A DNA stretch of 64,000 nt, from contig NC_069004.1 of NCBI RefSeq assembly GCF_001194135.2, positions 15,350,178 through 15,414,177 on the forward strand, given 5' to 3'. How positions within the stretch are numbered: the stretch's first letter is position 1; the number at the start of each line of letters is the position of its first letter. This DNA is from Octopus bimaculoides (taxonomy: Eukaryota). Made by a program: the position numbers and the translations under genes. Below, in pieces: positions 1 through 64,000 of the stretch. A model generated the notes under the pieces. It made no database searches. It was not told where the DNA came from and saw only the letters and a program-made list of their open reading frames with translations.

Positions 1-245
1 TAACATCTGTTCTCCATGCTGACATGGTTGGACTGCTTGACAGGAGCTGGTCAGCTCAAGGGCTGCCTGAGTTCCATTTGTCTGTTTTTGGCATGGTTTC
101 TACTGCTGTATGCTCTTCCTAATGCCAACCACTTTGCAGAGTGTACTGGGTGCTTATATGTGGCACTGGTATGGATATACCATCATAATTTAACAGCCAG
201 CTTCCATACGGACATGAACTTATCTCCCATGCCAACCAAGTAAAT
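1..245 (-). mobile_element. SINE family A 3' part; further minus copies at 1370-1545, 8272-8408, 21560-21680, 57556-57870
   Basis: CCATGCTG.CATGGGTTGGAC...GGATGCCCTTCCTAATGCCAACCAC block. Confidence 0.75.
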
Positions 246-765
246 CTGTGTGTGTGTGTGTGCGTGCGTGTGTATATATATATATATAAAATAGAACAAG
301 ATCTTTAAGGCTATACAACAGGAATATACATCACATTTCTATACATGAGTGATGTTCACAACATCTACCTCACAAAGAAACCTATACAAAATACTTTCAC
401 AATGCTTCAGTCATTTGATCTATAGCTAGTGGGATGTAACCCAGCAGTAGCAAGTTTTATTTGCCTCCACTAGGGTATCATTTTTATTCATTTCTCTTTT
501 GTGGGCCTTCATTTCGGTGGAAACTAATTTTCTCCATGCAACTTTAGAATCTAGTTAAATAATCCTAAATCATAACATATAAAAAAAATTTTTTCAACTG
601 CAAACATTGCACCCACAGAGTGGTACACATTAAAGGTAAATATGAAACTAATCATCAGAACACATTGTACATTCTCTTATGTTATAAAAACTTAGCTGAG
701 TTAACCTGGTCTAGCTAAAAACTTACAAATATATACTGCAGAAACAATACTATAACAGAACTTAC

Positions 766-861
766 TGGTGCCCCCCGCCATTGTTCTGTGCAGTAGTTGA
801 TGCATGCGTGGACCAAGGGCTCCAAAGAGATGGGATGGTAAGCCACGCGCTTCTAACAATG
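766..861 (-). CDS. TRIP12: TRIP12 exon [32 protein letters not shown] (96 nt, phase 1-1)
   Basis: Acceptor ttgcag| and donor CCA|gtaagt. Near-identical to the conserved TRIP12/UFD4-family '[20 protein letters not shown]' that precedes the ARM repeats. Confidence 0.95.
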
Positions 862-2039
862 CTGCAAATAAAAATAAAGATTCGTAAAAACATGAGAAAT
901 AAAAACAAAAAAAAGAGCTTTTTTCGTTTTTACAGTTCCAAATGATTTTGGATTAACCCAATACAAAAAAAAAAAATGCATGAAAACATTAGAAATACAT
1001 AATGAATCAGTATGTTGATATGAAGTAGCATTGTAAATATACAGCAAAGAGTTAACACAGCTGTGTTAACTAAAAATGATAAATCCCACAGAGGAAAACA
1101 TGTACAACTCAAATACTGCAAGTGGATATTTCACATATTGATTGAAATGATTGGTTATTGAGAGAATATTGTTGAAAAGCAAATAAATAAAACATACAAA
1201 TAAAACAAAACAAAACAAAAAATAAAGTCACTGAAAAGCTAAAGTACAAAATGCCATTGGAACAAAAGAGATGCTAAACGATCACTATTTGCCACCTTTA
1301 ACACACCACAAAATTAAATAATTGCATAAAAGAAATTGAAGCTAAAATGGAAGAATAACTTCAATACATGTTCATCTTTTAATGTCTGTTTTCCATGTTG
1401 GAATGGGTTGGATGGTTTGACAGGAACTGACAAGCCAGATGACTGTGCTGAGCTCCACCTGTAAAGACCATGCCAAAGTTGACAACTGACACCCTTCTTA
1501 ATGCCAACCACTTTACAGAGTGGCAACTAGCACAAGTGAAGTCACCAACTAACTCACAAGACAAAACCCCTCAAGTGAGTGGGTTGAAGGAAGTGAATGT
1601 ATGATAGAAAGGAACAGATGCTTTACTGAAGAGGAGATACATGGCTTGCCCAGCTGGAGAGAGACAGACAGAGATGGTAAGGGCATACCCTCAAGGTACA
1701 GGGTGAATGTGAGAGAGAATAGGGATAGGGGATAGAAAGGGTGAATGGGTAGGTAAATAGCGAGAGTGTGAGAGGTGGTTAGAGCAGGGGATTCAAATGG
1801 ATGCAGTGGATGGAGCACACAGTAGAGGTAAGGTCAATAGTGAATGTCAGGAGAGGAAGTGGACGAAATAGGAGTGGATGAGGGAAGAGGAGGAGTTGAC
1901 AGAGAGACCAATGTGAAGTGTAAGGCAGATAAATGCTATAATTTACAGCACTTGCATTAGTAGTGTTACAGTTGAAAGAGTGATGAAATTGAAGATGAGT
2001 TGTGGGGGAAAGGAGCTCATTTTTGCTGAGATGGACAGG

Positions 2040-3085
2040 TCTTCTCAAGTACAGCACATCCCCAATCATCTTAGTTCTTTTTTTGTCATCTCTATAAGGC
2101 TCAACATCTTGAAGTTGGTCTTAACAACTTCATCCCACATCTTGAGATGCCCTCTTCCACAAGTTCCATCCATCTTTGTCAATCACCACTTCTTTAAGCA
2201 GCTGTTCTCGTCCACCTGCATCCATACCAGTGCAACCTTCTCCCTTGCACACTACATCTGATGCCTCTTATACCCAATTTTTCTCTCAACACATTTACAC
2301 TTTGTTGTACATGCACACTGATGCTACACATCCAGTGGAGTTTCATTTCTTTCACAGCCCTAGTTTCACAAGCATGTAGCATTGTTGTTTGTACATATAA
2401 TCTGCCTTTCACCCTGAAAGAGAGAAACCTTTTGTTACCAACAGAGGTAATAGCACTCTGAACTTTCTCCAGCTGGTTCTTATTCAAGCAACTATACTTT
2501 TATGACATTCCCCTATACTGCTAATTTGGTCTCCAAGGTAATGAAAACTATCTACTACCTCTAAGGATTCTCCTGAGCATTCCAGAAAATCTATTTTTCC
2601 CTCTGCTCATAATGTCTATTGTTCCTGCACATCACAACAAAGTCTATTTTCTGTTAGCCATCCTGTGATTCCACTGCAACTCTTCTGTGCTCTTACTTTG
2701 CACATCAGATGGAATTTCAACTAATGCTTTTTCTATATATACAACAGTCATTCATCTGTTTTCTTACTAGATTTTATGTCTTTGCTAACTTTAAGGCCTT
2801 TTGATTGTAGGTTTTGCTTCCATGCCTAGCATTCCACTAATTCTTCTACAGTTTCAACTACAAGAACAAGGTCATCACCACAAAGGAGTTCCTTTGGGCA
2901 ATTGGTCTTAAACTCCTCTGTTATGGTCAGGAGGACTATGATAAATACAAGAGAAATCATAACCAAACTGTGGTGAATTCCTACTTGCACATTCAATTCT
3001 TCGAAGTATTCATTAACTCTGACTTGAATGGCTTTCACAGGTCATTCATCTACTCCTAGCTTCTGCAGATCAGGAAGTGAGGAAC
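2040..3085 (-). mobile_element. RTE-clade LINE relic (RT C-half and 3' end)
   Basis: ELLCGDDLVLVVETVEELV (the YADD motif decayed), MLHACET, REKLGIRGIRCSVQGRRLHWYG. Confidence 0.8.
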
Positions 3086-4922
3086 CCTGTCAGAGGCTTT
3101 CTATAGGTTGACAAATGCCAAGTAAAGTGGTGTACTTTCGGTTAAATTCTTCCCTTGAAGTTGCCTTAACTTCAATACAATAGATGATTAAATGATAGTC
3201 AGTAGACCTGTAAGATATAGCAGCCAAATTGCCCTCAGGCAATATCCAATCTTGAAAAAAAGGAAAAAAGGAGTTTTCCAAATACACCTCAATAAAACAG
3301 GATAGTCCTGAACGAAATGCTTTTGGTCATACTTCCTCTCAGTCAAAGTTGACTGATGTCAAACAATAAAAACAGAAAGAAAGAAAACCATTTCATTCAG
3401 ACAAAATTCATGTCTCTTTTCTAAAAAGGGATACAAAAACAAACCCATAGGCATTAAATAATTTTCTTTCTTAAAAATCTATTTCAGAATCGAATTTAAC
3501 TATTAAAACAGAAACTATATAGTAACAGGGAAAGGATTTAAAGAGAAGAACAGTTAATGTTTTCAAGTGATTATTCCAAGATCAAGTTCTCAATATTTTA
3601 ACAAAACAATTGACTATCAAGTTATACAACTGATGAAAATAAGCTTGATTTAACAAGTAGAATAACTGCTAACGAATGAGTATTTGGATATATAGAAATC
3701 AAGGGGAAAGAATAGGAGTGCTGAGAGTTTGGCACTTTTAACTTTTCATCGTAATTCAATATTGTTTTTTGAAATCGTATATTGCTTGTTATGTATATTT
3801 TCAAGCAAACCAGGTGATGTATGGTGCTTCAGAATCAACACTGTCAATAATATTTTAACAAACCATTAATTAGTCCCAAAGACTAATTTGAACATTTTCT
3901 CTTACACTTATCAAAAATACTCAGAAAATTATTTGATTTTATTATAGATGACACAACATTGAGTATTTTGGATGCAACTGAAAAGGTAAAAGAAAAAAAA
4001 TAATGTATACAAATACAATGATTAATGTTTTGTCATAAATATCACCAAATTTTTGAGAACTACACAAATCTGAGACAGTACACAGATTTTTTTTAATGTA
4101 CTTTTCTCCCTGCAGCAATCCTTGAGTGAAAACACACTTGATCAATTCTTTGTCCCATTAAAACTAATTAAGAAGTGTTAATTAAGTTTATTAGACAAGC
4201 CGAATCCATGAAAATTGGTCACCACTTTCACTGACTACCCACAAAATATCAGAAAAGCAAAAAAAAAAAAAAAAATTTTTTAAAAGAAATAAAACATGCT
4301 GACATTTTTAAGATTGAAGGTTTGAGCAGTGACTACAATGTTGTGAAAACTGAAGATAAGCAAATTGGTTCAGGATAATCAGTCTTAAGGTAATGACCAC
4401 TGTCACTTCAAAAATCAATTTAAGAAACTGTCTAAATCACTTCATATTTTAATGGTCCTTGGCAGCAATAACACAGGATTAACATGACAACCACCATCAT
4501 TGCTGTTGTTTTAATGGTTGGGTCTTCAACTTGACAGGAAGTTGACAATATTTCACTTCACTCCCCACCCGCTGTGACATTTTTTCTGTATTTTTTTCTC
4601 ACCTCTTCTTTATCAAACAACATTACATTTAAAATTTGATGGAATACATTGCCATAAAACACAAAGTCAGTGTCATTTACTTTTTAATTCATCTGGATTT
4701 CTAGGTAATTGCAGCAACAATAGGCCTATAAGAAATGATTTTTTTAGGCTTTACAACATTAGTTGTAACAGATTCAAGTTTTGTTAACAGATTCAACCAG
4801 TAGGTGTTTTCTGTTAATCCCATAACACAAATAAATTCACTCATAACTTTCTTTTCCATCTGGTTATTATTACATTTTTTCACATGAATTAAATGACCTG
4901 ACTTCCTGACTAAGTGTGTGTA

Positions 4923-4925
<3 letters not shown>

Positions 4926-4976
<51 letters not shown>
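4926..4976. repeat. (GA)n microsatellite; other long SSRs at 247-291, 8975-9010, 9368-9409, 13586-13647, 18277-18339, 26833-26863, 29206-29239, 32087-32185, 42028-42067, 52025-52145, 57506-57555, 59462-59520
   Basis: Directly visible dinucleotide runs. Confidence 0.95.
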
Positions 4977-5636
4977 NNNNNNNNNNNNNNNNNNNNNNNN
5001 NNNNNNNNNNNNNNNNNNNNNNNNNNNNNNNNNNNNNNNNNNNNNNNGGGGGGGGGGGGTTGCATTAGATAAGAAATGAATTGCTCTTAGTTTATATAAA
5101 CATCACCAACAAAAGTTTTATTCCTATTTCCTAATCTAAAATGGTTTTTATGTACATGAAACAATATCTCAGCTTATATTTCAAATCAAAGTCCTCACTT
5201 CTTTAGTCTCATTCCATCTCCCAATATTTTCTCAACAATAATGTTTCCTTTATTAGCAATAATATAAATTCTTAGTTTTCTTCTCTAGCAGCATTGAGGG
5301 GTTTATTGAATGACATTGTATTGGTCCTGTGTTTTAATTGTGTACAAATGCAGGAAAAGTATAATAGCACAGAAGCATTGTTGAGTGTATAAGTCACTGA
5401 TAGGGGACATCATCATGAACAGCCATCTTCCATGTTGACAAAACTTGAACAGTTTGAGAGGATCTGATGAACCCACTCACGTTCAGTAATCCTCATTCAC
5501 ACTAAAGCATAAAAAATTATATTAAATATCTACAGTAAACTGTCATGTTTTTTGACAGGAAACACAAAACCATTATTATTCTGAATATGCTTGTCAGCAA
5601 TAATATTTGGATTAGTAGCAAGGAATATATGTTTAC

Positions 5637-5711
5637 CTTGTAATCTGCCCATATCAGATTCTTCAGATTCACTCTCAGAAGTCATTGCAGTGGCTCCGGC
5701 AGAACTTGATG
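5637..5711 (-). CDS. TRIP12: TRIP12 exon ASSSAGATAMTSESESEESDMGRLQ (75 nt, phase 1-1)
   Basis: Acceptor ttccag| and donor CAAG|gtaaac. Matches the TRIP12 hallmark GESESDDSEMGRLQ. Confidence 0.93.
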
Positions 5712-6445
5712 CTGGAAATAAATATAAACAGTTGCAGCATTGGTATAAAACTCTCCGATGGAGGGGGTGGGGGGAGAATGGTTATAAAATTTTTTTATGC
5801 ATATAAGAATTCTGCTTTGCAACCATGTGATTTTGGATTCAATTCCAGTATGGGACCTTGGGCACATGTTCTGCATAATAAATAGCCACAAGGCAACAAA
5901 TACCATGTGAGTGAAAGTTATCCATCAGCATGTGCATGTGCATTTATACATGCACTCATACACCCACACACGTGTGTGGGTGTATACATATTCATACATG
6001 CAAAAGAGTTCCTTTAGCATTTAAATGATATACAAAATTAAACTTTTCTTTTTTTTTTTATTATCCTACAATCTCAAAGTTATATTTGTTAGTACTAACT
6101 CTGATATTTTGTTTTGAATATCTTGATATAGAAATTCTATATATTTTAGAAAAAAGTCCTTCTCAAAAAGATGAAAGAATATTAGTTGTCCTACAAAAAC
6201 TCCTGCTCAAATTATCTAGTCATACTGATTTCCAAGTGTGTAGGGTGGTCTGAGTAACTGGAAGTATGAACAGCAGGGCAGTAGACAAGCATTTATGGAA
6301 TCACGGAGTCAAGGCAGTCAATGATGGGGGGGAAGGGAGAGGATTGGAAGTGGTTGAAAGTTATGAACAAGTGTTGAGGAGAAACATCAAGCTCAACTGA
6401 CCTCAGTTGTTAGCTAGTTCAAAAGGGACTTTCCAAATCACTTTG

Positions 6446-6950
6446 TGAGTGAGTGAGTGAGTGAGTGCGAGAGTGAGAGTGCATGCGAAAGTGAAAGAGT
6501 GCGTGAGAGTGAAAGAATGCGTGAGAGTGAGTGTGTGAGAGTGCGTGTATGTGTGAGAGAGTGAGAGTGCAAGTGCGTGAGAGTGAGTGAGAGTGAGTAT
6601 GTGAGAGAGTGTGTGTGAGAGAGCATGTCGTGAGAGTGAGAGAGCATGTTGTGAGAGTGAGAGTGCATGTGTGAGTGAGAGAGCGTATGTGTGTGAGTGA
6701 GAGAGCGTATGTGTGAGAGTGAGAGAGCGTATGTGTGAGAGTGAGAGAGCGTATGTGAGAGTGAGAGCGTATGTGTGAGAGTGAGAGAGCGTATGTGTGA
6801 GAGTGAGAGAGCGTATGTGTGAGAGTGAGAGAGCGTATGTGTGAGAGTGAGAGAGCGTATGTGTGAGAGAGTGTGTATGAGTAGGATAGAGTGTGAGAAT
6901 GAATGAGTGTGTGTGTGTGTGTGTGTGTCTGTGTGTGTGTGTGTGTGTGT
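6446..6950. repeat. Complex GA/GT minisatellite (~22-bp GAGAGCGTATGTGTGAGAGTGA units) grading into (TG)n
   Basis: Directly visible tandem units at 6680-6870. Confidence 0.95.
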
Positions 6951-7011
6951 TCGTTCCTCTGAATTTTTGCAGACACTGCTTGAAAAGCGGCTTTTGTTTA
7001 TGTCCAGCAGC

Positions 7012-7240
7012 TTAACTCCTTAGCATTTACACCAACCATATCTAGCCAAAATATTCTACTTGTTTTGTGTTCAAACTGGCCAAATCTAATTTCTAACAAC
7101 TATCATACTATCATCACACTAAAAGTAAACAATCACTTCATTGAAATCTCAAAGCTACAAGATGATGCAGGATTAATTCAAAACAATGTGAATAAATAAG
7201 CATTACGTTTGACAGAGTAATCTGAATGCTTAAGTGTTAA
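7012..7240 (+). mobile_element. TTAA (piggyBac-type) MITE family 1
   Basis: TTAA at both ends, TIR-like CTCCTTAGCATT...AATGCTTAAGTG. Homologous to the copies at 23.6, 54.1, 57.0 and 61.0 kb. Confidence 0.75.
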
Positions 7241-7463
7241 GCCTTGTAAATGAAGTCTTCTTGATCAGTGTTTTCCAACCATTTTTTGCAAGAGACCCCC
7301 ACCCTTGATACCAATTTTACTGGAGTGGACATTCATAACCATTCAATATTCAATTCCTAGCCACTTACAAAGACTAATGACCATTAGTTGCAAATTAAAA
7401 AAAAAAAATTACTACTAAAAAATAATGATATACCTGTACTTGAAAACTGTACTGACTCCTCAC

Positions 7464-7703
7464 CATTTCTNNNNNNNNNNNNNNNNNNNNNNNNNNNNNN
7501 NNNNNNNNNNNNNNNNNNNNNNNNNNNNNNNNNNNNCTGCATTTTCTCCTACAGTGGATCCTCCACTTGAGCCAGTATTTTCTGTATTCTGACCCTGAGA
7601 CATTGGGCTGTTGGCAAGCGGTCTCGACGTCCCTCCAGCACTGCTTCCACTAGTGTGACTGCCTAAGCCTTGCCGTTTTGTTACAGCCGAGGAACGTCGA
7701 CCA
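7464..7703 (-). CDS. TRIP12: TRIP12 exon SGRRSSAVTKRQGLGSHTSG...STVGENA, interrupted by an N gap (7471-7536)
   Basis: Acceptor tttcag|TGGTCG gives a phase-2 entry (AG+T = Ser). Donor AATG|gtgagg at 7463. The frame is open on the sequenced part. Confidence 0.85.
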
Positions 7704-7869
7704 CTGAAATAAGACAGAAAAAAAAACAAATCTTTATTTCCAATAAAACGTTTTCAGATGTTTGAATAACTATTGAAACATTCAATCCTCAGAAAAGGAA
7801 AGGTTAGTATATAAAAAATTAAAAAAAGGCAAACCTGCTATCTTCAATTTAGCTTTTGTGCCTCTCCTC

Positions 7870-8235
7870 ACCTAATGACTGAAAGAGTATGATTGTGAAT
7901 GGAAGGATCTGGAATGGGGCTTCTTTGAAGGGTCTCTGGAATAACGTCAGACAGGAAGCATAAATCAGAAATCGAGATGTCTCTCCATTTTGAGCTGCTA
8001 CTTCTCTGCACTGAGAGGTCACAGCTCCAGTACTACAAACATAGGATTAGAATGCCACAGGGAAGAACTGCAAGACGGTTTCTTCAAGCTGAGCCAACCA
8101 GCTGGGACCCAAGGAGTAGACTAAGAACAAGATGGTTGGAGAATATCTATAGTCTCAGCTGGTCAGGTTTAAGAATTCATTCAGGAAGTGTAATGATGGC
8201 TGCTTTTGATAGGAAACTATGGCGGAGGTAAGTGA
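7870..8235 (+). mobile_element. RTE LINE 3' fragment
   Basis: LLLCTERSQLQYYKHRIRMPQGRTARR...RSRLRTRWLENI. Confidence 0.65.
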
Positions 8236-8965
8236 GGACTGTATTCCCACAACCCTCCCTGGAAGAAGATAAGATATCATTATCATCATTTAATGTCCGT
8301 TTTCCATACTGGCATGGGTTGGACAGCTTGACAGGAATGGCCAAGGCCATCAGGTTCCATAGTCTGTTTTGGCTTGGTTTCTACAGCTGGATGCCCTTCC
8401 TAATGCCATCCTATTTTTATTCTAGCAATTACACTTTCTGTATAACCTCCTCACTGCTAAGTAGGTTACCTAGGTAGCAGAAATTAGTACCCCTGTGTAT
8501 CTATGGTTTTTATGGCTCCCGTACATCTTCCACATAAAAACACTACTTTCTCCATTAATCATCTTACTATTCCACTGCACCTTGTGTGTACATAGCTTGT
8601 ACTGGGTACACCCAATGGAATTTCTGCCTATAACCTTCCCACATATCGAGCAGGGCTATTTACCTGAAGGGTTTTGTCCAATTTCTTGCGTACTAGGACC
8701 TTGGTCTTTGCTAAGTTAACTACCAGAAACTTGGTTTTTGCTAAGTTCCAAGGAGAGGAATGACTGGTAGCACAAAAACAGGATTATATATGCAACTCTG
8801 CTCTCATAATTACAGCAGCTGAATAATACCATAGTTAGAAAAGTGATAGGTGACAGGAAGATGAGAAGGTGAAAGCTTGACAGGCACAGACATGTCTCCT
8901 TTATAAACAGTAGCTGAATGTTTGACATGACCATGATGAAAGAAGCTCAGTGTGTGTGTGTGCAT

Positions 8966-9015
<50 letters not shown>

Positions 9016-9365
9016 TGCAGTGCATAGCTGTATAGCTATTCAGAAAGTTATATATACAAAAGTTGTTAAGCATTTACTTTTTGGTGTCGAAATTTTTAGC
9101 GCACAAACTGAAACCTGGTCTCTGGCACAGAGTTGCAGCAGAACTGTGTTAGTGACCCGGTTTCAGTTGGCGTGGTAAAAATTTTGACCTCACCCTATCA
9201 GACACTCTCTCTTGCAGAGTGAGTGTACTGAGTGCTTTCTTTTCTTGGCACTGGCACCTGTGAGTAACAAGTAACTTGCAAGACAAAAAAGTTCCTTTGA
9301 TTGATTAGCAGTGTAGTGAGAGGGAAATGGCTTTCATGGTAGGTGTTGAGAGGCCAAAGTATGAG

Positions 9366-9412
<47 letters not shown>

Positions 9413-9479
9413 AGAGAAAGACATACAGAAACAGGTGTCTTGCTATAGAGAAGATACATGGCAACTTATTATATAAGAG

Positions 9480-10060
9480 TAGGTGGGAGTAGCTGGAAAG
9501 AGAGATAAAGATGGTGGTGACAAGGTGTCAGAATATATTCCCAAGGTACAAGGTGAGAAGGAGAGAGAATTGGGGCAGAGGGTTCTGCTGAGTGAGTGGG
9601 TAAGTTCACGAAGGGTAGCAGTGAATGTAGTGACTAGAGAAGATGATCAGAAACAGAAGTAGCCTGAGGAGGTGATAAGTGGTAGTACAGAGAGGGCACA
9701 AAGTAGCAGAATAATCAAACTGTAGATAGAAGGAAAATACAGAGATGATGCATTAGAAGTGGATGTAGTGAGTGGGGAAACAAAGTGGAGGAGTGGAGCA
9801 GTTGGTGGCAGATTGCAGAAAGGAGTGAGTGATCAGTGAAAAATAAAGTGGGAACAGATGATACTGAGGAGGGAAGCGTGTCAAAAAAGAAGTGGTTCCA
9901 AGCAAAAGGATGATTGGTAACAAGAACAGGATGAAATATACAATTCTGATCTCATAGAATTACAGCAGCTGAATAGTGCCATAGTTAGAAGCGATGAGTG
10001 AGAGGAAGATGAGAAAGTTTGACAGGAACAGATATGGGTCTGAGGGCAGGGCCCAGTTCA
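9480..10060 (-). repeat. Unclassified purine-skewed interspersed repeat (also 1550-2030, 8735-8895, 34995-35070, 62000-62380)
   Basis: Shared blocks GTGGTTCCAAGCA..GGATGA.TGGTAAC, ACAGGATGA.ATAT.CAATTCTG, GGGTCTGAGGGCAGG and AAGGTACAAGGTGAG recur between copies. Confidence 0.7.
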
Positions 10061-10104
10061 CAATGATTTTGGAACTTCAGTTTTGGTGTGAATTGCCAAT
10101 CATA

Positions 10105-10330
10105 CAGGTCTTTTGTCATATTCTCTATGATGCTCAACATCCTGAGATTAGCCTTCACTACTTTGCCTCATGTCTTCATGGACCTCCTCCTTCCACAGGT
10201 TCCATCCATGTTTAGTGATTGACAACTTTTACACAATTACCCTTTATCAATTGCATCACATGGCCATACAAGCGGTTTTCTCTCTTTCACACAAGATCCC
10301 TCTTCTGTCCACTTTTTCTCTCAACACATT
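10105..10330 (-). mobile_element. RTE LINE 3' fragment
   Basis: Homologous to the RTE 3' ends at 2100-2300 and 62470-62700. Confidence 0.65.
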
Positions 10331-12125
10331 TGTATTCCATCATTCATGCACACAGACACTACACATCAAACAGGACACAATATGCCACCAGGAATCAAAT
10401 TCGAGACCTTACGATCATGGGCCAAATACTTCTAACCACTAAACCACATGCCTTTCAAAAATACACAACTCTAGGGGGTCCCTCTTTAGACCCATTGTCA
10501 ATCAGAGACAGATCAGCATGTTATTTGCTGTTTTCTGGATTAATAATTTCGTCCTTTCAAATGTAACAACATGCACTTCGAAGAAGAAATCCCAAACATG
10601 CCAATCCCATTCTACCACAAGGTCACTTTGGATTGAGCCTAATTACAATGGTTCCAACAGACAAGGCAGTATTAGTTGTTAAAGCCAAAAATAATAGAAA
10701 AGCAAAAATACTGATGCCATCATAGAGATGTTAACACTATGCTTAACAATGATTACACTGAACTACTTTACCTTCCAAAATCTGATTGTGCTACCATCTT
10801 TCAGATATTTTAATATCGGAAGATTCTGTTTATTAACTATAACGCTTCATAATCATTAAATATGAATTCATACATAGGATTTGTAAGAAAATGAATTATA
10901 ATCCAAGTCTTAAAAGATCCATCATGATGCCAGACATGCCTGCATTGCATGATCTCAACTAAAATCTATTCAAAGCAGTACACATTGCACATGTATACAC
11001 AACATCCATAAATCTATACACACACATATATGCATCCATAAACCTATACAGTGAGACAAAGGACAACAATAAAAGCAACTTAAAATGAAAGTGAGGAGCA
11101 CCATATATGGCTCACACTGTGTCTGCTCTCTAATAAAACAAAGCTCTTCTTGTCCAACCACATTGATATATCATAAACACTTTAAAATATAATAACAGAT
11201 TTATGTAAACATTTTCCTTCCTGCTTCATTCAAACAAACAAAATGTATTCAAATCGCTACACTGGGGAGACAGAAATAACAGAGCAAAGTTAATGGGGTT
11301 AACATTTAATTTGTATTGTTTTAGAGAGGTAAAAACAAAAATTAAGTTCTATAGGAGAACTAAAATGTTTAGTATGGATCTAGGCAGTGAGTTTATGAAG
11401 ATGAAACATTAAAACAATGTAGTATAGAGTTAAGTTTAGAGAATAAGACATACAAATATGACATATTTGAGCACAAAGAAATTGGGGACTCAGAGAATGT
11501 TGTGAAGTGTTACCTATCCAGTACATAGTCTTCTATTGGAGGCAATGTTAAATGCATGTGGCCCATCCATCTACATGTGTCAAGTACACTATGGTAGGTG
11601 TGAAACCAACTGTATGATGTAAAATATACATTTATATGAGTATGTTGTATGGGGTAGCTGCTAAAAGCTAAAAATAGTTTCAAGCTCTGAACACAGAACT
11701 CAAGTTTTGTGATGTACTCTTCAATAAGAGTCTGTAATGTCTAGCATTTGAACAGAGTCTACATTGGCCTGGGAGTGTGTCTTGTTCACAAAGGGAAATA
11801 TATAGTTTATGTTACATATAGTTATTTACTGGTTAATTAGATTAATGCATATTCAAAGAGAGAGAGTAATATATCTTCACAATATTCATATATCATATAA
11901 ACTTAACAAAACATTAATGAAGGCAAAAATTAACAAGATTGTATTAAATGTAATGTGTTACTTGATAGACATGAATAAAACAAACAAGTAAATAAAGGAG
12001 AAATAACCATAATTTGAGTTTGCTAAATTGGAAATTTATTCAAGATTTGAACCTTGAAAAATATTAATGATATCTTAGAATGTCTAGACACCAATTCAAT
12101 AAATGTCAAAATAATTTAACCTTCT

Positions 12126-12190
12126 AATATAAAACAGTCCATTACAACAGGAGAAATATAAAACAGTCCATTACAACAGGAGAAATATAG
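12126..12190. repeat. 29-bp perfect tandem duplication
   Basis: ATATAAAACAGTCCATTACAACAGGAGAA twice. Confidence 0.95.
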
Positions 12191-12525
12191 CAACTGCACA
12201 AAACATGAGGAATTCAACTATGAAAAGTGTTATACAATTCAAAATAATTGGAATTCACATAATTTTACAACTGAGAAAACAATGCTCATGTAGGTTAACA
12301 AACATGAGCATTTTCCACAGACGTACAGATGATAAAAAAATAATAATTATAGCTAGTTTATTCCAAAATAAACAAATCAAATCCTTCAGCCTGTTGGATA
12401 ATCAAAACTACAACACAAACAGATATGAAAACGAAAACATAATACAGCAAAGAAATATCTTACATTGCATTTAAGTGAAGAGAGGAACCAGTGTTGAGAA
12501 GAGTTCAAATAAACGGAAAACTCAC

Positions 12526-13290
12526 CTACTGCTAGCACAGGATCCCGTCTTTTTGGCTTTGAGACCTGACTGGACGTTGTCCAACCTGTTTACCCCACTT
12601 CTTGAAGTAGATGATCTGTTTGGCACTCCACTCCTTGTTTTCTTAGATGATGCTTTTAATAGAGAAGCTTCTTTTCCACTGTTCAGATCTTGAATACAAG
12701 TCCTGATCTTTTTAGAAGGTATTGGGCGGACTTCGGCTGCAGCTGCCAAACTGTCTTCTTCAGTAGTAACAGCTGCAATTATTGTACCTGATGGACCAGC
12801 GTTGTTCAAGTGAAGTTCACTTGTTAAAGACGTTGGGTTGCTCTCTCTCTTTTTGGTCTGTTTCCTTTTCCCTCGGCTTTTTACCTGATTATCAAGTCGA
12901 ATGCTTGAAGTGGGCAAAATTTCTGAATGGGAACCAGAACGCAAATTCTTTCGTGATCCTTGTTTTTTTATAGCTTTAGAATAACTAGAATCCACAGCTG
13001 ATCCTGATCCACTTGGTTGTGGGAGGCTCTCTGAGCTCTCTAACTGAATAGGCAAAGGATTATCTACTTTAGTGGTACGAACAGGAATTTTTGACTTAAT
13101 TCGTTTGGGTTTTGCACCAAAGCCACCACTGTCTATAGGGTTCTTGTAAGCATGTGCAGCCACAAAAAATTCTGACTCAGAAGCAGATTCCTCAATAGTT
13201 TCTTTGTTAAATCGTTTCCTGCTTTTCTGTACTTTGTCAGAAGAATCTGAAGTCTCTCTAGGGAAGCCTTTTGCAGTAGTTTTACCACCA
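12526..13290 (-). CDS. TRIP12: TRIP12 large exon, 765 nt (255 codons), disordered K/R/S-rich region ending KKTGSCASS
   Basis: Acceptor ttttag|TGG and donor AG|gtgagt. Open in the frame of ORF 12522..13163 and phase 2 at both ends. KTGSCAS matches the vertebrate TRIP12 'KTTGSCAS' (recalled). Confidence 0.92.
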
Positions 13291-13606
13291 CTAAAATTAA
13301 GAGAAGATTAGTATTTAGATACAGCCCCACTGACAATGTAAAAAAGGAAACCAACAATGTGACATAAGAGTCCCTATTAACATGAAATACAAACATGTGC
13401 AGCCTAGAGAGGAGTTTCAGATTTTACTCTCTAAAACAATCAACTAGTAGCAATCAACTATTACTTCTAATCACCAGCATTGCTCTGATTACCAATATAC
13501 CCTATCATACTAGAGCTTAAACTTATGTGTAAACCTAAGCAAAAGTAAGAATGAGTAAAGGTTTGCAGACATTATGCAAGTAAGTGTGTGTGTGTGTGTG
13601 TGTGTA

Positions 13607-13646
<40 letters not shown>

Positions 13647-14829
13647 GGGAGGGTTATGGGTGAATGTCACAGAGTGTAGGTAAAAGAAAAGTTTTGGAGA
13701 GAGGGGATGCGAAGGCAAGAGATAGCTGTTTATGTGAGTTTGTCTGCAGATCTGTCATATATGCATGTATACATAGTTTTAGAAAAGAAAAATCAGTTGG
13801 TCTTCTCACCTTAATGACATCAATTTTATTTTCAAAGAACAAAAGCAACAAACACAAATATTTCTACAAATTAAATGGAATTTAATTTACAGAAACAACT
13901 ATGGGTAAATTAAATTAGGTACAAACTTCAGGTATTAATTTTTATCCTAAAAGTAAATATCTTTCCTTTGTTAGGTTTGTGGTCCAACATTTAATAAAAA
14001 CAGTTTCTAAAATTTTACTTTAAGGAATTTAGAAAAAAGCATTTAGTTTACAATCTACACATAAAAAAAGAACAATGAACCTAACCTGATTTTCTTTCAG
14101 TCTGTGAAAGATCCTAAACTTAAGCTTAAATAGAACTTGAAAAATTTTGCCTTCATTAGGAGGCTATGCAAGATCAGTAAGAAAGTTGACATGTTTGTGT
14201 TAAATAGTACTTACATCTCATAAAAATAAAACAAATTAAAACTAGAAAGCCTCATATTTTAGATAAGAGAACAATAACAGTTCTTTTACTGGTTTCATTC
14301 ACTGATTTGTGATCATTCTGAGAAACAGTTTTGTTTTCCTGTATCTGATTATATCAACACCAGTTTTTAGCTGGTGATATTTTAACACGGTGACTAGGAC
14401 AAAGATTCAACTTAGAACATGAAGGTACATAACAAAATGCCACAAGGTATTTTCTCTGACATTCAACAGACACGGTCATCTATTACTCTAGGCTTTCATT
14501 TTGTTCTTCCTAATTACTTTAAAATTAGACTATGAGCCATTTCAGCACTTTGTTCTTGTTACTATAAAAACCATTGCAAGCACTACTTTTAAAAATATAT
14601 AACCTGGAAACTTTACAGGTTTACAAATTACAAGAGATAAACAAGATTAGGGTTCAACTTTAAAGTATTGTTTTTTGTATGTTTCTATAACAAGAGACAA
14701 GATTTATCAAATCAATAAATCATCGCAAATATTGTAGCTCTAAAAAAACATCTAAGTAGTATAAGAGGATTAAAGCTGAATTATCAATATGAAAGGAAGC
14801 TGTTACTGAAAAGGAAGGCTTCTATAACT

Positions 14830-15810
14830 ATATATCATTTCATAAACAAAATTGTCAAGAGCAACTATCAAGGTTATTCTAGGACAGGGATTAAAAACTA
14901 GTACAGGTAACACTTTTCTAGGAATTGCACTTTGTTGAAAATGATAGTATTTCCAATATGTTGTTTGGATACACAAATGAAATTTATCATACATTAAGGA
15001 ATCCATCTTAGGTCCATCATAAATCTAAAAGTGGGCAAATATTTTAAACCAGTTTAACTCACTGTGATTATATTGAAGTTAGCAACATAGTTATGTAGTG
15101 GCTCTCTTTTTCTTTCTTTTCTTCTATTTCCACATTAGCAACATGCAGATGTTATGAGTGGCAGCAACATTAGATATAATATAGTGGTGGTTCTATTGTC
15201 TTTTATGGGCAGACTGCCAGTGAAGATCTAAGTTCATTTCTTTCGTAAGACAGATGCCATTCTCAATTCAAAACAACAAAATCCTTCACAACATATTCCA
15301 TGCACATATCTATTGCAAACAATTCTTATAAATAAATGACAGCAATTTTGTTGGCTCAAATGTAAATTGATACATTTTTCTCTATACATATTTTTTGTTG
15401 TTAAATACTCTGAATTTCTCAAAATTCTGCAAAAGGATATTTGGATTTACCTGGGATATGTATTCTACTAACATTTACTGGTATCTGATTGTTGAACATT
15501 CATAACCAAATTCTTTTAATACTGAGTGCTTTATTGATAACTGCCAGGACTTTTTAATCCAATTTTTTCTTCTAATTATATATAGATATATAATTTTATT
15601 TCATATGACCACTATCATCAACATGCTCAAGTTAAGATTAAGAGCAAAACATTACTTATGTAACGAGAAACTGTATTACATCACCTGAAAAGATGCTTCT
15701 GCACCGTGGGATGCACCATAATTCATTGTCTAGTTTCCCATCCGTGAGGGAGCAATGCAGGATGTGTCAAAACGAGCATTGTGATAAAGTTTCTGGTATA
15801 CTCTATCTTC
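14830..15810 (+). mobile_element. Possible second, heavily decayed and internally deleted piggyBac relic
   Basis: Scattered motifs in the correct order: LHFVEND (~14925), YK*MTAILLAQM (~15330), KRIFGFTWDM (~15435) and REQCRMCQNEHCDK (~15750). No TIRs found. Confidence 0.35.
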
Positions 15811-17046
15811 CATTGTTTCTACTATACATATATATAAAAAAAAAAGAGTAAAACTAACCAACTCTTGTACTCATTGGTCATTAGAAACTGCCCTCTAAAA
15901 GTTATTTGCACACATCCAGTGCAATATTTCTATTTCTTTTATGTTAAAATTAAAATGGCACACATATCTTTTCACAAATAATTTGGCATAATTCTTTTTC
16001 CATTGTAGTACAAGATGGTGCTAAAATTTTAGCCACAAGTAGTTGCTTTTGATGCCCTTTGTATTTTTCTAGCACAAAACACTAAAAATTTAAGCAGAAT
16101 TGAATCTACTTTATCAAGGCAAACAGACCATTATGTTTCATCTAATAACAATGACTACAACTAAACTGGAATTTTCGCTATCTAAAATGTCTCAAAGTGA
16201 ATTTTTTGCTCAAGTTTAAAACATTCAAAATAGGTGCATAAAATAATCAGAAAATATTACCCAAAATAAGCATCAAAAGTTTTCAGCTTCAAATGCAGTT
16301 ATTGGTGATAAATATACTCTACGTTCTTCGACCGCTTCATAATTAGTAACAGAAATAAAAACAACTAAATGTAAAATATTAAAATTTTTTTAAAAAGCAC
16401 TCAACCCACTGAGATAAAAAGAAAGAGTAACAAAAAAGAAAAATCTTATCTCTTCACAGGCAATATAAGTCTTTGCCAACATGATGTGTCTTAAGAACGA
16501 CCAACAAAACATGCTCTAAAACTGAACAAAAATTATTGTCTGTTATAGTTATAAATGCTTGTTATAATTAAAAAGATAAAGTTTCAGTCATTCAGTAAGT
16601 CAAGCACATCAATGTTTTTCAATCCATTTCACTTGCATCAGCAACACTTCCAGAAGAAAAGCAAAAATATTACAACTTAACATTGGAACCCGAGGAAGGC
16701 TCTATGTTGTAATAAAGATAAAACACACACACAAAATCCTAATAGAATGATGAAACAGAAATAGAAAAGCAAACTTATGTAAGTAAGCATTGTAACAGTT
16801 CAGAAAAGGCCTTCAAATTGACTCCTGCCAATACAGACAGACCACTGCCAGTTTCCACACATTTTAGTGATTATATTTCAAAGAAAAAATACTGTCCATA
16901 GTGTATCACATTAGACATTAATATGAACAGCTGAAAGGGTGCAAGTGAACTCATTGCCTCTCCTATATAAAAGTGTCTATAGCAGCACCACTCAGTACAC
17001 CGGTTTCAACCAAAACTGGTGCAAGTAAGTATCCTATGCTATAACT

Positions 17047-17414
17047 CAGTGATTCCTAATGTAGGGCATAGGCTACCACTAGTGGGGCTTGGGAAGATTG
17101 TTGTGAGGCATGGGATCCTTTTTTTTTTCTTTTAAAGTGAAATATGGAACCGTGAAAATCTTTTTTTCACAGAAAACCTACTACACCTATACTCAGCCTA
17201 ACCAAACCAATCCCTCCAGCCAAGCATACTGCCTGAAAACTGTTTGCAATAATATAGTGCTATTCTAATGATCTTGTGTGGATATTTCTTTAAGGAAAGT
17301 ATATGGTTGTGAAATATTAAAAATAAAACTTTTTTCCAACCACTGGTGGGGCATACATCATTTTTCTGAAAAGTTAAAGTGGGGCCTGGGGAGAAAATAA
17401 GGTGAGAGACGCTA
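17047..17414. mobile_element. hAT-type MITE
   Basis: Identical 8-bp TSD CTATAACT at 17039-17046 and 17415-17422. Degenerate TIRs CAGTGATTCCTAA / (rc) TAGCGTCTCTCAC. Confidence 0.8.
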
Positions 17415-17719
17415 CTATAACTAGATAAGTGTGCTGGGTTTGTGAGACATGGTTGATAGTTATCCTACAAAGTATATCCAAATAAAAAATTCCCAAATAG
17501 ACTCCCAAATGTAGTTGGATGGTATACTATGCCAACTTATAACATCTCTGATAGCTATGTCAAATAGGAAATGTACTGTTTTAGCATTTCTTTGGATCAC
17601 ATCTGCCAGGTGAAGAGGGACTCCACATCTAGGCAACTCAGGATCACTACAATCATCATCGAGGTCCAGACTCCAGAGAGGTCTCACAGATGCTATTGCA
17701 AAGTAGCAAAATCAATGAA

Positions 17720-18273
17720 GAGGCAGCAGTTATGAGTAATAAATCTAACCAGATTGGTAGTAGGTACATGTACTAGAGCTTGTTTCTGAGAGTGGGAGTG
17801 CTCATCACGTCACCAATCAGCTACTGCCCACCTCAATCCAGACATCCTCTGGTCAATAATCTGCTGATCCACCATTGTCTGCTGCTTCAGTGGGTGCTTG
17901 GTGCTTAGAATTTATCACTAAACAAACCTCACAAAACACAGAGAACAAAGAATAAACCAGCAATCATAGAACTAGCCACTTGGAATGTTAGGACCGTGTG
18001 TCCTGGCCTCTTTGATGACCTACAAATCAAAAAGATTAGGAAAACATTTATCAATTCTGAGCTGAAGAAACTGGAAATTGACTTATTTCTAGTGATTCCA
18101 GAGACCACATAGAGGTATCCTTTGTTGGCTTGTAATGAAGTTGTTACTATTGAAGGTGAATAAATAGGATCAGAAAGGTCAGGAAAATAGCTGGAATGTC
18201 ATTAGGAGCTGTACATAAATTGCACAATGCTGAACATGTTTTGGATTATCATATATATATAGAAGATAATTAG

Positions 18274-18341
<68 letters not shown>

Positions 18342-21300
18342 GCATGTGGCCAGTGATCAGGGTGTTGCACTCAAAATCACTGGATCATGGGTTCAATTCT
18401 CAGACCAGGCAGTATGTTGTGTTCTTGAGCAAGACACTTCGTTTCACAGTGCTCCAGTCCACACAACTGTAAATGTGTAAGCCCTACGATGGAACAGCCT
18501 TCCAACCAGGGATGAATGATGGCCTGCACACTAAGCCAGCGGAGTGGCATCATTCAAAAGCTAAAACAATGCAAAGTGCATTGCGACCAGCAACATATAA
18601 CAACATCTGATAGTCTTGCAAGTTATTTGGTGATCCTGCCAATGTCAAGTAAAAAGCATCCAGTCCACATTGTGAAATGTGTTGACATTTGGAAGGGCAT
18701 CCAGCTGTAAAAACCATGCCAAAATTGACCTTGCCTGTGATGGTGCCATGTAAAAAGCACTCAGTCTACTTTGTAGGGTGGTTAGTGTTAGGAAAGGCAT
18801 TCAGTCGTAAAAACCATGCCAAAACAGACACAGTAGCCTAGTGTAGTCTTCTACCTGGTTGGCTGCTGTCAAACTGCCCAACCCATGCCAACAAGCAAGG
18901 CAGATGTTAAACAATTATGATGATTATATATATAGTTCTCTTTTTCCTCCTTCCACTTACCACTACCTTCTCACTTTCTCTTGGTCTCTTCCCCAGCATA
19001 ACACCCCACAGCTAATCAAAGAAGCAGTACAAGAGACTAGTGGATTGGTTTCTGGCAAGGCAGATTCTCTGAAAAACCCCACCTGCATGACATTGGTTTT
19101 GCTGTCAGAAATAGCCTGCTGCTCATAATAGTTCCTCCTTCCAATATTCCAGAGAACATGTTTCCTTCTGCCTTTCAGCATTATCATCTAATCATTTTCA
19201 ATATTTATGCTCCTCAAGAAACAAAAGAACAGTTTTATGAAGATCTCAGCACTGTCAGCAGCAAGATACCAGAATCCAACATCATTCAGCAATATAATTT
19301 CAAATCTAGAATCAGATTGTACCACAACTCTTAACTAATTTTTTTCTGGGATACTTTGGCACTGGCAAAGAAAAAAAAAGCCAGAAATTGCTGGGGTTCT
19401 GCTCCTACAAAACTGTGCATTGCCAACACATTTCTTCAAGACACCCTCACCCACTTCATGGAGCTCTCCTGTTGATATCGAAGGTCCAGACAATGACATT
19501 ACTGGGGTGAGCTGCCATCAAGAGTGTGCTTCTCACATTTAGCTTTCACTATGCCATCTGCAACACAATGTGCTGTAAAATCTCATTAAACTCAAAGCTC
19601 CACCACACCCAGCAGAAACAATGCCCACATAACACCATAAGGGTAACAAACTCAGAACTTCACACAAAACTCAATGACCAAATGGAATGAGCCTTCAAAG
19701 GAAACAGTCACATCTATAGAGAGGTAGTAATTCATCTTCACTGTAACATGGTTACATCATACGTTGAGAAGAGGGAGAAATCATTAGTCTGAATACAACC
19801 TGTCTTAGGCAAACTTTAGTCAATTTGCAAGACCCAGCAGAAAAGAACACCACTGCAATGGCAAGAACAGTTAGATGCTGTGCAAGTGGTTAGTGGTAAA
19901 ATTTGTCAGAACATTCAGTCTTGTACTGACAGTAGCAATTATGCAAGGAATGTATGGAGTCTGAGAATACAGCTATCAAAGTCCATGCCAAGTTGATGCA
20001 GAAGTAGAGACAAAAGACTGTCAAATCATACTCCACCAACTGAATGGTTGATTTTGGTTTTGCCAGGATCCCAACCCTGCCTATCATAAAAGAGAAGAGC
20101 CTAGCTCCAACAAAAGGTGAAATACATAAGGTCATCATCTTGCTCACAGCAAGCTACCAAGCAGTCATCACAGCAGAACTAATCCAGTCTGGAAGCCAGT
20201 GCTAGTGAATCATCTTCACAAGCTATTGTGCTGCTGGTGAGAGCAGAGCTAAGTTGCCAAAGTTGCATGTGATACACATCACACTGTACAAGAAAAATAG
20301 GGACTAATGCAACTGAAACAATCAGAGAGATGTATCTCTGCTCAAAATCATCAACAAGACTTTCAATCAAGAAGTTGTAAAGAGGTTTCAGAGTGGCTTC
20401 AAAGAAGAGAGACCATTAACTGATATAGTCTTTCTCAGGCAGAAACAGAAGAACTGGCAACACAGACAACCCATTTATGTTGCCCTCAGTGACTTAAGTC
20501 TTTTGATTTTGTGAGAAAATTTGATGCCATGAGAAGTAAACAATATCACTTCTTTCCATGGTAGCAGCCAGTGGACAATGCAATTTCAAAGATAATTTTA
20601 AAAGCTCTTCTCTATACAAAGTGAAGTAAGTCTATATTATCCTGATGTTTTGGGAGAATTTTCTGTAAACTGGTAGAGTGTTTTGACGTATTAGGTCCAT
20701 CAACAAACTCTTCAGTCATTACAGCCTAAAAATGACAATGTGTATCAGGTTCTAATCAGAGAAATAATCTTTGCTGATTATGATACTGCTTCAACCTATG
20801 ACATATAGTGGAATCTCAAGAAACTAAGAAGTGAAGTCACACATGCTTGCTAAGAGTTTAGCACCACCAGGAGACTAAACAAGAGACTGTAAGCCAGGAG
20901 GTTAATGAAATCCCCAGCATCAATATCAGTGATCTCATCCTGTGAGTGGGGGACAAATTCTCCATCTACCTAGGAGCATCAATTTCCCAAACCCTTTCTC
21001 TCAAACCAAAACACAATAGACAAAGCTGCCACTGGCATGACCAAGTTTTCCAAGAGTGTGGACAAAGCTCATGTGCTTAGAAACTGCCTTACCCTCAATG
21101 CCTACAATGAATTTGGAAATCTTGTGGGGGGACCACATGTCAAGCAAGGACACACTAGACCATGTATGGAAAGCTCACCAAAAGATCCCAGTCCATAGAA
21201 GCCCACTGCTATATGTGGACATTTACAAACATGACTTGAAGAGGGTGCTAACACAGGAAAAGAGATGGCTGCAAATCGCTAAATCTGGTGAATGTATATA

Positions 21301-21400
21301 CAGGTATTACCACTGCTGAAGAGCAGCGAACTGTATGTGGTAGAACAAGTAAGAAAGAAATCTACACAGTTATAATGTAACTGTAGTCATCAGCTTTCAA
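17720..21400 (+). mobile_element. Near full-length RTE (BovB-like) LINE relic interrupted by (TG)n and a SINE
   Basis: APE motifs WNVRTVCPG..DDLQ (~17980), FWQGRF..PHLHDIGFAVRNSLL (~19050) and YAP..KEQFYEDL (~19205). RT motif TDIVFLRQKQKNWQHRQPIYVALSDL (~20420). C-terminal KHDLKRV (~21230). Confidence 0.75.
18340..18905 (+). mobile_element. tRNA-derived SINE (family A), with head and internally duplicated body
   Basis: A-box-like TGGCCAGTGA and B-box-like GGTTCAATTCT, body GGAAGGGCATCCAGCTGTAAAAACCATGCC present twice, CCAACCCATGCCA 3' part. Confidence 0.8.
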
Positions 21401-22079
21401 ATAAAGTGGCAGTACCAAGGACTGCCATTTTTCTGAGTCCGCTACTACATGCTTTCATTTTGTTTGTCCAAACAAATGAAGCCATCAGTCTAAACAATAT
21501 TAATATAATATAGTAGATAAAAGAAAATTTCCAAGAACAGATTTCATAAATTAACATTATCATTTAATGTCCATTTGTCTATGCTGGCATGGGTAGGACG
21601 GTTTGACAGGAACTGACAAGTCAGAAGACTACATCAAGCTTTGTCTGTTTTGGCATGGTTTTCTACGATTGATACCCACCTAACAACAAATTTCCTAAAT
21701 TATATCAAGTTATAATTTTATTTGATACATTTTCTTGTCTCAAAATATAAAACAAAAAAAAACCCCAAAAAATATTCTTTTCATGTACACATTGCTACCT
21801 TTTCACATTCTTACAGCACCTGAGTAAAACAAACTGAATACTTGTTGGTTTGGTAGTCTGGTAAAGAAAATTTGTTCTATTTTAAACTAATCTACATCTT
21901 CAGGAGAAACACAGGTACATGAAATATTTCATATGGAGAGAAAGTACCAAATCTTTGTGGAGGCCTCTATTTTGTTAGAATAGAAACCACTGAGCACACA
22001 TACACACACGCACACATACAAATTAGATGTATGAAGCCAGATATATTCAGAAGAATTGAAGTTAGCTGGGCTATTCATT

Positions 22080-23080
22080 AGAAAGTCTACTGCAAGCCCT
22101 AAAACAGATTAGGGTTGTATCATGAGCCTTGCTGTATTGCAAGTGAGCATGGTAGAGAAAGCAGAGGAAACGGTTCAACATGAAGGAAATGGAAGCAAAG
22201 AAAAAGGGAGAGGAATTATTTTGCAAGGATTAAGGCAAAGCTCTAAGAATAGCAAGTGCAAAGAATTTTAAAATATTGGTGAAAACAAATCAGTATGGCA
22301 CTGGGAAAGATTGGTTGCACAATAATTTGGGGATACAGGTATTTACTGAAAGAGTGATGGAGAATTTTTAAAATAAGCAAAGTGTATAAATAAGACAAGA
22401 GCCAGCTTCAGTAAACCTAATGGACAAGCCAGCCACATAAAATTAGGAACAAGGGTTAAGATAATAGGGATGATAAAACTAAGTGAGCTACACTTCTCTT
22501 TAGTATGGTAGCATAAAGATTTAAGGTTTCATGGTTGATTGGAGAACTGGAATCTCATCTAAATAGACTGAAGAGGACACTGATGACTAATGTGTTAGAA
22601 CAATTGTCACCTACTACAAAGGCAAGGGAGTTGTCATAGGGACCAAAACAGCATTAGTAGAAGTACCAAAGGAAAATAATTTCAATTGGGTATCATATTT
22701 GGTTTCGTATAAGGATGTGGGATCAACCAATGCCATATTCTTTGTGAGAGAGCTGCAGGAAAAGTATTTGGCAAAAAAATAAACAACTATACCTTGCCTT
22801 TGATGACCTAGTGAAGACCTTTGACAGGGTCCAACATGCTATGATCTGGTGGGTGATGAAAAAGTTAGGCATGGATAAGTGGTTGATAAGGGAAATCAAG
22901 TTCATGTATGAGGATGCGAAAAGTAGGAGGAGATAAGCTATGCATCTATGGAGGAACTTGAATGAGGTCATCAATATGGTTTTCAACAATCCTTTCTGTA
23001 GCCTAACTCTTGAGGTTCTAACAACAAAAGTGTTCAGAGAAAAGCTATATAGAATTGTTATGAGGAAATAATGCACAAGA
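22080..23080 (+). mobile_element. RTE LINE RT-domain fragment
   Basis: GSTNAIFFVRELQEKYLAKK..LYLAFDDLVKTFDRV at ~22720-22830. Confidence 0.75.
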
Positions 23081-23628
23081 AATCTGAAAGGGCTGTAAGC
23101 ATAAAGTAGTAAGCAAATTGTCTTAATATGCAGAAAGGAATGTATGTATGACTAAATCCAGCTATATAGTTTACTCTCAAAAAATTTCCACCAAATATGT
23201 ATACCCTTCATAAACATTTGTTTGTGTGTGTGTGTGTATTGGTGACTGAATGTGCTCGCAAAGGAATGAATAAAGGTACTTAATACATAAAGTTTGTTTA
23301 TTTTATAAATTATTTGAACAATCAGAAGTGTGAAACTTGAAGCTACTATTATATATAAAAGCCAGAATTTCACATATTTAAACATTTAGAAAATGGTTTT
23401 TATGATTTAAGTTGACACTAATGTAGTGGAATCTTATCATAGTGGTTGTGAGAGTAAGATGAACTGTGTTTAGGCCAAATCCAATATACTGTACAAGACA
23501 CACTTTACACACTATCCGACATTAAAAAAGAAAAATCACTATGACTTTTTAGTCAAAAGATTAGCCCGGCAGTTCATAATTAATGTATATTGAAATGTCC
23601 TATACATAACAGACTGAATGATATTGAT

Positions 23629-23880
23629 TTAACCCTTTAGCATTTAAACTGGCCATATCTGACCCAAACATTCTACCTGTTTTATGTTCAAACTGGCCAT
23701 ATCTGACCCAAACATTCTACCTGTTTTATGTTCAAACTGGCCAGATCTGGTTTCTCACACCTACCCTACAATGTCATTTTAAAAAATAAACAATCATACT
23801 ACTGAAATAATGCATGATTAATTCAAAACAATGTAAATAATACTACATTTGACAGATTAATCGGAATGCTAAAGAGTTAA
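23629..23880 (+). mobile_element. TTAA MITE family 1 with internal 44-bp tandem duplication
   Basis: TTAA|CCCTTTAGCATT...AATGCTAAAGAG|TTAA. Segment 23647-23690 is repeated at 23691-23734. Confidence 0.85.
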
Positions 23881-26128
23881 ACCTAAAAATATGAAAAGAA
23901 AAAAAACAACATAAGTGCACAACACAGAAATAGAATAAAGCAATTGTCATCAAATATTGAGACTATGTAATGTGATGATGGTGCCTTATTTAAAACAGTT
24001 GACAAATAACAAGAGCAATTTGCAAGGGAGACAGTAACAGTGTGCAGTTGAGTAAAACACTGAGGCCAAACAGATTGCCAATGGAGGAAAACAAAAACAT
24101 GTCCCAGTAAGAAGAGAAGTGGTATGTGAGACATGTATAGAATAACAAAGCAATAAATTAACAGACAAAATAATGAAAGACATAAAATAGACAAAAAAAA
24201 AAAAATGGTGTCAGCATAGAAAAGTAGAGTCTTTTACGTTGTTTAATAGCTCCAGTCAGCTTTGTTTAAGCAGACTTATGGCACACAGGGAGACATGTTG
24301 AAAAGCAATTAATAGAAAGTGTATTTCAGTAAAGAGTGTCTTCAGTATGGCCGTACACGTTGCTATACAGCAATTAGCAGTGTGGGGTAGATTGTGTGGG
24401 AGTGAAGGAATGACATGTAGTGCAGGGTGGAGGTCAAGGAGTGTTATGTGTGAGGTACAGTGTAGAAGTAAAGGTGTTATGTTAAGCACAATGTAGCAAG
24501 AAACTTCAAGAGTCTGTAATTAGTTCTGATGTGAGGTAAACCAGATGATAAACAGGTCAAGGGAGACAAATAATGGAGAAAAGTAAGATACAATTAACAA
24601 GAGAAATATCTAAAGAGAGAAATTACACTTTTGCAGACAAACCCATATAAGTCAGCATGGAAAGGATTGAGATTTTGATCATGGTAGTGGTTAAAGATGG
24701 AAGTAATAATAGCAACACTGCATTTCTATCTATTATTATTTTGGGAACTTACAGATGGAAATAGGTAGATTGTGTGGGTTATACATTGATGACTATGTAA
24801 AAAAAAAGATGAACATGTCAATCTAATGGAAAAATATTCACTGGTTTGGATTAATGGATTATCTGAAGAATTTATTTTGATTATATCAGACAGAAGTTTT
24901 CATGTATTAATTACAATAGAGATAAAATAAACATGTATTCAGAGAACTATTATATAAATATGCCATATGGCCATATTTCTGATGAAATACCTTGTCTGCA
25001 TGTTTCAATTTAGTTTGAAAATTTGGAGAAACTTAGTAAAATAACTCTTTAAGGTGATATTTGAACATCATAATGTTCTTACATACAAATAAATTAAGCT
25101 AGACTGTTTTGTTTCATAGAATTTAAGGACAGTCTCAGGTAGACTAGTTAGAAAAAGGTTAAGCATCAAGTGTGTGTGTGTGTGTGTTATCTTACTTGTT
25201 TCAGTCATTTGACTGTGGCCATGCTGGGGCACCACCTTGAAGGGTTTTAGACAAACAATTTGACCCCAGGATTTATTTTTTTAGCCAAGTACTTTACCAG
25301 TCCCTTTTGCTAAACTGGTATGTTACAGGGATGTAAACACACCAACACCAGTTGTCAAGCAGTGGTAGGGGACAAACACACACACAAACAGATATGATGA
25401 CCTTCTTTCAGTTTCCGTATACCAAATCCACTCACAAGGCTCTGGTCGGCCTGAGGTTATAGAAAACACTTGCCCATGGTGCCACACAGTAGAACTGAAC
25501 CCAAAACCATTTGGTTGGGAAACAAGTTTCATATCACAGAGCCACACATACTCGACATATACGTTATGTGTATTTGCCAGTAGGTTACGAACTGGTATGG
25601 TGGTTACTCTTTTAGAGTGCTGGGTGTATTCTCCACCATGCCAAATTGCAGTCTACAGGCAAATACATAATGTACATATATGTGGTTGATAATGTTTATT
25701 ACACTAGCACTGCTTCTATTTCATATTTGAATATATATGGATATTCTTCATTTTCTAGCATGTATCAATTTTAAATCAAATTTAAAATATTTGCACAAAA
25801 TTATATTCTGCATTTTATAGAGCTTTGTATGCAAAAAATTATAAAAATTTCAAATTATAAAAATTCTGAAACTGAACTCCAACAAGTTCAAGTTTAAGAA
25901 ACATGATGACATTCCGTGTTAATGGGCAATCCCAATTGATTAATCTTTGATCTAAGTTTTAAATTTAAAACTTTAACCATAGTAAAAACAGTAATCTATA
26001 CAAAATTCAATCAAAAATATTAATGAAAACATTTGCATACAGGCTGTAAATTTAATAGAACAAAAATGGTCACTGTATTCAACTATGAATAATTATGTTC
26101 AAAGAAGAAAGGAAAAAAGATATATTAC

Positions 26129-26247
26129 CTTCTATTCTTATTTAATGCGTTGTCAGGAGTATTAGTGCAACTTTCTCTGTCTCCCCCTTGTTGCCGATGT
26201 GATCGTCTGCGAGACCCCCCAAGATAACTTTCAGATTGGTCGGCCAT
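26129..26247 (-). CDS. TRIP12: TRIP12 first coding exon (coding part), MADQSESYLGGSRRRSHRQQGGDRESCTNTPDNALNKNR + 2 nt
   Basis: The exon runs 26129-26288 with acceptor ttacag| and donor AG|gtaata. ATG is at 26247, with an in-frame TAA 6 codons upstream. The phase-2 end joins the 13290 exon in frame. 'LGGSRRRSHR' resembles the vertebrate TRIP12 N-terminus 'PGGSLRRSQR' (recalled, not searched). Confidence 0.8.
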
Positions 26248-26288
26248 AGGCAGACAACCGGTTTAGGTTCATCCCCTAATTTAAATAC
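26248..26288 (-). other. TRIP12: 5' UTR part of the start-codon exon of TRIP12
   Basis: Lies between the AG acceptor at 26289-26290 and the ATG. The in-frame stop implies that a non-coding first exon lies further right. Confidence 0.65.
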
Positions 26289-26826
26289 CTGTAAAATAAG
26301 TAAATATATTCATATAAAACTTAACTGACATTGAAGAAGAAAAAAAAGAAAAAAAAGCAAAGGTCAAATATAAACAACTTTCAATTTATGAAGAAAGTTC
26401 CCATCCTCCCTTCCACTTCACCCAATCACACTGGACATGGAGCTTGTCCATTTTCTGACACGTGCAAGCATCAGTTACAGATCCACTACTCCTTGCTGCT
26501 ACTACTACAACTACTACTACTACTACTACATGCCCACCACTACTGGGTTATGAGTGGGTTTATTTACAACTAAATAAAACCATTTTAGAGAAAGGTCCTT
26601 ATATTTCCATGGCAGTTACTTAGCTTCCAAATCAAATGTGCCCCCTTTTCAAAACCCCCAGGATTGCTCAACCTGTTAGAAATAGCAGCCAAATTTTCCC
26701 AGATCACACCATACAGTCTTGAAGAATACATTAGATGTTGTTGTCCAAGATATCCTTAAAAACATGGGATGATCATAGCTGGAATGCCTTTCAAAGTTGA
26801 CATGAGCTAAACATCACCACCACCAA

Positions 26827-26866
<40 letters not shown>

Positions 26867-27439
26867 TCAATTAAAAATGCAATCTCAAGTCTGTATGAAA
26901 TCAAAATCGTTATATTCCTTTCACCAAAACCTAAATGAACCTTCAATGCTCCTTTTTATCAACCACCACTCCCAGCCCCCAATTTCAATACAGAAGTACT
27001 CATTTAATCCTTCAACAGAGTACAAACAAATCCAGAAGTCACTTCAAAGGGTAGGTACCCATGTCCTAAATTTCTAGGACATTAAACATTCATGATAGTG
27101 ATGATAAAGATTGTCAACAAGACAATATGGTTGAGCACTGGTAACAGCAGAGACCCTATTAACTAAGCCTACTGCAATAACAGAACATTTTAGTAAAACA
27201 ATACTCTTTAGAAAACAAGGTAAGAATTAAAATACTCATTTTTAGTCCAATTATTAACTATGCTTCTGCCATAAAAGAACATGAAAAGACCATGAGACAG
27301 TGCAATTTCTGTAACAATTAAGGATTCCACATTTTTAACTGAAGTCCTCAAATCACACCCTGTCATAAAGGGAAAAACATTGATTACTGTAGTCTTTCAA
27401 TTTTTGTCTCTTTTTCAGAACCACTTTGATGTGTTGGTG

Positions 27440-28222
27440 AACAGTCAACGGTGTTGGAGAGTATAAAGATTAAAGTTGTAGTTGAGAAAAAAGTTAGCAG
27501 ACATGGCAGACTGGAAACCATTTGAATATCGGAAAAGAGTTGCCTGTATCATAACGATTTGTGCCAGGTATTGAAATGCCAAATTCATTATTACTCACTG
27601 CCCTCCGAACACTATAAAGGCTGTAAGATGTAACATGGGTGTCATGAAAACCAAGTTCTCTCAAACTGTGATGGTGTTTGTGTGCATCTCCAGCAACAGT
27701 AATGTCATGCTGCCCCACATCTTTGAACAGGGTCTTAGGCTCAATTTAGATGACTATGTGAAGCTATTAGAGACTACAGTCAAACCCTGCTGGAAGGCCA
27801 TATATGTAGCAGCAGAATTCAACTCCTTGCTATACGTGGTTGTTAGAGACTTTCTACAGTTTCACCAGCCACAATTTCTAGCTTCCTGATTCTTCCAATT
27901 GTAATTCCATAGATTACAATGCGGGGTGTGGTCGAGAAAGATACTAACCGCTCTGCCTGCAATACCAAGGCTGAGCTGGTGGCCAAGACCAAGGAGGTGC
28001 TTGATCTTCCCAAGGACACAATGAGGACTGCATGTGACAGAATCCAAGGGTATCTTGAAGCCATGGTGGAAGCTGAGGGCTTCTACTTTGAGCAAACATA
28101 TCTCTCAGCCATAATCTAATTGATATTTGAGTTTTTTAAAGTACTTTTATTTTTAGATGGGATATTGTGTTTTCTTTTCCATTTAAGCAAACTTTCAAAT
28201 TTAGCCCAAACAGCCTGTATAT
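27440..28222 (+). mobile_element. Tc1/mariner maT (DD37D) relic, internally deleted
   Basis: MADWKPFEYRKRVACI start at 27503 is fused to KTKFSQTVMVF...VKLLETTVKP, followed by the RGVVEKDTNRSACNTKAELVAK...EAMVEAEGFYFE C-terminus. Confidence 0.8.
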
Positions 28223-29203
28223 GGAGAAGGAGGCTGTAAAGACTGCAACATACAGGAGATCATACTTTTTCAGAGACTGAGAGTTCACCAGAAAAGATAT
28301 CAGCAAAATTTTATAGATTTTATCCCTAAATATGACGAAATATTTCCAACAAACAGAATTTAAAAAAAATTTTTTGATTTCCCCAAACAGAAATCTCTCA
28401 TTACCACACCACAAATAGATTATAATATAGTTAGAAGCATTTCCCAATCTCACTACTCGCTTTCTGTTATAGTATTTTCATTGTCCTTGTATTTCCTTTC
28501 TTGAATACAGAGTACAAATGTACAACTGTTTAACTGTCCATGGACTCATTAGAGGCAGTAGTTTTACAATCAGGTGCACTTCCCTATCACTTTCCTATTT
28601 TTACATGGGGTGGGGGTGGGGTTTCACTACTGTGCAAAGTTACAAATGTAATGTCTACCAGCTTCGTCACACATACAATGATGGGCTTCTATGTAATTTT
28701 AGTCTACCAATTTTTCTCACAGATCAAAGCAACAGTAAAAGACAATTGCCCAACCGGCCACTCACTGGAACTGAACCTAAGACTACATGGTTGCAAAATG
28801 AATTTCTTAACCACTGAGCCATCACTACATATAGGTTTTATATATATATATATATATATATATAATTTACATGAATATTTTAGAATTTATCACATGTAAT
28901 AAAACGCAAATATATTTTTGTTCGCAGTCACACTTGGTAGAGACAGACTTAAATGGCAGATGGAGAGGGTATGAGTAGCAGTTGGAGACATTAAATGTAA
29001 GGGAGAGTGAAAGAATTATATTTACAGAGGCTGGAGTACCAGGCATTTTAATTAAACTGAAACAGCTATTCAAAATTGTGAAAAATATATATGATGGAAC
29101 TTCACACAAACACAAATATAACTATTTAATCAGTGACTAACAAAACATTGCTAGCTGCTTTAGAAAAAAAAATACCCTAAACAAGAGTAAAAGTTTATTA
29201 ATT

Positions 29204-29241
<38 letters not shown>

Positions 29242-30599
29242 ATGGCCCATCCACCTACTCTTTCTGACAAATGCATATTGTTTTTATGAACTTTTAGAAA
29301 TACATTTTCAAGTGTGTAGATTACAATAATGTTGATAAAATAAAAAATGGGTATAGAGGGGTAGAGTTTTAGCTTATCCTTCTCCATTCCTGACTTTGTT
29401 TTCTCATAAATCTGTCTAAAATATTTCATCCACTAAATAATTTTTGCTTTTAAAAAAATTTTATTGATATAATGATCATACATATGTATACCAATAAAAA
29501 TGTATTTCCGCAAAATTTCATTCAAAAATAAGAATTCTAAAGAGATTCATGAGAAAATTCCTCACAAAAAACAGAAGTGTTAAACTCAATAACAGAAGAG
29601 TTTTCTGAGATTTATCATATACAAACGATGACATATTCACTTGGGTTCTATTCATATTAATTCTTTTTAATGTAATTATTTGTGATAATTGCTTGTAATA
29701 CGGGTATTTTGAAAATACCTCATGGAGTGACAACTGTGCTCTGCATAGTTTGTAATAGACAATCTTTAAAGGGGTGGAATTTTAAGGAAAGACTTTAAAT
29801 TTAAAGTTGAGACAATTATGGAGATCTAATTCTTTATAAAAAGATCATGTGGTAAAAGGGTGTTAATCCAATAGGGACAGCACTATAAATATCCCATAAG
29901 CAATCAACATACACCAACACTAAAAATGGGTATTGGTGATTTTTTTTTAAACATATTTTCACACAAGTCAGAAAAAAATTTGTTTCTATCTATACTAATA
30001 ACTAGTCTAAAAAAATGTAAACAAAGAATAAATAGGTCTTCAAAATGTATTTTTCAAGCACTATTATCAAGAATTTCCTACACAAAAGCTATTGCAATAA
30101 AAAAAAAAAACAGATTTTAAAAATGTGATATTCACACCTCAGTAATTTGAAGAATGAAAAGAAACTGCCAGTACTGCAGACTAGATAAACTAGATAACCA
30201 ATACATATTTTAAACTTGTAACCCTGTTCCATCAACTATTAACAGAACATGTTCTTATAATTGTGAAGCTTAATGTCCCACTGATAAAACCAAAACAAAA
30301 TACTAACGAGAACTGGTACCTTAGCCCCTCCCTCGAAATTGCTGGCCTTGAGCCAAAATTTAAAACTGACATCCTTATTTTCAAAATGTATCAAGAGTTC
30401 AGAATCAAGAAAAATACTACTTAACACCATTGACAGGATAAAATCCTATCAACTTAAGACAACTGCCGCTTTTAATAAATACATAGTTTTAGTAAAACCA
30501 TATTCTTTACAAAATTAATGAAGAATTAGAATTGTAATTTTTATTCAATAATCTACTATATTTGTGTAACATAAGAGCAGCAAAATGCTGTGGAAAAAA

Positions 30600-31150
30600 A
30601 AGTAGGGGAGAAGATAAATGGTACATGGTGAGCTTTCATTTCTGCTAGAGAATTACAGCATCAATATTCCAATGGGAACACTATGTGACCAACAAAATCC
30701 TGGAAAGATTCAACAATGAAAGCATCGAATCACTGATCATGAAACAGTTTTCAATAGTCAGGACATGTAACAAGAATGGAAGAGTCAAGGTTCCCACACA
30801 AAGTCTTATTCAGTGGGAACACCTCAGGGAAAAAACCACAAGGTTTCCCTCTTCGCAGATACAAGGACCAACTCAAAGCAACACTGAAAGTCACTGGACT
30901 TCAGCATAAATTGTTTGAAACACAAGCCTGAGACCATACAAAGTAACGATGCTCCATCACCATCAGAAGCAAAAACTTCAAAACCACCTGGAGAGAAGGG
31001 GGGGGGGAATCAAATGACAGGAGTCAAAGGCTCAACAAAAAATCAACTTCATTCTCCACCAACATTACCATGCAGACAATGCCATCAACTCCTCTATGCA
31101 AGAATTGGTCCACTTAGTCATCAATTCCATTTCTATAACAGAAGCGTTCA
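30600..31150 (+). mobile_element. RTE (BovB-like) 3' end with C-terminal zinc-finger remnant
   Basis: WEHYVTNKILERFNNESIESLIMKQ, RYKDQLKATLK, LPCRQCHQLLYARIGPLSHQ. Confidence 0.7.
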
Positions 31151-31509
31151 GCAAAGAAGAAACTAAATTCTCGGATACAAGATAAAGCCACAGCTACCAA
31201 CAGCTCTATGAATTAAAGTCACTTCTTTCATAAACCGAAAATTGTACAATTACCAATAGGCTTCAGTGTTTCTTTAATAAGACAATCGAAGGATCACTGT
31301 ATCTTGGAAGTATATAATATGGTATTTCACTTTCTGTATTCAAAAATACACATTAACTTAGAACTACTAAGTCTGTTGGTTCCACTTAAGGAGAGAAGTG
31401 GAAATGAATGACATCAAAAAAGTCTTTTCTTTACTAAGACGATATATGTCAAGAAACTTGGACATGCTTTCACAGTGGACAGCAAGCATGTAGATACATA
31501 CAGGACAAA

Positions 31510-31884
31510 GCATAAATAATGATCATTACATATTTTCCTTTATTGTAGTAAATTTGACTTACAGCTGTTTCCAATGTTCATTATAGGTATGTTATTGATA
31601 GATTTACTCAATTGGCCCACTGATCAGTTGAGAAAAATTGAACAACCTAGAAAATTAATGCTACTTTTGTCAGTCATTTCTGGTTGTAAACCAAGTGTTC
31701 CACTTAGTTATAACCAGAAATGATTGACAAAAGTAACAATTTTCTAGGTCATTCAACTTTTCTCAACTGATCAATGGGCTAACTGAGTAAACCTATCAAC
31801 AACAAACCTATAACGACTACTGGAAACAGCTGTAAGTCATATTTACTACAACAAAGAAAAATATGTAAGAACCAATATTTATGC
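31510..31884. repeat. Long inverted repeat (fold-back), arms ~185 bp, 3-nt loop
   Basis: 31510-31697 aligns to the reverse complement of 31701-31884 with 24 substitutions and 2 small indels (hand alignment, ~87% identity). The loop is TTC at 31698-31700. Confidence 0.95.
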
Positions 31885-32100
31885 CTTTTGTACACTACTC
31901 TGTATGAAGACCAGTATAACTGGAGCACAACCACAGATTTACAATATGGAATGTTGATGAACGGTAACCTCAGACCCTGCCACAAGAATATGCAGAGTTC
32001 TTTACTAATCTAAACAATACTGTTAGCCTGGTGTACTAACAGAGAGCTTATAAAGTATTTTTCCTGGACTGATAATCCCTCATTAATTATATATATATAC

Positions 32101-32161
<61 letters not shown>

Positions 32162-32204
32162 GATACACACATACATATACACAGACAAATTTAAATATGC
32201 ATAG

Positions 32205-32536
32205 ACAAGAGTGAGAGGCAGATTGTACAATACTTGTGTATGACCAGCAATGCTATATGGTTGTTAAACTTCGGCTGTGAATAGAGGATGTGTGAAGACC
32301 AGAAAGAAATGAAACTAGCATGCTCTACTGGATGTGCAAAGTCATTGAGCATGTACGACAAAGTACAAATGCATGGAGAGAAAAATTGAGCATAAGATAC
32401 ATCAAATGTGGTGTGCAAGAGAGAAGATAGCACCAGCATAGTCATGTGATGCAGATAGATGAGGACAACTGTATAAAGAAATGCTGATCACTAAACGTGG
32501 AAGGAGCTTGTGGAATAAAGAGACTGTGAAGGCTGA
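32205..32536 (+). mobile_element. RTE LINE 3' fragment
   Basis: MLYGC, MLYWMCKV, REKLSIR, WNKETVKADLK. Confidence 0.65.
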
Positions 32537-33405
32537 TCTCAAGATGTCTTTCTCAAGCATGCTCCATATAATAATCCAAGGGATTACAGTCGAAAGAACA
32601 AGGAGGCCAGAAATTGGGACTGGTGAAGTCACAGGAACTCTCCAACATTCTGTTCTGACTCTTTCCAGAAGTATAGCATAGAGCCAAATCCTGCTGCCAC
32701 ATATATGGCCTTCCAGCAGCAATCCTCTCCAGCCAAGGTTTCACCACAATCTCCAGAAGCTTCACATGACCATCTGAACTGAGCTTAAGGACCAGTTCTG
32801 AAATGTGGGCAGCATAACGTCACCAGCACAGTTTGAGAGAGCTTAGTTTCCGTGATATGTGGGATGCCACATGGATAGTAGGAATGCCTGTTGTTCTGGA
32901 TATTGAGCAACTGGTCCTGGCAAATGTTCTCTTCATAAGAGAAGAACCAGATCATCCCTGGCTCAACGGCATACCTCAGCTTATTCAAGAGTTTCTTTGC
33001 CTTTATCAAGCACTTCTTGGCCATCAAAATTTACCCCTTGCCCAAGTGGTTGCAAAGGTCCTTGTTCAGAGCCAGCTTCATGATGGTTACTCCAACGCTC
33101 ATCTTTCTTGCCAAAGCCCAGATTCTCTTGCTCGGATCTTCCATCACCTTGCCCAGCAGATGCATTCAGAATGCCTGCTGTGTCCCATCCAGCTGGGCAC
33201 AACTTTCCAGTCTCTGTTGCAGATATCCATGTCATATCTTACGGTCTTCACACTGTTCAGAGAGCATTGAACAGTAGTTATGATGTCGGTAATTTGATAC
33301 TTGACACAAATAACCATGATACAGGTAACTCTTTTATAATATTCAAATGGTCTCCAGTCCTCCATCTCAGCTAATTTTTCTCAACCACAACTTTAACCTT
33401 TATGC
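32537..33405 (-). mobile_element. Tc1/mariner maT (DD37D) relic, same family as 27.4-28.2 kb
   Basis: MEDWRPFEYYKRVTCI, WFFSYEENICQDQ, WQQD...FWPPCSFDCNPLD. There are 37 residues between the QQD aspartate and the NPLD aspartate (hand count). Confidence 0.85.
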
Positions 33406-33449
33406 AAACACACAAGTATATGTATATACATAGGTATACAAAACTAAAG

Positions 33450-33845
33450 ATAGATGGTTGGTGAGAGCAGTACAAGTCTGTAAGGTGATGAACTCAAGAG
33501 GAAGTTTCAAGTGTGGAAGCAAGGTCTGGAATCTACGGGCCTAAGAGTTAATTTAGCTAAGACCAAAGTCCTAGTAAATAGGAAAACAAAGTGAAGTTGC
33601 TAGAACAACAGGCTGGGCAAAGTTCAGAGAGCTACTACCTTTGCTGGTAACAAAGAACCTCTCCCTCAAAATGAAAGGCAGATCATATGATACCTGTGTA
33701 TCTACAGCCATGCTACATGGTAGCGAAACATGGGCTATGACTACAGAGGACATGCAAAGGATTGAAAGAAACAAGGCCATCATGCTTCTATGACAAAGTA
33801 AGCATCCTAAAAGAAAAACTGGATATAAGAAGTATCAGTTGTGTA
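33450..33845 (+). mobile_element. RTE LINE fragment
   Basis: ELKRKFQVWKQGLESTGLRVNLAKTKVLV and MLHGSETWAMTTEDMQRIERN. Confidence 0.7.
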
Positions 33846-34950
33846 TCTTGACTTTACAAAAGCCTTTGATAAAGTCAACCATGGTATGATATGCACAAGC
33901 TGCATTATCTTGGTATTGTCAGAAAACTTGGACAGTAACTACACGACTTTTTAAAAGATAGAAGCCAGGCAGTACTAGCCAATGGAGCCACCTTTCAAGA
34001 AATGCAAACAGCAAGTGGTCTTAGGGCCACTGCTATTCATAGTGGCACTCTCACACATGCCCTCAGCTTCTCAGATGGCCATCATTGCTAGCTATGCAGA
34101 CGATACTGAACCGTGGAGATATTGCACACCTGCAAACAGGAGTTGGATGCAATATACAGGTGAGCTGAGGACAACAACATGCAGTTTAATGCAAGAAAAT
34201 TCCAAGCCCTGCACTACCAACACACAAAGCTGAATGAAATGCAGATTGGATACACTGACCCAGACTGAATTGTAATCTCTGAATCAAAATCAATACACTG
34301 ACACAAGTACTAAGTTGGCAATAAAAGTCAGACAGCTAGCCAGATATGTCCTTAGAACTTTCAAAATGAAAGAACAAGAAATGATGATCCTCTGGAGGAC
34401 ATATGTCCTCAGCTGCTTAGACTACTACTCCCAACTATGGTCACCACACAGCGTAAAATTAACAGCGGAACTTGAAGCAATCCAGTGAAGCTACCTAAAG
34501 AAGATCATCTCAATGCAACATGTCTGCTACTGGAAAAGGCTGAAAAAGTTAAGACTACTTCCTAGAATGAAGGCAGAAAAGATATGCAGTGATATACATC
34601 TAGAAAATGCTGGAAGAACTTGTACCAAACTTAATCATTGAAAATTACACAAACAGTAGAATGGAGTACCACTGAATATAGTGCCAAAGATTCCAACATA
34701 TCCATCAAGAATTAGGACTAGATACTGCAAAAGCTTGGGTTCTAAGGACCCACAGCTTTTCAATATCCTTCTTGAAAGCCTGAGAGACTGGCATGGTGTG
34801 GATGTAGGTGTCTTCAAAACAAAACTGGATCTCTTCCTGTCAAAAGTTCTGGATGAGTTTACCTCATTACAGAAAACACAGATGAGGGCAGCAAACTTGA
34901 ACTCCCTCATTCACCAAATGTCACATAGCAGAGGAGGTTTCAAGTAATGA
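33846..34950 (+). mobile_element. CR1/L2-group LINE relic (RT and 3' end)
   Basis: LDFTKAFDKVNHG, VLGPLLFIVAL...IASYADDT and PQLFNILLESLRDW..VFKTKLDLFLSKVLDE..RAANLNSLIHQ. Confidence 0.8.
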
Positions 34951-36180
34951 AAATGTAGCAAAGCTAACAGCAGTGCTCCAGCATGGCTGCAGTTCGAGTG
35001 GTGGTGAGATGTCTAGGTAGCTCCTCAAGGTACAAGGTGAGTAGAAGTGAGTGGGGGAAAAGAGAAACTATAGTTATGTATTACATTTATCCTTGCTTCT
35101 AAAATGTTTCGTGATATTTGCTAATTACTCATTGTGAACTGGATACAGGTTCTGCAAATGGAGGCCATCAACAAATTCTAGCTGTTACTCAGAATCATGA
35201 ATGAGTTGGTAGCTTGTACAATGGTTTCACTAATTTAGTTGTCTATGTAATTCCAAGCTGATATATACACCATCTCATTCCTCACTCTAGCAGAGCATTC
35301 AGGATGTAGCAGCTGAAAACAAAAAGGGCTACGCAAGCACTTGGCAGGCACACAGTTCAACTCAGTAGACAGGAGCAATGTAAAATGAAGCGCCTTGTTC
35401 AAGGACACAACCTGCTATCCAATCCAGGAAATCAAACTAATAATCTTAAGATTGTTAGCCCAACATCCTAACAACTATGTCATGCACCATATGTTGAATA
35501 ATCTACCAAATGAGATGATATTTTTCTGCATCATAATGTCTCTGTGTTACCAGTTTTCCCAATGATGAACTCATTACAACAGTCAATGATTGTAGCTTAC
35601 TAAGTGAAGATATCTCAAGATTTCTGAACAACAAACATACAGAATGTTTTTCCAAGAGTATCCTTCTGAAAGATAAGTTTTTCATGTTTCTGTGGGAGAA
35701 TATTAAATTTCCAAAATGTTTCAATGGAATTTCCGCTAAATATCATTCATCTTTTCTGTCTCTAACCAATACTAAGTACACCTTGCTTTTGAATCCATAT
35801 ATCATGAATTCTTGTCAAAACAAGGGCTTGTGTTTAATTACAATCCTTGTAGCTCTGTTTTTACCTTAAAGTTGCTGCTTTGCTATAAATGTTTATCATC
35901 AGTTTTATTTTTAACCCCTTGTAACAATATTTCGTCACCAGCTTGTCTTCTTAGGTAATTGAACTACAAATATATTTGTCAAAATTTCCTTCTTTCTTCT
36001 AAAATCTCTTGCTTTACAACTCAATGACTGCACTATCTGAATCCTGTCATAGAGTTTGAAACGGCAATGTCAATACTAAGGATTTTAATAAGGAAAATTA
36101 TTTCAAGCACTCAATGAAGAATGCCATATTGATTTATCTGATTATAAAATTGAAGAGAGGGACAGAATGGTAAGAAATGC

Positions 36181-36410
36181 TTAACCCTTTTGTTACCATA
36201 CTTTCATTGAAAAATACACTGCTTTTGTTTCAATTATTTTGAAAATAATGAAGAATTTAATAATATAATTATAGCATTATTAAGCTAGTATCTGGAATTT
36301 AAATGAACATAAAATATTGATGGAAGATTTTAATTTAGATCATTTTAAAACAAAGCTTGTATCATAGAACTAAGGACAGTCTCAAATGGGTGGGCATCAA
36401 AACAGCTTGG
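36181..36410 (+). mobile_element. TTAA MITE family 2, older copy
   Basis: TTAACCCTTTTGTTACCATA start and a body homologous to 38160-38381. Another decayed 3' part lies at ~24990-25162. Confidence 0.7.
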
Positions 36411-37899
36411 ATCCAAATCTTACACCAATTTATTATAAGTGATTTTCCTTTTTCATGTTAGTCCCAATCATTATCTACCACAGGATTCAAAACAAGACTA
36501 ACTGCCATTTTTTGCCTCTTGAAATGTAATCTTAAACAATTTCTTAGTTGATACAGACTGAAATAAAATTGATGTGTGGAACCATTAAAACAGACGAGAA
36601 TTTATAATGAGTACTCACACCCCTTAATTTTCTAAAGCAACAATATTTTCATGATAATATAGCAATTATCAAGAATAATCAATTATTGGAACTCAGATTA
36701 ATATATTGGTGGTAGTTTTCACAATACCTGTCTTATGAACAGATTGTTTAATGACCTTGATGCAGTACTTTCATATGTAAAAACACTCCAATCCAACAAG
36801 AAAAGGATGACAAATTATGAATCCCTATGTAACATACTTCTAAACAAAAGAAGTTGCATGTTAATGGAGAATTATCAAATTATGTTCTATGTATATGAAG
36901 GTATTCAGGGATAGGCTAACATTCTATCAAATATGTGCCTGTAAAGCCAACCAAACAGAAGGTAACAGTTTGGTTTATATGCAAAGTAGACGAAAGTTTA
37001 ATATGATTTCAAAAGCAAGTTATATGAGCTAGGTAACACTATAGTTTAGAATCTCTAGACCATATCAGAATCAAGATTTTTAATTGTCACCTGGAAGCCA
37101 TAAACACAGTTGTTGAACAACATTATGAAGAACAGAAGATCTTCCAAGAAAAAAATTAAAGATGCTACACCAGAACAACATCCTGAAATTATTAAGTACA
37201 GAAGAAAAAACCCTTGTTTCCACATTTACAAACAGCAAATAACATTCCTCTTTTTTCTACATATGCAAGCATGGTTCTGGGTTCAGTTCCACTGCATGGC
37301 ACCATGGATAAGTGTCTTCTACTATAGCCTCAGGCTGACCTAAGCCTTATGAATGGATTTGGTAGACAGAAACAAAGCTTGTCTACATACGTAATATTTG
37401 TGTGTGTCACTCCACAATTGCTTGACAACCGATGTTGGTGTGTTTACGTACCTGTAACTTAGTGGTTCAGCAAAAGAAACTGATAGAATAAGTATGAGGC
37501 TTACAAAGAACAAGTACTGGAGTCAATTTCTGTGACTAAAAAAAAAACCTATAAGGCAGTGCTCCAGCATAGCCAGTCAAATGATTGAAACAAGTAGAAG
37601 AATATATAAAGGCTTTCATGCTAACATAGGTAGAGTAGATCACATATCTGACTGTAAAAGCTGGAGGTACAGTGTAGAACATAGTCTAGGGGTACTTAAC
37701 CCTATACTGCATTCTGTGTATTTAAAGCAACAAAACAAAAAAAAAAAAGCTTAAATTCATATTGTTAATTTAAAGAAACAGCAATTTTACCTTTTTGAAT
37801 GGAAATTCTAAGTGTAAACAAGGCTTTATGGCAAAAACTTACATTCTATATTTCAAAACAATCACCAGACTTTGTGAAAACGTGCAAATACTGATGGGA

Positions 37900-38150
37900 C
37901 ACTGGTCTCACAGCTAAACGAAATTGTAATCGTAGCCAGTGCCAGTGATACATGAAAGGCACCCATGCCAGTGTCACTTAAAAAGTCACCCAGTATACTC
38001 TGTAATGGCTGGCATTAAGGGCATCCAGCTGTAGAAACCGAACCAAAACAAGACTGGAGTCGGTTGCAGCTCTCTGGCTTACAAGTCCCAGTCAAACCCG
38101 TTTACCCATGCCATCATAGAAAATGGACACTAGATGGTGGTGATGATGAC
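37900..38150 (+). mobile_element. SINE family A 3' part inside the piggyBac relic; further plus copies at 56520-56735, 61390-61520
   Basis: AAGGGCATCCAGCTGTAGAAACC...CCCATGCCA...(GAT)n tail. Confidence 0.75.
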
Positions 38151-38155
38151 AAACT

Positions 38156-38385
38156 TTAACCCTTTTGTTACCATATTTCTGTTAAGATGCACTGTGTTTA
38201 TTTCATTTAACTTTAAATATAACAAAAAATTTAGTAAAATAACTTAGTTATCATTAAGCTAATGTTAAGAACATAAATTGCGACTAAGGTTTGGTGGAAG
38301 ATTTTAATTCACAACTTCTGAAAACAAGACATTTGTACTACAGAGCCAGAGGCGGTTTCAGCCGGGTTGGTATCAAAAGAGTTAA
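38156..38385 (+). mobile_element. TTAA MITE family 2 nested inside the piggyBac relic
   Basis: TTAA|CCCTTTTGTTACC...GGTATCAAAAGAG|TTAA. CpGs are retained, suggesting a young copy. Confidence 0.85.
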
Positions 38386-41300
38386 GCTGTAAAACTTCAA
38401 AGTTATGAGGCATAAACAATTTTTAATTTTTTACAATTTCACAAGTAAAAGCATTCTTTCACTAAGTAAAATTGTTCATGGGTCTTGATAGAAAAGCATG
38501 CAGAATGTTATTTGTATGCTTTGTTACTTTAAAGCAACACTGCATTCTAGCATAATTACATGCTGAAAGTGATTGAATGTACAAATTGAGAATTTCAGCT
38601 TTTTCTGAGCAATTTTATAAAGCCTTGCACTATCATCACCTTTCAAATGAACTGCAGCAGTTTCTATGGTAAAAAGAAAGTACTTCCTCTCATTGCACAA
38701 AAGCTACCACATATTCCACCAATGAATGTATCAGAGGAAAGTGAATTGTCATCTGACAGTAATTATAATAATGATGAGAATCCAATTGCCAGTGTTGTGA
38801 CTAGATCATTTCGAAAAAAATTGAGTTTTTACACTCCAATGACAATCTGGCTTGTCCTTAAGACTGTATAAGGTTAGACTGTTGACTCATTGAAAAAGAA
38901 GTCTGCAGAAATTAATCCATGTGAAAGGTGATGCATTAACAAGGAAATGCTTCTTTTCAAAGGTAAATCTGAAATCAAGCAATATAACCTCTAGAAACTA
39001 AAAAAAGTTGTATGTATAGTCAGGAATAGATGGACTTGAAGTCTACACTGGTGCAGTTGGAACCTGCCCAAATCAGCCAGACTTAAAAGCTTTAGGAAAT
39101 ATTGTGATGATTTTGCTGCAAAATATACCAAGAAACAATTGGCACAAGCTGTATTTCGACAACTGGTGTAAGGTGCTGATCCTGTAAAGACCCTACATGA
39201 ACAGGGTATAGCCTGTGTTGGTACAGTACATGCCAACCATTTCTCTTGTTGTAAGCTGTCATCAGATGCAGCATTAAAGAAAAAAGGTAGTGGCCAACCA
39301 AATTTAATGGTGTAGAGTTACATACAGTAAATTGGTTTGATAACAGTGGCATTATTGTTACTAAGATATGACGCAGTCAATCTAACCCTTGAAATCTCCA
39401 GATTTGACAGAAAAGAAAAGTGTTGTATAACCATCTCATGCCATTCAATTGTTAACATATACAACAAATTTATGGGCAAGATAGATTTACTGAATGAGAT
39501 ATTGAGCTTTAACAGGAAAAAAAAATGACTTATTTTCCACTTTCTCAATGAGATTGTGCTACAATCATGACATATTTGCTGTAATGAACCTGAGAATGCA
39601 TCAAATATAAAACTTAGATTTCAAGATGAGAATTTCTGAGTCACTTGTGAGATCAGGTAAATCCAAGTCAGCCAAAAGAGGACACCCGTCACTAAGCAAA
39701 GTGGAAAGACATACTGGCCAAAAGTCCAGAGGATCAATAGCGCCAATGCCAAATAGGTCAATCCACATGGATGGTATAGATCACTGGCCCCAGTATATGG
39801 AAAGCAGTAAAAAGGGTAGATGTAAGAACCCAAGTTGTGAGTATTGCAAGGGTTATCTGTCACAATACAAAATCAAATTGTTTCAAGCACTTTCAAGCTG
39901 AATAAAAACATTTCCAAATGACTGCAGCTTTTGTTTTCCCATATATCAAGTAGACACTTTTTATTGTCCTTGTGTTTTTAGATAGCCTTGATGTGATAAT
40001 AAATTACGTTTCAAGTATTTAGCTATGTTTTTATTTGCCTTCTTTGCATAATGTTGCTTTAAATTAACAAAGCCCAAAATATTCACACTTGCGTAAAAAT
40101 TTGCAAAGATTCATTTCCCAGTTATGGATTTTGATGGGTTTTTTCAGTAAAAATCATTTTTTGTATATGGCCTTAATAATTCATGCAATGTAGGGTTAAT
40201 GTCTGAAATTCCAAGCTGATAGAAAGCTGAAATATTAGCATTATTGAACTGATGTTACCTATAAACTGCATGCCAGCTTTATTGGAAAGAACATCAGATC
40301 CAATGCCAAAAACAATAATCAGAAGATTAATTTACATAATTCAATTTGAATAAAAAGAAGAACAGGACAAATGGAAATTCCTATTTAGTAGGACCAATCA
40401 AAGCATCTTTCATGTGAAGTGAAATGTTACATAAATTTTGAAGGATTGGGTCCTGATAATTGATTTACTTCAGTCTTTATGGAAAGATCACAATTTGAAT
40501 AAAAAAATATCCAATGATTGGACAAATCTATAAACAGCATATTACCACACCACTAACTACTGTATTACCTTATCTGTGTTACCCAACAATCTTATAGCTA
40601 ATCTTACTTGTTCCTTTATGTTCTATTGTCATGATACAGTACCACCAAGCAGGTACTTGCCATTCACAAGATAATCAGAGCAATACAGGTACCTTATCTA
40701 TTCACAACTGGCTGATATTACCTTTATTGCCCAGCAAAACAGTTTATGCAAATCAACTTTAAAAGCTGTACAAAGTTCAACCTTCCTTGAACATTTTATA
40801 AGGATCATTTTTATATAAAGCCAAGATGTTAGATTTAGAAATGTAACCTAAAGGTCAAGGTTTCAAACATGGCTACTGGTATGCACATTACTATAAATCC
40901 TTATGCAAAATACACATCTACCCTTATTTCAGTCTATAATTAATTAACTAAATATGATACACAAACACAGCTGTAATGATTAATACTGAATCCACTTAAC
41001 CCAACAAGTTATGTAAATTAATTTTACAAAAGACTAAGAAAGTTAGCAAGAGAAAAATGCACTTATTAAAATTCCATCTTTTAATGACTGTACACAAACT
41101 ATATGTCACAGGGGTTAAAAGCCAAAATATTTCTTGTAATTTTTAAAGACAGTGAGCAAGGCATCATTCAAAATAACACCTCAGCTAAGTAAATCAAATA
41201 ATAAAAATACATAGTAAATAGTATTGCATCCCTGTTAGAACTGTGTCTCATCATTGTTTTACATTCGATATTTCCTTGATGGTTTGGATTGAAAGGATTT

Positions 41301-42023
41301 TCTGAGGCAGTGTTTTACAGTGAGAAGACCTTACTTATTTTAGTTGTCCCTTACAACAGGAAGGGATGTGTACCTGTTCTAAAACTGGAATACATATATG
41401 GAACCAAATAAAGTTCATACATTGTTTTACAATGAAAAAACATTAATAATCCAAAGCAAATTCATATAAAACTATCTAAAGAAAAACCTACAAAAAAATT
41501 ACAAAATTCATATAACCTGAGTCATAATTCAAAACTCTATACAAAGACATACCATTCATTAGTTTACATATAAATGGTAAGTTCCAATCATTCTATCATC
41601 TTCTGGAGATAATTTGGATACCAATAATTGAGAGGAAATGGATAGTGCAGATTTGAAAAAAGAAAAGTGAAACAAATGAAGAGAAATAGAGTCAGTTACC
41701 AAAATTAAATTACAGACTCAATTTAAAAGTAGCCAAACCCTGAGATAATGGTTTGTAGTACGCTAAATATATCACAATGAGAATCTAGGTATACTACATA
41801 TTTTTTAAACTATAATTTAAGGCTTTATAAAATCTATTAACACTGGAAGGCGTGCAGCTTAGTGATTGGAGTATTTGGCCCACAATCAAAGATTAAGAAT
41901 TTTTTTTTTTAAATCAGTTCTTAAGTTTTACAAATTAAGCTGACCAGTAAAATATTTCATTGGTTACTTTTAATCTTAACAAAATCAACCATCACTCCAA
42001 AAATTACACTAATTCTTAACATT

Positions 42024-42071
<48 letters not shown>

Positions 42072-42419
42072 AGAATTCACAAAAAAAAACAATGGACGAA
42101 GGCAGGTGGTGTAGAAAACAAACAGATGTATTAGTATAACGCTCNNNNNNNNNNNNNNNNNNNNNNNNNNNNNNNNNNNNNNNNNNNNNNNNNNNNNNNN
42201 NNNNNNNNNNNNNNNNNNNNNNNNNNNNNNNNNNNNNNNNNNNNNNNNNNNNNNNNNNNNNNNNNNNNNNNNNNNNNNNNNNNNNNNNNNNNNNNNNNNN
42301 NNNNNNNNNNNNNNNNNNNNNNNNNNNNNNNNNNNNNNNNNNNNNNNTATATATATATATATATATATATTTCCTCACTTAAATTCTATTCAATTATTTG
42401 GGTGATAAGAGACAGTGTC

Positions 42420-42800
42420 AATGACATTCCAAACAGATAAGAGTTCAACACCCGTAAAACCGTCATTTGCAGGAAAATTTGCAAGTGAGCTCATTTGGAA
42501 CTGGTATAAAACTAGCAAATCTAGAGGAACAGAAGCCCTCAGTGTCAGTACACGAAGTGAAAAGAGACAATCTGTGGACTTGTTAAGTACATGTGTGTTG
42601 GTATTTATCGATTAGATAGATGGTTGGCCTTTTTGAGAATGTGCAACCACAGCGTTGTCCCAGATGTGGGAGCAATATTTCATCTTGAGTTGTTGAGTTT
42701 CATAAAAGGTCAGTAACCGTTCAGAGCTGATGAATTTTCTGGTCTGTAGTTCGAGATGTAGTTTTAGTCATGCTTTGTAGGGTCACCAGGTATTATAAGT
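42420..42800 (-). mobile_element. Decayed CR1/L2/Jockey-group LINE 3' fragment
   Basis: The minus strand gives MKYCSHIWDNA, a match to the LINE 'MEYCSHIW' motif. Otherwise heavily mutated. Confidence 0.4.
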
Positions 42801-45624
42801 CATATGGTCTTGCAGTCGTAGGAACTTGGAAGGTTTTGTGTTCTAATCTAAGGGTGGATGACATAGCCTCTGATTTCAATGGACTACGATGTCCTTATGT
42901 TCATGCACACACACACACACACACATTCTTGACATTTACAAGTTCCAATTTAATTTCCTACATTCAACCTTTCATTCAAATACTTCATTATTTAGATGGA
43001 GGCTTCAAAGAGCAATCATTCTAGATTTACAAACTGACCTGTTTATATAGACAACTTCTTAAAACATAAGATTCTACATTTTTCTAGAATAGACAAATCT
43101 TGAATAATTACAACCAAAGCAGTCAATCCAAAAACTTGTATATTCCAGCTCACAACATTTTCCTACATTTACAAATCATGGTTTGTAACCATAAAGAAAC
43201 TTCTAAGGATATTTCACTATGGTTACAAGTATAGTCACTTATATAATCAGCAAGGCATTTTGCTATAGTTTCTTTTTTACTACCATTTGGTGCCAAATGG
43301 ATGGACTTCACTCTTAGAAAAAGAACAAAAACATTTCATATTGAAATATTGGAGGTTTTTTTAGTGCTATCAGTATGTAATTAACAGCTATATCATAATA
43401 ATAATATTGGAACCATTGCAACAATGTGCTAGATTAAACTAGCCTAACATCAGCACATCCAGAATCTGAAATATCTTAAATGGTGTACCAACATCCTCAT
43501 ACGTTTTGTTTAAACATCTCTATGAAACCTGCCACCTACCCCTCTACTCAACCTCACACTAATCACAGTTGCCTCTTCTTACTACTTGACACAGTTACAC
43601 ATGTAGAAATCTAGCTGCAAATAAACTGAAAGACTCAACAGAATACACTTGATAGATGAGTGATAGTGTTTTTTTAAGGATGGTACAAGTTATGGAACGA
43701 ACAGAGAATTGTAGTTTACTGCAGTAACACATCTTACTTAAAAACCTCCAAATGGAAAACTGGTTTGATATGTAAGAGGTTAACTATGGTAAACTCCAAT
43801 CCCTGCTACGACTCATACAGTCACTGTCCGACTCATTTACAGCACATTACCATCCCAAAAACTATCACACACATTTAGCATCAAGATTTAAAATTAAAAA
43901 AAGAATCAATAACTGTACTGTGATGAATACACCAAAAGCATGTACTGTGGAACAACAGCTATCACCTTCAGTCTCTACCTTGTGCATCTTCATTGTGCCC
44001 TTCACCAAAATCTGCTGACAGGGCAGTGAAGAAAACAACAAACATGTCCAGACTGCCATACTGAAGCAAATCGTAAGGCAATATATCAAGAGTCACAGTA
44101 TGGCAATCCGCATACAGAGCATTGAGTACGTGGAACTACTTCATGCCATATGTCATCTCAATCAAGGTTGAATTATGCACTGAATCAAAGAAGGACCTCT
44201 ACATGATTCCTGGCTGCTAGAACTAGAAACCAAACATAACCCTATCACTTTAAAAATGGAAAACATTGGCTAATGTAGTTGGAATATTACAGAAGGCTTC
44301 ACTATTATTATATTAGACTGACCTATACTATATATATAAAAAAAAAAGCTCCAACACAAAACATTTAAACCTCCATAAAAAAAACATAAGATAGTCCTAG
44401 ATACACTGGGAAGAAGATATGTGGCCAGAATAGAACTGACATGATTTTTGTCATAGATCTCTGTCACCTAAGTTGGCCTGTGGCTAAACAAACATTATAC
44501 TAGATTACATTACACTTAGATGTGTCAAGGTTGACATACTAAAAGTATTTCATGTGTCTCTATGCGTTAGAACCAAGAACTGCAAATAACCGTCACCAAA
44601 TTTCTTTCCCCCTCCTCCTGATCTTATTACCATAAGTACAATGTCACTGACAATGTAATCATCTCTTTACTGTGACTACACAACTAATAGAACCACTGCC
44701 ACCACCAGATAATTTTCCCTAACACTCCCTTCAATCCCATACGCCACACAACACCAACTACATAGTGGAACTGTGGCAGACACAAAGGTGACTAACCTGT
44801 AGAATTATACCATTTACTGTACAACAGTAGTAGTAGTAATTTATAATTGACTTTTCTACAACAAATCTACAGTGATACCTATCCTTGAATATCCATTGAA
44901 ATGGCATTGATTCAATTATCAGAAAGACATGAAACAGCAAAACATCCCATTTAAACAACCACCCTATTGAAGTTTCATCATACCAATATTTTCAAAACAC
45001 GTATTCTAAATTTACAAGATAAAACAAGAAAAGGAAAAGCAAATAGGTTTTTTTTTTTTTTTCAAATTTCTTACAGAAAAATGGAAAAAGGAACAATAGT
45101 GAGATGTCTATTTCTCAAATTGATCCTCATAAATATAATATTAACTTTTACAGTGAAAATCTTAGCAATCCATTTATCCAAATTTGAGCATTTTATCAGC
45201 CAAAAGATTTAAAAGTAAAAAGCATCAGGTGATGGTGGAACTATTATATATGAAACTAGCAAAAAATGGTAGTGGACATTTAAAATAAACCACAAAACTT
45301 TGGTGATCAATGCCAGACAGAGTACACACACACACACATTATAGAAAAATTAAACCAAGACTAAAATAAAAAATAGTTTGGATTGGAGTTGGTAGTTAAA
45401 AACCAAGTATCATTGGTAATGTGTGTGTACGTAGAGTGGATACTGAGCAAATTTTTATGTGGGAGAGGACAGTAGCGACAGAGATAAATAGAGCTATTTA
45501 GTGAGGAGAGAAATAACAAAAAAAGAGGCTTGAAGTGAGGGCGATGAAAGAGACAGAAGAGCACCAGCAATATGGACAGAAGAAAGCAAGTGAACACAGA
45601 CACGGGAAAATAAACAGTCTGACC

Positions 45625-46085
45625 AGCTGTAATGAGACCGACGGAATTAGACCAGCCGAGATGAGAGACAGGTGGATAAGACCGACGAAGTTAGATCAGC
45701 TAAGATAAGACCCATGGAATCAGACCAGCTAAAATAAATGATGAGATAGATGGAGTCCGACTAGCCGAGATGAGACAAGTGGAGTCAAAACAGACGGAAT
45801 TAGACCAGCTAAAATAACGAGATAGAGTCAGACCATGAGACAACAGTTAGGTAGGAGTCAGACCAGCTGAGATGAGGCAAGTGGAGTCAGACCAGCTGAG
45901 ATGAGGCAAGTGGAGTCAGACCAGCTGAGATGAGGCAAGTGGAGTCAAACCAGCTAAGAAGATTATTAATAAGACCGACGAAGTCAGACCAACTGAGATT
46001 ACGATGTGAGAGATTTGGAGTCAGACCAGCCAAGATAATGCCGAGAGAGTTGGAGTCAGACCAACAAAGATAACAATGAGACAGA
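45625..46085. repeat. Degenerate minisatellite, core GAGTCAGACCAGCTGAGAT; three exact 29-bp units near 45855-45945
   Basis: Unit GAGTCAGACCAGCTGAGATGAGGCAAGTG repeated exactly, flanked by diverged units with variable linkers. Confidence 0.9.
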
Positions 46086-47621
46086 AAAATGTAGGTTTAT
46101 TATAAAACAAGGGGGCAGGGTTAACATCTGTTTTTTATGCATATGAAATTTTCAATATATATTCACCACAAAAAAAAAAATCTACATAACAGGAGGTGGC
46201 GAAGACTATTTAGAAAACGCACACATTATAGCTTATAACATTCGAAAATATCTTATTTTTCTCATAATAAAAGGAATATTAAGCGTAGTATTAAAGTATC
46301 GACAAGGGCAGGACGCGTAGCATTTATCATAGAAAGACACGATTTATCGCTCAATATAAAGAAAATGGAATAAATATGTTCAAATTTCATAGGAAAACAT
46401 GAGATTTAATGTCGAGGTTCATCACAACATAATGGAGAGTTAATTTCTTTGTGTGCTATCATAATGGGTGTATATTTTAATCAAATAGCATGTAAACAAT
46501 TAGATTATTAACTGACATAAAGAAATCTTAAGTTGTAGTCAATATAATCAGGGATCTGCGTTCATTAAATACATCTAAGATTAGTTATATAAAGTCGTAC
46601 AAATATATATATATAATTACATATTTCACTATTATGCGCGTGCGTGTGTACATTTATATGCACATACGCACACACAAATATGCACACATTTTATATACGT
46701 AGCCTATATATTGACCAAACACACAAACACGAGCAAATTAACACGAAATTAAAAATACAATGTGAAGATTACACGCACACACAAGGAATAGGAGAATAAG
46801 TAGGGTAGAAAACGAACAGATCTTAAACAGCAGGAGACTGCGTCATCGTTTTAACAAGGCTGGTTTGGATACGATCAGGGATCGAAACTGCGACATCACA
46901 CACAAATAACAACCTTACACAATACAAACCAACTATGTAGCTTCTATGCAGTCGTCCAACCTGATTTTTTTTCTTTTTAAACCCAACTAAATTAAGGACA
47001 TATTTGAGAATACAGTTTTTCGATGACTAGTAAAAAAAAAAACGGAATGGTCATATCTGGAATACCTATATCTACTTAGACAAGGCTAACCTAGGGCTAA
47101 GCAACAACGTTACACAATAGTTCAACTATCAAAATAATTGATACCCGAGGAGTTTAGCGTTCGCTTTATTGTTCTTTAGTTTATATTGATTACTACGACT
47201 GAGGGGTACACTGGCGCACAGCCTTAAATATATTACAAATACCTCTTTTTGGGTTAAAATAATTTCAATTTTTTTTTTTTTAAGTTGGGGGTAAGGTATC
47301 AACAATAACGCTAATTTCACAATAATTTACTCAGGTGAAAAAAAAATAAAGGGGGACGTATCGTATACGTTATTGTCGCATCGACCCAAATTAGCCCCCC
47401 CCCCTGACAAAGCACACTTGTGATCAAAGGTTTTCCAGTTGTAGTCATCCATTCCCACCCCAATATATATCTATGACTACATTAACTAATGCATACTTCC
47501 TTTTTAAGACGTTAAAATGATTTGAGGGAGATTTGGCTGCTATTCAAAGCAGGTCAAACAGCGACATAGAGGCTGCCCCATTAGCGCATTACAGCCGTGT
47601 GTTTCTGTATGAATATAGAAC

Positions 47622-47654
<33 letters not shown>

Positions 47655-48060
47655 GGGGAGAAATAGATAGGAGCCGCAAATCCTTTTAAAATATTAAACT
47701 TCAAAAAGCTGTTTTCCTAATCGTTATTATTGTCGCTGTTGGTCAGTCGCCCTGTCACGACACGATTTAGAACTTGTTTTTAGAGTTTGATAAAGAATTT
47801 TTATTGAACTGATTGTTATTTGTGTTTGTTGCTGGAAAGANNNNNNNNNNNNNNNNNNNNNNNNNNNNNNNNNNNNNNNNNNNNNNNNNNNNNNNNNNNN
47901 NNNNNNNNNNNNNNNNNNNNNNNNNNNNNNNNNNNNNNNNNNNNNNNNNNNNNNNNNNNNNNNNNNNNNNNNNNNNNNNNNNNNNNNNNNNNNNNNNNNN
48001 NNNNNNNNNNNNNNNNNNNNNNNNNNNNNNNNNNNNNNNNNNNNNNNNNNNNNNNNNNNN

Positions 48061-48095
<35 letters not shown>

Positions 48096-48655
48096 GTGTG
48101 TATGTTCTGGAATAAAGCCGATGATTCACTCTGGTGTTACTAAGAGTTTCACTTCAGATGTGAAACTCTGAGTAGCGTCAGAGTGATTTCTGCCATGTAT
48201 TGAGTACTTTTTTGTTTCATTTGTATTTCTAAACCAAATCGTGTATGGACAGATGTGTGTGTGTATGTATGTGTATAGTAATGAACGACTACATACATCA
48301 AAGATAATTCAATACAATTGTGGAGTAACAATTTTATTGTAGGGTATGAATTGTATTTAAATGACTCGCCAATACCCACTAAATATGTGGGTGTGCGTGT
48401 ATGAGCGATAAACAGGCAAAATTCATTAGAAAAAAAAACACACACACACATGCTTAATTTCATGATAAAGAAATTCTTGTGACCATAAAGGTTGTTATTG
48501 TACAATCTAACAGTTATAACATTGTTATGTTCTTCCGTTTCCAAACTAAATCCTCATTCACGTTAACAATAAAATCAAAATTCATTCGAAACAGAACCAA
48601 CCAAAATGGAGAACAGAAAAGCTATTTAGTTTATTTTGCTTATATATGTGTGAAT

Positions 48656-49305
48656 TGTTAGTTTATTATTCGTCTTAATATTAAAGTTTAGCTTTCTTTA
48701 TGGCTTAAGAAAGGGGCAAAAAAAGACTTTATATTATTAATTATTGATATTATTATACTGTAATATATATATATATACGTATATATGTATGTATAGACAC
48801 ATATATACATATGATTATATTGTTAGTTTATTACTCGTCTTAATATTAAAGTTCAGCTTTCTTTATAGCTTAAGAAAGGGGCAAAAAAAAGACTTTATAT
48901 TATTAATTAGTGATATTATTATACTGTAATATATATATACGTATATATGTATGTATAGATACAAATATATACATATGATTATATTGTGAGTTTATTACTC
49001 GTCTTAATATTAAAGTTCAGCTTTCTTTATAGCTTCAGAAAGGGGGGAAAAAGACTTTATACTATTAATTATTGATATTATTACACTGTAATATATATAC
49101 GTATATATGTATGTATGTATAGATACAAATATATACATATGATTATATTGTTAGTTTATTATTCGTTTTAATATTAAAGTTCAGCTTTCTTTATGGCTTA
49201 AGAAAGGGGGAAAAAAAGACTTTATACAATTAATTATTGATATTATTATACTGTAATATATATATGTATGTATAGATACAAATATATACATATAATTATA
49301 TACGT
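48656..49305. repeat. Four-copy ~164-bp tandem repeat
   Basis: Units start at 48656, 48821, 48985 and 49149 (TGTTAGTTTATTA.TCGTCTTAATATTAAAGTT.AGCTTTCTTTAT). Confidence 0.95.
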
Positions 49306-49817
49306 ATGTCTCACATTTTGTAGACATACAACGGATATAATTATGGAGCAAACGTTTTTTTATGAAATTTGAGGATTTTTTTCTAAAAAAATGTAGATGT
49401 AAAGACGATTAATAATTATCCTAAATAATCAGTTCACAGTATTTCTTTGAGAAGATGAAGTGTAAAAATAAAAGAGTCGACATATAAATAAATGAATAGA
49501 GAGAGAGACACTGGAAATAGAAATGAAGAAAACGTTACCATATAAACAGTGTGGTCGAAAACTCCTGATAGACCAGTCCTAGATTTGTAAGACTCATTTC
49601 TTTCCTCCTCCGCCTTTCCTGTAAGCCATATATCATTTACAAGGTTGCCTCAGAGTTCTACAACAACACTAGCAACTGTTTCAAAAGACAAAATTAAAAT
49701 GACGGGGGAGAGAAAGAAAGTAAATACTGACTGGGGCTTTTTTTAGAAAGAAAGGTTCCAAGTTGTTGGTCAAGTTTTTTTTTTTTTATTCCAAACACAG
49801 ATGATCACAGTGAGAAA

Positions 49818-49844
49818 TGCGCATGCGCCACCTCATTACCAAAC
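49818..49844. promoter_or_regulatory. NRF1-like palindrome (TGCGCATGCGCC) with nearby ETS-like ACTTCC
   Basis: GCGCATGCGC at 49819-49828, followed by aaacttccttccgc. Sequence match only. Confidence 0.5.
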
Positions 49845-49859
49845 TTCCTTCCGCTAGCC

Positions 49860-50210
49860 ACCCTTTTTCTGTCACTCTAACACTCTCTCTCTCATTTATC
49901 TTCCTCTCGTCCACTTCTGCTAACTATCTGTCTCTTCTCTTTCCCCTTCTCTCTTGTATCTATCTTCCTTTCTTGCTCTCTCTCTCTTTCACCTTCTCTC
50001 TTGTATCTATCTTCCTCTCTCTCTTTCACCTTCTCTCTTGTATCTATCTTCCTCTCTCTCTTTCACCTCACTCACTCCCAATCTTTCTCTCACTATTCTT
50101 CTAACTCACTCCGCTTTCATCTGTCACCCTTTCTCTTTCTTCCGTTTCACCTGTCACTCTTTCTCTCTTCCCTTTCACCTCACTCAATCACCCTTTCTCC
50201 TCCTCCTTTA
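49860..50210. repeat. Polypyrimidine/polypurine tract with 37-bp tandem units
   Basis: About 3 copies of CTTCTCTCTTGTATCTATCTTCCTCTCTCTCTTTCAC at 49944-50070 within a ~350-bp C/T-rich stretch. Confidence 0.9.
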
Positions 50211-51178
50211 AACCTTATATATAAAACAATTTAAGTAACAATTTCACATTTATTTCATTCATATCTTTCCTAGAAAACTTTATTACTTCCAATTAAGAAA
50301 AAAAAAATCTTTAATATAAACACAAAAATCTATCTTTCCAAAGGAATTAACAACGAAAAAAATTCGACAGATTTTATAGCAATATTTTGTAATTAGTAAT
50401 CGTGTTGATACTTCTCTGTTCTGAAACACGACATTTTATGATTGTAATCGAATCCACAACAGAAAAAGATTACATCGTATTTTTTTGTCTTTCAAAATAC
50501 TTTCATGGCTTCTCACTGAGTCGGCCTTTCTACCGAACCGATGTGGCAAATTCTATACTAAAAGTACTACCCCGTCTCTAATTTGTCTCCTAATCAAAGC
50601 TCATTTAACGTATTTACACGTTTTGTAGCCTTCCGTCCAGAGTTAAGGCAAGAAAAATCACTCCAACGAAACAGTTAGATGACGATGATGATAATTAAAA
50701 ATAATAATAATAATAATATTAATAAATGAAGCTGTGACCTCCACTAACATCTTTATTTTCATGCCTTACTCTCGCTATTTGTTCACAGAAGGTTGTGAAG
50801 GCGAGAGATAGGTGATAAAACACTCCAATCTAAAATATATCGCACATATATCTTCCTTTTTCAGTCACTTTTGACAAACGATCTCCACTTTACCTCTCTT
50901 TAATATCGTCGTGGCCACGAATGTAATTACCATTAATAGATACATTGATTTTTAAACAGCCTACATCAACTGACCTTGTGTTGCATCAAAACAATTATCT
51001 TCTATATATATATGATTGGAATATCATCTGTTCATTTCAGATTTTATATATATATATATATATATATATNNNNNNNNNNTAGAAAATAAATTCGATGCAG
51101 ACAACTAAAAATATTATCTTCTGCATTGATGTCTTAATTTTTTCGAAAATCACAAAATAATCAAAAAAGCTGCTTCTT

Positions 51179-51187
51179 CGCCATTTT
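51179..51187 (-). promoter_or_regulatory. YY1-like motif AAAATGGCG
   Basis: CGCCATTTT on the plus strand, oriented with TRIP12. This motif is typical just downstream of housekeeping TSSs. Sequence match only. Confidence 0.4.
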
Positions 51188-51908
51188 CCACAAAAACGAA
51201 TCCTCCAGTAAAATAAGTTTTCATAGCATTAAATTCGTATGGAAAGTTTCCAAAGCAATTTTGTGTACACAGAAATTGCAAAACTGGGACACTTATCTAT
51301 ATTGAGGTAAAAAGCACACACACACACACACACAAACATACGTGTCTATAAATATGTACACACACACACACACACACGTGTGTATGTCTGTCCATCTATC
51401 TATGTTATCTATTTATTCATGTTTACTACCCAACCAGATGGTTTCGGGTTCTGGCCCACGGCGGAGCATCTTGGGAAAGTGTCTTCTACTATAGCTCAGG
51501 GTTGACCAAAACGTTTAAATGGATTTGATTTGGTGGTCGGAAACTGAATGAAACCTGTTATATATGAAACACGCCGCTTGAGTATGTGTATTAATGTATG
51601 TATAATTAATGTGAGTGTGTATCTGCAAATACATACATACATGCATGCTTCTCTCGTTGCCAAGGCAAAAGGTGATAGTTGTAAACGAGCGTCATTCATT
51701 TCTAATATTCTGCAAAAAATATGTATGGTCATGACGAAATGTTACCTTGTTTGGAAACAGAGAGAATTGACCATAGGATGGGTATCCAGCCATACAAAAT
51801 ATCTTAATAAACTCCATCCAACCTAAGCAAGCATAGAAAAGTGGATGTCAAATGATATATATATAAATACAAATATACATACATATATATATATATACAT
51901 ATAAATGG

Positions 51909-52025
51909 AATGTTTACAGTACCTAGGTTTCTCAAGTGATCACCCATCTAAGCACTAACTAGGCTTGATGTTGCTTAACTTCAGTGATTGGACGAGAACC
52001 TGTACTTTCAACGTGATATGGCCGT
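51909..52025 (-). pseudogene. 5S rRNA pseudogene (near full length, decayed)
   Basis: Reverse complement reads ACGGCCATATCACGTTGAAAGTACAGGTTCTCGTCCAATCACTGAAGTTAAGCAACATCAAGCCTAGTTAGTGCTTAGATGGGTGATCACTTGAGAAACCTAGGTACTGTAAAC, which is the 5S layout. Box A (AGTTAAGC) is intact, box C is mutated and the 5' end is lost into a (CA/TG)n tract. Confidence 0.85.
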
Positions 52026-52040
52026 GTGTGTGTGTATGTG

Positions 52041-52110
<70 letters not shown>

Positions 52111-52278
52111 CTCACACAGACATGTATTTCATACACACACACATATGTAAGTATTTGGACTTTGGCTATATGACTATTAGTATATCAAAGAACATTCACC
52201 ATCTGGGCTACCTGATGTCATCAACAGTTATGATATAATTTTCACTGGATCTACATCAGGAAATCCATAATAGTGTAG

Positions 52279-52317
<39 letters not shown>

Positions 52318-52794
52318 TATAGATATATATATATACACACACACACAGATATATATATATATGTATTTATAAANNNNNNNNNNNNNNNNNNNNNNNNNNN
52401 NNNNNNNNNNNNNNNNNNNNNNNNNNNNNNNNNNNNNNNNNNNNNNNNNNNNNNNNNNNNNNNNNNNNNNNNNNNNNNNNNNNNNNNNNNNNNNNNNNNN
52501 NNNNNNNNNNNNNNNNNNNNNNNNNNNNNNNNNNNNNNNNNNNNNNNNNNNNNNNNNNNNNNNNNNNNNNNNNNNNNNNNNNNNNNNNNNNNNNNNNNNN
52601 NNNNNNNNNNNNNNNNNNNNNNNNNNNNNNNNNNNNNNNNNNNNNNNNNNNNNNNNNNNNNNNNNNNNNNNNNNNNNNNNNNNNNNNNNNNNNNNNNNNN
52701 NNNNNNNNNNNNNNNNNNNNNNNNNNNNNNNNNNNNNNNNNNNNNNNNNTATATATAATGGTGCAGGTGGGGGGGGGGCATGTGATTGAGAAGC

Positions 52795-53335
52795 TTACTT
52801 CATGGGCTAGTCAATTACATTGACCCAGTGCTTGAATGGTACATTCTTTTATTGACCCTGAAAGGACAAGAGGCAAAGTGGAACTCAGCAGATGTTAAAA
52901 ATAATAAAAAGGCTTTCAAATTTTGGCACAAGACCAACAATTTTGGGGTGTGGGGTGATTAAATCCACCCCAGTACTCAACTGGTACTGATTTTATGGAC
53001 TCCGAAAGGATGGCTACGTCAACCTCAGCAGAATTTGAACTCAGAATCGTAAAGATGGAGAAATGCCACTAAGCATTTTGCCTGGCATGTTAACGACTCT
53101 GCCAACTTGTCGCCTTTAAATATTGGTTTCAAATTTTGGCATAAGTCCAGCAATTTCAGAGGAGGAAGTAAGTCAATTACTGTGACTTCAGTGCTCTACT
53201 GGTACTTATTTTATTGACCCCAAAAAGAGATGACAGGCAAAGTCGACCTTGGCAGAATTTGAACTCAGAATGTGAAGAGAGATGAAATATTGATGGGCTA
53301 TCAATTCTGCCAGCTTGCTGTCTTAATAATAATGT
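52795..53335 (-). mobile_element. Three head-to-tail copies of tRNA-derived SINE family C
   Basis: Repeating TTTCAAATTTTGGCA..., TATTGACCC.AAAGGA..AGGCAAAGT, GCAGAATTTGAACTCAGAA (reverse-complement B box GAGTTCAAATT). Confidence 0.75.
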
Positions 53336-53559
53336 TTTCTTTATTAACAGCTAAGGATTCACAAAACTGGGGATGGTACAGGACAATACAATGTGGAGTT
53401 ACATAAAAGGGTTAAAAAAACTGAAAAACAGTAACAATATAAAATTATAACAATAAATGATTCTGAATAAATAGAGTTTATTCAGAACCTGCAATACCCC
53501 CTGGTAGCACTGCCAGGCCAAGGATTTCTGTAAATTATCCACAGACCCCAGCCCAAAAG

Positions 53560-53915
53560 AAGCTTGCTTCCCAACTACATGGTTCCGGGTTCAGACCCAC
53601 TTAGGCAAGTGTCTTTTACTATAGCCTCAGGTCAACCAAAGCCTTGTGAATGGATTTGGTAGATGAAAATGAAAGAAGCCTGTCGTTGATATATATGTGT
53701 GTATGTCTGTCTGTTTGCTCCACTCCATCACTTGACAACCGATGTTGGTGTGTTTATGTCCCAGTAACTAAGCAGTATGGCAAAAGAGACCAATAGAATA
53801 AGTACTAGGCTTACAAAGAATAAGTCCTGGGGTTGATTTCTTCTACTAAAAACCCTTTAAGGCAGTGCTCCAGCATGGCTGCAGTCAAATGACTGAAACA
53901 AGTAAAAGAATAAAA
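53560..53915 (+). mobile_element. tRNA-derived SINE family B; further copies at 25187-25548 (-), 37265-37605 (+), 51430-51560 (+, partial), 57395-57500 and 57900-58120 (+)
   Basis: Shared GGCAAGTGTCTT.TACTATAGCCTC, GATGTTGGTGTGTTTA, GATAGAATAAGTACTAGGCTTACAAAGAATAAGTCCTGGGG, GCTCCAGCATGGCTGCAGTCAAATGACTGAAACAAGTAAAAGA. Confidence 0.8.
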
Positions 53916-53944
53916 GTGTATATATATGTGTGGGTGTGTGTGTG

Positions 53945-54113
53945 TGTGAGGATCACAAGGACTGTGTTGCAGAAGCTAGGTACAAAGATGCTGTAAGTAA
54001 ATCGAAAGTCAACAATTTCAATAATGAATTTAGTGTGAAAATAGAAGTCCATCATGGTTCAGTTTTCGGGTCTTTCCTATTCATCATAATCCTACAGGAC
54101 ATCATAGAGGAAT
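53945..54113 (+). mobile_element. RTE RT fragment cut by a MITE
   Basis: YKDAVSKSKV..NEFSVKIEVHHGSVFGSFLFIIILQDIIEEF, ending at the MITE TTAA. Confidence 0.7.
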
Positions 54114-54408
54114 TTAACCCTTTAACATTTAAACTGGCCATATCTGACACAAATATTCTACCTGTGTTATGATCAAACTGGCCAGATTCGGCCTCTCACA
54201 CCTACCCCACAATATCATTCGAAAAATAAACAATCACATCATCAAAATCTCAAAACTACAAGATAATGAGTAGTTAATTCAAAACAATGTGAATGACCTT
54301 TTGACATTCAGATTACTCTGTCAAATGCAATGCTTATTTATTTACAATGTTTTTTAATTAATCATGCATTATCTCATAGCTTTGAGATTTTTATGATGTG
54401 ATTGTTAC
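54114..54408. mobile_element. Two partial TTAA MITE family 1 copies in opposite orientation
   Basis: Plus copy 54114-54295 lacks its 3' end. A minus copy starts at 54296 with its right TIR and is truncated at ~54408. Confidence 0.75.
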
Positions 54409-54740
54409 CTTTGCCTTAGCGAAGGCAGATGTATTGTTTTCAGTTGCATTTGTTTGTTTGTTTGTCTATGGACAAGATATCTCAAGAAACGCTGGATGGA
54501 TCCAGATGAAACTTTCAGGGATGTTTGGCTTCATGACTGGCACAAACTGATTAGATTTTGGGATCGATCTGGTACCAGACAAGGATTCTGGATTATTTTT
54601 CCGTTTTTTTACTTAATTTTTGATAGCAGTTGGGTTCATTTTTACTATTCTCATTTATGAGAACAGTCGAGTTATTTCAGACATTCTCATTTTAAAAAAC
54701 ATCTCCGGCTAATCATTGAGAGGATGTTGGTGTTGCCTTG
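54405..54740 (+). mobile_element. Non-autonomous Helentron/Helitron-type (HINE-like) element, 3' truncated
   Basis: Starts TTACCTTTGCCTTAGCGAAGGCAGATGTATTGTTTTC with a short hairpin, then a (TTTG)n tract, GAAACTTTCAGGG and TTAGATTTTGGGATCGATC, and ends GTTGCCTTG. This is the layout of HINE elements (recognised by pattern). Confidence 0.55.
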
Positions 54741-54965
54741 TTAAATTCACTTTGAGGCCTCTAGGTTCCAGGTTTTGTTTCCATGTCTGGAATGCCTTTT
54801 CTAATTCTAATAAAGATTCAGTTATATGATGTTGATCATCAGCATAAAGAAGCTCCCATGGGCAGCTCTTCTTAAGCTTCTCTGCTATAACTTGGAGAGC
54901 AAGAGTAGGCTGAGGACTGGGCTCCAACTTCATGCTAAATGCAATGCTACACTTATCCCTAATTC
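54741..54965 (-). mobile_element. RTE RT fragment
   Basis: CPWELLYADD...KAFQTWKQNLEPRGLKVNL. Confidence 0.8.
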
Positions 54966-56224
54966 TCACCTTGCATGCACAGCTCTTACAAGCCAATCAT
55001 CAACTCAAGCTACCTCAGTGACCACCTGATCACAGAGCAAGAAACCATATCAAAGGCCTTTTCTAGATAACAAATGCCAGACATAGGGGCTTATTCTTAG
55101 CTAGATATTTCTTCTGCAGTTGTTTCACTAGGAAGATGATAAAAGCAGTGCTTCATCTTGGCAAAAAACCAAAGTGCACAGTATCTATGTTAACTTTCTT
55201 CTCAGTCAGTTGCATTATAAATATGTACTCTTAATAAACAGGTCCAAAAGCTTAACACTTCTGTAGTTTATCTTCTTTTATGTCATATTTGCCCTTATAG
55301 CAGATGCTGATACTGTTACACTAGTCATTATATATGATACCCTCCTGTATTATCTAACTTATTACGTGGGTGACCAACTCATATCCCATTCCACTAAGGA
55401 TTTTAAACATTTCAATGATAATTCTTGATAGACCAGGCCTTTTCTATCTTCAGTTAATTTTAGAACAATGAGTACATTATTCTTATTTTCTTCATTAAAC
55501 TTTTACAATAAAGATGCATAGCTCAAAAGAAGATATTTCTGTTTACCCTAATTCTACAAACTATATTCATTGTGGGCTGGGATGACAATTGTTCAGGTGG
55601 CTAACAAGTGATTCTACATCACAAAAATTAATTACCAGCTTCATTACAATCTAAGTGGTAATCACATTTTTCTTTCTTTCTTTTATTTGCTGTCAAATCG
55701 CAGTCATTTTATTGTGAAATCAACTGTTTTCAATAAAATTGGGTGGGGCTGTTCTTTTCTGCCAAAGGAAAGAGATGCATTACATAAAGAGATTTCTCTG
55801 AGGCATATTATTTGCTGACAACTTGGTCTTCGACAACATAATATGACAACCAGGATTGGTCAATTGCTTTATCAAGTTCATCATGTTTTTGTGAAGGTAC
55901 TGCTGATTGACTAAACATGATTTCAACAAAATGTGGAAAGCAAGAAATTATAAGAAAATCCTGGCTTTTTTTTTTTTTCTGCAAATTAATGTGTAACAGT
56001 TATCAATGGAGACAATCAGTTTTGAAGTATTTATATTTCACAAATTATCAAGTATGAATTACGTTGACCCCAGCATTATTGCACAGAACAAGAACTTAAA
56101 ACTGGATACATAGCAGCAGATATCTCAATTCTCTCTTGTACACTATTTCACTATTCTGAATAACTCATACCATAGATCCTTATGCTGTGAAACATTAACA
56201 AACTTTTTTCTTTCTGCCTCTCCC

Positions 56225-56433
56225 CTTGCTAAATGTAGCCTCCCTTCAGCAGTCACCAAATCTGTCAAAGGCCTTCTCAAGACCAGCAAATGCTATGTAT
56301 AAGGACTTACTTCTAGCCATGTATTTCTCTTGTGGTTGTCTCACTAGGAATATGGCATCAGTGCTACCTTTTCCTGGGATAAAAACCAAACTACATCTCA
56401 TGCAAATTAATCCTGTCCCTATTTTATTTAGCA
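56225..56433 (-). mobile_element. RTE RT fragment
   Basis: FIPGKGSTDAIFLVRQPQEKYMARSKSLYIAFAGLEKAFDR. Confidence 0.8.
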
Positions 56434-56985
56434 TTAACCCTTTCTGTAACCTTCATAACCTGGTCCAACAGAGGCGATTTGCTGTACTTGAGAAGACACG
56501 TAAAATCACTGCCATCCATACACACAAGCTTGTCCTTTGCAGGCGCTGGTGCCACATAAACACACCCATGCCAGTGATACATAAAAGGCACTCAGCACAC
56601 TCTGTAAAGTGGCTGGCATTAGGAAGGGCATCCAAATGTAGAAACCATGTCACAAAGGGCAAGTGGAGTCCGGCCAGCTCCATGTCGTGCCAGCATGGAA
56701 AACAGACCTTAAACGATGATGATGATAATGATGATCATGTACTTTCCTCTATAGTACATCTCTAATTAATCTAGACTTCATGTCTTTTATTAAACAATTT
56801 AGGCAAACCCAGTCCTGTTTCTCTGTCTTAAGGCAAAAAGCACGCATTTCATCTTCTCTCTCTCCCTATTTTGTTATCTTTCTTATACCTTACCATGTGT
56901 TCCTATCCACCTACGCATAACATACATTTTGCCTTCCCTCTTTTATCATATCAATCTATCTACTTCTTTATTCCTACCTCTCTCT

Positions 56986-57214
56986 TTAACCCTTTAGTAT
57001 TCAGATTAATCTATCAAATGAAATGCTTATTTATTCACATTGTTTTGAATTACTCATGCTTTATCTCATAGCTTCGAGATTTTGATGATGTGATTGTTTA
57101 CTTTTAGAATGACATTGTAGGGGTAGGTGTGAGAGGCTGGATCTGGCTGGTTTAAACATAAAACAGGTAGAATATTTGGACCAGATATGACTTGGTTAAA
57201 TGCTGAAGGATTAA
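56986..57214 (-). mobile_element. TTAA MITE family 1 (reverse orientation)
   Basis: TTAA|CCCTTTAGTATTCAGATT...AATGCTGAAGGA|TTAA. Confidence 0.8.
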
Positions 57215-57501
57215 TGTCTTCTCACCATGTGTTTTTTTTTTCTTTTTTTTTGTTGCTGTCCCTCTTTCTCTCAATGTCTTTCCCACTCCCTTTCTATTAA
57301 TTGATCTAAATATAATTATTATTATTATTTCCATCTTTCCTGTGAAAATCTCCTTAGCAATTGTTGTAGCTGCAGATTTCTCATAGTCCACGTTCCATTT
57401 CAGTCCCACTGCGTGGCACCTTGGGCAAGTGTCTTCTAATATAGCCTCCAGCCAACCAAAGCCTTGTGTGTGGATTTGGTAGATAGAAACTGAAAGAAGC
57501 C

Positions 57502-57557
<56 letters not shown>

Positions 57558-58231
57558 TCATCATCCTTATCATTTAACGTCTGTTGTCCATGCTGGCATG
57601 GGTTGGATAGTTAGACCAGGACTGGCAAGCTGAGGGGCTACACCAGACTCCAATCTGATTTGGCTTGGTTCCTACAGTTGGATGCCCTTTCTAACACCAA
57701 CCACTCTTAGAGTGTAATGGGTGCTTTTACATGCTACCGGCACAGGTGCCAGTTGCATGACACCAGCATTTGCCACAACTACGATTTCATTTGGCTTGAT
57801 GGGTCTTCTGCTCAAGGTCTCGGTCATTTGTCATTGCCTCCATGAGACCCAATGCTTAAAAGGTGTTTTTTACATGCCCCCATATATATTTATGTGTGTG
57901 TGTCTCTGTGTCTGTGTTTGTCCCCCACTGCCCACCATCACTTGACAACCAATGTTGCTGTGTTTATATCCCCGTAACTAAGAAGTTTGGCAAAAGAGAC
58001 TGATAGAATAAGTACTAGGCTTACAAAGAATAAGTCCTGGGGTTGATTTCTTTGACTAAAACCCTTTAAGGCTATGTTCCAGCATGTCTTCAGTCAAATG
58101 ACTGGAATGTGTAAAAGAATATATATTGGGGGAGGGGAGGTCAAACAGGAGAAATAAATTTGACACTCAAGAGTGTGTGTATAGGTTAGGAGGTGCAAAC
58201 AGGTGAAATAAACTCAATATTTAAGAATATA

Positions 58232-59461
58232 CTGGGTCATGAACTTAAAGTAGGAAGGCCATGGGATAAATAATCTGCATCAACTTGCTATAAAAGCAAG
58301 TAGTAATTTTACCTTGTCCTTATTATTAATACAAGTTTTGAAGAGTGCAGTTTGATTTTAACAGTTATTTTTTCAAAGTTACAATGGAAGTGACAAAGGA
58401 GCATATTCGGCATATTTTGCTATATAAGTTCAATAAAAGCAACAACACAACAGAAAGTGTGAGGAATATTAATGCAGTATATGAGGATCGGACAATAAGT
58501 GTAAACCAGTATGAACAGTGGTTCCAGAAATTCTGAGCTGGAAATTACAGCCTAGAAGATGTGCCTCATCCTGGAAGATCTGTAGAGCTCAACAAGGACA
58601 TCCTGCAAACCCTGGTGGAACAAAATCCCATTGTAACTGTTGAGGAACTAGCAGAGAAGCTTGGATTTGGTCATTCAACCATTCATCAACACCTGTATGC
58701 CATCGGAAAAGACAGCAAATTGGGTCAATGGATTCCTCACAAATTTCTGAGTTTAATTGCGTGCAGAGAATGAATGTGTGCTTTTCTTTGCTGTCACATC
58801 TCATAAATGACCCTTTTTTTGACCAAATAGTGACTGGTGACAAGAAATGGGTTCTCTATAAGAATGTCAAGCACTGAAGACAGTGGGTAGGGAAAGGAGA
58901 AACACCAGCACCCCAGGTTAAAGAAGGTTTTCATCCATGTAAGGTGTTATCTGTTTGGTGAGATATGAAAGGTTTAATCCACTTTGAACTTCTAAACCCA
59001 AACCAAACGCTAACAAAGGAGATCTACTGTGAACAACTTGAGTGCCTTAAGTCAGTGCTAGAAGAAAAACGACCGTCTTTGATTTCAAGATGAAAGGTGT
59101 TCTTCCATCAGGATAATGCTCAGCCACATACAGCAAGGATGACATTCCAAAGGCTGGAGCAGTTTGGAAACGATGCCCCACCCACCATCCATCTGATTAT
59201 CACTTATTCTGTGGTCTTTAAAGTCATTTGGACAGAAAAAATATGAATTATGGAAACAAAGTCAGAACAGTACTGGAGGAGTATTTTTTGTCATGGACAA
59301 GTGAATTTTGGAAGAGGGACATTACAAGTCTACTAGATAGATGGAAGAGCATTGTAAAAAATGAAGGAGAGTATATTTTAGATTAAAAAAGAACTTCGTT
59401 CATCTTAATTTTGAAAAATAAAAGAAATATAAAAAACTGCATTATTTATGGGATGACCCAA
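58232..59461 (+). mobile_element. mariner transposon relic (~1.23 kb, DD34D type)
   Basis: Broken ORF from ATG 58384 (MEVTKEHIRHILLYKF...), with motifs LGQWIPHK, VTGDKKWVLY, HQDNAQPHT and PSDYHLF. Right TIR is GCATTATTTATGGGATGACCCAA. The left TIR is partly matched (TA|CTGGGTCAT). Confidence 0.9.
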
Positions 59462-59589
59462 TGTGTGTGTGTGTGTGTGCATGTATGTGTGTGTGTGTGT
59501 ATGTGTGTGTGTGTGTACACATCAATTATATTAGAAGATCATACTGGTAACAAGGGATTTCTCCCTCAGAATCAAGAGCAGATTTCATG

Positions 59590-59990
59590 ATGCTTATATA
59601 CAATATGCACTGCTGCATGGCAGTGATATGTGGGCCTTGGAAGAAGAAAACATTAAAGAAACAAGGTAAACATGCTTCACTGGATGTGCCATGTTAGTAT
59701 GCATGAACAACAGAGTATAAATGAACTGAGAGAGGAAACTGGGTACAGTAAGAATGAAATATGGTGTGCAAAGGAAAGTAGACTGCATTGGTATAGACAT
59801 GTGATACAAATGAAGGATGAATGTTACATAAAGAAGTGTTGTGTGCTCCAAATGAATAGAATCTGTGATAGGAGATCAAGGAATACATGGAAGAAACAAT
59901 TGGCCCTAAACGTGAAACAGCAGCAACATATGACAAACAAATGCCTTTATGGAGACTTGCCGAAAGTTAGCAAGAAGATCAGGTGAAGAT
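59590..59990 (+). mobile_element. RTE 3' fragment
   Basis: MLHWMCHVSMHEQQSINELREE..ESRLHWYRHVIQMKDECYIKKC. Confidence 0.7.
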
Positions 59991-61023
59991 GGCTGCAACT
60001 ATCTGATCACTGCATGTGCCACCCTGAACAGGAAGCATCCAAATTAGTCTTGTGGAACCCACTTCATGGTAATGTAAGAAGAGGAAAACATTGTTACATG
60101 TACAATACCAACTTGATCACAGACACTGGCTTCGAATGTATCCAGGACCTCGAGGCAGTGATGTTGGACTGAGAAGTGAGGCAGGTAGATTTTGTTGTTG
60201 TGGTTCAGGTTGGAACCCAGCCATAAAAAAAAGGAAGTGGTGGAAACTGATCTCCAGGCACTACACCTGGCAAAGAAGATGACTTTATGTCTGTCTGTCC
60301 TTGTTTGTCCCTTCTTTGTAAGGCCTTAATGGCCAATATATATGAAATAAAGAAGATGACAAAGAACTGTGTTGACTGGTGATTACAGGAGACAGCAAAA
60401 AATGCAGTCTTCTGTACCAGCTTCTGAAAATGCCAGCTAAAATAGTGGTTTGTGCATGCACCACTACCCACTGCATATTCTATGCTCCTGCACATCTCCA
60501 TCCCATGTACTATATCTTATCTCTTCACCTCAAGCCATATGTAATTCAAGGACCGGCATTTGACATGTACAAAATAAATCCCTCACCCTCCTCTCTACCT
60601 TTCTTCTCTTTACCTATACACTGTACCATGCCACCAATGCCAGCATTCTGAACCCCCTCCACTTCTACCATCCATATCCTCCTTCTATCTTTCCTGATGC
60701 TTCAGTAAGGCAGGGATGAGACTGAACCCATGCAACCTTCACTCACTCAACTTAGTTTCCATGCTCTCATCTATTCACCTTCTTGGCCATGTTACATTGA
60801 ATTTGTGGTCTGGCTCCTCCTCTTCTATGACCTCTGTTAATGTCTCCACTACCACCACCTCACAGCAATAAACACCCTGCCCCACATTATGTTGTAACTT
60901 CTCCCAAAATGCCCCTCACATACACGACAATAAATCTGTTCTGTGCAGCATGAAGTAACTTCTCCCAACACATCGCCTAAAGTTATCACTCTATTATGCT
61001 CTCATTCAGTGGTGGAAACACTT

Positions 61024-61244
61024 TTAACCCTTTAGCATTTAAACTGGCCATATCCAACCAAAATATCCTGCCTGTTTTATGTTCAAACTGGCCAGATCTG
61101 GTTTCTCATACAATGCCATTCTAAAAGTAAATAAACACAAATTTTGAAATCTTAAAGCTTTGAGATAATGTATGAATTAATTCAGAACAATGTGAATAAA
61201 TATGCATTACATTTGACAGACTAATTTGAACACTAAAGGGCTAA
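61024..61244 (+). mobile_element. TTAA MITE family 1
   Basis: TTAA|CCCTTTAGCATT...CACTAAAGGG|CTAA. Confidence 0.8.
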
Positions 61245-61650
61245 CCTGCGAGTTAGAACATGTTCTAACTAGTGGTGGTAGCACAAAAAAAAAATATCTA
61301 CTACACAATGTGAAGTGGTTGGTGAATTGAGCAGAGAACAACACAGGGTTTCAAAGAAGTCATTACTTTCACTGGGGGTAACACAAATTCACCCATGCTG
61401 GTGCCATGAAAGTGGTTGACAATAAGAATAGCATCCAGGCACAGTAACAAAGCAGAAGTTGATACGGTTGAACTGTCCAACCAAGGCCACCTTGGAAAGT
61501 AGAAACTGTAAAATGATGACAAATTTTTATTCAGCTTACCTGCTAATTGCGACACCAGTGATTTCTCAATCAATGTTTAGCTATATCAATATTGGCCGAT
61601 TTTCTCCTAGCATGCAAAACTGACACTCCATTGGTTACAACAATTAGGGT

Positions 61651-61932
61651 TCCAGTTGATCCAATCAACAGAACAGTCTTCTCATGAAGTTAATGTGCAA
61701 GCGGCTGGGTACTCCACAGACATGCATACCCTTAATGTAGTTCTCAGGGAGATTCAGTGTGACACAGAATGACAAGGCTGGCCCTTTGAAATACAGGTAC
61801 AACTTATTTTTGCAAGCAGAGTGCACTGGAGCAATATGAAATAAAGTGTCTTGCTCACGGACACAATGTGCCACTGGGAATTGAACCCATGACCTTATGA
61901 GCATGAGCCGAATACCCTAACCACTAAGCTAC
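61651..61932 (-). mobile_element. tRNA-derived SINE family D, near full length; head fragments at 10330-10455, 28755-28822, 35345-35490
   Basis: Minus strand gives TAGCTTAGTGGTTAGGGTATTCGGCTCATG...GGGTTCAATTCCCAG (A/B boxes) followed by GTGTCCGTGAGCAAGACACTTTATTTCA. Confidence 0.8.
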
Positions 61933-62464
61933 AATGAGTAGTAGCTTACATAGCAATAGTGATAATTGTAATAAATAATTAAGTGAGAGGAGATTGACAC
62001 ATAGTTTGAGATGGGGGTAGAGGTGAATGTAGTGAATAGTGAACAAGGATTGGCCTGTGGTCAAAGTGAGTGGCAAACAAGGTGGAGGACAATCAATGGC
62101 AGATATAAGAATGAGGTATGGCAGGGGAAATGATAAATAACAAGTGGAACAGAAAGAGTGTTCAGTGGAAAATTAAGTGGAAACAGATGATAATGTGACT
62201 GAGGGATGGATGTCAAATGGAAGTGGTTCCAAGCAGAGGGATGACTGGTAACACAAAAACAGGATGAGATATGCAATTCTGCATATTGTGCCACAGTTAA
62301 ATGGGGATGGGTGACAGGAAGATGAGAGAGTGGAAAAGGTTTGACAAAAATAGATTGGGTCTGAGGGCAGGCCCCAGTTATGTTTATTGATATAAATGCT
62401 TTCAGGACCTATTTTGCCATGATGCACAGATTTTCTTGAGCACAGCATATCATCAATTATCATG

Positions 62465-64000
62465 GTCCTTTGTCATATCTTTGATGGCATTCAACATCTT
62501 AAGATCGGTCTTCACCACTGTGTCCCATGCTTTTCTGGGTCTCCCTCTTCTATAGGTTCCATCCACATGTAGTAATTGTCAAGTGTTTATGCAGCTATCC
62601 TCATCCATACACATCACATGACCATACCAGCATAATTTTCATTCTTGCACAACACATCTAATGCCTTTGACATCTAATTTTTCTCTCAATACAGTTGCAC
62701 TTGGTTATATAATCACACTGACATTGCACATCCATCAGAGCATATTACTTCATTTCTTTATAGTCTTCGCCTGTCTTCTGCATTAAGGGCCCATGTCCAA
62801 ACAACCATGTAGTATTACTGTTTGTACAGAAGCATCATACAATCTGCATTTCACTCTGACAGAGAGGAATTTTGTTACCAGCAGAGGTAATAGCTCTGTG
62901 AACTGTCTCCAGGCAGTTCTTGTTGAAGCAATTATATTTTCAGAACATCCCCACTCACTAACAATAAGGCCACCAACAGAAACTATCTACTACCTCTAAG
63001 AATCCTTCTGGGCATTCGAGAAAATCTATTTCTGATGTAACCTTCCTGATTATTGCTCTTGCACATCTACCTCATACATCATCTACTTTCTCTGTTAACC
63101 TTCCTGATTCCACAGCACCTCTTGCATATCCTTAGTTTGCATTTGGTACATCATATGGAATTTTAACTTACATATTTTCTACATATCAAGCAGGACCATT
63201 TTCTTGAAAGGCGTAGAGAACTGTCCATTTTTCTGCTTAATTTAGTTGTTGCTCAGTTATCTTTAAGGCCCTTTCATTCCAAGTTTTGCTTCTATATCTG
63301 TAATTTCTACAGATACAGCTTTAAGAATGAAGTCATCAGCATGCAGCAATGACTCGTCTGAAATTCCCGCTATGGCCTGAAAGACAATGATGAATACGAG
63401 GAGACTGAGAACTGAGCCCTACACTTTGCTAACTCACCTTACTGACAGCACCCCTGTACATGGCTTGTACATGGCTATCATAAACCATTTGCCTACTTCT
63501 AGCTTCCTGATTAACTGCCAGATTACAGAGCAAGGGACCCTGACAAAGGCTTTCTTCAGGTCAACGAATGCCAAGTGCTGTGGTTTACTTTGAGCCAAAT
63601 ACTTCTCTATTAGGAAAAGAGCATTAGTAGTGCTTCTTCTTGGCATAAAATCAAATTGCATCTCATTTAGGCTAACTCTCTTCCCAGATAACCATGCTAT
63701 AAGTCTTTCTGTAACTTTCATGACCCAGTCCAACAATTTGATGCCACTGTAGTTTCTTTTCGCTAAGGCATCTCCTTTATCTTTGCAACAGCTGACCCGC
63801 ATGCTGCTACACCAGTCGTTGGCTATGATACCTACCTGTACAACCTAAATGACTATGCAGGTGACAAGGCAGTATCCAACTCTGTCAGATATTCTAAGCA
63901 TTCTCAATGGTAATTCCTGATGGACCAGGGGCTTTCCCTACTTTCATACTGTTTTTAACTTGGATAGCTGGTGCTTTTGTTGAAACTGTGTTGGGAAAAC
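62465..64000 (-). mobile_element. RTE LINE relic (RT domain through 3' end), runs off the window
   Basis: KGDAL..NYSGIKLLDWVMKVTERLI..QFDFMPRRSTTNALFLIEKYLAQSKPQHLAFVDLKKAFVRVP and downstream HADDFIL. Confidence 0.85.

Follow-up and report, generated by a model that had tools for sequence, protein, structure and literature searches.

The window, that is, the whole 64-kb stretch of Octopus bimaculoides DNA analyzed here, contains coding exons of TRIP12 on its minus strand and, upstream of the TRIP12 start codon, a near-perfect inverted repeat that was delimited by local alignment as a hairpin of about 390 bases (Table 1). The original prediction had named the gene correctly: the minus-strand exons 5709–5638 and 862–764, once spliced, match human TRIP12 (PDB entry 9ken_A, E = 3.4e-15). 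A PDB search with the N-terminal TRIP12 exons gave no match. The start-codon exon is preceded by a long polypyrimidine tract and an acceptor (ttttacag) ending at 26289, and is followed by a donor (gtaa) starting at 26128. The protein used for comparison with the large N-terminal exon, P0001, derives from a genomic contig of a related species. Two Logan contigs of a related species (L001 and L002; SRR11869394 and SRR11869391) are 84.6% identical to the window over 3.5 kb (10862–14390), an alignment that covers a TRIP12 exon and intron and in which the intronic differences number 106:69 for sense-strand C/T versus A/G. A low-complexity tract of about 600 bp (6406–7019, minus strand) separates two TRIP12 exons; the T/H/S/L-rich open frames found in all three of its minus frames are spurious and not coding.

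Table 1. Positions of the TRIP12 exons, the hairpin and neighboring features in the window
Feature	Position	Strand	Remarks
TRIP12 coding exon, 33 protein letters	764-862	-	tttgcag directly before; 9ken_A match when joined
TRIP12 coding exon	5638-5709	-	ends ...SESESEESDMGRLQ, directly followed by gtaaa; joined with next exon, gives the human TRIP12 match
TRIP12 coding exon, approximate limits	7544-7705	-	tblastn, 83% identity to P0002 residues 297-350
Large Ser/Lys-rich N-terminal TRIP12 coding exon	12528-13298	-	protein 97% identical to P0001
TRIP12 start-codon exon	~26129-26288	-	ATG at 26247; tblastn, 79% identity to P0002 residues 1-39
Two related frame remnants	32556-32819, 27716-27917	-, +	46-58% identical to each other
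Decayed non-LTR retrotransposon frame tail	30649-31163	+	ends ~350 bp before the hairpin
Outer 7-nt extension CATACAG	31497-31503	.	pairs with 31900-31906 in both folds
Left arm	31505-31697	-	3' arm in TRIP12-sense RNA; aligned to the reverse complement of 31701-31891
Apical loop, 3 nt	31698-31700	-	alignment end points; RNAfold loop slightly larger
Right arm	31701-31891	-	5' arm in TRIP12-sense RNA; local alignment
Outer 7-nt extension CTGTATG	31900-31906	.	8-nt bulge (31892-31899) between it and the right arm
Undepleted-CpG block, candidate TRIP12 promoter/first-exon region	45501-52000	-	from CpG observed/expected; probable placement

The acceptor in front of the ATG exon makes this exon internal, so an untranslated exon must lie further upstream. 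The best candidate region is a block with an observed/expected CpG ratio of 0.5–1.2 (about 1.0) between 45.5 and 52 kb, as against 0.1–0.3 elsewhere; of the 472 CpGs in the window, 126 are in this block, which looks like an unmethylated TRIP12 promoter block inside an otherwise heavily CpG-depleted region. On the plus strand A outnumbers T (and on the sense strand T outnumbers A) from position 1 to about 48 kb, where the skew vanishes. It is likely that the block contains the TRIP12 promoter and first exon, in which case the hairpin, 5.3 kb upstream of the ATG exon, would lie in intron 1. A location in the first (5'-UTR) intron is thus the most likely one and is well supported, and the intronic setting originally proposed stands on indirect cues: the ATG-exon acceptor, the CpG block and the break in skew. 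Together with asymmetric substitution below 46 kb, the acceptor and the CpG block and skew break at 46–52 kb also suggest, indirectly, that minus-strand transcription may cross the hairpin. The assembly has six gaps in the window (N runs totaling 946 bases, at 4977–5047, 7471–7536, 42145–42347, 47841–48060, 51070–51079, and 52374–52749), two of which fall inside the putative promoter block, so that the TRIP12 first exon may be partly absent from the assembly. Upstream of the putative promoter, an open frame at 63437–63844 (minus strand) matches RVT_1 just at the curated cut-off (E = 6e-7) and represents a retroelement fragment.

Local alignment recovered the hairpin where it had first been noticed, with the same 3-nt loop, and a possible extension to about 31497/31905 took shape as the 7-nt pair CATACAG/CTGTATG beyond an asymmetric bulge. 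The arm alignment comprises 165 matches, 24 mismatches, and three indels (2, 3, and 1 nt), an arm divergence of 12.7%; the two indels counted earlier are right for the narrower arm limits then used, the third (2-nt) indel falling outside them. The mismatches divide into 19 transitions and five transversions, a ratio of 3.8. Fifteen of the transitions (nine A/C and six C/A on the plus strand) give G-U pairs in the minus-strand RNA, and the remaining four give G-U pairs in the plus-strand RNA, a 15:4 split with a two-sided binomial p of 0.0192. The mismatch classes, the split and the p value of about 0.02 in the original prediction were all reproduced. A second tight inverted repeat (54106–54294/54305–54412 and 54229–54406) consists of two head-to-head copies of a short repeat family; it is about 73% self-complementary, has transitions at 4:4, and lies outside the inferred transcription unit.

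Folding of both strands with RNAfold gave −254.0 kcal/mol for the sense (minus-strand) RNA and −212.7 kcal/mol for the antisense (plus-strand) RNA, with z scores against shuffled sequences of −32.9 and −24.8, and the structure is far outside chance expectation. The sense fold contains 185 base pairs, 16 of them G-U, with uninterrupted helices of 41, 28, 24, and 21 bp, and so provides the stable duplex of tens to hundreds of base pairs within one transcript that characterizes long intramolecular dsRNA. In the antisense fold there are 176 base pairs, five of them G-U, and the longest unbroken helices measure 28, 19, and 16 bp.

Substitutions elsewhere in the window were polarized by comparing each copy of four repeat families with the consensus of its other copies. 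On the sense strand of 18 repeat copies below 46 kb, 71 A>G changes stand against 46 T>C, and 78 C>T against 65 G>A, with per-site ratios of 1.54 (A>G/T>C) and 1.30 (C>T/G>A). Transitions of the G-U-making kind are in excess of the A-C-making kind in these copies by 149:111 (57.3%, p = 0.02; bootstrap 95% interval 0.50–0.64, from these 18 repeat copies only). In the 13 copies beyond 46 kb the two kinds are equal (86:86, 50%), and the ratios are 1.06 and 0.93. Distant inverted repeat pairs, which cannot form a tight hairpin, were scored for plus-strand A-C:G-T mismatches, which number 91:71 (56%) where both copies are inside the unit (<48 kb), 178:151 where one copy is inside, and 29:29 where both are beyond 48 kb; as the pairs are largely made up of the same repeat copies, this estimate is not independent of the polarized one. 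The window therefore displays the pattern expected of transcription-associated asymmetry, namely, inside the unit, more A>G than T>C changes on the non-template strand, with no such excess outside it. An excess of this kind along whole transcripts is established for vertebrates (PMC2927911). In the repeat copies of the TRIP12 unit, the asymmetry agrees with it in sign and is of similar magnitude; it is absent upstream of the putative promoter and is accompanied by a sense-strand skew of T over A. It differs in that it concerns one invertebrate gene and 18 repeat copies, and in that the C>T/G>A ratio is raised at a great distance from the start site, a component that mammals show only locally, in the first 1–2 kb.

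The asymmetry inside the TRIP12 unit has the sign needed for the G-U bias of the hairpin: a palindrome starts out strand-symmetric, and strand-asymmetric mutation will skew the mismatches between its arms. The hairpin had originally been read either as a maintained RNA structure or as a record of strand-specific A>G and C>T mutation on the transcribed strand. The mutational reading is supported by the 57% inside the unit versus 50% outside, and the reading as a maintained structure is not needed; the strand, however, has to be corrected, since the excess is on the sense (non-template) strand and not on the template.

Compared with this background, the hairpin retains a modest excess. The observed 15 of 19 (79%) differs from 57.3% with a one-sided binomial p of 0.043, and 15:4 from 149:111 with a Fisher p of 0.09; a chi-square comparison of three classes (G-U-making, A-C-making, and transversion) between hairpin and background gave p = 0.08. 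In simulations (n = 150), perfect palindromes made from one arm were given 24 substitutions sampled from the gene-wide spectrum before both strands were folded. The mean sense-minus-antisense energy was −10.8 kcal/mol (sd 15.2), and the observed gap of −41 kcal/mol was reached in 2.7% of cases; with a symmetric spectrum, none of the simulations reached it. The transition:transversion ratio of the hairpin also exceeds that of the repeat copies (2.2) and of the orthologous intron (1.4, p = 0.028, from an alignment of 2300 intronic sites of the window with the contig of the related species), the five transversions among 24 mismatches comparing with 42% expected from the orthologous intron. Pooling of the G-U-compatible changes against the remainder yields p values between 0.0007 and 0.008, according to which null is used. 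This residual excess is marginal, unexplained and null-dependent and concerns 24 sites, at a locus chosen for looking biased. Decay of CpG was rejected as the main source of the bias or of the transition share because it is strand-symmetric in expectation and a single mismatch of the 24 (at 31814) is in a surviving CpG context. The bases 5' of the 15 sense-strand G's (U in six, A in six, C in one, and G in two) are in line with the AT-rich composition and give no sign of an ADAR neighbor preference. The orthologous intron of the related species is 13% divergent from the window; the 12.7% between the arms accordingly gives no sign of slowed evolution, and the palindrome would be about as old as the split from that species if its arms drift neutrally.

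It is probable (at roughly 0.6) that the hairpin is an ordinary neutral intronic inverted repeat, whose G-U pattern mainly records transcription-associated mutation and not a selected RNA. A non-coding near-palindrome with two arms of about 190 bp would have arisen in what is now the first (5'-UTR) intron of TRIP12, as a palindromic transposon copy or by inverted duplication in place, and would then have drifted neutrally. With the sense (non-template) strand gaining A>G and C>T faster than their complements, the sense RNA would have come to carry the arm mismatches mostly as G-U and the antisense RNA as A-C, and sampling noise in 19 transitions may have lifted an expectation of about 57% to the observed 79%. 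During transcription, the TRIP12 pre-mRNA would form, as a by-product, a duplex of about 185 bp, which ADAR may bind and promiscuously edit before the intron is degraded.

Two origins are conceivable for the palindrome, insertion of a palindromic transposon of the foldback or MITE-like kind and inverted duplication in place. The element is an inverted repeat over its entire length and has no coding capacity, as in a Tc1/mariner MITE with terminal inverted repeats. The longest open frame is 76 codons, in keeping with the lack of an ORF noted from the sequence, and the frames have no relatives in the collections searched: no related protein was found for the 66-codon frame of the left arm in a very large protein collection, the 76-codon frame of the right arm and its flank has no match among 1.84 billion representatives, and three look-ups by exact match, with frames from the hairpin and its flanks, returned nothing on record. 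A 19-mer common to both arms occurs at two places in metagenome contigs and a 16-mer matches viral contigs at 24 places; no match is longer than about 20 bases, and these are chance matches of seed length. Searches of the window with blastn (word size 7) and nhmmer detected no second copy of either arm, as originally reported. The one match obtained with a concatenate of the flanking frames is a reverse-transcriptase protein that corresponds to the neighboring retrotransposon tail and is not an orthologue; within this tail, the frame 30758–30928 (plus strand) is 44% identical to residues 503–559 of P0003, a protein of 631 residues with a reverse-transcriptase domain. A tRNA scan for SINE heads found no tRNA genes.

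On a transposon origin, the mismatches themselves could be inherited. The hairpin would then belong to a multi-copy family of palindromic transposons with a consensus that already forms an imperfect hairpin; most differences between the arms would pre-date this insertion, the A-C/G-U asymmetry would be a family trait, and it would match the TRIP12 sense strand by coincidence. Such an account is unlikely, although the structure lends itself to it. Tc1/mariner-type elements usually have a TA target duplication and a terminus of the CAG...CTG style, and the ends of the hairpin can be read in this way, as TA dinucleotides at 31499–31500 and 31903–31904 flank CAG...CTG. However, TA is self-complementary and both copies are inside the outer 7-nt repeat, so they have no independent weight as a target duplication. 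If the ends of the repeat are placed at 31497/31906, there is no target duplication, in keeping with the original prediction. The two frame remnants on either side of the hairpin contain motifs that look like the C-termini of Tc1/mariner transposases, but Pfam lent them no support. MADE1 is a palindromic MITE that is the source of mir-548 hairpins, and palindromic repeats occur in C. elegans as well. Palindromic MITEs and foldback elements share with the hairpin a whole-element inverted repeat lacking a reading frame and possibly the TA-flanked CAG...CTG terminus; in contrast to MADE1, the hairpin is several times longer, is represented by one copy in 64 kb, and has no relatives among those searched. 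The single copy weighs against a multi-copy element, if weakly at a plausible genome-wide copy number, as does the lack of relatives in two very large protein collections and in metagenome and viral contigs. Inherited mismatches would furthermore leave to chance a bias whose direction fits the local mutational asymmetry.

Selection for the RNA itself is a quite improbable explanation. It would hold that the hairpin is kept as sense dsRNA in the cephalopod TRIP12 intron 1 pre-mRNA, changes that break pairing being removed and G-U pairs tolerated, with a role as an ADAR-recruiting editing inducer, an endo-siRNA precursor, or a splicing or processing element. The residual excess described above, the longer sense helices, and the scarcity of transversions are all what pairing-preserving selection predicts or allows, but the two-sided Fisher comparison is not significant, the locus is a single one picked for its apparent bias, and the arms have diverged to the neutral intron level between two species. 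Duplexes of about 185 bp are bound and promiscuously edited by ADAR, which tolerates and even prefers A-C mismatches. Such mismatches make good ADAR sites, so that editing in itself offers no grounds for favoring G-U pairs over them.

Precedents for functional intronic duplexes nevertheless exist. Editing of the Gabra-3 I/M site requires an intronic duplex that acts at a distance as an editing inducer, is conserved, and is located 150 nt from the edited exon (PMC3479170), and intronic inverted repeats of C. elegans associate with essential, highly expressed genes (PMC6239182). The hairpin resembles the Gabra-3 inducer in being a long intronic stem in a transcript with coding exons, and differs from it in its distance of 5.3 kb from the nearest coding exon. 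It has in common with Drosophila hpRNA loci an inverted repeat of a few hundred base pairs that could be diced. Those endo-siRNA loci are usually transcription units of their own and target genes with matching sequence. For the hairpin, no sequence matching the arms beyond chance was found within the 64-kb window, and hence no in-window siRNA target. A microRNA precursor was rejected, as the stem is about 190 bp, compared with a hairpin of about 60–90 nt, and no Rfam family reached its gathering score (MIR2606, MIR5380, MIR475, mir-384, and others scored 23–39 bits against thresholds of 52–150). A (TA)n/(AC)n microsatellite is located 200 bp from the hairpin (32088–32187); its Rfam match to mir-297 (44.5 bits against 90) is a low-complexity artefact. 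A role of the hairpin as an editing inducer or a source of small RNA is possible but unsupported.

The palindrome is highly unlikely to be an artefact of assembly or library construction (a fold-back chimera, for instance), even though the assembly has gaps. Such known artefacts are expected to have near-identical arms or sequencing-type errors, whereas 24 arm substitutions, mostly transitions, with only three small indels form an evolutionary pattern.

As a neutral intronic inverted repeat, the hairpin is likely to be an incidental substrate for ADAR hyper-editing that is removed with the intron. It compares best with intronic inverted-repeat dsRNA loci such as human inverted Alu pairs and those in C. 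elegans introns, with which it shares a long intramolecular duplex (predicted to be about 185 bp), a non-coding and probably repeat-derived sequence, and a probable position in an intron of a broadly needed gene. Inverted Alu pairs and their like consist of two separate repeat copies, whereas the hairpin comprises just one palindromic unit, closed by a 3-nt loop. Across animals, octopus among them, ADAR acts mainly on young inverted repeats (PMC9989829).

As it stands, the TRIP12 hairpin joins the intronic inverted repeats, a class from which most ADAR substrates of animals derive. In a decaying palindrome, the sign of the mismatches, G-U or A-C, reports which strand is the non-template strand, so that a G-U bias alone is no evidence of a selected RNA structure. 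A single 64-kb window sufficed to reveal both a transcription-associated asymmetry and a CpG-undepleted block resembling a promoter in an invertebrate gene. Should the residual excess of G-U pairs hold up across the genome, it would argue for selection acting on dsRNA in introns, in a group of animals that depends heavily on RNA editing.
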